DNA from: a plasmid | DNA: 42,977 bases | Sequence record: NZ_CP034394.1 | Direction: 5' to 3' (one strand) | Shown here: in pieces, positions 1-42,977 of the stretch | Position numbering within the stretch: the stretch's first letter is position 1 | How the letters are laid out: the number at the start of each line of letters is the position of its first letter | Program-made: the position numbers and the translations under genes | Notes under the pieces: model-generated | What the model was told of the DNA's origin: nothing | Seen by the model: the letters and a program-made list of their open reading frames with translations, nothing else | The model's database searches: none

Positions 1-48
1 CAAAATTTTGTGGCAAAAACGCGTCACATCAAGCTTTTTCGCCTTGGC

Positions 49-62
49 TGTCTAATATACAG
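49..62. repeat. Left copy of the 14-bp direct repeat TGTCTAATATACAG (candidate att core or integrase arm-type site). An inverted copy, AATATTAGACAG, lies at 111-122.
   Basis: Exact match to 42870-42883 at the opposite end of the element, read directly from the sequence. Confidence 0.5.
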
Positions 63-157
63 AGCCACTGCGAAGCGCTGGAAACGAGTTCTGACGCCGC
101 TGAGATTCCGAATATTAGACAGCCCTGGCCGGGGTCAAGCCTCGGCCGGAGTGACAA

Positions 158-733
158 TCAGCCGCGGTTATCGCTGGCCACGACGGGGCTGGCCTGCATC
201 TTTCCACGGAAATAGGAGGCGATACCGAGAACCGGCGCCATGGTGGCCATCACGCCCGCCTCTGCGCCGATCAGCCCGGGCAGGTGACCCAGCACCACCG
301 GGTCTACACGGAAGAACATCACGCCAAGGTAGGCAATGGCCACCGTCCCGCCGGATACCAGGCCCATACAGCCGAAGCAAAATCCGATAAACGGCCGCCA
401 GCTGTAGGTCGGCCAGTGATCCGCCGCGGCCTCGGCGCGCATCGTTTCGTTGACGGCGGCGGTGTTGGCCTGGTCTGCCGCCAGCTCGGCCAGTTGCACC
501 TGCTGCGCCAGCCGGGCCAGGTCGGCCTGCTGATCCAGCACTGCCTTCTGGTATTGGTATGCCAGCTGCGGATCCGCCTGCAAGGCCGCAACCGCCGCGT
601 CGGGCGAAGACTGCCCGGTCACGGTCTTGGCGATGTCGACCACCTTGGTGGCCACCTTTTCGGCATTGCTGCCGCCCAACCAGCCGGCGATGAGGGGCGC
701 GAACTCGGCCAGCGCCATTGCGATAGGTAACAT
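158..733 (-). CDS. Putative holin of the GTA 3-TM type (GTA_holin_3TM-like). It has an N-terminal hydrophobic segment, a coiled-coil, and two C-terminal TM helices.
   Basis: Three predicted TM helices and an Ala/Gln-rich coiled-coil. It sits immediately downstream of the GH108 endolysin, as in gene-transfer-agent lysis cassettes. Confidence 0.5.
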   Translation of the reverse strand: MLPIAMALAEFAPLIAGWLGGSNAEKVATKVVDIAKTVTGQSSPDAAVAALQADPQLAYQYQKAVLDQQADLARLAQQVQLAELAADQANTAAVNETMRAEAAADHWPTYSWRPFIGFCFGCMGLVSGGTVAIAYLGVMFFRVDPVVLGHLPGLIGAEAGVMATMAPVLGIASYFRGKMQASPVVASDNRG

Positions 734-734
734 G

Positions 735-1217
735 TCAAATAGCTCCCAGTTTGAGATTGTCGGCGATGCGGTTCGCCCAGCCCTTGCCGAAGGTCGGCCA
801 GGTCTTCAGCGAGGTGAAGTAGCGCAGGCGCAAGCTGTTCCAGCGCATCATGAATTTCAGTGGATCGGTGGCGGCGACTGCCGCGATGGTGGCCGGCCCG
901 AGCAGGCCATCGACCTTGGCGCCGCTGGCCCCCTGCATCCAGATGATCGGGTGGCCGCCGTTGTAGTTGGCGTCGAAGATCTGGAACGCCACGCGCGGGT
1001 CGAACTGGTCCAGCTTCAGCGGGTTCCAGTACAGCTTCTTGGCAATCGCCTTGGCCGTGTCGCGCGGCAGGTCCTTCATGGGGCCGGTGTAGCCTTCCGC
1101 CCGGGCCACTCTGGCGGTGACGCCCCACATGGTCTCGCCGCCCGGGTCCTTGGGATTGTTGCTGTAGCCGCCTTCGTTGCCGATCAGTGCGTCAAAGGCA
1201 TCATCGAAACTGCTCAT
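735..1217 (-). CDS. Endolysin: glycoside hydrolase family 108 lysozyme with a C-terminal peptidoglycan-binding (PG_binding_3) domain.
   Basis: N-terminal GH108 signature GNEGGYSNNPKDPGGETMWGVT, with the catalytic Glu context. Its stop/start overlap with the holin is ATGA. Confidence 0.85.
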   Translation of the reverse strand: MSSFDDAFDALIGNEGGYSNNPKDPGGETMWGVTARVARAEGYTGPMKDLPRDTAKAIAKKLYWNPLKLDQFDPRVAFQIFDANYNGGHPIIWMQGASGAKVDGLLGPATIAAVAATDPLKFMMRWNSLRLRYFTSLKTWPTFGKGWANRIADNLKLGAI

Positions 1218-1540
1218 AGTTTTTCACCTCCCTGCGGAAACTTCGATTCCATCATCCGCTCCAGCAGCATGATCGAGCGGCTACCCATATGGCCGGCCAC
1301 CCCGACCATGGCCGCCGTCAGCAGCGGCGCGAAGTTGCTCCACTCGCACAGGTAGAACGTCATGACGCCCGCAAAGGCGCTGGTGCAGACCTCCCCGATC
1401 AGCTCCACGAAATTCCACGCGCGCGCGTGTCCGTCCTTCACCTTCCTCATGAAGGAGACGAATCCCCCCAATGCCGAGAGACCTATCACCCAGGCATAGG
1501 TGATCCATCCGAAGGTCTCTGGCGATTTATCTGGTGTCAT
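1214..1540 (-). CDS. Phage holin, about 108 aa with 2-3 TM helices. The real start is trimmed from the ORF-track start to MTPDKSPETF.
   Basis: Small membrane protein overlapping the endolysin start by ATGA. The upstream part of the track ORF runs through the terminator. Confidence 0.6.
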   Translation of the reverse strand: MTPDKSPETFGWITYAWVIGLSALGGFVSFMRKVKDGHARAWNFVELIGEVCTSAFAGVMTFYLCEWSNFAPLLTAAMVGVAGHMGSRSIMLLERMMESKFPQGGEKL

Positions 1541-1562
1541 TTTTGTGCGCCCCGAAAAGAAA

Positions 1563-1587
1563 ATAAAAAAGCCACCCGAAGGTGGCT
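1563..1587 (-). terminator. Rho-independent terminator (GCCACCC-GAA-GGTGGC followed by a U-run on the minus strand), between the tail-fibre chaperone and the holin.
   Basis: Perfect 6-7 bp GC stem with an A7 run on the plus strand, which is a U7 run on the transcript. Confidence 0.6.
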
Positions 1588-1608
1588 GCAATTGGTGAGG
1601 TTGGAAAA

Positions 1609-1974
1609 TCAGACGAAGGTGGCGGCTCTCCTGAAAAGGTCGTCAATCTGCGCGTCGGTCAGACCAACGGCGGCAGCCAGGGCCGCGACGAACGGGCTGC
1701 CCCGCTCCACCGTGGCCGCGTACTGCCAAACGATTTGCGTGTCCTGATCAGCAGCGGCCACGGCGGTTTCCACCGCCGCCAGCTTGCCGGCCGCCAGCAA
1801 TGCGCGGCGGGCCTGCGACTGCGTGACCGACGCGGGTACGGGCTCGGGTGCAGATTGCCATGCGGTGCCATCCCACACGTCGCCAGGATTGAGGCGCTGC
1901 GGTACTACCTCATCCAGGTGACTGACCTGGTCGCCCTCGTAGTAGCCAATCTCGGCGTTGATGTAGTAGCCCAT
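1609..1974 (-). CDS. Tail fibre assembly protein or chaperone. The start is trimmed to MGYYINAEIGYYEGD and overlaps the tail fibre stop in a TAATG arrangement.
   Basis: Position immediately after the tail fibre gene, its size (~121 aa), and start/stop coupling. The upstream part of the track ORF overlaps the fibre gene. Confidence 0.45.
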   Translation of the reverse strand: MGYYINAEIGYYEGDQVSHLDEVVPQRLNPGDVWDGTAWQSAPEPVPASVTQSQARRALLAAGKLAAVETAVAAADQDTQIVWQYAATVERGSPFVAALAAAVGLTDAQIDDLFRRAATFV

Positions 1975-4034
1975 TAGAATGCCCTCTTCGCAGAAAGAAG
2001 CAGTTGCCCTGCGCCGGCAAGCAAGCCGGCCCCGATATACAGCCCCGATCCACCGGTATTTACCAATGCCGCGTTGCGGGTGATGCCAGTGGTGGCCGGC
2101 CATGGCGGGTTATTGGTGTTGCTCGACGCCGCAAGCGTGTTTTCAAACCAGGAATCGGCCGAGGTTCGCCGCGCATAGCCGGTTGTATTGACCAGTTCAA
2201 CGGGGATGCCGATGTTATGGCTGAAGGTGTAAGCACCCAAGGAAGAAAACGCAACAGGCGATACCGTCGAACTGAGATACCGCGCATTTAGTGCATAGTT
2301 CACCACGCTGGAAACCGACGACCCGCCCGTGATGCACTCGCCCACATAGACCCGGTTCTTCGCAGTAAATGTGGGGTTCGCACCGGCCGCCGTCGAGGCG
2401 CCCGAAATGCCGTACATGGTCATGTTCGGGATGTTGAAGAAATCGGAAGCATAGCCAGCAGCGGTAATGCTTGGCGCGGAACCGGGGACTGAGTAGGTAG
2501 TCCCGCCCGGGTGGTCGCAGTACGGTAGGAATTCGAATTCATCGATGTAACCATCGAAGCCAAGAGAGCTACCTGCGTTGTTTGCTCCACCAACACGGAT
2601 TTCCGTGATGGCGCAGATCCGCGCGGCGCTGGCCTGCGTAAGTTCGCGCGCGCCATTCAAGTTCACGAAATACTGACCAGCCACCTTGTCGTAGCCAATT
2701 TCCACGAAATTCCAAGCATTGAGGGCCATGGTCGTGCTTCCGCTAGATGACGCGATATCTAGCGAATTGCCGGTACTGGAAAGCTGCCAATTCAATTTAC
2801 CAGTCGTGAGTGCGAAAAGGTGCACACCATATCCGTTCGCATTAGTTGCGCCAAGCAGTGCGCGACTCTGCGAGCCAAAGCTTGTGAAATAGAACCATCC
2901 ACGCATGGTCCAGCTATCAGCCCCGAGGTTACTTATAGACGTGGTGCGTGCAAAGTCAGTACTGCCATTCAGTGCGTTATTCGTGCCGGCGCCGCCCAGT
3001 GCCGTGCCGCCGAACTTAGACTGATTAGATTGCAGTTTTGCGCCGCCCTGTGCCGTCCAAGTGTTGCCGAAGTCGTCAATAAACGACGTGCTGCCAGCGG
3101 TACCGTCGAAGTGCAGCAGCGCCTGGGCAGATTGGTTATAGGAGTATCCGTATTGCGGCGGCGCCAGCGTCTTGCCCCAGGTAACGGACGTCGGGCTGAC
3201 GTAGTCCTGCGTGATGTAAGACAGATTGTTGGCCGGCAGCGCCGAGACCACACCGGTGGTATCTGCCGACAACGTGGCGATAAAGTCAGCGGCACCCTGC
3301 GCGAACGCCGTGCGCATCGGCATGGCAGTGGCAGATAGGTTCAGCGCCAAGCCGGACCCTGCGGCCAGCATCGCAGCATATCCCAGCGCATTGGTCACCC
3401 CCTGCAGTACGGTCTGCCGCACAGCCGGGGATGTCGTGCCCTGCGGGATGATGCCGTTGGCCGGATTCTGCAAGACGTAAGCACCGAATGCCTGGCTCCA
3501 GGTCAGCAGCATAGGATATCCGGCGCCGGGGATATCGTTCGGCACCAACGGGGAATTGGCCCCTTTTACCACCGGGTAAGCAGGCAGCGTGGTGCTTCCC
3601 AAGGTCAGCGCCAGCGTGACGCTGGGCGACGTGCTGGAGGTCTGGGCAGTGAGCGTAAAGGGCTGCCCATTAGTCAGCGAGGTCAGCGTGGTCGCAATGG
3701 TCGCGGTCAGCGCGTTGGCGGTACCGCCAGCGACCGCCGAACTGTATGCCCCTTGCTGCGTGGCTGCAATGGTGGCCAAACCCCACGCCGGTTGCGTCAG
3801 GTCACCGATCAAGATCCAGCCGGTGTTCGCGGCATTGCGCATGCGCAGGACGCTCGGCGTCACTGACGTGTCGGCCCAGTAGGAGAAGGGCTGAACTCCA
3901 CCCGTGAGGGTCGCTGGATCAGTTGCACCCGAAGTCTTGCTGGAAATAGCCGCCAATGCGGTGTTGATGGCTGTCACCAGTGCCAGCCCGGAAAGGGTGC
4001 CAGTGGTGGGTAAGATGAGAGAGCCTTGAGACAT
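1974..4034 (-). CDS. Tail fibre protein, 686 aa and Thr/Ser/Gly/Ala-rich, with a C-terminal concanavalin/LamG-like receptor-binding region.
   Basis: Composition, size and position typical of siphovirus side or tail fibres. A conserved N-terminal MSQGSLILPTTGT-type anchor is followed by a variable C-terminus. Confidence 0.65.
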   Translation of the reverse strand: MSQGSLILPTTGTLSGLALVTAINTALAAISSKTSGATDPATLTGGVQPFSYWADTSVTPSVLRMRNAANTGWILIGDLTQPAWGLATIAATQQGAYSSAVAGGTANALTATIATTLTSLTNGQPFTLTAQTSSTSPSVTLALTLGSTTLPAYPVVKGANSPLVPNDIPGAGYPMLLTWSQAFGAYVLQNPANGIIPQGTTSPAVRQTVLQGVTNALGYAAMLAAGSGLALNLSATAMPMRTAFAQGAADFIATLSADTTGVVSALPANNLSYITQDYVSPTSVTWGKTLAPPQYGYSYNQSAQALLHFDGTAGSTSFIDDFGNTWTAQGGAKLQSNQSKFGGTALGGAGTNNALNGSTDFARTTSISNLGADSWTMRGWFYFTSFGSQSRALLGATNANGYGVHLFALTTGKLNWQLSSTGNSLDIASSSGSTTMALNAWNFVEIGYDKVAGQYFVNLNGARELTQASAARICAITEIRVGGANNAGSSLGFDGYIDEFEFLPYCDHPGGTTYSVPGSAPSITAAGYASDFFNIPNMTMYGISGASTAAGANPTFTAKNRVYVGECITGGSSVSSVVNYALNARYLSSTVSPVAFSSLGAYTFSHNIGIPVELVNTTGYARRTSADSWFENTLAASSNTNNPPWPATTGITRNAALVNTGGSGLYIGAGLLAGAGQLLLSAKRAF

Positions 4035-4035
4035 T

Positions 4036-7000
4036 TCAATATCCTTGGATTTGAAGATTTACGGTTCGGGAGACAAGAGCACCGGCATTCACGACCTTGA
4101 CCACGCAGCTGCCGGCGGTGATGCCGGTGATCTGGCAGTCGTCGCCGGCCTGGGCGCTCAAGATCGTTGCCTGCACGGACGGAACGGACTGGCCGGCCGG
4201 GCCGCCGTTGAACGGTGTCGAGAAATTCACCGTCGTCGGAGTGCCAGACGTGGCCACTTGATAAGCATCGAGACGATCAGGAACATCCACGGAAAACATG
4301 AAATCGCTGACCACTGCAATCACCTGGCTATCGCTGGACGTGACCAGTACCCGGGCCTTGAAATACTGGGCGTTGTAGGCGCCTGGCACGAAGTTCTGCC
4401 AAGGCCCATACACCCCATCCGTTCCTGCGGTGGCAATCTGCGGCTGGACGTTGATCTTGGCCCCGAGCGCAGATGCAAACAGGTCCGCCACGCCAAGAAA
4501 ATCGGCGATAGTGAAGACGTTGTCATGCACCGACTGCCCGCGCGCGGTGTAGGACATCAGCACATTGCAGGGGGCCAGACGGCCGATGTTGACGGTATGC
4601 GATGCGGGCAAGTCATAAACACCCGACGACGCGACACCGCCATACCAAAGCACATCGGTCACGGTCAACACGTTGGCCTCTGCCAAGATGTTCCCGGCCC
4701 CTTGGAGCATCAGCTCACCACCCTGCACCACCAGCCCAGCCGAAAGAGTGCCGCTCCAGCCCGTTGCCGCCTCGCTGAACGACTGGATGACGTTCTTGGT
4801 CAACGTCGCCCCAGCGATCACGATTGACACTGGCACGTAGGAGTAGACGTTCAGACTGCTCGCGGCCAGATAGTGGGCCGATATCCAGTACGTACCATCA
4901 CCGACGGCGGTAAAGCTGGTTGTCGGCGTGCGACCGATCACCTGGGCCGAGTCCCATGTCGGGCCGATCCGGATCTCGTAATCGACCGCAGGCTGGCGGA
5001 AGTCGCTGACCGCGTCCCAGGAAATCTGCGTCAGCCCTGCAACGAAGTTCGTGACCACGTTGGCCACCGATGGAAGCGGCGAGTTCAGGGCCGAGCCGGT
5101 GATCGTGTATTGGTAGGCCGGCACGTCGGCCAGCGCCTGCAGACCGCCACCAAACTGGTTGACCGCCGGCAGCTTCACGTACATCGTGACCCCGATCTTC
5201 TCTGCGCCAAAGGGATACTTGAAGACTGCGCCATCCAGGCGGGCGAACTGAGTTCCTGCCGCATGGTCCTTGATGGCCGTCCCGTAAGCGCCGCGCCGCA
5301 GGTACTGCAGCCCGTATTTATACTGGGCCGTCAAGGTGGCATCCCGATAAGCGATCAGCTCGCCATCGACGTAGCAGAGTGTATTGAGCCCATCCGCATC
5401 TGCCTGCGTGCCGCTGCTCATCTGGCCGCGACTTTGGGTAAGGTCCACCGCCAGAGTGCTGGCCGTGTCGGGATCGAGCACTGTTGGCAACGCAGAAGTC
5501 AAGATGCCCTGGCGAGCAGGGTTGACCACCGCCCCAATCTGCCGATAGGTGTTGCCGTCTTCGGAGACCCACACCTGGCAGCCGGACCAAGTGGCGTCCC
5601 CGCTGGCCGCGATCCATACCTCCAGGCCGCTCACGGTCAGCAGGTCTGGCGCCTCGAAAATAACCGGGGGATTGGTGTTGTTGGGCGCGGCATTATAGTT
5701 CGCCGAATAGCCGGCGGACGCCGGCAACGGAATCAGCGGGCTGCTGGCCACACCTTCCGGCGCATCCTCAGCCTGAAACGTCAGCTCACCATCATCGCTT
5801 TCCTCCACCGAGGTAATGCGCACCGGCCAGCGCACCAGGCCGAGCTGGCTATCCGTAATGGTGACGATGTCAGTCGGCTCCAACAGGCAGAAATTCCACG
5901 GCAGGCGAAATTCGTACGTGTTCCGGATGTACAACGAGCGCTGCATCACCAGGTTCACCACAAGGCTGGCAACGTCCGGGTCTGCGATTTCGTGAGCGGT
6001 GATCATGCTCATCGGCCGCAGGCCGAAGGTATCGATATTGGCCTGATCCTTAGCCTCCGCCGTCTCGACGTTGTAGCTGTTGTTCCGGTTGAGGAATTCC
6101 AGCTTGGCGCTATTGAAGGCATCGTCGACGGTGTTGCGCGTGGCCCGCACCGGATCTTCCCCATCGCCAGAAATAAAATGGTCGTCGGTCAGGTCATAAA
6201 TTGGTGCCAAATTTGGCACGAACGTGGCACCGTTCCCCGAGACAGTTTGATCCCCATACGGCGTGATCTTGAGCATGTCCTCGGAGAAGTAGATCGCCGA
6301 GTTTGTAAGCTGCATCAGGGTGGTAAGCGTCGTCGCCGCATCTTGCTGGTTCGAATACGCCGGCGACAGCAGAATGCCCTGCGCCAAGCAGTAATTCGAA
6401 TAAGCATCCCAGTTACCGACCTTGTCGACCGGGTACCCGGCGCCGTAGTTCGGGTTGGTCAGAAAGTCGAGCACGATATCGCGCGGGTTAGCGTCCAGGA
6501 CGCCCGCTGCCACGTCGAACGGTAGACGTCCGGTCACGACATAGTTGTGATTCGGCAGGCTTGTATTGCTGCCCAGGTCGTAGGCTCCAGCTGCGACATA
6601 GGCAATCCCCTGATAGCTGATCGCTTGATCCGGATGGTACGTCGCGAGATAGCTCCACGGCGCCTGCGGATAGGTCCCCTTGAAGTAGGAGAACAACCGG
6701 CCAACGTCGTAATAGGACTTGTCCACGAAGACGCCATTCACGCTGGCGATAGGCCCCTCGCAGATCGCGATGGCCAGCCCGGCAGTGTAGGTATAGGTGG
6801 TATTGGTTGATTCACCACCGCCGCCGCCGCCCTTCCCGCCGCCGCCTCCAGCGCTGCTGCTGGTGGTGTGGGCGATAGGCGTGAAGTCGCCGTACCAGAT
6901 CAGATTTCCCGATACGCGCGTGGTCCCATAGACGATGGGCAGGCCGAGGCCATATGCCGAAGTCTGGATCTGCAAGCCCAGCGCCATCGTGCCGGTCGTG

Positions 7001-7038
7001 TTGATCCCCTTCGTTCCGCCGCCAAATAATCCAGCCAT
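4036..7038 (-). CDS. Large distal tail or host-specificity protein (lambda J-like, or RcGTA g15-like). It is 1000 aa and carries a Gly-rich tract.
   Basis: Size and its position downstream of the NlpC/P60 K-like gene. It contains GGGGGKGGGGGG and FN3-like segments. Confidence 0.65.
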   Translation of the reverse strand: MAGLFGGGTKGINTTGTMALGLQIQTSAYGLGLPIVYGTTRVSGNLIWYGDFTPIAHTTSSSAGGGGGKGGGGGGESTNTTYTYTAGLAIAICEGPIASVNGVFVDKSYYDVGRLFSYFKGTYPQAPWSYLATYHPDQAISYQGIAYVAAGAYDLGSNTSLPNHNYVVTGRLPFDVAAGVLDANPRDIVLDFLTNPNYGAGYPVDKVGNWDAYSNYCLAQGILLSPAYSNQQDAATTLTTLMQLTNSAIYFSEDMLKITPYGDQTVSGNGATFVPNLAPIYDLTDDHFISGDGEDPVRATRNTVDDAFNSAKLEFLNRNNSYNVETAEAKDQANIDTFGLRPMSMITAHEIADPDVASLVVNLVMQRSLYIRNTYEFRLPWNFCLLEPTDIVTITDSQLGLVRWPVRITSVEESDDGELTFQAEDAPEGVASSPLIPLPASAGYSANYNAAPNNTNPPVIFEAPDLLTVSGLEVWIAASGDATWSGCQVWVSEDGNTYRQIGAVVNPARQGILTSALPTVLDPDTASTLAVDLTQSRGQMSSGTQADADGLNTLCYVDGELIAYRDATLTAQYKYGLQYLRRGAYGTAIKDHAAGTQFARLDGAVFKYPFGAEKIGVTMYVKLPAVNQFGGGLQALADVPAYQYTITGSALNSPLPSVANVVTNFVAGLTQISWDAVSDFRQPAVDYEIRIGPTWDSAQVIGRTPTTSFTAVGDGTYWISAHYLAASSLNVYSYVPVSIVIAGATLTKNVIQSFSEAATGWSGTLSAGLVVQGGELMLQGAGNILAEANVLTVTDVLWYGGVASSGVYDLPASHTVNIGRLAPCNVLMSYTARGQSVHDNVFTIADFLGVADLFASALGAKINVQPQIATAGTDGVYGPWQNFVPGAYNAQYFKARVLVTSSDSQVIAVVSDFMFSVDVPDRLDAYQVATSGTPTTVNFSTPFNGGPAGQSVPSVQATILSAQAGDDCQITGITAGSCVVKVVNAGALVSRTVNLQIQGY

Positions 7039-7458
7039 TTAGTCCTCGAATAGTGTCCAGTGGCTATCCAGCCGCCCCTGCAGTTCGCCGTCGTCAGCGC
7101 TCCCCAGTACGCAGCCGAGCCGAAAATACGAATGGATCAGGTTCGGCCAGCCGGTGACGATTGCGCCGTGCGAAACGCACCGGCCGAACTTGAAGAGCGC
7201 GATGTCGCCAGGCCGTGGGTTGTCGGTCCGCCTGGCGTACTGCTTCACCCAGCCGAGATACCTCTCATCGTCGCGGTGAAAGTGCCAATCCTGCGGGTAG
7301 TAGCCGACATCGATCTTCGGCAACAAGCCCACCGCGTGGTACACCTCCAGCAGCAGCGTGGCGCAGTCAGCGCCGCCGCCCTTTACCCTGGCCATGTGGT
7401 GGTAAGGCGTCCGCAACCAAGTCATGGCCTCGTCCACTACAGCTTCTCGCGTCGTCAT
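7039..7458 (-). CDS. Tail assembly protein of the NlpC/P60 family (lambda K-like, or GTA g14-like). The start is trimmed to MTTREAVVDEAMTW.
   Basis: NlpC/P60 Cys-His motif context (GADCATLL ... H). Its position lies between the L-like and J-like genes. Confidence 0.65.
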   Translation of the reverse strand: MTTREAVVDEAMTWLRTPYHHMARVKGGGADCATLLLEVYHAVGLLPKIDVGYYPQDWHFHRDDERYLGWVKQYARRTDNPRPGDIALFKFGRCVSHGAIVTGWPNLIHSYFRLGCVLGSADDGELQGRLDSHWTLFED

Positions 7459-8309
7459 TGCGATGTCTCCGGTACCGGGATATAGGGCATCGCGCGGAAG
7501 TTGGGCAGGTTGTTGAATTTCTGCCGGCAGGTCCCTTGCGATTTGTCGCACCCGGGGAAAATGTTGAACTTGTCGCCCACCGCTGGCGCGGTCGGCAGAG
7601 GGTTGAGCAGCTGGACGATGCCGTCGGCAAAAGTCTTCACCGTGCGGGTCGTGCCAGCCAGGTCGCCGCTGGTGAACTGCACATAGCCGGCGTCGAAATA
7701 TCCCTTGGCGTAGGCCCCGAGGGTCGAGGTAGTCAGCCTGGTGGTGGTCGCTGCATCCGCAGCCGTCGGGACAGCCACTGCGGCCCGCGCGACCGCGCAA
7801 CCTGCGTCATAGAGGGTATGCAGGCAACCCGGCTGGAACAGATTGCGGGGCATCTGGATGTTCAGCTTCTGAAGAGGCGACGAGATAGTCACCTTTGCTT
7901 CTGTGCGGCCCACCACCATAGGCCCGACCACACCGGTGAAGTGGATGATTCCGCCGACAATGGCCGGCGCCGCGGTCATGAATACCCGGTCCACTCGGAC
8001 ATTTGCACCATCGAATGCGCCGGCACGGGCCGCCGCCAGGAAGGGCTGCCCATTCACCAGGTGGGAGCTGTTCGCGTAAATGTTCAGGTCTAGGGTGTCT
8101 ACCTCAACTCCGGTCACGCATCGCACTTTCGACCTGCTGAACCCTGGCCCGCTGGAAGAGAACAGGTTGCCCTGATAAGTGATGTCGCTGTCCCAGAGCG
8201 CGTATCGAAGAATCGTGCCGTTAATCAGGAAGAAGGTATAGAGGTCCGCCATAGCGAACGGCTGGCCACTCGCAAATAGCGCGATCAGTTCAGGATTGGC
8301 AGATTTCAT
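7455..8309 (-). CDS. Tail protein with a DUF2163 plus phage_BR0599 domain (lambda L-like minor tail protein, or GTA g13-like) and a C-terminal Cys pair.
   Basis: C-terminal FPGCDKSQGTCRQKF motif. It shows ATGA overlap coupling with both neighbours. Confidence 0.55.
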   Translation of the reverse strand: MKSANPELIALFASGQPFAMADLYTFFLINGTILRYALWDSDITYQGNLFSSSGPGFSRSKVRCVTGVEVDTLDLNIYANSSHLVNGQPFLAAARAGAFDGANVRVDRVFMTAAPAIVGGIIHFTGVVGPMVVGRTEAKVTISSPLQKLNIQMPRNLFQPGCLHTLYDAGCAVARAAVAVPTAADAATTTRLTTSTLGAYAKGYFDAGYVQFTSGDLAGTTRTVKTFADGIVQLLNPLPTAPAVGDKFNIFPGCDKSQGTCRQKFNNLPNFRAMPYIPVPETSQ

Positions 8310-8905
8310 ACTTTGTTTCCTGGCGATCCAATGAATTGCACTTTCTTCAGCTCCCACAGGTCCTGCATGAACTGGCTAAACTGCGATGTATCCTGCAGGA
8401 AGCGCACACGAAAGTAGTAAGAGCCCGACCACGTCAGCTGTGCATTTACAGCGGGCGGAGTCGTGAACGTGACCATGCCGGTGCTGCTGAGCGTGTAATT
8501 GTTGACCACGACCCCATTCACCTTGATGTTGGCGAGCGCATTGACGTTCTGCACTGGCTCAACGAAGGTCCCGAGCGCACGGATCAGCTGGAAAGACGTT
8601 GTCACGCCATCCCCAACCCCCAGCAGCTGGTCGGCCACGGCATGGTCGCTGGGCTCAGTGAAAAGGAAGCTGTCGAAGGAACCCTGGCGCGCGAGGAAGA
8701 AGCCGGTCAACGTGTTCAAGTCGTTGCCGGCCACCCCGTTGCGCAGGTATTCATAGGTCAGCTCGAAAGTCCAAAGCGGGTACTGCATGAAGGCGGCCCG
8801 AAATTCCTTTCCCGATACCGACTTCTTGATCGAGGTCGAAAATTCGGGCTGCTTCATCACCGGCCACGCCAGGCCAGGCAGCGATGGATAAATGGCATTG
8901 CTCAT
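8306..8905 (-). CDS. Tail protein of the DUF2460/TIGR02217 family (lambda M-like, or GTA g12-like).
   Basis: Position right after the tape measure gene. Size and sequence are typical of this conserved GTA and siphovirus tail protein. Confidence 0.5.
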   Translation of the reverse strand: MSNAIYPSLPGLAWPVMKQPEFSTSIKKSVSGKEFRAAFMQYPLWTFELTYEYLRNGVAGNDLNTLTGFFLARQGSFDSFLFTEPSDHAVADQLLGVGDGVTTSFQLIRALGTFVEPVQNVNALANIKVNGVVVNNYTLSSTGMVTFTTPPAVNAQLTWSGSYYFRVRFLQDTSQFSQFMQDLWELKKVQFIGSPGNKV

Positions 8906-8907
8906 CG

Positions 8908-11490
8908 TTATCCTTTTACCGGCGTAAAGTTCCGGTTGATCTTCTTGATGCTGGGCGCAAGGGAAGAGGCGTTGGCTTTCAGGTAGTCACGCAAGCTGCG
9001 CGCATCCATGGCGTTGATGTGGTAATGCGTGTCGCCACCGCCGCCACCACTGCCGCTCTCGCCCAGGCGCCGGATCGTGTCCGCATGCTTCGCCGGCAGA
9101 ATCATTTCCTTTTCGTGCGTCTGCACCAAAGGATTGACGCCGGCCGGGATGTCGTAGCCGCCGGCCGCTGAAGGCAAGAAGGCCATGGCCGTTGCGTACG
9201 TCTCTGCCCCGACCGCCGGTGCCATGGCCCAGCCAATGAGCGGGATCGCCGCCACCGAAGCCATGGCCGCCGCCGCCGCAATGGAAGCGTTGGACATCAC
9301 TCCGGAAACACCGGCGACCTGCTGGGTGGCCACCTGTTCTGCCGCAGCTGCCTTCTGCTCCAGACCCAGCATGACCAGGGTCTCCTGCGAGAACAGGCGC
9401 TTGGTCAGCTCGCCGACGATCCAGCGGTCCACCATCTTGGTCACCAGGTTGTTGACGAACTCCAGCAGGATGGACTGGAATATCCGGCTCATCGCCTGCT
9501 GCAGCGTCTGGGTGCCTTGGATGATGCCGGCGATGGACTGAGAGAACGCGCTCTTGATGGGATTGACCCACTGCGCCATTTCCTTCTGCTGGTCAATGGC
9601 GATCTGCTGGCCAATGCGCTGCACCGACTTGGCGTGAGTCAGTTCCAGCAGCTGGATTTCATCCAGAGCCTTCTGACGCGCGACCTTGTCGTTTTCGTAC
9701 AGCGCCATCTTGTCCTGCAGCGCCTTCAGCTGCACCTGATACTTCTGATTCTCCAGGTCGATCTGGCCGCGCAACTCATCTTGCGCCGTGATGAGGCCCA
9801 ACTCCTTCTTGGTGCTCAGCACGTCCTTTGCTGATGCAATCTCGGCCTCGGCCAGTCGCTGCGTCTGGTCGATCTTCTCGGTGGACAGCGCCTTCTCATC
9901 CGCCCGCTGCTTCTTCATCGCCTCCAGCTGGGCCTGGTTGATCTTCCGGCGAATTGCCAACGTTTCGGCGGCATTGGTGGACGTGGTGGCAAGGATATTC
10001 CGCCAGTAGGAAATCTCGTCGGCCTTCGACATCTCGCGCAGGTCGTGTTCCTTCTGGTATGCCACCTTCCGGTCGTTGAGCTCGGCATCCCACTCGGCCA
10101 CGCGCGACTTGTCGGCGGTGTTCTTCTCGATCTTGTCCTGGCCTTGATATTCCTTCGTGCCCTTCTTCGAAGCGTGGCCGCCCTCTTCTTCTCCGCTCCA
10201 CGCGGCCTTTATCTTGTCACGGGTCTGCTCGGCAATCTTGACCATTTCCGCCGAGTGCTTCAAGACGACTCCCTTGATCTTCTCGGTCCCTTCATTGAAG
10301 GCGGCGACCGCCCCCGAGAAATCCAGGGCCAGGGCCTTGCGGGCGACGTTGGCGAACATGAGCATGGTATTCATGATCACGCCCATCGCCGTCTGGACTA
10401 CCTGCGCCAGTTCCTGGAAGAGCCCTTTCAGCAGGTAGATGGGCGTGACCAGCGTTGCAATGATCGCTTTCAGCACGCCGATATCGTTCGGCATGGCCCA
10501 GCCGAAGAGCGTATGGATCAGCTCCCCGACATAGCCGACGTACTCGCGAATGATTTCGCAAACTGCCTTCACCACGGCGCCCAGCACTTCGAAGGCAGCC
10601 CCCAGCACGGTAATGGCCGCCTGGACCACCGGTAGGATGGTGATCGCGATATCGGTGAAGGCCGATTTCATGCTGGTGACCCCAGGGAGCACCGCCTCGC
10701 CGATCTTGTCGCTGAACTCGCCCAGCACGATGTTGGCGGTGGCACTCTCGAGCTTGTACGCCTTCACCGCCTCGGCAGCTTCTGCCGAAACGCCGATGCC
10801 CATGCTGGTGAGCTGCGTGGCGCGTTCCTGGATCTCGGAATTTAACTTCAGCAGCTTGTATGAATCCTCGGCCGACTTGCCGAACATGGCCATGGCCACG
10901 GCGTTGCGATCAGTACCGGCCTTGAACTCCATCATGGTGGAGACGGCGTTCTGCAGCAGCTGCTCCTGCGACAGCAGAGCGTTGCTGCTGTTGCGCGTCA
11001 CCACGCCCAGGGCATTGAGGCCCTGCTCATTGCTGCGGAGCTGCTTGTCAAACTTCATGGCGATGCCGGTGTAATCGTCCGCCGTCATCCCAGCCAGCTT
11101 GAGCTGGATATTCATCTGGTTGGCGGCTTCGAGAGTTTCACCGAAGGCGTTCGCCAGTTTTTTGACCTCACCTACCTCCTTCACGGTGTCGGCGATGGTC
11201 TCCTTGAACAGCGCGCCGCCGGCCAGGGCGGCAGCAACCATCTTGACCGATTCGAGGATGCTGCCGAACGATCCGGACATCACCTTCACGGCTCCAGATA
11301 CCACGCTGGACATGTTCTCAGTGGCTTTGGCGCCGGCCTCGGTGTGCTCCTTCATCGCGCCAGCCATCTCCGCGAAAGCCGCCTTGATGCTGCTGCAGGA
11401 TTCCTTGACGGCGCTGGCGGCGTCCTTTGACGCGGCCTTGGCGGCAGAGGCGTCACCGCCGAATTTCACTTCAACGTTGTCGTCGCTCAT
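8908..11490 (-). CDS. Tail tape measure protein, 860 aa.
   Basis: Long Ala/Glu/Lys/Gln-rich coiled-coil protein located between the G/GT chaperone and the distal tail genes. Confidence 0.85.
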   Translation of the reverse strand: MSDDNVEVKFGGDASAAKAASKDAASAVKESCSSIKAAFAEMAGAMKEHTEAGAKATENMSSVVSGAVKVMSGSFGSILESVKMVAAALAGGALFKETIADTVKEVGEVKKLANAFGETLEAANQMNIQLKLAGMTADDYTGIAMKFDKQLRSNEQGLNALGVVTRNSSNALLSQEQLLQNAVSTMMEFKAGTDRNAVAMAMFGKSAEDSYKLLKLNSEIQERATQLTSMGIGVSAEAAEAVKAYKLESATANIVLGEFSDKIGEAVLPGVTSMKSAFTDIAITILPVVQAAITVLGAAFEVLGAVVKAVCEIIREYVGYVGELIHTLFGWAMPNDIGVLKAIIATLVTPIYLLKGLFQELAQVVQTAMGVIMNTMLMFANVARKALALDFSGAVAAFNEGTEKIKGVVLKHSAEMVKIAEQTRDKIKAAWSGEEEGGHASKKGTKEYQGQDKIEKNTADKSRVAEWDAELNDRKVAYQKEHDLREMSKADEISYWRNILATTSTNAAETLAIRRKINQAQLEAMKKQRADEKALSTEKIDQTQRLAEAEIASAKDVLSTKKELGLITAQDELRGQIDLENQKYQVQLKALQDKMALYENDKVARQKALDEIQLLELTHAKSVQRIGQQIAIDQQKEMAQWVNPIKSAFSQSIAGIIQGTQTLQQAMSRIFQSILLEFVNNLVTKMVDRWIVGELTKRLFSQETLVMLGLEQKAAAAEQVATQQVAGVSGVMSNASIAAAAAMASVAAIPLIGWAMAPAVGAETYATAMAFLPSAAGGYDIPAGVNPLVQTHEKEMILPAKHADTIRRLGESGSGGGGGDTHYHINAMDARSLRDYLKANASSLAPSIKKINRNFTPVKG

Positions 11491-11508
11491 GATTTACTGC
11501 CTTGAAAC

Positions 11509-11573
11509 GCAAAAAGGGCCGCGCATGGCGGCCCTTCTGGCTTGGAATAGAAAAGGCCGCACGCGGCGGCCTT
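11509..11573 (-). terminator. Two tandem intrinsic-terminator hairpins, GGGCCGC-N5-GCGGCCC with an A5 run and GGCCGC-N5-GCGGCC with an A4 run on the plus strand. They lie between the G/GT region and the tape measure gene.
   Basis: GC stems followed by U-runs on the minus-strand transcript, read from the sequence. Confidence 0.5.
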
Positions 11574-11585
11574 GATGGGATGGTA

Positions 11586-11870
11586 TTACTTCTTCACGTT
11601 CACGGTGATCGAGAACTTGCCGCCGGCATTCCGGCGCTTCTCGATCACGACACTACAGTCTTCCTCCGAAGCAGCAAGATGCTCAATCGCCAATTGCACG
11701 GCCACCCCGGTCACGCCCGGCAGGTAGCCGGGCCGGGTGGCCTTGTCGATTTCATCAGGTTCCCGGCGTTCTCGGAAGGATGTCGAGAAGTGATTGTCCG
11801 TTGGCATCAGTTTCGGAGTGGGTTGCAGAGGATTTAGTCCCGACGCCCATGTAAGCAGCGACAAGCACAT
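11586..11870 (-). CDS. Hypothetical small ORF downstream of G/GT. It is in the same frame as G, but stop codons separate the two.
   Basis: Open frame with plausible non-biased sequence at its C-terminus (…GGKFSITVNVKK). Its start is ambiguous and it overlaps the end of the T frame. Confidence 0.25.
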   Translation of the reverse strand: MCLSLLTWASGLNPLQPTPKLMPTDNHFSTSFRERREPDEIDKATRPGYLPGVTGVAVQLAIEHLAASEEDCSVVIEKRRNAGGKFSITVNVKK

Positions 11871-12323
11871 GGGTCGGCGGGTTGCTGCGCTGGTACTCGG
11901 TGATGGCGCGCAGGCGGGGAAGCGTCATATTATCGTCGATGTATTCCCACGTCCAGCCTGGGAAGCAGGCCAGCAAGTGGGCATACACCTGATCCCAATC
12001 TAACTCTTCACCGCCTGCGCTTCCCCCCGGGCCACCAGGCCGGCCTGGCCCATCACGGTCTGGATGACCTGGCGCATGTTGCCCATATCCACCATGTCCT
12101 CCACTTCCTCGATGGTCACATCGGGATAGTTGCGCTTCAGCGCAGCATGCACAATTTCGCACACGTTGCTGACCTGGTCGCTGGTGAGCATGTTGGACAT
12201 ATTGGCCAGGCTCTCGATCTTGGGCGCGAGGCGCTTGATCTGGCCCAGCGACAGGGCCGGGATGACCCATTCCTTACCGCCCATCTTGACCTGGGCGCCG
12301 TCGATAAGTTGATTCGCGGTCAT
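11755..12323 (-). CDS. Predicted G-T fusion chaperone produced by a programmed -1 ribosomal frameshift at a GGGGGG run (plus-strand CCCCCC at ~12023-12028).
   Basis: The zero frame reads …LVARG. After a -1 slip on the G-run the -1 frame reads G-SAGGEELDWDQVYAHLL… and continues to a stop at 11755. This is the canonical G/GT arrangement. Confidence 0.4.
12000..12323 (-). CDS. Tail assembly chaperone (lambda G analogue), 107 aa.
   Basis: Position between the major tail protein and the tape measure gene. It is followed by an overlapping -1 frame ORF (the T extension). Confidence 0.6.
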   Translation of the reverse strand: MTANQLIDGAQVKMGGKEWVIPALSLGQIKRLAPKIESLANMSNMLTSDQVSNVCEIVHAALKRNYPDVTIEEVEDMVDMGNMRQVIQTVMGQAGLVARGEAQAVKS

Positions 12324-12327
12324 GAAA

Positions 12328-13095
12328 TTACTCCGAAGTGGACCAGGTCAGCACGTTGCCGGTGCCGTCGTCGAAACCCGAGAAGTCGAATTCAGGCACG
12401 GCGAAATCCTCGTTCTTGAAGCCCATGGAGAACTTGGTGCTGATCGCCTTGAGGAAGCTGAAGGTCACGATCTTGCCCTGGTAGCTGACGCTCAGGTCGG
12501 CCTTGAATGCCGGCGCGTAGCCCATGGGCAGGTTCTGCACCGTCTGCTTCTGCGCACCCGCGACCGCGGCGGTGTACTGGAAGTTGATGTACACCAGCTT
12601 GCCGGTGTCGGTGCTGGCAAAGGTGTAGACGCCAGTCGTGACGTTCACCATGTACTGGCCCGTGGCAGGCGCACTGGCCACGCGCTTCATGGGGTTGCCG
12701 TTGGCATCGATGACGCCGAGGTCAGCCGCGAAAGTACCGGTGTTCGGCGGCGCAGCGGTGATCGTGTACGGGCTGGCCGGCACGACGGTACCGACGGTAT
12801 CGGTGTAGTTCGCAAACAGGCCCGCATTGACCGTCTGGCCAAAATAGATGGCGTTCCAGACGCCAGCGAAGATGCGGGCGGGCTTGACCTTACCGGTCAG
12901 CTTGGCCTTACCACGACCGACGGCGACCGGAAACTGATTCTGGCCGTAGAGCTCCTTCGAGTCGGACGAGATATCGATCGATCCTTCTTGCAGGGTCATC
13001 AGCGGGTAAGGCGTTGCGCCTACAACCGCGTTGCCCAGCGCATCCTGCAACTGCGTGACGTACATGTTGCCGCTACCGAAAGCATATTGAGACAT
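12328..13095 (-). CDS. Major tail (tube) protein. The start is trimmed to an ATG preceded by GGAGGT.
   Basis: Size about 255 aa and an Ig-like or TP901/GTA g9-like sequence. It lies immediately upstream of the chaperone G/GT. There is a strong SD 6 nt upstream of the ATG at 13095. Confidence 0.7.
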   Translation of the reverse strand: MSQYAFGSGNMYVTQLQDALGNAVVGATPYPLMTLQEGSIDISSDSKELYGQNQFPVAVGRGKAKLTGKVKPARIFAGVWNAIYFGQTVNAGLFANYTDTVGTVVPASPYTITAAPPNTGTFAADLGVIDANGNPMKRVASAPATGQYMVNVTTGVYTFASTDTGKLVYINFQYTAAVAGAQKQTVQNLPMGYAPAFKADLSVSYQGKIVTFSFLKAISTKFSMGFKNEDFAVPEFDFSGFDDGTGNVLTWSTSE

Positions 13096-13108
13096 GGCTA
13101 CCTCCAAA

Positions 13109-13133
13109 TGAAAAGCCCCGCATAGCGGGGCCA
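13109..13133 (-). terminator. Intrinsic terminator-like hairpin (GCCCCGC-ATA-GCGGGGC with a U4 run) about 15 nt upstream of the major tail protein start.
   Basis: Read from the sequence. Confidence 0.45.
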
Positions 13134-13155
13134 GATTGATTAATTGCGAGTGGGA

Positions 13156-13572
13156 CTAGACGGCTTTGATGACGATGGGGACGATGGCCACGGCCTGGTC
13201 GCCGAGCGTCCCCTCATCGGTTTCGATGGCACCCTCGATCCAGGCGTGCTGCACAAGCCCGCCGAGGGTGCATTTATTGGTGATGGGGTCAGGAGCCAGC
13301 GAGTCCGCCAGGGCGTCCAGCAGACCATTCAGCAGCGTGCTGGGCATCCCGTTCTTCTGATGGACGTAGATATAGACGTCCACTTGCAAGGACCAGACGG
13401 TGGGCTGGCCCGGCGTCGTCATCGCTAATTCCCGCTTCTGAGCCTGGAACAGGGCGGGCTGCTCAATGTCCTTCACATCGGCCCAATGGCGCAGCTTGCG
13501 TGACTTGGTCTTGAATGCCGACGACGCGGACAGCTTCGCGAACAGCGCCGCGTAGATCTGTTCTCTGTTCAT
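13156..13572 (-). CDS. Tail completion or terminator protein (DUF3168-like, GTA g8-like).
   Basis: Position between the HK97 gp10-like gene and the major tail protein. Size about 138 aa. Confidence 0.45.
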   Translation of the reverse strand: MNREQIYAALFAKLSASSAFKTKSRKLRHWADVKDIEQPALFQAQKRELAMTTPGQPTVWSLQVDVYIYVHQKNGMPSTLLNGLLDALADSLAPDPITNKCTLGGLVQHAWIEGAIETDEGTLGDQAVAIVPIVIKAV

Positions 13573-14060
13573 GCCGTGCCCTCCCGAGCCGCCTTGACCA
13601 GCGCCGCCGCCATGTCGCGCTCAATCTGCGGACGCATTTCAGCCAGGGCAGACCGCAGGAACGAATGGGGCGGAAAGTCCACCTTGCGGGTGTGCGCCCG
13701 GACCTTGATCGTCATCGGAGCCTTGAGCGGCTTCCCGAAGGCCTGGGTAATGTGCCGCAGGCTTTCGCGCACGTTCTCGGTACCCTTGAAGCCGAATTCC
13801 AGGCGCCGCGCATATTCCACGTTGGTGCCGACGATGCCGGTGACAGAAGTCTGCTCCACGGTGACGCGCTGGTTGATGGAGCGGCGAAGCCGCCCCGTGC
13901 GCACGCGCAGGACGTCGTCGCTGAGCTTCTGCTTGACAGTGGTGAGCAGCTGCAGGGCCAGGCGCTGGACCGACTTCTCCAGGCCGGCCTGCATGGCGTC
14001 TGCCCGCCCTTCCATTTTGGCGATGAGTGAGGCATCGCCGACCAGCCATCCATTGATCAT
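13569..14060 (-). CDS. Head closure or neck protein (HK97 gp10 family-like).
   Basis: Position after the connector gene and its size. It shows ATGA coupling with its neighbours. Confidence 0.5.
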   Translation of the reverse strand: MINGWLVGDASLIAKMEGRADAMQAGLEKSVQRLALQLLTTVKQKLSDDVLRVRTGRLRRSINQRVTVEQTSVTGIVGTNVEYARRLEFGFKGTENVRESLRHITQAFGKPLKAPMTIKVRAHTRKVDFPPHSFLRSALAEMRPQIERDMAAALVKAAREGTA

Positions 14061-14626
14061 GATAGGGGCACCACCTTCTTGTAATTGCCCAAGACCGTCT
14101 GCACCGACGCGGGGAAGTCCGTGATAGTGAAGGCGATGGTCTCGCCGGCCAAGGTCTTGCTGGAATAGCCGACGCGACTCTTTTCGGAGTAGCGCAGCGC
14201 GATCACCTCGATGCAGGCCTGCTCGATCTCTGGCGGAACGCTCGCGAAGCCGGCGTGGTACGCCAGCACCACATTCGACTCACCGCGGCTGAAGCAGTAG
14301 CTGCGAAGACCGATCATGTAGTCGTCGAAGTAATAGCCTGGGCTGTGGATGTCAGGCGATGGGCCGATTGCCTGACCGTTGATGACGACGCTGTCCACCG
14401 CAGTGATGGGGTAGTTGGCGCACATCATCCTGCTCTTGCCCTTACCGTCGAGAGTTTCAACGTAGGGCGAGATCAGGAAGGTGCGATTCAGCCACGTCTG
14501 GACGTAACCACTGACAGCGGTGATAAGCCGCTGCAGCAGTTCATCGTCGTCCGTGCTCGAAGCATCCAAGCCCAGCCACTGCTTGACGTTGGCCAGTGTC
14601 GTCAGGTCGTTGGAACCGACTGGCAT
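14057..14626 (-). CDS. Head-tail connector or adaptor (phage gp6-like, Phage_connect_1).
   Basis: N-terminal LTTLANVKQWLGLD motif typical of gp6-like connectors. Confidence 0.55.
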   Translation of the reverse strand: MPVGSNDLTTLANVKQWLGLDASSTDDDELLQRLITAVSGYVQTWLNRTFLISPYVETLDGKGKSRMMCANYPITAVDSVVINGQAIGPSPDIHSPGYYFDDYMIGLRSYCFSRGESNVVLAYHAGFASVPPEIEQACIEVIALRYSEKSRVGYSSKTLAGETIAFTITDFPASVQTVLGNYKKVVPLS

Positions 14627-14629
14627 GGC

Positions 14630-15025
14630 TTACTGACCGCTCGGGGGGACCGACTGGCTGACGCCACCGCCACCTTCAGCACCAGCAGCAGCTGCTGCAG
14701 CGGCCTGCGCTTCGGCGTCCTTCTGAGCCTGTGCGGCACGCTCGGCTTCGGCAGCTGCAGCGGCCTGCGCTTCGGCGTCCTGGCGTGCCTGGTCGCCGGC
14801 CGATGGCTGCAGTTCCAGATTGCTCTTCACGCCGGCAGGCAGCAGCGGGTCATCGTTTTCTTCGGTGAGCTCGTCACCATCCGGGCTGGTGAAGCCCAGG
14901 CCCACCAGGTGCGCAACGTGTTCGGCCAGCACGGTGACCAGGCCCTTTACGACCTTATATTCCTCGCCCAGCACCGACACGGAACTGGCACCCTTGGGCG
15001 CCTTCAGTTTTACGGTATCGCTCAT
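14630..15025 (-). CDS. Hypothetical head-associated protein (possible decoration protein) with a duplicated Ala/Gln-rich segment. The start is trimmed to MSDTVKLKAPKG with an AAGGA SD.
   Basis: Lies between the capsid and connector genes. An internal 27-bp direct repeat (14695-14721 and 14755-14781) encodes AAQAQKDAEAQAAAAA twice. Confidence 0.4.
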   Translation of the reverse strand: MSDTVKLKAPKGASSVSVLGEEYKVVKGLVTVLAEHVAHLVGLGFTSPDGDELTEENDDPLLPAGVKSNLELQPSAGDQARQDAEAQAAAAAEAERAAQAQKDAEAQAAAAAAAGAEGGGGVSQSVPPSGQ

Positions 15026-15044
15026 GACTGCATCCTTGTTGAAA

Positions 15045-15082
15045 TTCGGAAGATGAAAGAACCGCCGGGCGAACCCGGCGGC
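15045..15082 (-). terminator. Terminator-like hairpin (CCGCCGGG-CGAA-CCCGGCGG followed by a U-rich tract) immediately downstream of the capsid gene.
   Basis: Read from the sequence. Confidence 0.4.
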
Positions 15083-15101
15083 CTGTGCTCGCGCGGCTGG
15101 A

Positions 15102-16619
15102 TCAGCCGTTGGCGATGTTGTTGAGCACGCCCATGGAGAACGGTGCGTAGTGCTGGAGCACGCCGTCCGCGTAGACGCCATATTCATACTTGCGGCTGCG
15201 CAGCGGCCATTCCAGCTGGTAGTAGTCCTGGCGCATCAGCATCTGCACGACGTTGGACACGTTGGACAGCGGATATGGCAGGCTCTCGGTGAAGAAGAAG
15301 ATGGTGCCGGCGGGGACGTTCGGATGCACCACCAGCGGCACCATCACGCCCATGACCTTGTTCAGGTATTCACCCACCTTCACGCCAGCCTGGATGGAAC
15401 CTAGGTTATCGGCGCTCACGTTCAAGCGCAGCAGCGGCGCACCGCCGTTGGCCACGATCTTCTTGGTGATGTTCACCAGCTCCTGCGCAGAGACGTAGAT
15501 CTTGGTCGGCGACAGGCGGTACTTGTTGTAGAAGTTGATGAACATCGCCTCGAACTCCACGATGCCGCCGGCGCCGTCCGAGGTGAGCGGAGTGCCGACG
15601 CCAGCGGTACCAGTGGGCTGGGACACCACTTGCGCATTGCTGCCCGGCTTGAAGGCTTGGTACAGCAGGCCGTCGAAGTCGATGGCCGAAGTGGAGCTAT
15701 CCACGGCGGCCAGCGACGCGGCGGTCTGGGTACCACTTGCAGCTGCGGTGATCAGCACGCTGTTGATCGAGGTGACCGCACCCAGGACTTCCGAGCCGGC
15801 AGCGCCCCAGAACCAGGCATAGCCGACGGCACCATTCACCACTGCGACGGTCCCGGTGATCGAGCCCGTCGCGCCGGTGGTGGCCACCGTGGCGCTGGCA
15901 GATTTCTGCGCGTTGCCGCCGCCGAAGGTGTCGGTGGAGCCGTCGGCGTTGGTGCGGCTAATCTGCCCAGGCACTGCCGCGCTGGCCAAGGTCAGCGATT
16001 GGCCGATGGAGCCGTTGTTCACGCCCACCATGTCCAGGTAGGCCTGCAGGCCCAGGGCCACGCAGATCACCGACCAGGTGCCGGCGGCCAGGGTGCCGCC
16101 AGTGGTCGAGCCCACCAGCGTGGGGGTCGGCGTGGTGCCCATGGCCACCGAGGTGTTGCCGCCCAGGATCATGCGCTCTTCCTGGATCATGGTGGCTTCC
16201 AGGGTGCTCTGCACCGCCAGCGCCTTCACGTCCTCGTAGTTCTTCGAAGCGTAGTTCGCTTCGAAGGTCACGTTGTTTTCCAGGCCGAAGCCACGGAAGG
16301 CGGCGAAATACTCGCTCTGCGCGTGATTGATGACGCCGCCGCGCTTACCTTCGGCCACGCCGGCACGCTGGTTGCTGACGTTGATGCTGGTGATTGCCTT
16401 CCAGTTGGCCTGGATGGCATAGCCGCCGCCGATGCGGGCGATGGAATTGCGCAGCGGGGTCAGGACCGGATACAGCTTCTTGGAAGGTGCTTCCAGGTTG
16501 TACGCCTGCAGGCCGGTGGTCGCGGTGCCAGGCTGCACAAAGGACTTGATGAGGTCGTCCGGGCTCATCTGCGCGGTTTTCAGCAGCACCAGGGTTTCTG
16601 CGGTGTTATTTGCACCCAT
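15102..16619 (-). CDS. Major capsid protein. The start is trimmed to MGANNTAETL with a GGAGA SD.
   Basis: About 505 aa and Gly/Ala/Thr-rich. It directly follows the prohead protease/scaffold gene, and hairpins flank it on both sides. Confidence 0.65.
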   Translation of the reverse strand: MGANNTAETLVLLKTAQMSPDDLIKSFVQPGTATTGLQAYNLEAPSKKLYPVLTPLRNSIARIGGGYAIQANWKAITSINVSNQRAGVAEGKRGGVINHAQSEYFAAFRGFGLENNVTFEANYASKNYEDVKALAVQSTLEATMIQEERMILGGNTSVAMGTTPTPTLVGSTTGGTLAAGTWSVICVALGLQAYLDMVGVNNGSIGQSLTLASAAVPGQISRTNADGSTDTFGGGNAQKSASATVATTGATGSITGTVAVVNGAVGYAWFWGAAGSEVLGAVTSINSVLITAAASGTQTAASLAAVDSSTSAIDFDGLLYQAFKPGSNAQVVSQPTGTAGVGTPLTSDGAGGIVEFEAMFINFYNKYRLSPTKIYVSAQELVNITKKIVANGGAPLLRLNVSADNLGSIQAGVKVGEYLNKVMGVMVPLVVHPNVPAGTIFFFTESLPYPLSNVSNVVQMLMRQDYYQLEWPLRSRKYEYGVYADGVLQHYAPFSMGVLNNIANG

Positions 16620-16631
16620 GTGAATCTCCAA

Positions 16632-16657
16632 AAGAAAAAGCCACCTCTTGGGTGGCG
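16632..16657 (-). terminator. Intrinsic terminator (GCCACC-TCTT-GGGTGGC with a U-run) between the protease/scaffold gene and the capsid gene.
   Basis: Same stem motif as the hairpins at 1571-1586 and 22799-22815. Confidence 0.55.
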
Positions 16658-16722
16658 TCAATAAGTTCGAGGAAAAGGGAGTGCCCGAATGTCCGGGCGG
16701 GAGTTAGGTTGATGGAATGGCG

Positions 16723-18024
16723 TTACACGCGGGCGAGAACGCCGCCGGTTTTGTGAGCCTGCTTGATGAGTGATGCAACTTCGTTTTGGCTGCCGTCGGC
16801 CATCTTGACCACGGCTTCCTCTTCCTTGGCGGGAGTCGTATTGCCTACGTCTTCGCCCTTCGTGATCGCCTTCAGGAGCGCCTTGCCGGGGGCGGGCTGA
16901 GCCTTCAGGGTGGCAAGCTGCTTCTGCATATCATCGCGGCTGGCGACCAGGCCCTTCACGAAATCGACCATGACCTGGCCCTCTTCGCAGCCTGCGTCAC
17001 GCAGCGCCTTGGTCAGGGCGTCATGCGCGGCGGCGACCTTGGCCAGCTCGCCCTTGGCCACCTTGTCGGTACCGTCGCCTTCGTCTTCGCCGTCGTCGGC
17101 GTCGTAGCCCACGGCCGCCATGTGGTCGTTGGCGTCCTGAATCGCCTTGTGAGCCTTGGCCAGCTTGTCCTTCGTGTCGGCGCTGAACTTCTTGCCGCCC
17201 TTGGCGATATCGCTACCGCGCGCGGCCAGCTCGATGACGTCCACCTCACCGGCGGCCGTCTTCAGGCACGCCAGCATTTCGGCGCATTCCTCGGCAGCCA
17301 TGTCCTGGAAGATCTTGATGCCCTGCGCCAGCCAGGCGCGCAGCGCGGCTGGCACCGGGCTGCCGTCGCCTTCGTAGGCGGCTTCATCTTGGGCGTCGCG
17401 GCAGATCCAGCCGAGGGACATCAGCGTGCCGGCGAAGTCCTGCACCGACCACATGCTCTTCTTGATCGGATCGGTGGTCGGCTGTGCCTTATCGGCCTTG
17501 GCCAGCTCGATCAGCCGCTCAGGGGTAATTTCGCCCTTGTTCAGCAGCTCGGCCAGCGTATCGATAGGGGTCGGCGCCGCATCATCGACACCGTCGGCCT
17601 TGAACATGGTGAAAACCGCTTCCGGATTGGCCGGGCGGTCCACCAGGGAGACTTCGACCAGGCGCAGGCCCTTGATAATCGACTTGTTCAGCTCATCGCG
17701 CTCGGTGGCCTTGCCGCCGATGGAGAAGCCCTTGTAGACATTGGCCTTCACCTTCTTGACGGCTTCACTGTCGACGACGTGAGCACCGAACCAGGTGCGG
17801 CCATCTTCTTGGACCTCGGCCTCGATGGCGGTGCCGGCGGCCTTCGCCTGGTGCATTTCGCGCACCGCACCGAATTTCATGTAGTCCGGCAGCGCGGCCT
17901 TCATGGCGTCGGCAGTGATGGTCTCGCCATCGGAGTCCACGACAGCGGAAGAGGCATAGCCCCATACCTTGATCGTGCCGTCATCCAGTTCCTCGGTCTT
18001 GCTAATTTCGCCGTAAAGTTTCAT
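16723..18024 (-). CDS. Prohead serine protease (HK97 / S78 family-like) fused to a C-terminal scaffold-like coiled-coil domain. The start is trimmed to MKLYGEISKTEELDDG.
   Basis: N-terminal VWGYASSAVVDSDGETI motif of HK97-type prohead proteases. The C-terminal half is long and Ala/Lys/Asp/Glu-rich. A GAGGAA SD lies upstream of the ATG. Confidence 0.65.
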   Translation of the reverse strand: MKLYGEISKTEELDDGTIKVWGYASSAVVDSDGETITADAMKAALPDYMKFGAVREMHQAKAAGTAIEAEVQEDGRTWFGAHVVDSEAVKKVKANVYKGFSIGGKATERDELNKSIIKGLRLVEVSLVDRPANPEAVFTMFKADGVDDAAPTPIDTLAELLNKGEITPERLIELAKADKAQPTTDPIKKSMWSVQDFAGTLMSLGWICRDAQDEAAYEGDGSPVPAALRAWLAQGIKIFQDMAAEECAEMLACLKTAAGEVDVIELAARGSDIAKGGKKFSADTKDKLAKAHKAIQDANDHMAAVGYDADDGEDEGDGTDKVAKGELAKVAAAHDALTKALRDAGCEEGQVMVDFVKGLVASRDDMQKQLATLKAQPAPGKALLKAITKGEDVGNTTPAKEEEAVVKMADGSQNEVASLIKQAHKTGGVLARV

Positions 18025-18025
18025 T

Positions 18026-20320
18026 TCATTCCTCATTGTTTGATTCGTCAGTGAGCACCGGCAGCACGTCGCAGCGGCACTTCGGGTGAAGCGGCGGCCC
18101 GTCGCCGCCATCGTTGGGGAAGTTGTCGTCGAGATCCACGACCTCGCCATCCAGCGCCTGGCAGTCATCGCAGCAGTCGGCGCTGGCCGCCCACTGCTTC
18201 TGGGCGACCTGGCCCGAGGCACGATAGCCCTCCATGTTGCCGGCCACGTCCGCGAAGGCCGTTTCCGTGCGCGCGATCATCTCGGCGCGTTCCGGCGAAA
18301 AGCCATGGCTGTCTTCGATTTCCTGCGCCAGCCGCTCATTGCTCCAGCCTTCATCGATGGCCTGCGCCACCGTGGAGTTGAGCAGTTCGCGCGTGGATTC
18401 GTCGATCTGCCAGGACTCATTCGGATTGGGCTGGAGCGAGCCGTCGGCATCGCGCTTCATGCCGACCCACTCGGCCGCCCTATCCTTCGCCCAGGCGACG
18501 GCCTTCTCGTTCGTGAGGTTGACGATATCCTCGTCATCCTTCAGCCCGATCTGCGCCAGCGCCGCCGCGCCGCCGTCCTTAGTGAGCGCTTCGATCAACG
18601 GCTCGATCTCGCCCACCAGCACGACCCAGTCCTCGAAATTCAGCCGTTCCAGGATCGTGCGGATCTGGGAGGCGTCAACCTTGCCGACGACCTCGTCCTT
18701 CGCCGCGACGACCTGGGCGGCGATCTTCGGCGCCTGGTCTTTCAGGAAAGCAGCGACCTTGTCCTGCAGCTGGGCCTGCAGCGCCATGATGGATTTGCGT
18801 TCCCGGTCAATAGACCGGACGGCTTTTTTTGCCTTGGTGACCGCCTCCTTGCCGGTCGGGATGCTCTTGTCGTCTGGTTTCTCGGCCGCGCCGTGGTCAT
18901 GGCCAGCGTGCGGGTCCTCATCATCAGCCTCTGGGTCCACCGCCGTGGCGCCGAACGGCATCGGTGGCGGTGGTGGGTTGGCGGCCTGCTCCAGCGCATC
19001 GACCAGACGGATGACTCCGCTGGCAGTGAAGATGACAGGCTGATCGCCGCCCTCCACTGGCTCAAGCCCGTCGTGGGCCCGGGCCTCATTGATGGTCAGC
19101 GAACCGTTGCGGATCTTCTTGTCCTGGATGTCGGCCTGTTCCACCAGGTCCAGCGCCTCTTCCTCATCCCATGCATATTCCAGGTCAGGGAACTGGAAGA
19201 CCTGCACCACCACGTAATCCATGAGGCCCTTCACCCAGTTCATGATCGGGATCAGCCCCTCCTGCAGGGATTGTTCGTGCGCGGTGCCGGCGGTGGCGCG
19301 GTTCTGCTGCTTGACGAAGGGCGTCGGCGCGATCGAGAAGGCGAAGCAGACCACCCGGGCCAGCCATTCGTCGTACTCATCCTTCAGTGACTGGCTCTTG
19401 GTCTCGATGTACTTGACTCCGTCCGGGATGAACTTCAGATGCCGGCGCTCAGCGGTGTCCCCCTCCAGCAACCAGTCCCAATACTGCTGAAACTGCTTGA
19501 TCTGGTCAGGATTCCAGTTCGCCGGCACACTGGCCAGCGCCTCGGGGATGTTGCCCTCGGTGTAATACTGGAGCTGGTGCAGCTGCCGGCGCAGAGCAAT
19601 GTTCACCGTCATGATGACCTGCTCCACGGGCGAGTAGCCGTAGACCTTGTGCGTGCGGACGTTGCGCGGCCGGTAGATCAGTTCCTCGCGGGTGTAGTCA
19701 ACAGCCGGGACGCCCTTGAGGATCTGCTGATAGGCGACCTCGGGCGGCTGGGGCGTGCGGCCGTGCTCATCGAGCACGCGCTTGATCGTCGCGCCGTCGA
19801 TGGGCTCCAGAGCAAAGACGTCGCCGCCCAGCGTCGGGCGCACGTACAGCGTCGGCGCGTCGGTGACGAACAGCTCTTCCAGCAGCATCCGCAACCACTC
19901 GTCCCATGTGTGCTCCTTGTCCGGCATGGCCAGGAAGTCGCTCACCATCTTGCAGCGGTCATCAGGCTTGGCCTTCTTGTCGCGCGGGCGAATCTTCCAC
20001 TTCATCTTCGCCATCTGGTCCTTGCGCGTTTCGATCACCAGGCGCATGACGTCGTAGCCGTCGGCCAGCGCGCGCATCTGCGCAAAGCTGATGGGCTCAT
20101 TCTGGCGCGGCGTGGTCTGGACGTTGAAGCCGACCGGATAGTCGAACTGGCGCCCGACGACGCTCGGCTGCTCCTGCTGGCCGACGACGGGAGCCAGCGG
20201 CTGCATCGGCCCAAACCAGGCACTCTGGCCGGTGACGGCGTAGCGCACGCCCTCCACCACACGGCGCAGCAAGCCAGGCTCAACGGGGGTCGCGCTGGCG
20301 GCTCCTTTGGGGATAGCCAT
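18026..20320 (-). CDS. Portal protein fused to a C-terminal Mu-F/SPP1 gp7-like head morphogenesis domain.
   Basis: Portal-sized N-terminal region. The C-terminus carries the Phage_Mu_F hallmark (…ERAEMIARTETA… HPKCRCD). Confidence 0.75.
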   Translation of the reverse strand: MAIPKGAASATPVEPGLLRRVVEGVRYAVTGQSAWFGPMQPLAPVVGQQEQPSVVGRQFDYPVGFNVQTTPRQNEPISFAQMRALADGYDVMRLVIETRKDQMAKMKWKIRPRDKKAKPDDRCKMVSDFLAMPDKEHTWDEWLRMLLEELFVTDAPTLYVRPTLGGDVFALEPIDGATIKRVLDEHGRTPQPPEVAYQQILKGVPAVDYTREELIYRPRNVRTHKVYGYSPVEQVIMTVNIALRRQLHQLQYYTEGNIPEALASVPANWNPDQIKQFQQYWDWLLEGDTAERRHLKFIPDGVKYIETKSQSLKDEYDEWLARVVCFAFSIAPTPFVKQQNRATAGTAHEQSLQEGLIPIMNWVKGLMDYVVVQVFQFPDLEYAWDEEEALDLVEQADIQDKKIRNGSLTINEARAHDGLEPVEGGDQPVIFTASGVIRLVDALEQAANPPPPPMPFGATAVDPEADDEDPHAGHDHGAAEKPDDKSIPTGKEAVTKAKKAVRSIDRERKSIMALQAQLQDKVAAFLKDQAPKIAAQVVAAKDEVVGKVDASQIRTILERLNFEDWVVLVGEIEPLIEALTKDGGAAALAQIGLKDDEDIVNLTNEKAVAWAKDRAAEWVGMKRDADGSLQPNPNESWQIDESTRELLNSTVAQAIDEGWSNERLAQEIEDSHGFSPERAEMIARTETAFADVAGNMEGYRASGQVAQKQWAASADCCDDCQALDGEVVDLDDNFPNDGGDGPPLHPKCRCDVLPVLTDESNNEE

Positions 20321-20326
20321 AGCGTG

Positions 20327-20620
20327 TTACACCGCTGCGCCGGTGACCGGATTGCGCCAGGCCTTGCCATCCCATTTGATGGTGAGGCCAAGACTGGTGT
20401 CCAGGAAGGTCTGGCCGACCTTGGTCGGTACCGGGCGGCTGGTGGTGGTGCCGACGCCGGTATCGGACGAGGCGGTCCAGCCGTTCGCCTTCATCACGTC
20501 GGCCACATGGTCGGGCACGTCCACGGTGCCGCCAGCGGCGGCGGAGTAGACGACGCCGTTGATGGTCATGGGGTTGTAAAAGCCGGATGCCGGCGGGGAA
20601 AGGCGGTGTGTCATTTTCAT
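20327..20620 (-). CDS. Hypothetical small protein between terL and the portal gene.
   Basis: ATGA overlap with the terL stop, and a non-biased protein sequence. Confidence 0.45.
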   Translation of the reverse strand: MKMTHRLSPPASGFYNPMTINGVVYSAAAGGTVDVPDHVADVMKANGWTASSDTGVGTTTSRPVPTKVGQTFLDTSLGLTIKWDGKAWRNPVTGAAV

Positions 20621-22053
20621 GGTCCTGTCTGAGTTGCGGCCTTCTGTGCGGCCAATTGAGCGAGGTAATCCAACATCCCGAAGTTGTTATCGATGAACAC
20701 CGAGAAGGCCCGGGACAAGCCATCTACCTGGTCGTCGTGCGAGCCGTTGGGGAACATGCGCATTTCATCGATCAGGGCCTGGTTCCAGGGCGCGCGCAGC
20801 ATCAGCACATTGCCCACGTTCACCTGCGAGGCGAAGGGCTCGGCCCGGGTGACCTTGTCGCCCGATTCAGGCGATGACGAGACCGAGAAGCCGGCCAGCT
20901 TGCGGGTGAGGTCCAGCACCTGGGTCTTGCCTGCCTGGCCGGGGTCCTGCGGGATGCTGATCTTGGTCCCGGTACCGTCGCGCTCGGCGGTGTTCTTCAT
21001 GACCTTGTCGCGGTCATCTGGAGCCATGCGATCACGCACCATGTCGGCGATGATGTAGCGGCCGTCGGGCAGCTTGCCAAGCTTCGGACCTGCCGTGTAG
21101 TCACCATCGATGGCGGCGGCCAAGTCCCAGGCGCGCACCCACTCGACGACGCCGGCAGGGATTGCGTCCACCGTGACGAGGTTATCCGGCTTGAAGACGC
21201 CTCCCTCGGCGGGAGACGGGCGCTGCTGGTACTGGCCGGCGAACATGTAGGGCGCGGCGTTCTGCATGATGCGCAGGGCCTCGACCGTGTGCTTCGCCGG
21301 CCACAGGGCGGTACCGTCCTCCTGCAGCGCCGGGATCACGACGTTTTCCCAGGTCTCGCCGTTGCCACCCTTCAGCAGCCAGCCGGCCAGGTCATCTTCG
21401 TGCAGGCGCTGCATGATCAAGATGATCGGCGTCTCCGGGCCGTTCTTCCGGCTCTCCAGGGTGTTCTGGAACCAGTCGATTACGCCCTTCCGGATCACTT
21501 CCGACCTGGCCTCATCAGCCTTGTGCGGGTCGTCGATGATGATTGCGCCGCCGAAGCCTGGGCGCTGCTTGCCCGCGCCGTAGCCGGTGATCGTGCCGCC
21601 GTCGCCGACGGCATAGACGCATCCGCCGGCAGTCGTCTTCCAGTCGTCCTTCGCCTTGCTGTCGTGCCGCAGCACCAGTTCGGGGAAGATTTCGTGGTAC
21701 GCCTGGGAAAGCACCAGGTCGCGGGTCTGGAAAGCGTTCTTGGATGCCAGCTTGCCGCTGTAGCTGGTATGGATGAATTCCGAGTCGGGGACCTTACCCA
21801 GCGCCCAGGCCATGAAGTTGATGACGGCCAGCTCGGTCTTCGAGTAGCGCGGCGGCACGTTGATAATCAGGCGCTTGCACTCGCCGCGAAACACCCGCAT
21901 GAGGGCATCGCAGATGATCTTGTGATGCGGTGCGCGGTTCCAGATGAAGCCCTTGCGCTGCACGAACATCCAGCGCGAGAACTCGTAGAGATCGGCTCGG
22001 GCCAGCTGGGTAGCCACGAAGCGCTCTTCGGGGCTGTATGTGCGCATGGTCAA
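20617..22053 (-). CDS. terL: Terminase large subunit.
   Basis: ATPase motifs (…INVPPRYSKTE…), and RNaseH-like C-terminal nuclease motifs. ATGA overlap with terS. Confidence 0.9.
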   Translation of the reverse strand: MTMRTYSPEERFVATQLARADLYEFSRWMFVQRKGFIWNRAPHHKIICDALMRVFRGECKRLIINVPPRYSKTELAVINFMAWALGKVPDSEFIHTSYSGKLASKNAFQTRDLVLSQAYHEIFPELVLRHDSKAKDDWKTTAGGCVYAVGDGGTITGYGAGKQRPGFGGAIIIDDPHKADEARSEVIRKGVIDWFQNTLESRKNGPETPIILIMQRLHEDDLAGWLLKGGNGETWENVVIPALQEDGTALWPAKHTVEALRIMQNAAPYMFAGQYQQRPSPAEGGVFKPDNLVTVDAIPAGVVEWVRAWDLAAAIDGDYTAGPKLGKLPDGRYIIADMVRDRMAPDDRDKVMKNTAERDGTGTKISIPQDPGQAGKTQVLDLTRKLAGFSVSSSPESGDKVTRAEPFASQVNVGNVLMLRAPWNQALIDEMRMFPNGSHDDQVDGLSRAFSVFIDNNFGMLDYLAQLAAQKAATQTGP

Positions 22054-22769
22054 TACTCGTTCATGAGGGTCCGGGCGATTTCCTGGAACTGCTCAGGGGT
22101 CATCGTGGTGGTGACTGTCCGTTGCTGGATGGGACCGCCGCCCGGGGCGCTCAACTCCACCCGCTTGTTGAACATGCCGATGTGCTCGCCGACCTGCCGC
22201 AGCGCGACCTGCTGGTCCAGCAGCTTGGCCTCCAGGCCGTCCTTGCCGCGCTTCACGCCGGCGTAGATCGCCAGCGCCGCCGGGCTCAGGTTGCGGGTAT
22301 CGCTCACCAGCAGGCGACCGTGGCCATCGCCGAAGCATTCGGGGCAGTCCTTGCGCGGCGGGCGCTTCGGGTTGAAGCCGAAGCCACCGGCGCAGCTGGG
22401 CGTTTCCTTCTTCGCTTCGCGGGCCTCTTCCTGCTTGCGCTGGTATTCGCCCTTCGTCCACTGGTACTGGTGATCCTTGCCGTAGCAGTAGCGGCAGCAC
22501 TCGCGGACGTACTGGACAATCTCATTGGGGTCGGCGGTGGCCTGCTGCCACAGGCGGCTCAGCACCATGGAAGTGCTGATCTGCGTGCGCTCGGACAGGG
22601 CCGTCTTCGCCTCTTCCACCAGGGCCTTGATTTCAGGCTTCGCCAGCATCTGGCTGGCCTGGACCTTGGCGGTCTTGGCGCTGTAGCCGGCGCGCACTGC
22701 GGCCTTCGTGCCGTTCAGATCGACGAGGTATTCCTCGACGAAACGGCGGATCTTCGGCGTGATTTGCAT
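22050..22769 (-). CDS. terS: Terminase small subunit (Terminase_2-like N-terminus) with an internal Cys-rich zinc-finger-like insertion.
   Basis: N-terminal FVEEYLVDLNGTKAAVRAGYSAKTA motif. Internal CCRYCYG … CPECFGDG. Confidence 0.75.
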   Translation of the reverse strand: MQITPKIRRFVEEYLVDLNGTKAAVRAGYSAKTAKVQASQMLAKPEIKALVEEAKTALSERTQISTSMVLSRLWQQATADPNEIVQYVRECCRYCYGKDHQYQWTKGEYQRKQEEAREAKKETPSCAGGFGFNPKRPPRKDCPECFGDGHGRLLVSDTRNLSPAALAIYAGVKRGKDGLEAKLLDQQVALRQVGEHIGMFNKRVELSAPGGGPIQQRTVTTTMTPEQFQEIARTLMNEY

Positions 22770-22790
22770 GGCGGGCTACAGCGTGGGGGA

Positions 22791-22816
22791 ATAAAAAAGC
22801 CACCCGAGGGGTGGCA
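22791..22816 (-). terminator. Intrinsic terminator (GCCACCC-GAG-GGGTGGC with a U6 run) about 25-45 nt upstream of the terS start.
   Basis: Read from the sequence. It is in the tR'-like position ahead of the late operon. Confidence 0.55.
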
Positions 22817-22864
22817 AGTCCGTGTTCAACGGAAGGAGACAGCTGCGAAACTGGGGGAGGAAAT

Positions 22865-22900
22865 GAAAAAGCCCGGCGCTGCTAGGGAGCGGCCGGGCTT
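22865..22900 (-). terminator. Second terminator-like hairpin (8-bp GC stem, 14-nt loop, U5 run) directly downstream of gene 22986..23603.
   Basis: Read from the sequence. Confidence 0.4.
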
Positions 22901-22985
22901 TGGACGTAGTTATGAGACTACTGAATTGGCAGCAATATTAGGCATGTTTCGCTGAATTTGCAACCTGTTGCAGGCCTGCAAGTGG

Positions 22986-23603
22986 TCAGCCCACAACTGC
23001 ACGGTCGCGCAACAGCTCTTCGATCTGCATCAGCGCCAGGCTTTCGAGGCCGGGCTCAGCCGGCACATATTCGTTCTTCACCTTCCGCGCCGGGCGGCCC
23101 GCGAAGAGGACATTCACCTTCCCGGCGTGCGCGCTGACCGTGTTGCGGTCGATATCGTGATCCTTGGCGATGGATTCGATGGTCCGGCGCAGCTTCTTGT
23201 GCGTGAAGTAGCGGACCACGTACTCGGTGCGCAAGATGCCGTTGGTGGTGCAGCCGGCCAGCGCCGTGGTGCGCACATAGTCGGCCAGGTAGCCGATGGC
23301 CTCCACCCATTCCCGATTCAGCTTGCTGCCCGAGCAGCACGGTGCCTTGCACTCGCAGGGGCGATCACGCGGCGCCGTGCGCGCGATCAGAACAGCTTCG
23401 CTGACCTTGCCCAGCTTCTTGACCTGCGACCGGATCATGCCAGCCTGGCCAATGGCGTCCAGCCCGGCCATGCCCCCCTTCCCCACGGTGGGCGCGGCCA
23501 GGCGGTTCATCATGGGCCGGTCGATAGTCTGGCCGGCGTGGTTGAAAGCAAAGACCAGCGCTTGGTAGCCGTCCTTGAACAGCGTGGGTTCTGCCATGTT
23601 CAT
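22986..23603 (-). CDS. Hypothetical Cys-cluster protein (CECKAPCCSG), a candidate late-gene regulator or Q-like antiterminator.
   Basis: Last early gene, lying directly upstream of the tandem terminators and the late operon. It carries a 4-Cys metal-binding motif. The functional call rests on position only. Confidence 0.3.
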   Translation of the reverse strand: MNMAEPTLFKDGYQALVFAFNHAGQTIDRPMMNRLAAPTVGKGGMAGLDAIGQAGMIRSQVKKLGKVSEAVLIARTAPRDRPCECKAPCCSGSKLNREWVEAIGYLADYVRTTALAGCTTNGILRTEYVVRYFTHKKLRRTIESIAKDHDIDRNTVSAHAGKVNVLFAGRPARKVKNEYVPAEPGLESLALMQIEELLRDRAVVG

Positions 23604-23642
23604 GATTCGTATCCCCTCAACAAAAAATCTTGTGCCGCTCCC

Positions 23643-24131
23643 TCAAGCGGCGATGTCTCCGAACAGCCCAGCCTGCGGCTGCTCCACGCCCAGCGGCGTG
23701 ATGGTGAGCACCACGCGCGCGCCCTCGGCGTCAGGTTCCATGCGCTCGGCCACGATCCGGCGCACCCACTTGTCGTCCTCGATGGCCACGCCCTTGAGGG
23801 CGTCCAGCAACACCTTGTTGGCGTTGTCCAGGTCGATGCAGCGGACGGTGTCGTCCCAGGATGCGCCCGCCTGGCGCTGGCGCTTCTGCCAGTCCTGCGG
23901 CCGGGCCGGATAGAGGCGAACGTCGATCTGCACGCGGCCGGTGATCGGCTCGCGCACGCCTGCGCCGCGCACCTTCCAGCCCACGGCGGTCTTGTAGGCC
24001 TCGGCCTCCTTGGTAACGTAGGTGATGGCCATGGCTGGCTTGCCGGTGCTGCGATTGGCCGGGATGATGCGCGTGGCCCAGTAGGCGTTCGCGGACACGG
24101 GATACGGGAGGATCAGGGTGATGGGCGTCAT
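23643..24131 (-). CDS. rusA: RusA-family Holliday junction resolvase.
   Basis: Motifs LPYPVSANAYW and IDLDNANKVLLDAL. Confidence 0.85.
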   Translation of the reverse strand: MTPITLILPYPVSANAYWATRIIPANRSTGKPAMAITYVTKEAEAYKTAVGWKVRGAGVREPITGRVQIDVRLYPARPQDWQKRQRQAGASWDDTVRCIDLDNANKVLLDALKGVAIEDDKWVRRIVAERMEPDAEGARVVLTITPLGVEQPQAGLFGDIAA

Positions 24132-24190
24132 GTTTTCGATTTATCGAAATTTCGAAAGGCCCGGCCAGTGCCGGGCATGAAAGACAGGCG

Positions 24191-24739
24191 TCAGGTGATC
24201 AGAACTTCGCCGTCGTGATTCACGACGAGCTGCTCGCCCGGCTGGAAGCGGTAGGTACCGGCCCCCTTGCAGATCAGGTAGCAGCGGTCATTCTCATGGG
24301 TCACGGCAAAGCCCTTGTAATCGAAAGACCAGGGCATACCATTGACGATATTTCCCTCGCGGCCTTCTGCCTTGCACTGGGCTATGCCGTGTTCCACCAG
24401 CTGATCGAAGCTGACGCCTTGCAACGGCTTCTTCTCATACAGGCGCTGCTTCAGTGCGTAGCCCATCAGTTCCCACAGCTCGCTGCGTGCGTTGTCGACG
24501 GCCACCTTCTCGCCGATTTCCCAGTTGTCGTTCTCGGCGCTAACCGATGCGGATGGCTTGCCCGTGACAGCAAAACCGTTCTGCGTGGTCAGGACAGCCC
24601 AGCGCAGGATCTGGCCGGAATGGGCCACATGCTTGACGATTTCCACATGGGCGATGTTGCCCTCCAGATCGGCGAGAGAGACTCGCGGCGCGGACAGGCC
24701 CTTGGCCTGGACTTGTTGCTCAATTGCTTGGTCGTTCAT
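24191..24739 (-). CDS. Hypothetical protein, 182 aa.
   Basis: ORF with non-biased sequence in the early-left operon. A terminator-like hairpin plus a TTCGAA-rich palindrome element follow its stop. Confidence 0.45.
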   Translation of the reverse strand: MNDQAIEQQVQAKGLSAPRVSLADLEGNIAHVEIVKHVAHSGQILRWAVLTTQNGFAVTGKPSASVSAENDNWEIGEKVAVDNARSELWELMGYALKQRLYEKKPLQGVSFDQLVEHGIAQCKAEGREGNIVNGMPWSFDYKGFAVTHENDRCYLICKGAGTYRFQPGEQLVVNHDGEVLIT

Positions 24740-24772
24740 TGCTGCTCCTGTGGTTGGTGGTGCGTAGAAAAA

Positions 24773-24991
24773 TCAATGCCCGCACGGCAGCGAGCCGTCG
24801 GGTTGAGTCCGTGCGCCGCAGCTGATGCAGGTCAGCGGGCCGCCGTTGAGAATGGAGCGCCCGAACGTGCTCAGGCGCGCCGGCAGCACGTTGTTGAAGT
24901 AGTGATTCAGCTCAATGCGCAGGTCGTTGGCATTGGTGTTCGGCGTGCGCTCACTCGCAACAAAAGGTCGAAGGCGAGCGCGCGCTTTCAT
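24773..24991 (-). CDS. Hypothetical small protein with a C-terminal zinc-ribbon-like motif (CISCG…PCGH).
   Basis: ORF track entry whose stop/start overlaps the upstream gene. Confidence 0.3.
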   Translation of the reverse strand: MKARARLRPFVASERTPNTNANDLRIELNHYFNNVLPARLSTFGRSILNGGPLTCISCGARTQPDGSLPCGH

Positions 24992-25737
24992 TGCTCACCG
25001 CCTTCCTGCGCCAGCGCGGCCTGGGCCGCGAACATGGCCTGGAGCTCGCGCTCGGCCACCTGGTAGAAGGTCGATTCGATCCAGCCCTCGCTGCTGGACA
25101 CGGTCTGAATGCCCATCGGCGTGCGGTTCGTCAGCTCGCAATACTTGAGCACCAGCGTGCTGCTGGGCTCCTTCGCCACCGCTGGCGCAGGAATGGCGAT
25201 GATCGGCTTGCCCAGGCTCCACAGGAACATGCAGAAGTTCGCCACGTCGCGCGGGTCTCCCTTCTCGACGTGCTGGCGCAGCATCACCGACAGCTCCACC
25301 GGGTCGCATTGCTCCCAACCGACCCGCCCCTTGTCGCGCGCCTGCGCCAGCTTTTGCTTCATCACCGTAGCGAAGAGGTCCACCGCTACGTCATCAGGAT
25401 GTTGCCAGGCGCCTGCAGCAGCAAGTTGAGCGATATGTTCCATGCGCCGGGAGAACTGCTCAGCAGACTCGCCAGGCCACGGCAGCATGCTCTTCGGCTG
25501 GGCCTGGGCTGGCACCTGCGCGGCGTCCTCAAGTTGGCCGCCGTCGTCATCGTCTGGACCATCATCAACGTCACAGAAGATGCTGCGGGTGCCGTCAGCG
25601 TTAAGCAGGATGGGCTTGCCGTTGTCTTTGAACGTGGTGGCGCTGTAGCGTAGGCCGGTGGTTTGTGGCGCAGCATAGGGCCGCGCCTCGGCCTCACTGG
25701 TCTCCAGCGGCATTTCGTTTTCATTGCTTCGCATCAC
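24988..25737 (-). CDS. Hypothetical protein, 249 aa, with an acidic DDGPDDDDGG tract.
   Basis: ORF track entry with non-biased composition in the C-terminal two thirds. Confidence 0.45.
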   Translation of the reverse strand: MMRSNENEMPLETSEAEARPYAAPQTTGLRYSATTFKDNGKPILLNADGTRSIFCDVDDGPDDDDGGQLEDAAQVPAQAQPKSMLPWPGESAEQFSRRMEHIAQLAAAGAWQHPDDVAVDLFATVMKQKLAQARDKGRVGWEQCDPVELSVMLRQHVEKGDPRDVANFCMFLWSLGKPIIAIPAPAVAKEPSSTLVLKYCELTNRTPMGIQTVSSSEGWIESTFYQVAERELQAMFAAQAALAQEGGEQ

Positions 25738-25903
25738 TTCTCTCCTTCCGCATTGCGGTCAAAATTTCATCCCGGGTCGGTGCGCCCGGTACTCTGTCGA
25801 TGGCGGCCAACATGACGTTGGCCAGGTCTTGCCGTGGTGCAGTGGACCGAACCAGGCGGATGCAGTCGTTAAGTTTCGTTAAGTCAACTTTCCCCGCCGA
25901 CAT
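25721..25903 (-). CDS. Hypothetical small protein, 60 aa.
   Basis: ORF in a gene-dense early operon. Support is weak. Confidence 0.25.
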   Translation of the reverse strand: MSAGKVDLTKLNDCIRLVRSTAPRQDLANVMLAAIDRVPGAPTRDEILTAMRKERSDAKQ

Positions 25904-25930
25904 GGTCCGGAATCCCCTTCAATCGGCCGC

Positions 25931-26185
25931 TCAGGGGCAGCAGAACTGGCCGCCGCAGTAGCGCTTGCCGCCGGCGAAGTTGGGTTCGCCGTACTCGCCG
26001 CATCCCTCGCAGGGGACGTGGTCGAGTTCGTCGTCGTGGTCGCGGATGGGATAGGCGCTGATCTGGCGGATGCGCTCATTGCGCACGAAGCGCGCACTTT
26101 CCTTCTTGCCGTAGTGCGGGCGATATCGGCCATGGTTGTTGCGGATGGTGTAGACGGCGCCGGATGGCGTGCGGTATGTGGGCAT
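25931..26185 (-). CDS. Hypothetical Cys-rich small protein (C-terminus CEGCGEYG…CGGQFCCP). The start is trimmed to MPTYRTPSG with an AAGGAG SD.
   Basis: Strong SD at correct spacing. It has a zinc-ribbon-like Cys pattern. Confidence 0.45.
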   Translation of the reverse strand: MPTYRTPSGAVYTIRNNHGRYRPHYGKKESARFVRNERIRQISAYPIRDHDDELDHVPCEGCGEYGEPNFAGGKRYCGGQFCCP

Positions 26186-26231
26186 GCTGACTTCTCCTTT
26201 TTCGCCCCGAAATGAGGCTGTTCTGTGGTGG

Positions 26232-26665
26232 TTACGCGGCCTGCGGCGCGGCGAACTGCACGCGCTGCATGGGATCGTGCGCGGCAAGCTGTTGCGGCGT
26301 CACGGGCAGGCTGGGCTGCAGCGAACCGCGCGCCGACTGGTCGATGAAGTTCTCCAGGCGCCGCAGCCAGTTCGTGACGTTGCCGTCGGTCTCGGGGTTG
26401 AACAGCAGGTCGCTACGCTGGTTGAGCACGATGTCCTTCTGGATCAGCCGATAGACGCGCTCCCAGCGCTCGGTGCCGTACCAAGCGCGGATGCCACGGC
26501 AAACGGTCAGCAGCCATTCCAGGCGCTTCAACTCCAGGGTGATGCGCGCCCAGTTCGTGGCCTCGGTACCGAAGTGGTAGGTGCAGTACCAGTTCGCTCC
26601 ACCGCTGGACGCGGTAGCGGCGCAGGGGCAACCGTACGCTGCGCACTGGCTGCGGTTGGTGTCGC

Positions 26666-26669
<4 letters not shown>
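26232..26669 (-). CDS. Hypothetical protein with an N-terminal Cys/His cluster (CAAYGCPC…WYCTYH).
   Basis: ATGA overlap with the replication gene stop. Confidence 0.45.
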
Positions 26670-27822
<1,153 letters not shown>

Positions 27823-27826
<4 letters not shown>

Positions 27827-28896
27827 GCTGCTACCTGTACTGTGGCCAGAAGCGGTGCGTCTGCCTGGATCCGTCGGCGCGCCATTTCTGCGTATTGAGG
27901 GTTGAGCTCGATGCCGATGCAATGACGCTGCAACTGATCGGAGGCCAGGCCCGTGGTGCCGGCGCCAAAAAATGGATCGAGCACCACGCCGCCAGCTGGG
28001 CAGCCTGCCTTGATGCAGATCATCGGGATCTCGAGTGGGAAGGTGGCGAAGTGCGCTTCCTTGAAAGATTGCGTGGCAATGCTCCAGACGCTGCGCTTGT
28101 TTCGCACGCTGGGCATGATGGCCATAGCCTGGTCGAAACTGCCGTTGTTCTTGGTGCCGCTGCCAGCTTCCGCCAGCTTGCGCACGCGGCCGCGCTGGCG
28201 CTGTTCGGCGTCGGTACCGTGGCCCCAACCTACCCCGCGCCCTACCGCCTTCATCGGGCCATTGGTCTTGGCGCCGCCGTTGGCGCGCTCGCTACCAATC
28301 TGGTTTTGCACATCCTGAGACAGGCGGCTATGGGTATTCGGCGATACCGGCTCGGAGATTGCATCCTGGTCGAAGAAATACCGCTCGGACTTCGTAAGCA
28401 GGAAAATGTATTCGTGGGACTTGGTGCAGCGGTCGCGCACGCTCTCCGGCATCGGGTTGGGCTTGCTCCATACGATGTCTTGGCGCACCCACCATCCCGA
28501 GTCCTGCAAGGCGATGGCCAGCCGGTGCGGCATCATCATCAGGTCCTTTGGCTTGAGGCCGGACTGCGACTTACCATGAATAGGCATACCGTTTCCATGG
28601 GTAGCCTGTTTCGGCCAGCGCGCATCATCCCGGGCCCCGCCGCCACCATGGGAATAGCTGTCGCCCATGTTGATCCAGCAGGTTCCATCGGAACGCAGCA
28701 CACGGCGCACCTCTTCAAAGACCGCCACCAGCTTGGCAATGAACTCTGCCGGCGAGGCCTCCAATCCGATCTGTCCATCCACGCCGTAATCGCGCAGTGC
28801 CCAATATGGCGGAGAGGTAACCACGCAGTGAACCGACTCATCCGGCAAAGAACGAAGGATCTCGAGCGAATCACCGACGTGAATCGTCACTGTCAT
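27823..28896 (-). CDS. DNA methyltransferase of the N4-cytosine/N6-adenine beta-class (SPPY catalytic motif, C-terminal FxGxG AdoMet motif).
   Basis: Motifs VVTSPPYW and DPFFGAGTT. The order of motif IV before motif I indicates the beta class. Confidence 0.85.
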
Positions 28897-29372
28897 ACAG
28901 CCTCCCGTGCCTGGCCCAGCGCTTCCTTGATCTGGAAATCCTGGATCAGGTCGCGCGCGTAGCCCGCCGACATTTCGAGAGTGGCGGCGCGGATGTGCTT
29001 CAGCGAATCGCGCGCGGCGGCGGTCTGGTGGGCGTCGACGGGCATGCCATATTCCAGCGCCTTGCCCAGCTTGCGCAGGCCATCAAGGTGCAGGTCCAGG
29101 CCGAAGCGGATTTCGTGGATCTCGAATGCTTCCACCACACCGGCGATCGCGACGGAACTCTCGTACCAGTGGCCATCGTTGTGGTCACGGAAGACCGCCA
29201 CGCCCTTCTGCCCGGTCACGTCAATGGTCCCCTCCTGTTCCAGCTGGTCCAGGATCGAGGTCAGCGGATTCATCAAGGCCGCGACCTTCCATGGCTGCAG
29301 CTTCAGCTTGATGTTCTCGCCGGCCAGCCGCCCGGGCTTGTACGCCTTGGCGCGCTTCTTCTGGGCGGTCAT
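28893..29372 (-). CDS. Hypothetical protein, 159 aa.
   Basis: ATGA-coupled to neighbouring genes in the early-left operon. Confidence 0.45.
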   Translation of the reverse strand: MTAQKKRAKAYKPGRLAGENIKLKLQPWKVAALMNPLTSILDQLEQEGTIDVTGQKGVAVFRDHNDGHWYESSVAIAGVVEAFEIHEIRFGLDLHLDGLRKLGKALEYGMPVDAHQTAAARDSLKHIRAATLEMSAGYARDLIQDFQIKEALGQAREAV

Positions 29373-29710
29373 GCAGATACCTTGTCCTTCTCGCGCATCC
29401 GATCCTTCTCCAGATCGGCCTGCAGGAACTTGAAGGCGCCCAGCTTGTAGAAGCGCAGCTCTTCCTGGGTGCAGACGATGGAATCGGCGGAAACCACCTT
29501 CAGGTCCAGCGCGGCCAGCAGGAGGGCCAGATCATCGAGGTGTTCGGTTGCCATGCGGCTGACCGTGCTGCCATGCACACCAATGCAAGCAGCTGCACGG
29601 GCGCGCGTGACCTCGGAAAGGCGCTGCACCACCACCGCGGCGATCTGTGCAGCATTCGTGCGGGTGTTTTCCTGCACGTCGGACGACACTTTGTCTGCGG
29701 CGGTACTCAT
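29369..29710 (-). CDS. CII-like transcriptional regulator (HTH).
   Basis: HTH segment AAACIGVHGSTVSRM followed by LLLAALDLKVV, paralleling the lambda CII layout. It lies directly downstream of the cro-like gene. Confidence 0.5.
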   Translation of the reverse strand: MSTAADKVSSDVQENTRTNAAQIAAVVVQRLSEVTRARAAACIGVHGSTVSRMATEHLDDLALLLAALDLKVVSADSIVCTQEELRFYKLGAFKFLQADLEKDRMREKDKVSA

Positions 29711-29988
29711 TGATGGGCCTCGGCTTCAGTAGGAAGTTGACCAGTCGAACGGACGTACTGCCAATCGACCTCGGAGTTGAGCTCTTCGCACTTCACCTCG
29801 CCGTTCGAGATTTTCTCGATCTCGGGGCAGTGCTTCGGCGGAACCCGGCGGCCGTCCTCCTTCCACTGATCGACGGCCGCCCGGGTGACGCCCAGCTTCC
29901 GAGCCAGCGCGGAGACCGTTTTCAGGTCGGAGACGCGAATTGCTTTATCAATCGGGTGTTCCATGAAAAGTCCATTTGAGAGTGACAT
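29707..29988 (-). CDS. Cro-like HTH repressor (YdaS/Cro family). An alternative start exists at 29964 (MEHPIDK).
   Basis: Motif VSALARKLGVTRAAVDQW. It is divergent from the cI-like gene across the operator region. Confidence 0.6.
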   Translation of the reverse strand: MSLSNGLFMEHPIDKAIRVSDLKTVSALARKLGVTRAAVDQWKEDGRRVPPKHCPEIEKISNGEVKCEELNSEVDWQYVRSTGQLPTEAEAHQ

Positions 29989-29994
29989 CTACGC

Positions 29995-30060
29995 GAAGGA
30001 TAGAATATCTATCGTTACGACGCAAGAAAATCTAGCCATTAAAAAGATAGGTTTTCTTTA
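29995..30060. promoter_or_regulatory. Immunity-switch operator and promoter region between cro-like and cI-like. It contains the perfect inverted repeat GATAGA-ATA-TCTATC (29999-30013), a second inverted repeat AGAAAATCTAGC…GATAGGTTTTCT (30025-30057), and candidate -10 hexamers TAGAAT (plus strand) and TATTCT (minus strand).
   Basis: Read from the sequence. The same half-site recurs at 31035-31095. Confidence 0.55.
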
Positions 30061-30070
30061 CGATGTCGCA

Positions 30071-30439
30071 ATGGAAATACATGAGTGGGTGGCGTCGGCC
30101 AGGAAAAAGGCCAAGCTGACGCAGGATCAGATGGCGGACGCGCTGGGGGTGACGCGCGGGAATGTCTCTGCCTGGGAAAACAACAGGCATGAGCCGAGCC
30201 TGTCCCAACTGATGAAGATTGGGGCCATCTGCCACGCTGATATGTCGGCGCTGTTCGCCGGCACCTCGGTGGCCACTCCGATCAGCGTGAAGCAGGCGGC
30301 AGGCTGGCCGTTCAAGATCGACTATCAGCTGTATGCGACCCTGCCGGCTGACGAGAAGGAACGGTTGGACGACGACGTGACGCACTTCATTGAGCGCTGG
30401 CACGCAAGGAACCCGGCTAAAAGTGCGAAAACGGGATAA
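30071..30439 (+). CDS. CI-like repressor with an XRE-family HTH and no S24 peptidase domain. The start is trimmed to MEIHEWVASARKKAKLTQDQMADALGV.
   Basis: HTH_XRE motif. It lies divergent to cro. The upstream part of the track ORF overlaps cro. The possible -10 TACGAT at 30059-64 would make the transcript leaderless. Confidence 0.65.
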   Translation: MEIHEWVASARKKAKLTQDQMADALGVTRGNVSAWENNRHEPSLSQLMKIGAICHADMSALFAGTSVATPISVKQAAGWPFKIDYQLYATLPADEKERLDDDVTHFIERWHARNPAKSAKTG

Positions 30440-30563
30440 GCCACCGGACCTGGCGCTTCCGAGCGCAAAGATCTATGCTTTCCCTGTGCCGCCCAGAAGG
30501 ACTGGGCCGCCAGACCCTGAAACGGTCGTATGAATCAAATCAAATATAAGAAAAGGACATACC

Positions 30564-30971
30564 GTGAAGAAGACAGCAGTTTCCCTATTTCTCTGTGCCG
30601 CCGCCCTTCTCTCAGGCTGCGCGAGCACCGGCAATCAAGCGCTGGCCAGCGCCGACCAGGCGGCAATCGATCAGCACCTGGTGAAAGGCAAAACTACCAA
30701 GGCCGACGTCCTGGCTTATCTGGGCCCGGCCAATTCCGTGAGCACCAGCAGCGCGGCCGCAGGTGAAACCTGGGTCTACGTCTACGCCAGCTCGCAGGCC
30801 AAGGGCGCGACGTTCATCCCCGTGGTGGGCCTCTTCGCCGGCGGCGCCACCGGGAACTCCAAGGTGCTATCCGTCTCGTTCGACCAGCAAGGCGTCGTTT
30901 CCCGCTACAGCTTCTCGTCGTCCAACACCGATACCCGCCTGGGCGCGCCCAGCACCACCACAACGAACTGA
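30564..30971 (+). CDS. Outer-membrane lipoprotein of the BamE/SmpA_OmlA fold, with a signal peptide plus lipobox LLSGC. It is a candidate lysogenic-conversion or superinfection-exclusion moron.
   Basis: GTG start with an AAAAGGA SD. The motif …KADVLAYLGPANSVSTSS…GETWVYVY…VSFDQQGVVSRYSF matches the BamE-like pattern. A strong terminator follows the gene. Confidence 0.6.
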   Translation: MKKTAVSLFLCAAALLSGCASTGNQALASADQAAIDQHLVKGKTTKADVLAYLGPANSVSTSSAAAGETWVYVYASSQAKGATFIPVVGLFAGGATGNSKVLSVSFDQQGVVSRYSFSSSNTDTRLGAPSTTTTN

Positions 30972-30990
30972 CCCGCGTCAGTCCTCGAAG

Positions 30991-31014
30991 AAACCCGCTG
31001 TGGCGGGTTTTTTT
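30991..31014 (+). terminator. Rho-independent terminator (AAACCCGC-TGTG-GCGGGTTT followed by a T7 run) ending the cI-lipoprotein unit.
   Basis: Read from the sequence. Confidence 0.75.
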
Positions 31015-31034
31015 ACGTCCAGCGTTTCGCCGAC

Positions 31035-31097
31035 GATACAAAATCTATCTTTTTACCGATAGATTATCTTGCCTTTTGGCGATAGAGAATCTATCAT
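31035..31097. promoter_or_regulatory. Tripartite operator in front of the rightward early operon. The three sites are GATACA-AAA-TCTATC (31035-49), GATAGA-TTA-TCTTGC (31058-72) and GATAGA-GAA-TCTATC (31081-95). They are spaced about 23 bp apart and overlap a candidate promoter TTGCCT-17-TATCAT (31069-31097).
   Basis: Read from the sequence. The half-site is the same as in the cI/cro intergenic region. Confidence 0.55.
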
Positions 31098-31142
31098 CGC
31101 TCCAACGGTTCACCAAAAGAGCCGACCAAAACGGAGCCTGCG

Positions 31143-31433
31143 ATGTCCCAAACCCGCACCAATATCGACGTCACGCCCTGGCGTTTCGAGCGCATCAACC
31201 CTGATGACAAGAAATGGACCGCCTGCGAAATACTGGAAGGCGACCGTTTCGTCGCAACCCACGTATGCACTGAAGAAGATGCTGCGCGAATCGTCTGCGC
31301 AGCGAACACCCATGCCGATCTTGTGGCAGCCCTGCGGCTGGCCGTCGAAACCATCGAAACGCACCAAGCGTTCTGGTCCCGCGCTGACCTGGAGTCCATG
31401 AAGGCCGTCCTGGCCAAGGCCGGTGCAGCATGA
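31143..31433 (+). CDS. Hypothetical protein, the first gene of the rightward early operon.
   Basis: ACGGAG SD upstream of the ATG. Confidence 0.5.
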   Translation: MSQTRTNIDVTPWRFERINPDDKKWTACEILEGDRFVATHVCTEEDAARIVCAANTHADLVAALRLAVETIETHQAFWSRADLESMKAVLAKAGAA

Positions 31434-31561
31434 ACGGCGTCTCCCTCCTATTCCTCGCCCTGGTGTCGGTCTTCGCATTCAGCGAACTGCCGCGCATCCC
31501 CCGTCTGGTCTTCGTGGGCGTTTGCGTCCTGATGGCCGCTTACTTTGGAGTCCCAGCATGA
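31430..31561 (+). CDS. Predicted small hydrophobic membrane protein of about 43 aa (MNGVSLLFLALVSVFAFSELPRIPRLVFVGVCVLMAAYFGVPA). It is not in the ORF track because of its size.
   Basis: ATGA overlap with the upstream stop and a hydrophobic sequence. The coordinates carry about 2 nt of uncertainty. Confidence 0.3.
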   Translation: MNGVSLLFLALVSVFAFSELPRIPRLVFVGVCVLMAAYFGVPA

Positions 31562-31755
31562 GCCAACTGCATCTGATCGACTGGCGCGCCGGCCTGCGCC
31601 GGCAATCCTCCAACAACCGCCCGACCGTTTCGCGCCTGGAACGCCGCGCCAAGCGCTGGGCCATCCGCATCTGGCTGGTGCTGGTCCACCTGCTGGCCGT
31701 CGTCGGCGGGTTCTGCCTGCTGGCCCTGTTCGTCAAGAGCTGCGGGGTGCTGTGA
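31558..31755 (+). CDS. Small membrane protein, about 65 aa, with a C-terminal TM helix. It is the trimmed part of the track ORF 31423..31755.
   Basis: ATGA overlap coupling. The hydrophobic segment is WLVLVHLLAVVGGFCLLALF. Confidence 0.4.
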   Translation: MSQLHLIDWRAGLRRQSSNNRPTVSRLERRAKRWAIRIWLVLVHLLAVVGGFCLLALFVKSCGVL

Positions 31756-32027
31756 TGGCGATCGACAAAACCGGCGGTCCCGCCTTCCCTGGAGCCATTG
31801 CGGTCGGCCCGCATGGCGAGCCCGTCCCGGCCGCGTTCCACGGCGTGGCCGAGGGCATGACGCTGCGCGACTACTTCGCCACGCATGCGCCCATCGACTT
31901 GGCTTGGGCGAACGATATTTTCTATAAGCGCAACGGGCGCAATGCGGGCTGGCGCGAGACGCTGGAGATGCTGGCCGAACTGCGCGGTGCGTACGCTGAC
32001 CTCATGGTGAAGGAGCGCACGCAATGA
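31755..32027 (+). CDS. Hypothetical protein, about 90 aa. The start is trimmed to MAIDKTGGPAFPG.
   Basis: TGATG overlap with the upstream gene. The upstream part of the track ORF is GC-biased overlap. Confidence 0.45.
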   Translation: MAIDKTGGPAFPGAIAVGPHGEPVPAAFHGVAEGMTLRDYFATHAPIDLAWANDIFYKRNGRNAGWRETLEMLAELRGAYADLMVKERTQ

Positions 32028-32212
32028 AACGCTCCACCATCTATGCCTACGCGGGCGCCGCGCTGGTGATCGGCTTGATCCTGCTCATGACCGATGCTGA
32101 TCGCCGCGCCGAGGAAGCTGGCCTACTGCAGTTGAACCAGCGCCTGGTCAACAAATTCCCGACCGCCGAGCTGGCCCAGCTGGCCACGCCGGTGCAGGGA
32201 GACGAGCGATGA
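32024..32212 (+). CDS. Small membrane protein, 62 aa, with an N-terminal TM helix.
   Basis: ATGA overlap coupling. Hydrophobic segment YAYAGAALVIGLILLM. Confidence 0.45.
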   Translation: MKRSTIYAYAGAALVIGLILLMTDADRRAEEAGLLQLNQRLVNKFPTAELAQLATPVQGDER

Positions 32213-32448
32213 GAACGATCATCATCGAACTCGACGGCCCGCAGGGGGCATTCAACGTACGCGAGGGCGACAAGCACACCCTTGGCGTGACCTGGGATGA
32301 AATGCTGGGCATGGTTGCCGCCATGACCGTACCGCAGCGAGTGGTCGGCAGCGGCCCCTATGCACTGCGCACCGATGCGGAGTGGGAAGAGTGGCGCCAG
32401 GCGATCAAGAGCCGCGCGGAAGATGATGACTTCCGGGAGGTGCGATGA
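32209..32448 (+). CDS. Hypothetical protein, 79 aa.
   Basis: ATGA overlap coupling on both sides. Confidence 0.45.
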   Translation: MRTIIIELDGPQGAFNVREGDKHTLGVTWDEMLGMVAAMTVPQRVVGSGPYALRTDAEWEEWRQAIKSRAEDDDFREVR

Positions 32449-33245
32449 GCGAGATTCGCGTACGCGCCTCTTCATGGGGCTCCCTCTTCGACTGTGCCCA
32501 CCGTTGGGAGGGCGAACACATCCTGGGCATGCGCAAGGCGAGCGGCCTGCGCGCGCAGCTGGGAACCGCTATCCATGCCGGTACGGCTGCCTTCGACCAG
32601 GCCAACCTGGACGGCGCGCCGATCAGCATCGACGATGCGGCCGGCGTGTTCGTCGAGACGCTGCACAACCCTGAGCAGGAAGTCGACTACAACCAGGACG
32701 ACCTGAAGCCGCGCGATGGCGAGGCCATCGGCCTGAAGCTTTTGGCCCGCTACTGCTCGCAGATCGCACCGCACATGGATTACCAGTCCGTCGAAATGGC
32801 TTTGAAGCCGTTTGTGATCGATTGTGGTAACGGCATCCTCATTCGCTTGACCGGCACCATGGACCGGTCCCGTGTCGCACGCGTGGACGGTCGCAAGATC
32901 ATCCCCGACATCAAGACCGGTGCTCGTGTGATCGCCAATGGCGTGGTCAGTATCCAGGGCCGCGCTGCCCAGATCGGCACCTATCAGCTCATGTCAGAGA
33001 ACACGGATGGCGAACCCACGGACGGTGGCCAGATTATCGGCCTGCAGACCACGGCCTCGGCCAACGTCGGCGTGTCGCGCATCTTCGACGCTAAGCGCGT
33101 CATGGTCGGTACCGAGACCCAGAAGGGCCTGATTGAGTATGCCGCCGTGATGTTCAAGACCGGCCTTTTCCCTCCCAATCCGCAATCCCAGCTGTGCAGC
33201 CCGAAATACTGCGCCCGCTGGGGTTCCTGCATGTACCACGAATGA
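32445..33245 (+). CDS. PD-(D/E)XK nuclease of the Cas4/RecB-like type with a four-Cys Fe-S motif. It is the probable exonuclease partner of RecT.
   Basis: N-terminal C (FDCAHRW) plus C-terminal CSPKYCARWGSC. A (D/E)xK-like IPDIKTG motif. It lies immediately upstream of recT. Confidence 0.6.
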   Translation: MSEIRVRASSWGSLFDCAHRWEGEHILGMRKASGLRAQLGTAIHAGTAAFDQANLDGAPISIDDAAGVFVETLHNPEQEVDYNQDDLKPRDGEAIGLKLLARYCSQIAPHMDYQSVEMALKPFVIDCGNGILIRLTGTMDRSRVARVDGRKIIPDIKTGARVIANGVVSIQGRAAQIGTYQLMSENTDGEPTDGGQIIGLQTTASANVGVSRIFDAKRVMVGTETQKGLIEYAAVMFKTGLFPPNPQSQLCSPKYCARWGSCMYHE

Positions 33246-33264
33246 CCACCCACCTGGAGAAACC

Positions 33265-34560
33265 ATGTCTCAAATCAACACGCTCGCCGATGTGAAACAA
33301 GGCGCCATGAGAAAGTCACCTGCCGAAGTGCAGGCGATGCGTCCCAAGGACCAGATCGCCTACTTCCTTGAACAAAAGAAAGGCGACATCGCCAAGATGC
33401 TGCCTGCGCACCTGAACCCGGAGCGCTTGATGAAAGTCGCGCAGATCGCGGCCACCACCACGCCGGCGCTGCTGAATTGCGACGTCCCCTCGCTGGTCGG
33501 CGCCATCGGCCAATGCGCGCAGATGGGCCTGGAACCGAACACCGTTCTAGGCCATGCCTACCTGGTCCCATTTAACACAAAGCGCAAGGACGCCAATGGG
33601 AATGAGCGCTGGGTCAACTCGGTGCAGGTCATCATCGGCTACAAGGGCCTCATCGATCTGGCCCGCCGCTCCGGCCAGATCGTCAGCATCGCGGCGCACG
33701 AAGTCTGCGAGCGCGACAAGTTCGAGCTGGTCTACGGGCTCGATGAGAAGCTGAATCACACGCCGTCGCTGGGCGAACGCGGCGCCGTCATCGGCTTCTA
33801 CGCTGTCGCCAAGCTGAAGGATGGCGGCCACTGCTGCGAGTTCATGAGCTTGCATCAGGTGCAAGAAATCATGCGCGGTACGAAGAGCAAGGGCGGCTAC
33901 GGCCCGTGGAAGGACAACTTCGTGGAAATGGGCCGCAAGACGGTAATCCGCCGCCTGGCCAAGTACCTGCCGCTCTCGATCGAATTCCAGCAGGCCGCCG
34001 CGCTCGACGGCATGGCCGAGGTCGGCCGCGATCAAGGCATGGGCACTATCGATGCAGATTTCCTGCTTCTGCCCGACGACGCCCCCGCCGTCGATCCGGA
34101 CACAGGCGAGGTGACCGGCCAGTTGTCGGCATCCGCTTCTGTGTCGACGCCGCAAGGCACCGGCCAGCGCGATCCCGCTGAATTTGATGACCAGGGCAAA
34201 CAGAACTCCCCCGCAAGTCCCCAGCAGGAAACTGGGGCAGCCCAAACCGGCACGGCAGCCGGGCCTGCTGGTGAGACCAGCCAGCAGGCAGCCCAGGGCC
34301 CGCAGCAGGGCGCCCCTGGCCAGGACCAGCAGGATGACGGTCTCTCCTACGCCAAGGTGCGCGACTCCCTCGAAAAGGCCAAGGACGGCGACGTGCTCGA
34401 CGTGGCCGCTGACCTGATCGGCCAGGTGCGTGACCCGAGCCAGCAGGAAGAGCTGCGCGCCTTCTACCGCGAACGCAAGGAAGCGCTTACCAATCCGCCG
34501 GCAGCCGCCGGCACCACCACCCGCGCAGCCAATCCGCGCCCCACCTTCACCGCTGAATAA
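33265..34560 (+). CDS. recT: RecT-family single-strand annealing protein with a long Gln/Ala/Gly/Pro-rich C-terminal tail.
   Basis: RecT core sequence (…GHAYLVPFNTKRKDANGNE…VIIGYKGLIDLARRSG…). Confidence 0.85.
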   Translation: MSQINTLADVKQGAMRKSPAEVQAMRPKDQIAYFLEQKKGDIAKMLPAHLNPERLMKVAQIAATTTPALLNCDVPSLVGAIGQCAQMGLEPNTVLGHAYLVPFNTKRKDANGNERWVNSVQVIIGYKGLIDLARRSGQIVSIAAHEVCERDKFELVYGLDEKLNHTPSLGERGAVIGFYAVAKLKDGGHCCEFMSLHQVQEIMRGTKSKGGYGPWKDNFVEMGRKTVIRRLAKYLPLSIEFQQAAALDGMAEVGRDQGMGTIDADFLLLPDDAPAVDPDTGEVTGQLSASASVSTPQGTGQRDPAEFDDQGKQNSPASPQQETGAAQTGTAAGPAGETSQQAAQGPQQGAPGQDQQDDGLSYAKVRDSLEKAKDGDVLDVAADLIGQVRDPSQQEELRAFYRERKEALTNPPAAAGTTTRAANPRPTFTAE

Positions 34561-34574
34561 GGATAAGCACCACC

Positions 34575-35195
34575 ATGCGCACCGCACTCTTCTACGACGA
34601 CGAATCCACCGGCTTCCCGCTCTTCAAGGAACCTTCCGAGGACCCGCGCCAGCCGCACATCTTCCAGATCGCCGCCGAGCTGGTCGATCTGGACACCCGC
34701 CGCACCATCGCCAGCATGAATCAGTTGATCAAGCCAGCCGGCTGGGTCATCCCGCCCGATGTTGAGGCCCTGACCGGCGTCAGCACCGAGCGCGCGGCGA
34801 TGTTTGGCCACGACGCCAAGGACGTTCTGGCGATGTTCTTCAAGATGTGGAGCATGGCGACCGAGTTCCGTGTGGCACACAACGAACAGTTCGACGCGCG
34901 CTTGGTGCGCATCGCCATCCTTCGCCACTACCAGGACAACGCCTTTGCCGACCAATGGAAGGCCGGGGCGGCGTTCTGCACTTGCACGGCCGCCACGCCC
35001 ATCGTCAACCTGCCGCCCAGCGAGAAGATGAAGGCCGCCGGCCGCAACAATCCGAAGCAGCCGAAGCTCTCCGAAGCCTACGAATTCTTCACCGGCCAGC
35101 CCCTGCGGAACGCACACGACGCGGGGGCGGACGTCGCCGCCTGCCGCCTCATCTACTTCGCGCTGCTGGATCACCTGACCAAGGCCGCGACCTGA
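34575..35195 (+). CDS. DnaQ-like 3'-5' exonuclease (DEDDh, Pol III epsilon family).
   Basis: Exo I motif FYDDESTG, Exo II motif VAHNEQFDARLV, Exo III motif NAHDAGADVAAC. Confidence 0.8.
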   Translation: MRTALFYDDESTGFPLFKEPSEDPRQPHIFQIAAELVDLDTRRTIASMNQLIKPAGWVIPPDVEALTGVSTERAAMFGHDAKDVLAMFFKMWSMATEFRVAHNEQFDARLVRIAILRHYQDNAFADQWKAGAAFCTCTAATPIVNLPPSEKMKAAGRNNPKQPKLSEAYEFFTGQPLRNAHDAGADVAACRLIYFALLDHLTKAAT

Positions 35196-35230
35196 GCGTC
35201 CACCATCACCCCGCAACTACGGAGAAACGA

Positions 35231-35914
35231 ATGTTCCAGCTCGAAACCCACATGGTAAAGATCATCAGCGTGGATCTGCGCACCGAAATCGAGGAAGGTA
35301 AGGACCCGGTCGGCGCATGCGATATCAGCATCACTACCGATGTCGCAAACGATGTGCTCAACGAATTCGCCACCGGCCTGAAGGAATCCTTCTACGTCGT
35401 GGCCGACACACCGCAACAGGACCTCATCGCCTCGGAAACCTATCTGCCCAAGCCGAAGTTCCCCGGGTTCGCCCGCTTCCCTTGGAAGGCAGATCTGGAG
35501 GGCTACACCTTCGTGGTGCATATCGGCACTGGCGGTCCCTCGGAAGTCACGATGCTGGACGTCAAGGTCAACAAGATCACGTTCAAGATCAAGGACAAGG
35601 CCATCGTGGAAATGTGCTTCATCATCCGCGGTCACGACAATCCCGGCGATATCGACAAGCTGCGCAAGCTGCTGGGCCTTGAGGTGCAGATCAGCCTGGT
35701 CCCTCCTGACAAGGCCAAGCAGCATCAGATCGAGCAAGGCAAAAAGAATCAGCGCTTGGCTCTGGAGGATCACTTCAGCGGCGGTGAGCAAACCAGCGGC
35801 ACAGGCGACGCAGACGCCGAGCACGATGCAGCCGAAGGCGGCCAGGCCGCAGACGATCCGGACTCCAGCGAGGTGGAAAAAGCCGCTGGCCAGGGCCAGT
35901 ACCAAGTCGAATAA
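35231..35914 (+). CDS. Hypothetical protein, about 227 aa, with an acidic C-terminus. The start is trimmed to MFQLETHMVKII with a GGAGA SD.
   Basis: SD at correct spacing. The upstream part of the track ORF is GC-biased overlap with the exonuclease gene. Confidence 0.5.
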   Translation: MFQLETHMVKIISVDLRTEIEEGKDPVGACDISITTDVANDVLNEFATGLKESFYVVADTPQQDLIASETYLPKPKFPGFARFPWKADLEGYTFVVHIGTGGPSEVTMLDVKVNKITFKIKDKAIVEMCFIIRGHDNPGDIDKLRKLLGLEVQISLVPPDKAKQHQIEQGKKNQRLALEDHFSGGEQTSGTGDADAEHDAAEGGQAADDPDSSEVEKAAGQGQYQVE

Positions 35915-35971
35915 CAACCGGGATGGCCGCCGCGTGCGGCCCCACCCGCCCCAATCCAAGGAAACACTGCG

Positions 35972-37765
35972 ATGAAAATCTCTCATATCCAAGTAGACAA
36001 CATCCTGGGCGTGCGCACCGTCGATATCAAGCTGCCCACGCCCGTGGCCCTGATCGCCGGCCGCAACGGTTCTGGCAAGAGCAGCATTCAGGAAGCCGTG
36101 CGCATGGCCATCAGCGGGGAGGTCGTGCGCGCCAAGCTGAAGAAGGAATACCCTGCGCTGGTGCATGCCGGTTCCAAGGCCGGCGGCGTGCTGGTGGGCC
36201 TGGACGACGGCCGCAGCTATGCATTCAACCTGCCCAAGGGTCAGGCGCAAATCTCGGATGGCTTGCCGACCGGCGCGGCCATCGGCGTCGCCCTCAACGG
36301 CCAGCGCTTCGCCGCCATGAAGGATGACGAGCGCCGCAGCTTCCTCTTCGCTGTCTCGGGCTGCAAGCTGTCCGGCGAGGAAATCAAGAAGCGCCTGCTG
36401 GGCCGCAATCTAAATCCGCAGCTGGTGGAAATGGTGATGCCGGTGCTGCGTACCGGCTTCCCGGCGGGCAAGGACTTCGCCGCCGAAGAGGCGCGTAAGA
36501 AGAAAGGCGCCTGGCAGCAGATCACAGGTGCGAACTGGGGCGGCGTGGCCAGCGAGGGCTGGGCGGCCGATAAGCCAACCGTGCCGGCCGTGGCGCACAC
36601 CACCGAGGACGTGGCCAAGCTGCGCCAGGAAATCGACCAGATCAACAAGCAGATCGGCGAGGCCCGCGCGAAGCAGCAGGCGCAGGCGCAGGCCAAGCAG
36701 CGCCGCACCGAGCTGCAGGAACTGTCCAAGAAGGCCCCGGACATCAGCGGCTACCTGAAGAAGGCCGAAGAGGAGCTGGCGCAGTACGAGCCGCAGGTCG
36801 TTGCCATGCGCCAGCGCGCTGCCGGTGGTCGCCCGCTGGGTCTGGTGCATGACCTGGCCTATGCGCTGCACGACCTGCGCGAAGTGTTTCCGGTGCCGTC
36901 CACTGGCGAGGACGACGTCCCCTACCAGGTCGCGAACGCGGCCCTGGATGCCTACGAGCATGCCCACGGCGAAATCAAGCCGGCCGGTGAAGCCGACACC
37001 GAGGCGCAGAACTCCCTGCCCGAGTACGAACGCGGCCTGGAGGTACTGAAGAACCGCGCCACGAACCTGAAGCGCGATTTCGACGCGGCGACTGGCGCCG
37101 ACCAGCGCCTGGCCGAGCTGGAAGCGCAGACCGACTTCGAGACCGACCACGGCGCCGGCGTCCAGGAACTGGAACAGCGTCTTGGCGCACTGCGCACCAG
37201 CTTGGCGAAGATGACCGAAGAGATCGAGGCTGCCGCCGGCGCGCAGCGCGACTTCGACGCGGCAGATGCGCGCACGGCAGAAGCCGCCAAGGTCCATGAC
37301 GAAGTGAAGGCCTGGCTGGCGGTGGCCGACGCCTGCGCACCGGATGGCATCCCCAGCGAGCTGCTGGCGGAAGCCCTCCTGCCCGTCAACAGCGCCCTGA
37401 CGGCGTCCGCAGCCTTCAGCGGCTGGGCGTCGGTGTACATCGATCAGGACATGGCCATCACCGCCGGCAAGCGCCCCTATGCCCTGCTGTCCGAATCCGA
37501 GCAGTGGCGCGTGGATGCCATGATCGCCCAGGCCGTGGCCCAGGTGACCGGCCTGCGCCTGCTGATGCTGGATCGCTTCGATGTGCTGGACCTGCAGGGC
37601 CGATCGGACGCCATCAACTGGCTGCACTCCCTGTCCGAGGAAGGCCATATCGAAACCGCGCTGGTCTTCGGCACGCTCAAGCAGCTGCCCGCCCAGCTCC
37701 CGCCCACCTTTACCTCGTTCTGGATCGCCAATGGCGTCATCGAGGCACTGCGGGAGGCCGCATAA
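35972..37765 (+). CDS. SMC/RecF/SbcC-like ABC-type ATPase with a coiled-coil, 597 aa.
   Basis: N-terminal Walker A (GRNGSGKSS). A long coiled-coil middle region. A C-terminal signature-like motif LSESEQ and Walker B/D-loop LLMLDRFDVLD. Confidence 0.7.
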   Translation: MKISHIQVDNILGVRTVDIKLPTPVALIAGRNGSGKSSIQEAVRMAISGEVVRAKLKKEYPALVHAGSKAGGVLVGLDDGRSYAFNLPKGQAQISDGLPTGAAIGVALNGQRFAAMKDDERRSFLFAVSGCKLSGEEIKKRLLGRNLNPQLVEMVMPVLRTGFPAGKDFAAEEARKKKGAWQQITGANWGGVASEGWAADKPTVPAVAHTTEDVAKLRQEIDQINKQIGEARAKQQAQAQAKQRRTELQELSKKAPDISGYLKKAEEELAQYEPQVVAMRQRAAGGRPLGLVHDLAYALHDLREVFPVPSTGEDDVPYQVANAALDAYEHAHGEIKPAGEADTEAQNSLPEYERGLEVLKNRATNLKRDFDAATGADQRLAELEAQTDFETDHGAGVQELEQRLGALRTSLAKMTEEIEAAAGAQRDFDAADARTAEAAKVHDEVKAWLAVADACAPDGIPSELLAEALLPVNSALTASAAFSGWASVYIDQDMAITAGKRPYALLSESEQWRVDAMIAQAVAQVTGLRLLMLDRFDVLDLQGRSDAINWLHSLSEEGHIETALVFGTLKQLPAQLPPTFTSFWIANGVIEALREAA

Positions 37766-38208
37766 TGCCGCGCGCCATCCAGTTCAAACCCTCGGCCAAG
37801 CAGGCCGCCCTGGTCAAGAACCCGCTGCCCATCCCGACCGAATGCCCGTACTGCAAGGGCACCGTCGGCCGCGTCGACAACAGCGTGATCTATGGCCGCC
37901 AGTATGGTAAATGGCCGTTCGCCTACATGTGCCAGACGCCCGGCTGCGACAGCTATGTGGGCATCCATCCGAAGACCGATATCCCGCTGGGCACCATGGC
38001 CGACAAGGCCACCCGCAACGCGCGCAAGCGCGCCAAGGCGGTGTTCTCTCCCCTGTGGGAAGACGAAGGCATGACCAAGGATCAGGCCTATGCCTGGCTG
38101 GCCAAGGAACTTGGCATCGAGGACGTGAACCACTGCCATGTCGGCTGGTTCGACATCGCACAGTGCAACCGGGTGGTGGAAGTGTGTCTGCGGAGGGTCA
38201 CCGCATGA
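37765..38208 (+). CDS. Zinc-ribbon protein (DUF3268-like), about 147 aa. The start is trimmed to MPRAIQFKPSAKQ.
   Basis: TAATG overlap with the ATPase stop. Cys pairs CPYC…C..PGC and C…C..VC. Confidence 0.5.
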   Translation: MPRAIQFKPSAKQAALVKNPLPIPTECPYCKGTVGRVDNSVIYGRQYGKWPFAYMCQTPGCDSYVGIHPKTDIPLGTMADKATRNARKRAKAVFSPLWEDEGMTKDQAYAWLAKELGIEDVNHCHVGWFDIAQCNRVVEVCLRRVTA

Positions 38209-40430
38209 AGCGCGATTCCTTCACGCTCCCCCTGGGCTTGGCATCCGAGCTGCTGATCGACAACTTCGCAGGCGGCGGCGGCGCCAGCAAAGGGATTGAA
38301 CAGGCTTTCGGGCGCCCGGTCGATGTGGCGATCAACCACGACGGCGAAGCTCTTGCCATGCATGAGGCCAATCACCCGACGACCAAGCACTACCGCGAAG
38401 ACGTCTTCACCGTTCACCCGGGCTTCGTCACCCAGCAGCAGCCCATCGGGCTGGCTTGGTTCTCGCCCGACTGCAAGCACCATAGCAAGGCCAAGGGCGG
38501 CAAGCCGCGCGAGAAGAAGATCAGGGGCCTGGCCTGGGTGTGCCTGAAGTGGGGCACGTTCCAGATGCCCCGGGCCATTGCCATCGAGAACGTGGAAGAA
38601 TTCCAGGACTGGGGGCCTCTGGACGAAGAAGGCAGCCCGATCAAGTCCGAGAAGGGCCGTACCTTCCGCGCCTTCATTGATGCCCTGACTACAGGGCTGG
38701 ATCGCAACCATCCGGATGTGCCTGAAATCTTCGAGGCGCTGGGAGCCGACTTCCCCATGGATCGCCTGTATGCCGGCCTGGGCTACAAGGTCGAATGGCG
38801 CATCCTGCGCGCCTGCGACTATGGCACCCCGACGATCCGCAAGCGCCTGTTCATCTTTGCGCGCCGCGATGGCCTGCCTATCGTCTGGCCCGAACCGACG
38901 CACGGTGACCCGAAGTCCGCTGCAGTGAAAGCGGGCAAGCTGCTGCCCTATCGCACTGCCGCCGAGTGCATCGACTGGTCAATCCCCTGCCCGTCAATCT
39001 TCGAACGCACCCGGCCACTGAAGCCCGCGACGCTGCGCCGGATCGCCAAAGGCGTGATGAAGTTCGTGGTCAACAGCAGCGATCCATTCATCGTGAAGTT
39101 TTCCGAGAACAGCACCGGCCAGCAGCTCGACGAACCGCTACACACCGTAATGGCCGGGGCGCCGCGCTTCGGTCTGGTGGTGCCATCCCTGATGCACATG
39201 ACGCACCAGGGCGCAGACCGCAATGCGCCTGCCGGCGAGCCGCTGGCGACCGTGACGGGGGCGAACCGTGGCGAGCAGGCTGTCGTCGCAGCCCACATCA
39301 CCAAGTTCCGAACCGGCAGCACCGGCAGCGCAATCGACGAGCCCCTGCACACAGTCACTGCCGGCGGCGACCCGAACCCGGATCACCAAAGCACCGGCAA
39401 CGTGATGGGCATCGTTGAGGCGAAACTTGCACCGTTCATCACCGAGCATGCCAACGCCAGCACCCAGCGCAATATGTCAGCCGATGAGCCGCTGCGCACC
39501 CAATGCGCCGAGGTGAAGGGTGGCCACTTCGCTGTCGTCTCGGCCACCCTGGTGGACGCCGCGCACGGTGAGGAATCACCGGGCGGCGTGAAGCGCTGGG
39601 GCAGCGGCGCGCACGATATCGAGACACCCATGGGCACGGTAGTGGCCAGCGGCAATAAGGCCCTGGTCTCTGCAACCCTCGTCCAGACGGGCTACGGCGA
39701 GCGGCCCGGCCAAGCGCCGCGTGCGCCGGGCTTGGACAAGCCTCTCGGCACGGTCGTGGCCGGCGGCGGCAAGCATGCGCTGGTCTCGGCCATGCTGGCC
39801 AAGCACTATGGCGGCGTGGTCGGTACCGGTGTCGATGTTCCGTTCGGCACCATAACCACTTCGGATCACCATTCGGTGGTGACTGCGAACCTGGTGCATT
39901 ACAACGCAGAGAAACGCTCCGGAGAAGTACGTGCATCGGGAATGCAGGAACCACTCAAGACCCAGACGACCGAGAACCGCCATGCCGTCGTCACGTCGCA
40001 CCTGGTGAAGCTGCGCAACAACCAATTCGGCCAGGCCGTGGATGAGCCGATGCCAACGCTGACCGCCGGTGGCGGCCACGTCGGCGAGGTCCGCGCTTTC
40101 CTGATGAAGTTCTATAGCGAGGGCGGCCAGCACCAGGGATGTGATGAACCTTTGCACACCGTCCCGACGAAGGACCGCTTCGGCCTGGTCATGGTCCACG
40201 GCGAGCAATACCAGATCGTGGATATCGGCATGCGCATGCTCACCCCGCGCGAGCTAGCGCGCGCGCAGGGCTTCCCGGACGACTATGTGCTCGATCCTGT
40301 GGTCAACGGAAAACCTCTCTCCAAGACCGCCCAGGTGCGCATGATCGGCAACAGCGTATGTCCGCCGTTGGCCCGCGCACTGCTGGCCGCCAATTTCACC
40401 CACGAACGCCAGATTGCGAGGACCGCATGA
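38205..40430 (+). CDS. DNA (cytosine-5)-methyltransferase, about 741 aa. Its variable region is expanded into about 10 tandem copies of a ~28-aa module.
   Basis: Motif I FAGGGGAS, PC-type motif IV FSPDCKH, motif VI ENVEEF, motif X TPRELARAQGFPDDYV. The repeats have consensus xDEPLxTVTAGGxxHALVSAxL. GGAGGG SD. ATGA overlap with the upstream gene. The start is trimmed to MKRDSFTLPLG. Confidence 0.85.
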   Translation: MKRDSFTLPLGLASELLIDNFAGGGGASKGIEQAFGRPVDVAINHDGEALAMHEANHPTTKHYREDVFTVHPGFVTQQQPIGLAWFSPDCKHHSKAKGGKPREKKIRGLAWVCLKWGTFQMPRAIAIENVEEFQDWGPLDEEGSPIKSEKGRTFRAFIDALTTGLDRNHPDVPEIFEALGADFPMDRLYAGLGYKVEWRILRACDYGTPTIRKRLFIFARRDGLPIVWPEPTHGDPKSAAVKAGKLLPYRTAAECIDWSIPCPSIFERTRPLKPATLRRIAKGVMKFVVNSSDPFIVKFSENSTGQQLDEPLHTVMAGAPRFGLVVPSLMHMTHQGADRNAPAGEPLATVTGANRGEQAVVAAHITKFRTGSTGSAIDEPLHTVTAGGDPNPDHQSTGNVMGIVEAKLAPFITEHANASTQRNMSADEPLRTQCAEVKGGHFAVVSATLVDAAHGEESPGGVKRWGSGAHDIETPMGTVVASGNKALVSATLVQTGYGERPGQAPRAPGLDKPLGTVVAGGGKHALVSAMLAKHYGGVVGTGVDVPFGTITTSDHHSVVTANLVHYNAEKRSGEVRASGMQEPLKTQTTENRHAVVTSHLVKLRNNQFGQAVDEPMPTLTAGGGHVGEVRAFLMKFYSEGGQHQGCDEPLHTVPTKDRFGLVMVHGEQYQIVDIGMRMLTPRELARAQGFPDDYVLDPVVNGKPLSKTAQVRMIGNSVCPPLARALLAANFTHERQIARTA

Positions 40431-40747
40431 GCGCTCAAGAAACAAATGCCGAACCAATCAAGATATTCGGCCTCCTGATGAGGCATCCCGACCAAGAGGG
40501 CCTGATCCGGAAGCACTGCTTCGGCGACTGCGGAAAGATTTCATTGGCGGGCTGCATTGATGATCCGCAGACCGGTGGCCTGGGCGTTTGCTGCGAAACC
40601 AAATGCCCCTGGCTGAAAGGCGAGATGGACCAGCCCTATGGTGAAACCATGTCCTTCGGCAAGCGGCACCACATTTACTTGCGGGCGATCACTGACTCAC
40701 CGGACCACGCTGAACCGATCTCTACGGCATCGGAGAGGCAGCCATGA
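40427..40747 (+). CDS. Hypothetical Cys-rich protein, about 106 aa (HCFGDCGK…CCETKCPW). The start is trimmed to MSAQETNAEP.
   Basis: Start overlaps the methyltransferase stop. Multiple Cys residues are consistent with metal binding. Confidence 0.45.
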   Translation: MSAQETNAEPIKIFGLLMRHPDQEGLIRKHCFGDCGKISLAGCIDDPQTGGLGVCCETKCPWLKGEMDQPYGETMSFGKRHHIYLRAITDSPDHAEPISTASERQP

Positions 40748-41457
40748 AGGAAGGTCCCATCCTGATGAACGGCGCTATGGTGCGCGCCACGCTGGCGGGC
40801 GACAAGACGAACACCAGGCGCACGCAGGGCCTGGAGTTCTTTTCCGACAACGATGCTGGAAACTGGCGCTGCGTACGCGTCTCCGGTGGCAATGCCTATT
40901 TCGTGTATGGGAACTCTCCGAAGGAGCACGTCGAGAAATGCCCCTACGGCCAGCCTGGCGACCGACTGTGGGTGCGCGAGACCTGCCGGGCAGAGGAACT
41001 GGATGACGGCAGTGATGGAGTGCGTTACGCGGCCGATGATGCATTTATCCATATCCGCGCCGGCGCGGCAGAGGCCGAGGCCTGGCACAAGCTGTTCAAC
41101 TACCGTGGCCAGCAGGGCGCGGTGGTCCCATCGATCCACATGCCGCGCTGGGCCAGCCGCATCCTGCTGGAAATTACCAGCGTGCGCGTGGAACGCCTGT
41201 GGAACATCAGCGAGCAGGATGCGCTGGCCGAGGGTATCGAGAAGAATTGGACCGGCGATCCTAGCAAGGGGCAGAACGGCTTCGGCACGGTCGGCTGGGT
41301 ACCGGACTGCGGATGGATCAACTACATGGAGGACATGGACGGCGAACCAGCGTACACGCCGCAGGACAGCTTCCGGTCCTTGTGGCAGTCCATCAACGGC
41401 CGCGACAGCTGGGCAGCCAATCCGTGGGTCTGGGTTGTTGAATTTAGGAGGATCTAA
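40744..41457 (+). CDS. Hypothetical protein, 237 aa. Its N-terminus weakly resembles ASCH/PUA-like folds (GDKTNTRR).
   Basis: ATGA overlap coupling. The domain guess is low-confidence. Confidence 0.45.
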   Translation: MKEGPILMNGAMVRATLAGDKTNTRRTQGLEFFSDNDAGNWRCVRVSGGNAYFVYGNSPKEHVEKCPYGQPGDRLWVRETCRAEELDDGSDGVRYAADDAFIHIRAGAAEAEAWHKLFNYRGQQGAVVPSIHMPRWASRILLEITSVRVERLWNISEQDALAEGIEKNWTGDPSKGQNGFGTVGWVPDCGWINYMEDMDGEPAYTPQDSFRSLWQSINGRDSWAANPWVWVVEFRRI

Positions 41458-41459
41458 TC

Positions 41460-41687
41460 ATGCAAGCAATCGCACAACCGATCACCTTGACTGAAGAAGA
41501 GGTGGTGGCCATCACCGGCTACCATCGCGCCGCCTTCCAGCTGCGCCGCCTGGAGGAAATGGGAATTCCGGCCCATCGCCGCCCCGATAATACCGTCATG
41601 GTCCTGCGCGTCTATGCCACCACCAGGCCGGCCGCCGAAGCGGCGCCGGAAAAACAAGAACCGAAACTCCGCCTGATTCGCAAATGA
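41460..41687 (+). CDS. DUF4224-like small protein, a candidate excisionase or recombination directionality factor.
   Basis: Motif LTEEEVVAITGYHRAAFQLRRLEEMGIP. It lies immediately upstream of, and overlapping, the int start. Confidence 0.5.
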   Translation: MQAIAQPITLTEEEVVAITGYHRAAFQLRRLEEMGIPAHRRPDNTVMVLRVYATTRPAAEAAPEKQEPKLRLIRK

Positions 41688-42847
41688 ACCGATCCCGCAA
41701 AACCGGCAAGGGGCTGCCCCGCCGCGTGTACCAGAAGCACGGCGCCTATTTCTTCGTGCCGGCCGAGCCTATGCTCGACCCCAAGGATGGCAAGATCAAA
41801 CGATGGATTCCACTGGCCAAGATAGCCGAGGGCGAGGCGGCCATGCTGCTGGCGCTGGGCAACCTGCTGCAAGACGACGCCCTGAACGTCGAAAGCATGC
41901 GGTACGTCTGCGCCGAGTTCAAGAAGCACAAGCTAAACCGCTATACCGACGAGACCAAGGCCACCTATGGCCGGTACCTGGACACCATCGGCGAGGCGTT
42001 CGCCGATTTCTCGGCGCGCCAGGTCACGACCAAGAGCTGGGCGCAGTTCCTGCGCCAGAACTTCAGTGCCCATCCGAACACCGCGCAGAAATACACTGCG
42101 CTGGCGCGCAAGCTCTTCAAATTCGTAATCTCAGAACTGGGCCTGCGCGAAGACAATCCCATCGACCAGATCGAGCTTGAGGACTACGAGACCACGCGCC
42201 GCCTGATCCTGCCGACCCATGAGCAGGTCCAGGCCATCCGCCAGGCCGGCATGATAAGCAAGGTGCGATCGGACACGGGCAAGGCGCTCCCCACCGCCAG
42301 CGGGCCAATGTTCGCCTGCCTGGTGGATGCAGCGTACTTGCTGTGGGCGCGCGCCATAGACGTGCGCACCCTGAAGGAATCGCAGATCGATGGCGAAATC
42401 GGCGGCTACATCCGCCTGAAGCCCTCGAAGACCCTGAAAACGAGCGGTAAATCGGTGGACATCCTGATCACGCCGGCGATCTGGGACGTGATCCAGCGCG
42501 CCCGCGCCATCAAGAAGGAATACAAGGTCCACGGCAAACCCTTGATCACGGGCTTCGTGTTCCCGACCCGGAAAGGGACTGAGTACAGCAAGAATGGATT
42601 GTTTTCGATGTGGGACCGCGCCAGGGATCGCCTGGGCATCGGCAAGGACTCGCCCCCGGAAGAGCGGATTCAATTTAGAGATTTGCGCGCGCTGGGCGCT
42701 ACTGATGCAGCTCGAACGAAGCTGCCGATAGAACAGATCCAGACCCGCCTGGCGCACACGTCGCCGCAGACATCTGAAATCTATATCAAGGAAGTGATTG
42801 CCCAGGTCTCGGAGATTGACCTCCCGCTACCCTGGCCCACAAAGTAA
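41684..42847 (+). CDS. int: Tyrosine-type site-specific recombinase (phage integrase).
   Basis: C-terminal catalytic region …FRDLRALGATD… LAHTSPQTSEIYIKE (R…H..R…Y). It lies adjacent to the tRNA and the element end. Confidence 0.9.
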   Translation: MNRSRKTGKGLPRRVYQKHGAYFFVPAEPMLDPKDGKIKRWIPLAKIAEGEAAMLLALGNLLQDDALNVESMRYVCAEFKKHKLNRYTDETKATYGRYLDTIGEAFADFSARQVTTKSWAQFLRQNFSAHPNTAQKYTALARKLFKFVISELGLREDNPIDQIELEDYETTRRLILPTHEQVQAIRQAGMISKVRSDTGKALPTASGPMFACLVDAAYLLWARAIDVRTLKESQIDGEIGGYIRLKPSKTLKTSGKSVDILITPAIWDVIQRARAIKKEYKVHGKPLITGFVFPTRKGTEYSKNGLFSMWDRARDRLGIGKDSPPEERIQFRDLRALGATDAARTKLPIEQIQTRLAHTSPQTSEIYIKEVIAQVSEIDLPLPWPTK

Positions 42848-42890
42848 AACAGCACTGATATTAGACAGGTGTCTAATATACAGTGCTGTT
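42848..42890. repeat. Near-perfect 20-bp inverted repeat AACAGCACTGATATTAGACA-GG-TGTCTAATAT(A)CAGTGCTGTT, immediately after the int stop. It contains the right copy of the 14-bp direct repeat (42870-42883).
   Basis: Read from the sequence. It could be the int terminator stem and/or core or arm-type Int binding sites. Confidence 0.6.
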
Positions 42891-42927
42891 CTTCTGTACA
42901 GCTTTCGCTGTAAGTGCTTGATTCTAT

Positions 42928-42977
42928 TGGTCGGGACGGTGTGATTCGAACACACGACCCCTTGCACCCCATGCAAG
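42928..42977 (-). tRNA. tRNA-Pro (anticodon GGG), a 3'-partial view in which the gene continues past the window end. The window contains the anticodon arm, the variable loop, the T-arm (TTCGAAT loop), the acceptor 3' strand, the discriminator A and CCA.
   Basis: The reverse complement folds into the canonical cloverleaf elements. The anticodon loop is ATGGGGT with G37. Confidence 0.55.

Follow-up and report, generated by a model that had tools for sequence, protein, structure and literature searches.

A probable lambda-like immunity switch with a short repressor lacking the S24 domain in a prophage of Herbaspirillum seropedicae

The self-cleaving S24 domain of prophage repressors normally couples prophage induction to DNA damage, and the locus described here raises the question of how a non-cleavable form of such a repressor gets induced. 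We analyzed a stretch of 42,977 bp (sequence record NZ_CP034394.1; hereafter, the window), which holds a whole siphovirus-type prophage with cII, replication, RusA, terminase, head, tail, lysis, exo/RecT and int genes. We consider, with a probability of roughly 0.8, that a complete lambdoid prophage of Herbaspirillum seropedicae has its immunity switch, organized like that of lambda, in the region treated below. Its genes, together with the terminator of the repressor unit, are as follows.

29369–29710, minus strand: CII-like regulator of 113 aa (Pfam Phage_CII, 3e-7)
29707–29964, minus strand: Cro-like protein of 85 aa (Pfam YdaS_toxin, 1e-20; P22_Cro, 2e-8)
30071–30439, plus strand: cI-like repressor of 122 aa (Pfam HTH_3, AF2 model, Foldseek)
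30564–30971, plus strand: BamE-like lipoprotein with the lipobox LLSGC (Pfam BamE, 2e-5), downstream of cI on the same strand
30987–31014, plus strand: intrinsic terminator of the cI-lipoprotein unit (RNA fold: 12-bp stem, U-run, −17.4 kcal/mol, z = −2.3)

The two-locus layout of the lambda OR/OL type put forward in the original prediction is supported: leftward cro and rightward cI flank OR, and cI is followed by the lipoprotein gene, the terminator, OL/PL, the recombination genes and, further on, int. As in lambda, cro, cII (the CII homologue) and replication lie on one side, and cI with an accessory gene and terminator, PL, recombination genes and int on the other, with the BamE-like lipoprotein gene occupying the position of lambda rexAB, a slot that is filled by other genes in the related loci L002–L005. 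The operon behind PL comprises small ORFs and genes for a PD-(D/E)XK exonuclease, RecT, an SbcC-like protein, a methyltransferase and the integrase (Pfam, PHROGs). Differences from lambda include the OR–OL distance, 1.08 kb here versus 2.3 kb, and the YdaS/P22_Cro type of the Cro protein. A megablast search of positions 29300–31500 against 50,697 phage records returned no match, a tblastn search of cI against the same 50,697 records retrieved solely Aggregatibacter phage S1249 (41% over the HTH), and nothing relevant was found in the literature on Herbaspirillum prophage repressors; no characterized relative is known.

The cI and Cro genes diverge across a gap of 106 bp that holds three putative 15-bp operators. 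A pattern search for GATAGA-N3-TCTATC found two perfect copies in the 42,977-bp window, at 29999–30013 and 31081–31095, compared to an expectation of 6.5e-4 from base composition (62% GC), as well as one site with a single mismatch (31035–31049) and another with two (31058–31072). All four belong to the cro/cI gap or the PL region, and no further site with two or fewer mismatches was present anywhere in the window. With up to three mismatches, 12 sites were counted versus 5.1 ± 2.2 in shuffled sequences (0 of 100 shuffles reached 12); six of them fall inside the two clusters and the other six, a chance level, elsewhere in the window. As a proxy for the frequency of the motif in the host genome, about 700 kb of related loci contained only one or two stray sites with at most one mismatch outside the two regulatory positions. 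The sites are the following (all by pattern search, unstranded).

29999–30013: O_R1, perfect GATAGAATATCTATC; column conservation 0.87 versus 0.57 in spacers
30022–30036: O_R2, GCAAGAAAATCTAGC, three mismatches; centre at −42 from the cI ATG, register kept in relatives
30046–30060: O_R3, GATAGGTTTTCTTTA, three mismatches; overlaps the −10 proposed for the cI maintenance promoter
31035–31049: O_L3, GATACAAAATCTATC, one mismatch; found in relatives
31058–31072: O_L2, GATAGATTATCTTGC, two mismatches; the right half carries the PL −35
31081–31095: O_L1, perfect GATAGAGAATCTATC; the right half plus AT forms the PL −10

Downstream of the repressor unit, the half-site had been described as a triplicate at about 23 bp. 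Three sites do stand there, with start-to-start distances of 23 and 23 bp (O_L3–O_L2 and O_L2–O_L1), but only one of the three is a perfect copy. They begin at 31035, directly after the terminator, as claimed. In the cro/cI gap, where the sites are 23 bp (O_R1–O_R2) and then 24 bp (O_R2–O_R3) apart, the second, degenerate inverted repeat formerly placed at 30025–30057 is better read as two 15-mers in register, 30022–30036 and 30046–30060. The case for these two as operators, O_R2 and O_R3, rests on register and conservation, each having three mismatches; the core AGATTTTCTT of O_R3 is kept in eight of the nine R-type loci compared, with AGGTTTTCTT as the reading of the window itself. Judged by sequence, the cro/cI gap is tripartite like the PL region, both loci being putative three-operator cassettes, and the OR and PL cassettes are mirror images of one another (the I1 repeat, 46 nt, 74% complementary). 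The likeness to lambda extends to the two tripartite operators with a common palindrome in mirror orientation, and the positions of lambda OR1, OR2 and OR3 relative to PRM are almost identical to those found here, where the centres of O_R1, O_R2 and O_R3 lie at −65, −42 and −18 relative to the cI ATG. The operators themselves differ in length, with 15 bp (6-N3-6) here versus 17 bp in lambda.

In the syntenic relatives L001, L002/L026, L004, L005/L027 and L006, whose repressors are 79–43% identical, the 15-mers are kept while the 8–9-bp spacers between them drift, and conservation amounts to 0.84–0.87 in operators versus 0.57 in spacers. Within a comparison set of 88 related prophage loci, which are not phylogenetically independent (the R-type represents roughly 8–9 lineages), all 21 loci with the helix T-R-G-N-V-S have, at exactly −72 bp from the cI ATG, a site with at most two mismatches. 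The T-K-x-N-V-S loci have three or more mismatches at the −72 position, with two exceptions at other offsets, and carry TATAGA-N3-TCTAGA/TCTATA at that same position. A third combination is found in L003, a Herbaspirillum prophage with an unrelated HTH, which has TTACAAC/GTTGTAA repeats at both the cro/cI gap and the PL site. The operator sequence therefore changes with the DNA-reading head (GATAGA with T-R-G-N-V-S, TATAGA with T-K-x-N-V-S, TTACAAC with the L003 HTH), and between the first two a one-residue/one-base-pair correlation emerges: the outer pair is G:C where the helix has Arg and T:A where it has Lys. These data support the view that the motif is part of what makes this repressor/Cro pair specific in immunity. 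The helix of Cro (LGVTRAAVDQW, resembling that of cI) follows the same Arg/Lys split, GVTRAAV.QW versus GVTKGAV.QW, except in L004/L005, so that covariation by itself cannot separate cI from Cro.

With regard to transcription, three predicted promoters can be placed on this map.

29997–30025, minus strand: PR-like promoter for cro, cII and replication, by manual reading (−35 TTGCGT at 30025–30020, 17-bp spacer, −10 TATCCT at 30002–29997)
30059–30064, plus strand: predicted PRM-like −10 TACGAT, separated from the cI ATG by 6 nt, with a poor −35 region
31069–31097, plus strand: PL-like promoter TTGCCT-17-TATCAT (scan, 9/12), predicted to drive the early operon

A scan of positions 29600–31400 for sigma-70-like promoters, with a reporting threshold of 9/12, returned the PL-like promoter as the sole match across these 1.8 kb, in agreement with the promoter originally predicted to overlap the triplicate sites. 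The PR-like promoter, which agrees only weakly with the consensus (7/12), falls below that threshold; hexamers at the same position in relatives are stronger, for instance TTGACT-17-TATACT in L007. Its −10 is contained in the outer half of O_R1 plus 2 nt, and its −35 in the left half of O_R2 (TCTTGC on the minus strand), an embedding of −35 and −10 of the lytic promoters in O2 and O1 that is also seen in lambda. The 23-bp distance between O1 and O2 is that of a promoter with a 17-bp spacer and hexamers at equal operator positions, and the distance between O3 and O2 is variable (20, 21 or 23 bp between O_L3 and O_L2 at PL among relatives), and the spacing is therefore no evidence of cooperativity. 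The cooperative binding or looping between the two loci that the original prediction expected is not supported. Upstream of cI, TAC..T stands 6–7 nt before the start codon in all loci displayed, whatever the C-terminal domain of the repressor. The cI mRNA is predicted to be leaderless because a Shine-Dalgarno sequence is absent before the cI start. In lambda, the cI mRNA is leaderless and the PR and PRM start points are about 81–82 bp apart, which is almost identical to the arrangement predicted here.

Because O2 and O1 contain the −35 and −10 hexamers, the 74% mirror similarity of the cassettes partly reflects their promoters, and 6 + 17 bp gives the 23-bp period, as would be the case if the repeats were duplicated promoter cassettes, with PR and PL as paralogues, or else were bound by a host protein (IHF or Fis, for example), and were not immunity operators. 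We regard this as very improbable: the strongest sites are perfect 6-N3-6 palindromes that a promoter does not need, and O_R3 and O_L3 keep the motif although they lie outside the PR and PL hexamers. In addition, the motif changes with the phage HTH (GATAGA, TATAGA, TTACAAC), unlike a host-factor site, and does not recur in the remaining 41 kb of the prophage. An equally slim chance is left to the view that the sites serve as operators for Cro only, with the HTH_3 protein binding elsewhere or not being the maintenance repressor at all. The Cro helix does show the same Arg/Lys split as cI, and the covariation fits Cro equally well. Nevertheless, the cI HTH travels with the operators even when the remainder of the protein switches between S24 and a short tail; L004 and L005 keep the operators with a Cro helix devoid of the Arg (GVTPAAAKQW), while their cI still reads T-R-G-N-V-S; and the sites at −42 and −18 from the cI start have the layout expected for autoregulation by a cI-type repressor. 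To our knowledge, the operators are common to both repressor and Cro in every characterized lambdoid switch.

For an immunity switch with operators common to cI and Cro, we propose the following mode of action. In the lysogen, repressor dimers would occupy O1 and O2 at both loci and occlude the −10 and −35 of both lytic promoters, since the outer halves of these operators contain the hexamers. The dimer at O_R2 (−42) would be placed to activate the weak, leaderless cI promoter, and at high repressor concentration O_R3 would be filled and this promoter shut off. Cro is presumed to use these sites too, with the order of preference reversed.

The 122-aa repressor consists of an HTH_3 domain (residues 3–61), a disordered linker (62–84), a 'WPF' motif and, after it, one short and one long helix (79–113), and a basic tail. 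Only HTH families were found in it by Pfam; S24 was absent, and the C-terminal 40 residues are helices in the AF2 monomer model, while the same Pfam search detects S24 in the homologues L017 and L008. The description of the protein as a short XRE-type repressor without an S24 domain is hence well founded, and it is not of the autocleavable LexA/lambda CI type (S24, Ser-Lys dyad, Ala-Gly site). In this it departs from lambda, having neither RecA-stimulated autocleavage nor a known basis for lambda-style tetramer/octamer cooperativity. Foldseek matches were HTH repressors only (P22 C2, SinR, DdrO, ImmR, P2 C and the SPC32H repressor). The top ones, SinR/SinI, ImmR/ImmA, DdrO/IrrE and SPC32H Rep/Ant (PDB 1b0n, 7t8i, 6jq1, 5d4z), share its overall plan, in which a linker joins the HTH head to a small helical tail, but the matches rest on the HTH, with a TM of about 0.45 and an rmsd of 7–13 Å over the full length, and they allow no functional assignment of the tail. 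The start at 30071 is backed by homologues that open with M-E/D-I-x-x-W, and some relatives have in-frame stops 6–12 codons upstream of it. The 158-aa model of NCBI ('QENL..FLYDVAMEI') would read through the operators and was rejected: its 'conserved residues' coincide with O_R2/O_R3 DNA, and in most GC-rich relatives the upstream frame stays open over tens to hundreds of codons, entering antisense cro.

The same DNA-reading module is also found on cleavable proteins. L017 and 12 other Burkholderia-type loci encode a 213-aa repressor with Pfam Peptidase_S24, and the uncharacterized S24 repressors of Burkholderia/Paraburkholderia prophages in general (L017, L053 and others with 213 aa, L008 and others with 291 aa) share 54% identity with the window protein over the N-terminal residues 1–54, together with the TAC..T-N6-7-ATG arrangement. 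The 213-aa loci carry GATAGA-N3-TCTATC operators at the same offsets, −72 and −49, and at the PL site. They differ in the C-terminal LexA-like S24 peptidase, for which classical RecA-dependent induction is expected, and in that their cI directly precedes PL, without an accessory gene. Compared at the sequence level, one HTH/operator module is found with either S24 or the short WPF tail, and the switch is of ordinary lambda-like design except for its repressor without the self-cleaving domain. The WPF tail, of about 45 residues, occurs in 27 of the 89 Burkholderiales prophage loci examined. For this C-terminal domain, neither a word-index sequence search nor a PDB sequence search gave a match, and an exhaustive phmmer search against 1.84 billion representatives yielded only five real matches, all small repressors of about 107–135 aa. 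Most likely, the tail provides dimerization only. A tentative and rather doubtful further reading is that WPF, the long helix and the basic tail form an exchangeable alternative to S24 on one HTH/operator chassis, defining a class of lambdoid repressors that would be switched off another way, by a shared trans-acting antirepressor as a candidate or by an SOS-independent signal; the shared antirepressor is a candidate because the window and L003 keep a C-terminal domain with 37 of 44 residues identical (manual count of the alignment) on unrelated DNA-reading heads.

Without S24, the repressor cannot autocleave and induction must take another route. The absence of the domain implies this part of the original prediction, but searches of the prophage for other induction machinery found none. 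Among the approximately 40 ORFs covering the whole prophage, PHROGs detected no antirepressor family (small ORFs of no assigned function remain) and no ImmA-type/M78 (COG2856) protease, the head protease being the only match to a protease family. The cI neighbors are cro and the BamE-like lipoprotein gene, that is, neither an adjacent M78 protease, as in the ImmR/ImmA and DdrO/IrrE pairs, nor a SinI-like gene. LexA boxes with at most one mismatch numbered six in the window versus 12 expected; none in the window was associated with a promoter, and the sole perfect CTGT-N8-ACAG (42886–42901) lies in the att region, where there is no gene for it to control. Within ±4 kb, no gene family co-occurred with the WPF domain in more than 10 of 27 loci.

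Non-cleavable lambdoid repressors inactivated by LexA-controlled, trans-acting antirepressors are documented. The Salmonella repressors GfoR, GfhR and GtgR of Gifsy-1/-2/-3 are short, uncleaved on induction and controlled by antirepressors whose genes lie away from the immunity region (Lemire et al. 2011, PMC3121763). The present switch resembles them in its short repressor without a cleavage domain, a trait also of the antirepressor-controlled coliphage 186 Tum type, in that heteroimmune phages share the part that does not read DNA, and in the shuffling of modules between phages; it differs in that no sequence relationship is detectable and that the search of this prophage revealed no antirepressor gene under LexA control. 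It is conceivable, with a probability of about one in three, that the architecture is as proposed and the prophage yet SOS-inducible in a Gifsy-like manner, through a small unrecognized antirepressor that docks on the WPF/helix domain and whose gene would lie elsewhere in the genome, on another prophage or among small ORFs left unannotated. The C-terminal domain kept by the heteroimmune L003 is what a shared target would look like, and the distant WPF-type prophage L013 has a perfect CTGT-N8-ACAG inside a TTGACT...TAATAT promoter before a 63-aa ORF; this element is absent in its close relatives L015 and L047, and the searches of the window and of the WPF neighborhoods described above also speak against such a system. 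For the immunity switch as read here, induction would most plausibly depend on a protein antirepressor or protease not recognizable by homology, or the prophage may simply be non-inducible by SOS.

These results provide a switch map, with six predicted operators, three predicted promoters and the one-residue/one-base-pair specificity correlation, for an uncharacterized prophage family in plant-associated and soil Burkholderiales (Herbaspirillum, Collimonas, Burkholderia, Paraburkholderia and others). The presence of S24 or a non-cleaving tail on the same module amounts to a natural experiment on swaps of induction chemistry between phages, while the general picture of how lambdoid switches function is unchanged.

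Regarding the PL transcript, no N-like antiterminator was recognized in the prophage, and no nut-like second copy of the following leader hairpin was found.

31099–31137, plus strand: stem-loop in the leader of the PL transcript (RNA fold)

In this fold, GCUCC at the 5' end is base-paired with GGAGC, the ribosome-binding site of the first ORF (start at 31143), and L002 and L017 have a leader stem-loop of equal shape and different sequence.

The immunity switch in the window is a new, uncharacterised member of the lambdoid immunity type, and its repressor is a non-cleavable variant. It belongs to a complete lambdoid siphovirus-type prophage, as annotated by PHROG and Pfam scans of ~50 ORFs:

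158-1591, minus strand, lysis genes
1974-11490, minus strand, tail genes
14057-22769, minus strand, head, portal and terminase genes
23643-24131, minus strand, RusA
26666-28896, minus strand, DUF1376 replication protein and methyltransferase
29369-29710, minus strand, CII
29707-29964, minus strand, Cro
30071-30439, plus strand, HTH repressor (cI)
30564-30971, plus strand, BamE/SmpA-like lipoprotein with lipobox LLSGC
after the lipoprotein, plus strand, small ORFs, PD-(D/E)XK nuclease, RecT, SbcC-like protein and large methyltransferase
41684-42847, plus strand, integrase

Sequence reading and a pattern search recovered, exactly where the original prediction had put them, four copies of GATAGA-N3-TCTATC, one in the cro/cI gap and three at PL, the promoter of the recombination/int operon:

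29999-30013, O_R1, GATAGAATATCTATC, 0 mismatches
31035-31049, O_L3, GATACAAAATCTATC, 1 mismatch
31058-31072, O_L2, GATAGATTATCTTGC, 2 mismatches
31081-31095, O_L1, GATAGAGAATCTATC, 0 mismatches

Beyond these, no site with two or fewer mismatches was found by pattern search anywhere in the window, for which 6.5e-4 perfect sites are expected. When up to three mismatches were allowed, 12 sites were present, against 5.1 ± 2.2 in shuffled sequences (0 of 100 shuffles reached 12). Two 3-mismatch sites in the cro/cI gap, O_R2 (30022-30036) and O_R3 (30046-30060), are in register with the perfect site at spacings of 23 and 24 bp; the second, degenerate inverted repeat predicted at 30025-30057 is present, but as these two sites rather than as a single element. 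Furthermore, a repeat search identified 29999-30044 as an inverted copy of 31050-31095 (46 nt, 74%), so that the cro-side and PL cassettes are mirror images, as OR/PR and OL/PL likewise are in lambda. The lambda-like two-locus reading was right in architecture.

In syntenic prophages (L001, L002/L026, L004, L005/L027 and L006), the 15-mers are kept while the inter-site spacers diverge, with repressors 79% (L001), ~61% (L002/L026), ~52% (L005/L027) and 49% (L006) identical to that of the window; across nine lineages, mean column conservation was 0.84-0.87 in the operators versus 0.57 in the spacers. Covariation between motif and recognition helix was followed in the 88 loci recovered with the HTH. 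In all 21 loci with the helix T-R-G-N-V-S, a motif site with at most two mismatches lies precisely 72 bp ahead of the cI ATG, whereas those with T-K-x-N-V-S show at least three mismatches at this position, where TATAGA-N3-TCTAGA/TCTATA replaces GATAGA-N3-TCTATC. Going by these two kinds of site, where the recognition helix carries Lys instead of Arg at its start, the outer base pair is T:A instead of G:C, a directly testable one-residue/one-base-pair specificity correlation across Burkholderiales prophages. In a lambda-type switch, cI and Cro are both expected to read the same sites; the Cro helix follows the same Arg/Lys split, with L004 and L005 as exceptions, and covariation therefore cannot tell cI from Cro.

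The heteroimmune relative L003 (Herbaspirillum sp. WKF16) matches the window in gene order, and its repressor shares 37 of the last 44 residues (manual count of the alignment) on an unrelated HTH, the recombination boundary lying inside the repressor gene, at the linker. In this prophage, TTACAAC/GTTGTAA repeats occur at both the cro/cI gap (4895-5000) and the PL site (6370-6460). Together, these comparisons point to the GATAGA motif as the operator of the window's immunity type.

With regard to promoters, TTGCCT-17-TATCAT (31069-31097), named in the original prediction, was the sole sigma-70-like match in 1.8 kb, and is preceded by a terminator (fold of -17.4 kcal/mol). Sequence reading, with support from conservation, places the -35 TTGCCT from position 12 of O_L2 and the -10 TATCAT from position 12 of O_L1. 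A putative cro promoter of the same design lies on the minus strand (TTGCGT, 30025-30020; 17-bp spacer; TATCCT, 30002-29997); it is weak by consensus (7/12) and below the scan's call, and relatives have TTGACT-17-TATACT there. Each hexamer takes up an identical position in its own operator, and the operator period of 23 bp is therefore simply 6 + 17 bp; this promoter geometry makes the period unusable as evidence of cooperative binding. The step from O_L3 to O_L2 is not constant (window and L001, 23 bp; L002/L026, 21 bp; L005/L027, 20 bp), which speaks against a strict helical phasing of the third operator. OR and OL lie ~0.8 to 2.1 kb apart, depending on the locus.

Upstream of cI, TACGAT (30059-30064) ends 6 nt ahead of the ATG, and a TAC..T hexamer stands 6-7 nt ahead of the start codon in every related locus inspected. 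Given this hexamer and the lack of a Shine-Dalgarno sequence upstream of the cI start, the cI mRNA is predicted to be leaderless. Counted from a +1 at 30071, the operators are centred at -65, -42 and -18, almost exactly the lambda PRM geometry; together with the poor cI -35 region, these positions fit a repressor dimer at O_R2 activating the cI promoter and occupancy at O_R3 causing autorepression. The 158-aa NCBI model of cI (P0001; 29963-30439, plus strand) begins at an ATG that overlaps the start codon of cro (CATG, 29962-29965), and its frame runs across all three operators. It was rejected in favour of the ATG at 30071 (122 aa), the start supported by homologues and by stops further upstream in relatives; what looks like a conserved peptide (QENL...FLYDVAMEI) is operator DNA.

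As had been proposed, the repressor has no S24 peptidase domain: its Pfam matches are HTH families alone, and in the AF2 model residues 3-61 form a confident five-helix head, followed by a linker without order (62-84) and a helical tail of one short and one long helix (85-113; pLDDT 71-84). Foldseek matches were HTH repressors, e.g., P22 C2, SinR, DdrO, ImmR, P2 C and the SPC32H repressor. Burkholderia prophages have 213-aa repressors in which this head (54% identity across residues 1-54) is joined to Pfam Peptidase_S24; the operators of these loci are the same, as are their offsets. This shared head and operator set, with S24 there and a short tail in the window, marks the short tail as a domain replacement on a conserved DNA-binding/operator chassis. 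Long S24-type repressors were found in 57 of 89 loci and short 'WPF' tails in 27; the window's own tail is rare, a set of 1.84 billion representative proteins yielding 5 real relatives.

As for induction, PHROG scans of ~40 ORFs across the prophage gave no recognisable antirepressor or ImmA/IrrE-type protease in the prophage, and no gene family co-occurred with the WPF tail within ±4 kb. LexA-box-like CTGT-N8-ACAG sites (at most one mismatch) are rarer in the window than by chance; the sole perfect one (CTGTTCTTCTGTACAG, 42886-42901), between the int stop and a tRNA fragment, partly overlaps an 18-bp hairpin (42849-42887) and has no evident gene downstream to control. [quoted passage not shown] By analogy, the tail common to the window and L003 would fit such a shared antirepressor. 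In a distant WPF-type prophage of Paenalcaligenes (L013, 6450-6840), TTGACT-(CTGTGTTTTTATACAG)-TAATAT and an acidic ORF of 63 aa (6645-6836) come after a terminator. This element has the look of an SOS-controlled small antirepressor; L015 and L047, close relatives of L013, lack it.

Between cI and the terminator, and on the strand of cI, the lipoprotein gene fills the slot that holds rexAB in lambda. Unrelated genes in this slot in L002, L003, L004 and L005 mark it as a moron site, and the lipoprotein gene is a candidate for lysogenic conversion or exclusion. Just past the cI stop, a conserved short stretch, (A)ATCTATGC(T/G)TTTCC (30468-30483, plus strand), recurs in L001 (~6355-6375), L002 (~3094-3110) and L003 (~5417-5432; there AATCTATCAGTTTCC). 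It is similar both to one half of the operator (TCTAT) and to a -10 (TATGCT), and may act as promoter of the accessory gene.

The first ~40 nt of the PL transcript (31099-31137, plus strand) fold as a stem-loop in which the ribosome-binding site of the first ORF is paired with the 5' end. The stem-loop occurs once in the window; L002 (4737-4777; inner hairpin GUUCG-GAAAA-CGAAC) and L017 (4786-4816) have one of the same shape but another sequence. It may act on translation or on stability, or be a nut/boxB-like site.

At its right end the window breaks off inside what looks like a tRNA gene, of which the 3' half is present (minus strand, 42929-42977; T-arm GGTCGTGTGTTCGAATCACACC, ...CCGACCA end) and at which ARAGORN called no tRNA, the gene being partial. 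TGTCTAATAT and its complement are repeated at both contig ends (42853-42880; 46-62 and 108-122), placed as integrase arm sites would be. From the partial tRNA and these repeats, the contig is probably the prophage itself, from one att to the other, with the break at the att repeat. In the gene of the DUF1376 replication protein, a short DNA tandem repeat (~27150-27250, minus strand) codes for a run of Gly-Gln dipeptides (GQGQGQ..., at least 9 repeats), which may serve as a linker of variable length.

Follow-up and report, generated by a model that had tools for sequence, protein, structure and literature searches.

How a single catalytic core can serve several recognition modules has been a question since the multispecific C5-cytosine methyltransferases of Bacillus phages were described. 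The recognition domains of these enzymes were reportedly each mapped to a target by the Trautner laboratory, using deletions and chimeras. To our knowledge M.BssHII, with five targets, is the highest among the multispecific methylases, and we know of no solved structure of a multispecific C5 methylase. Phage cytosine methylases that shield DNA from a large set of restriction enzymes simultaneously are relevant to host range, to phage therapy and to the delivery of DNA into bacteria that are hard to transform. Two prophage enzymes of Paracoccus aminophilus, JCM7686_0772 and JCM7686_2655, partially blocked 16 of 28 restriction enzymes (PMC3925955). The partially protected sites were AGCT, GGCC, CCNGG, CCWGG, CCSGG and CCGG (PMC3925955, Additional file 8), together with GCGC, GCGCGC, CAGCTG, ACGT, CTCGAG, GCN7GC and others, and no protection was seen at CGCG, ACGCGT, GGNNCC and CCATGG (PMC3925955). 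No single short motif accounts for this pattern. Two enzymes of Aeromonas phages, ARM81mr_p29 and ARM81ld_p31, are cited as having relaxed specificity (Dziewit and Radlinska 2016, as quoted in PMC5537653), and Pyei1_p05 of a Paracoccus phage is about 69% identical to the P. aminophilus enzymes (PMC6536676). The homologue Phi2LM21_p23 was inactive in E. coli (PMC5537653), and the DNA of phage phiH, which carries a member of the family, had no modified dC by HPLC (PMC6210493).

Here we describe a methylase of the same kind that carries ten tandem units in its variable region. From its sequence, and by analogy with the homologues that have been tested, it is probably an orphan antirestriction C5 methylase of a temperate Herbaspirillum phage in which the units would be recognition modules sharing one core. 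The DNA analysed (a stretch of 42,977 nucleotides from the plasmid record NZ_CP034394.1, called the window below) is a complete temperate phage, with terminase, portal, tape measure, replication and integrase genes. The methylase gene lies in the early region, near RecT, an SbcC-like ATPase and the replication genes, and its product is identical to the NCBI protein "DNA cytosine methyltransferase (plasmid)" of Herbaspirillum seropedicae. The gene and the two that precede it are:

35972..37765, plus strand: SbcC/Rad50/SMC-like ATPase gene (AAA_23, SMC_N; phrog_77, SbcC-like)
37765..38208, plus strand: upstream gene of a DUF3268 zinc-finger protein (PF11672, E 8e-39; phrog_1934)
38205..40430, plus strand: complete coding sequence of the C5-cytosine DNA methyltransferase, 741 aa plus stop (translation, PF00145)

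An earlier note on this DNA, made from the sequence alone, had described the methylase as translationally coupled to an SMC-like ATPase and a zinc-ribbon protein, and the gene overlaps are real: TAATG (37763-37767) joins the stop of the ATPase gene to the start of the DUF3268 gene, and ATGA (38205-38208) joins the DUF3268 stop to the methylase start. The NCBIfam Rad50/RecF N-terminal matches of the ATPase gene were below cut-off. The neighbours of the methylase are this ATPase, the DUF3268 protein, a 106-aa protein without a family and a phrog_874 protein; the profile libraries (Pfam, PHROGs) found no nuclease family beside it. As far as these libraries reach, the methylase is thus an orphan gene with no recognisable restriction partner. 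That these three genes form a conserved operon was considered and rejected; the other loci of the family differ upstream, where they carry Dam-type methylases, DUF7368 proteins, helix-turn-helix proteins or nothing recognisable.

The company of RecT, the SbcC-like ATPase and the replication genes could also indicate that the enzyme serves mainly to regulate the replication, recombination or gene expression of the phage epigenetically, instead of antirestriction. The Warsaw authors proposed a control role from the position of the gene in replication modules, where homologues are similarly placed (PMC5537653), and the Paracoccus enzymes failed to protect against R.PamI, the restriction enzyme of their own host (PMC3925955). 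However, an antirestriction enzyme needs placement in the early region too, broad and partial methylation of many sites would be a poor regulatory signal and the neighbours vary among the family loci. We regard a mainly regulatory role as improbable.

The reading frame of the methylase runs from the ATG at 38205 to the stop at 40428-40430 (741 aa), and its identity as a C5-cytosine methyltransferase, already proposed in the earlier note for 38205-40430, was confirmed by Pfam (PF00145, 89.8 bits; cut-off 22) and by the full set of catalytic motifs. The Pfam match is confined to the N- and C-terminal parts of the protein, with the best stretch of the C-terminal side at residues 666-727. In NCBIfam only the generic dcm model was matched (TIGR00675, 76.8 bits), below its cut-off of 100.65, since the match is interrupted by the long array. 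Motifs I, IV, VI, VIII, IX and X are all present in the canonical order: FAGGG (21-25), PDC (88-90), ENV (128-130), RKR (212-214), RMLTPRE (677-683) and GNSV (715-718). The stretch previously labelled motif X, TPRELARAQGFPDDY, is actually motif IX, and the true motif X is GNSVCPP. The catalytic parts and the segment that precedes the array are arranged as follows:

38205..38879, plus strand: N-terminal portion of the catalytic core (aa 1-225), which holds motifs I (FAGGG), IV (PDC), VI (ENV) and VIII (RKR), from the motif positions
38880..39128, plus strand: family-specific conserved segment preceding the array, aa 226-308 (WSIPCPSIFER...RPLKPATLRRIAKG...PFIVKF), from the alignment
40233..40427, plus strand: C-terminal portion of the catalytic core (aa 677-741), which holds motifs IX (RMLTPRELARAQGFPDDY) and X (GNSVCPP), from Pfam and the alignments

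The C-terminal part aligns to 3g7u, DNMT1 and M.HaeIII, and the segment at residues 226-308 contains many invariant alignment columns. The AlphaFold2 model gave pLDDT values mostly of 75-94 for residues 1-225, 48-74 for residues 226-308 and 83-93 for residues 681-730, and the model of a homologue with three units (P0122) matched DNMT1, MET1, M.HaeIII, M.HhaI and 3g7u in Foldseek with E values of 1e-8 to 1e-10. Judged by its motifs and by these models, the catalytic core is intact and is predicted to have the fold of the solved C5 methylases.

Between motif VIII and motif IX, that is, exactly within the variable (target-recognition) region where the earlier note had located it, lies an array of ten diverged tandem units (aa 309-676, nt 39129-40232). 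The units start at residues 309, 344, 378, 427, 473, 511, 544, 581, 613 and 647:

39129..39233, plus strand: unit 1 (DEPLHTVMAGAPRFGLVVPSLMHMTHQGADRNAPA), tail type THQG
39234..39335, plus strand: unit 2 (GEPLATVTGANRGEQAVVAAHITKFRTGSTGSAI), tail type TKFR
39336..39482, plus strand: unit 3, 49 aa, with an insertion within the glycine loop, tail type ITEHANAS
39483..39620, plus strand: unit 4, 46 aa (DEPLRTQCAEVKGGHFAVVSATLVDAAHGEE...)
39621..39734, plus strand: unit 5 (ETPMGTVVASGNKALVSATLVQTGYGERPGQAPRAPGL), tail type QTGYGER
39735..39833, plus strand: unit 6 (DKPLGTVVAGGGKHALVSAMLAKHYGGVVGTGV), tail type AKHYGG
39834..39944, plus strand: unit 7 (DVPFGTITTSDHHSVVTANLVHYNAEKRSGEVRASGM)
39945..40040, plus strand: unit 8 (QEPLKTQTTENRHAVVTSHLVKLRNNQFGQAV), tail type VKLR, part of the L-Y-Z core
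40041..40142, plus strand: unit 9 (DEPMPTLTAGGGHVGEVRAFLMKFYSEGGQHQGC), tail type KYYG
40143..40232, plus strand: unit 10 (DEPLHTVPTKDRFGLVMVHGEQYQIVDIGM), immediately before motif IX

The core consensus is [D/E]xP[LM]xT[VIL]TAGG...ALV, in which the proline is invariant and the threonine at least 90% conserved across the unit alignment. The number of units, previously estimated at about ten, was verified by a leave-one-out test in which a hidden Markov model built from nine units scored the tenth, with 1000 shuffles of each unit as control. All ten pass, with scores of 13.9-31.5 bits against 6.1-11.5 bits for the best of the shuffles. The module length of about 28 aa given before fits only the conserved core (about 22-28 aa), the whole units being 30-49 aa long. 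Similarly, the recurring 17-mer that had been reported at the DNA level was found (with at most three mismatches) at the starts of five of the ten units but not at the other five, and 3.4 matches are expected window-wide. Tandem Repeats Finder did not find a DNA repeat. The few 17-mer matches, together with this negative result, therefore indicate that the repeat is old and visible mainly at the protein level. The mutual information between unit heads and flanking tails was uninformative for module boundaries because the head is too conserved.

Pfam has no family for the array itself, and PHROGs 116 and 23072 cover it with the annotation "DNA methyltransferase" and nothing further. A way to approach its role is the comparison with the Bacillus phage enzymes. 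For this we used residues 609-672 (units 9-10) as the query, with motifs IX-X removed and 2000 shuffles. Against the variable regions of M.Phi3TI, M.SPRI, M.Rho11sI and M.H2I the z values were 4.8-7.8, and the alignment score was reached by only 0-3 of the 2000 shuffles. Unit 9 aligns with a recognition module of M.Phi3TI (PTLTTMGGGH...EVRAVL), and unit 10 with DEPAFTVNTIDRHGVA, a constant element that the Bacillus phage enzymes carry directly before motif IX. In M.HhaI the position of unit 10, just before motif IX, is presumably occupied by a conserved Thr-Leu and, after it, a recognition loop rich in glycine. The profile of a single unit was not significant against the Bacillus modules (HMM E values of 0.02-0.15, hhalign probability 5%) and matched no recognition domain among the solved structures, and when the last units were profiled together with motifs IX-X only these motifs aligned to the solved structures. 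We had taken the junction of units 5 and 6 to resemble the recognition loops of M.HhaI; against the solved structures this junction gave no match to those loops. In the AlphaFold2 model of the 741-aa protein (from an alignment of 50 sequences) the whole variable region had pLDDT values of 20-40, and the same values were obtained for the variable region of P0122 (55 sequences), whose core was well modelled. The array itself had values of 20-30 in both models, and no fold backs the module model.

Searched on its own, the repeat region hits 2,627 protein clusters. The relatives carry from 1 to 13 units, their number correlating with protein length (r = 0.76). Array-bearing relatives are found in phages of Proteobacteria (those of E. 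coli and Klebsiella among them), Actinobacteria, Myxococcus, Firmicutes and haloarchaea; the E. coli strains with a prophage member include CX04-CX21 and ECONIH4. The novelty claimed for the array does not hold: such arrays are the norm in a very large family, some members of which are already characterised. The earlier note had itself named, as what would speak against novelty, the array proving to be standard in an already characterised methyltransferase family, and this is what was found. The Herbaspirillum enzyme is large and ranks towards the top in module number, yet it is an ordinary member, because the family is widespread and protection against many restriction enzymes is already on record for its relatives. 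In the literature on multispecific enzymes, recognition domains and repeats we found no description of the array, and the accessible text of the relaxed-specificity papers contains no tie of specificity to repeat architecture.

Among the tested homologues, tblastn gave 48.7% identity over 95% of the query for phiARM81mr and 41.6% for phiARM81ld; in global alignments the two ARM81 enzymes, which have five units each, were 59% and 55% identical across the aligned residues. Pyei1_p05 has eight units and is 40% identical over residues 16-733 (E 8e-161), and the homology to the P. aminophilus enzymes rests on their published identity of 69% to Pyei1_p05. The antirestriction reading is backed by the experiments on homologues: the P. 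aminophilus enzymes gave broad partial protection (PMC3925955), and the array is carried by the ARM81 enzymes and by Pyei1_p05. Of what had been proposed before, the antirestriction role is thus supported through homologues, but the idea of an exceptional array is not.

The unit types follow a fixed order, Q-F-N-x-E-H-x-L-Y-Z, in which members are optional and appear in many combinations. The L-Y-Z units recur across most architectures, and in many enzymes of Vibrio phages, about 470 aa long, the array consists of them alone. The AKHYGG tail type of unit 6 is conserved in E. coli, Burkholderia and Myxococcus phage enzymes. Along these lines, Herbaspirillum relatives with 73-89% identity differ by the presence or absence of blocks of 37, 38 or 43 aa. 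One 43-aa block (from the end of unit 2 through most of unit 3) is missing in P0006, P0013, P0017 and P0019, another (across units 4 and 5) in P0008, P0019 and P0021, the 38-aa block (at unit 5) in P0005 and P0017, and the 37-aa block (across units 7 and 8) in P0003, P0005, P0006, P0008 and P0019; the residues missing from P0003 are 558-594. The boundaries of these indels slide inside the repeat, and the unit register is not fixed by them.

Arrays that consist of L-Y-Z alone could mean that most other units are inactive relics or spacer and that one or a few specificities are carried by the L-Y-Z units, an explanation with which the lack of detectable 5mC in phiH DNA and the inactivity of Phi2LM21_p23 in E. 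coli would agree. Pseudo-domains were reportedly described in Bacillus phage methylases by Lange et al. in 1991. On the other hand, optional types, QTGYGER and AKHYGG among them, show good conservation from Herbaspirillum phages to those of Burkholderia, E. coli, Myxococcus and Paracoccus, which argues for selection on the optional units, and enzymes of about eight units protected many unrelated sites. That most of the array is a relic seems to us very doubtful.

The most conserved part of each unit is identical in kind (PxxT[VI]TAGG), and if this were the loop that reads DNA the units would read similar and not different sequences, which goes against the module model. The recurrence of L, Y and Z would also fit one structural domain. 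The array might accordingly be a single composite DNA-binding domain (for example of stacked beta hairpins), the broad protection coming from recognition of a very short or degenerate sequence. The near identity of the unit heads, the presence of L-Y-Z in most architectures and the single-unit profiles without a match to known recognition domains are all compatible with such a domain, as are the protection that is partial at every affected site and the published descriptions of relaxed specificity with the cytosine modified in a CC motif (PMC5537653, PMC3925955). However, neither CC nor GC fits the Paracoccus pattern, given that sites with CC (GGNNCC, CCATGG) and with GC (CGCG, ACGCGT) were fully cut and that AGCT, ACGT and CTCGAG, which lack CC, were partly protected. 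Moreover, internal units come and go freely even in close relatives, something that a packed domain should tolerate less, the unit types are conserved across phyla and AlphaFold2 shows no packed repeat domain. We consider a composite domain unlikely.

The preferred reading, recognition modules on a shared core, would work as follows. The methylase would be made from the early gene block and would methylate the phage DNA at many different short sequences, blunting a wide range of host restriction enzymes. Each unit would be a small module for recognition, of the same kind as those of the multispecific Bacillus phage enzymes and made up of three parts: a P-x-x-T-[VIL] element, a loop rich in glycine and a hydrophobic stretch resembling a beta strand. 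Unit 10, adjoining motif IX, would be the constant element and the nine units upstream alternative or additional recognition modules on the single catalytic core, so that the set of units present would determine the set of sequences methylated. A mechanism of one unit, one target would be plausible, with the last two units aligning to the recognition-domain region of the Bacillus phage enzymes, the unit types in a fixed order and whole units gained or lost between close relatives. The incomplete protection by the Paracoccus enzymes, the inactive Phi2LM21_p23 and the phiH DNA without modified dC count against recognition modules of this sort.

A bolder version, which we put forward tentatively and to which we give somewhat less than even credence, is that the nine or ten units are all autonomous and dock singly on the core, that the enzyme has about nine targets and that the family is a combinatorial library of modules. 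If true, the number of targets would be about twice that of any multispecific methylase known to us (M.BssHII, five), and phages would reshuffle modules by unequal recombination, tracking the restriction systems of their hosts. The family is a large natural series, with 1 to 13 modules and close relatives that differ by single modules. A rule relating module to target could be read from methylomes within it, and "relaxed specificity" would gain a structural explanation.

Compared with enzymes of known structure, M.HhaI, M.HaeIII and 3g7u (the prophage CP-933R enzyme), the Herbaspirillum methylase shares the catalytic fold and the order of the motifs, whereas the variable region of those enzymes is a single domain, in which the searches showed no sequence match to the units. 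With the Bacillus phage enzymes it shares one catalytic core with short tandem modules between motif VIII and motif IX, in each of which a T-[LIV] element precedes a stretch rich in glycine. The modules of the Bacillus enzymes are spaced at about 28-47 aa, those of the Herbaspirillum enzyme at 32-49 aa. However, the Bacillus enzymes have two to four T-[LIV] modules instead of ten, and the identity is at most 25-30%, in short stretches around motifs VIII-X, which places them in a different subfamily. The closest likeness is to the P. aminophilus, ARM81 and Pyei1_p05 type: homology over the full length (40-49% identity by tblastn or blastp), a tandem array with identical unit types in the same order, and a gene that stands without a restriction partner among the early or replication genes of temperate phages. 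The difference lies in the number of units, ten in the Herbaspirillum enzyme against five in the ARM81 enzymes and eight in Pyei1_p05.

The window methylase is an intact C5 cytosine methylase. Its sole Pfam match, PF00145 (C5 cytosine-specific DNA methylase; 89.8 bits, cut-off 22 bits), falls in two pieces, one N-terminal and one C-terminal (aa 666-727), and all the catalytic motifs were found. The element that the earlier note had read as motif X (TPRELARAQGFPDDY) is actually motif IX. The gene, its array, its motifs and the adjoining genes are as follows.

33265-34560, +, RecT
34847-35914, +, 355-aa protein of no family
35972-37765, +, SbcC/Rad50-like ATPase
37765-38208, +, DUF3268 zinc-finger protein
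38205-40430, +, methylase, ATG at 38205, 741 aa, inside listed ORF 37911-40430
aa 21-25, FAGGG
aa 88-90, PDC
aa 128-130, ENV
aa 212-214, RKR
39129-40232, +, repeat array (aa 309-676), ten units in tandem, each 30-49 aa long
aa 677-683, RMLTPRE
aa 715-718, GNSV
40427-41457, +, 106-aa Cys-rich protein, then 237-aa phrog_874 protein
41460-42847, +, DUF4224 protein and tyrosine integrase, at the window end

The array is exactly the variable region of the enzyme, and its tenth unit directly abuts motif IX. Every unit starts with [D/E/G/Q]xP[LMF]xT and continues through a glycine-rich turn and a hydrophobic stretch (e.g., ALVSATLV) to a variable tail, and Gly, Thr, Val and His are commoner here than in the rest of the protein. 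An HMM built from nine units gave the left-out unit 13.9-31.5 bits, above the best of 1000 shuffles per unit (6.1-11.5 bits), so the repeat is real and the tandem array of about ten copies noticed earlier from the sequence stands at ten. The 17-mer also described as recurring at the DNA level is present at five of the ten unit starts with at most 3 mismatches, the other five lying beyond that, and Tandem Repeats Finder detected zero DNA-level repeats in the array. The repeat is old.

Classified by their tails, the unit types are THQG, TKFR, ITEHANAS, QTGYGER, AKHYGG, VKLR, KYYG and IVDIG, this last being the final type, adjoining motif IX. The order of types is constant throughout, while the upstream ones are optional and appear in many combinations; the last three (units 8-10 of the window protein) are found in most architectures. 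Herbaspirillum relatives at 73-89% identity differ at four places by the presence or absence of a block of roughly one unit's length (37, 38 or 43 aa). The recognition region thus holds a modular, fast-changing array, and comparison of these sequences indicates that whole units come and go within it over short evolutionary times.

A full-length search with the window protein returned at least 8000 homologues. With tblastn 354 phage records were matched, the hosts including Gordonia, Mycobacterium, Arthrobacter, Pseudomonas, Vibrio, Aeromonas, Burkholderia, Ralstonia, Klebsiella, E. coli, Caulobacter, Myxococcus, Cellulophaga and Halobacterium, and a second search added phages of Roseburia, Acetoanaerobium and Nostoc. 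The repeat region as sole query recovered 2,627 proteins at E <=0.001 (1,552 at <=1e-10) from 1.84 billion cluster representatives. Unit counts come from the unit HMM; where its signal was weak, the PxxT pattern was used.

Cellulophaga phage enzyme (430 aa): 1 unit, weak match
Vibrio phage K473 enzyme (473 aa): 3 units
Gordonia and Mycobacterium phage enzymes: about 5 units
Myxococcus phage Mx4 enzyme: 6 units
Halobacterium phage phiH Dcm5: about 6 units (pattern count)
E. coli phage Eeyore, Pseudomonas phage F116, Burkholderia phage BgManors32 and Caulobacter phage Sansa: 6-8 units
120 closest homologues among the matches listed: 5-11 units
148 best cluster representatives: 4-13 units

Ten units is therefore near the top of the family range and not unique. 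The haloarchaeal virus phiH carries a family member (dcm5, locus L006 583-2469), and since this has about six PxxT units the family crosses the divide between bacteria and archaea. Some longer members (P0063, P0066, P0092 and P0262; 842-1206 aa) contain, besides the array, intein/Hint (PF13403, PF14890) or HNH (PF13392) domains.

An identical protein is recorded in NCBI on a 42,977-base contig that is the entire window; the contig is labelled 'plasmid' and encodes a full tailed-phage gene set. The genes for terminase large subunit, portal, tape measure, tail proteins, replication protein, RecT, SbcC-like ATPase, integrase and DUF4224 protein mark the window as the complete genome of a temperate tailed phage, which was probably sequenced in circular form. 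It is probably not a plasmid but a phage that has been excised or circularised. No tRNA genes were found in it. The early block from RecT through DUF3268 spans 33265-38208 (+); the ATPase/DUF3268 (TAATG) and DUF3268/methylase (ATGA) junctions are both stop/start overlaps, and the ATG of the 106-aa ORF overlaps the methylase stop. This Cys-rich protein gave zero family matches, phrog_874 is of unknown function, and neither product shows a recognisable nuclease domain. No nuclease family was found adjoining the methylase, which therefore looks like an orphan. That its main role is regulatory and not protective, an idea compatible with the other explanations, we consider very unlikely. The phage also encodes another DNA methyltransferase, an N6/N4 amino-methylase (27823-28896, -; PF01555, E 7e-49; phrog_67), which adjoins the replication gene (26666-28228).

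Pairing with DUF3268 and the ATPase was rejected as a family trait: the other loci examined carry different upstream genes, and DUF3268 was not seen beside the methylase in any of them. A Dam-type methylase lies upstream in F116 and Eeyore, DUF7368 in a Gordonia phage and a helix-turn-helix protein in Mycobacterium phage Mao1; in some loci the upstream genes are unrecognisable. The Eeyore gene (L001 3668-5002) is annotated 'phosphoadenosine phosphosulfate reductase', but towards its N terminus it matches the Dam N6-adenine methylase family PF05869 (E 2e-43); F116 has a D12-class adenine methylase at the equivalent position. Adenine and cytosine methylase pairs recur among family loci.

Several homologues have been tested. 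The Paracoccus aminophilus prophage m5C methylases JCM7686_0772 and JCM7686_2655, cloned by the Warsaw group, were reported to have "relaxed substrate specificity" (PMC3925955), with partial protection against 16 of 28 restriction enzymes (PMC3925955, Additional file 8). Partly protected were AGCT, GGCC, CCNGG, CCWGG, CCSGG, CCGG, GCGC, GCGCGC, CAGCTG, ACGT, CTCGAG, GCN7GC and the sites of BglI, CaiI and EcoO109I; CGCG, TCGCGA, GATC, GGNNCC, CCWWGG, CTAG, CATG, GANTC, CCGCTC, ACGCGT and CCATGG were fully cleaved (PMC3925955). Compared with these sites, CC or GC alone fails to explain the pattern, which in our own reading points to several distinct specificities; that the array is instead one composite domain built of repeats and reading a degenerate target, the main rival explanation, seems unlikely. 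Passages of PMC5537653 describe ARM81mr_p29 and ARM81ld_p31 of Aeromonas phages as relaxed-specificity m5C methylases. These are exactly the ORFs matched by the window protein with tblastn in both phages, and each has five units in the same order as the ten of the window protein. Paracoccus phage vB_PyeM_Pyei1 encodes Pyei1_p05, whose identity to the P. aminophilus enzymes is about 69% (PMC6536676); it shares 40% identity with the window protein over aa 16-733 (E 8e-161) and has eight units, QTGYGER and KYYG types among them. The homologue Phi2LM21_p23 was inactive in E. coli (PMC5537653), and modified dC was not detected by HPLC in phiH DNA despite its family member (PMC6210493). That relics make up most of the units is very unlikely. 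The protection conferred by tested members is broad but partial, so the broad antirestriction role suggested earlier has experimental backing in homologues. The array, proposed as a novelty, is ordinary equipment of a family that already has characterised members, an outcome that the earlier note had itself named as refuting its proposal, and the window enzyme belongs to a known, experimentally sampled group.

No solved structure searched aligns with the units, and AlphaFold2 gave no usable model of the array (pLDDT 20-40, in the window protein and a 3-unit homologue alike), a result that shallow alignments or genuine flexibility may explain. In M.HhaI, Thr250-Leu251 and recognition loop 2 read DNA. 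Every unit would offer a P-x-x-T-[VIL] element and a glycine-rich loop, as reads DNA in known C5 methylases; unit 10 would be a constant partner adjoining motif IX, and the units upstream alternative recognition modules sharing one catalytic core. Which sequences are methylated would then depend on the repertoire of units, a set that would be adjusted through unequal recombination among them. A broad-protection methylase of this kind, with alternative modules and a constant unit 10, is on balance probable; its strict form, one unit for one target, is put forward tentatively, as possible rather than probable. In the literature searched, no statement ties the family's relaxed specificity to a variable-number tandem array of recognition-type modules, a link worth testing and easily tested. 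Ordinary in itself, the window enzyme is a useful handle on the workings of multispecific cytosine methylases.

As reference for the latter we have used the Bacillus phage enzymes M.SPRI, M.Rho11sI, M.H2I and M.Phi3TI, in which two to four modules follow one another at intervals of about 28-47 aa (e.g., GLSPTLTTNKGEG, GVSPTLTTMGGGH) and a constant DEPAFTVNTIDRHGVA comes after them, before motif IX. A single-unit profile scored below significance against the Bacillus modules (E 0.02-0.15; hhalign probability 5%), because single units are too short. The longer stretch aa 609-672, with motifs IX-X left out, gave local scores against the four variable regions 4.8-7.8 SD above 2000 shuffles, of which only 0-3 equalled or exceeded the observed score. 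By BLASTP, unit 9 (PTLTAGGGH...EVRAFL) aligns with the M.Phi3TI module PTLTTMGGGH...EVRAVL, and unit 10 (DEPLHTVPTKDRFGLV) with the constant element of the Bacillus enzymes.
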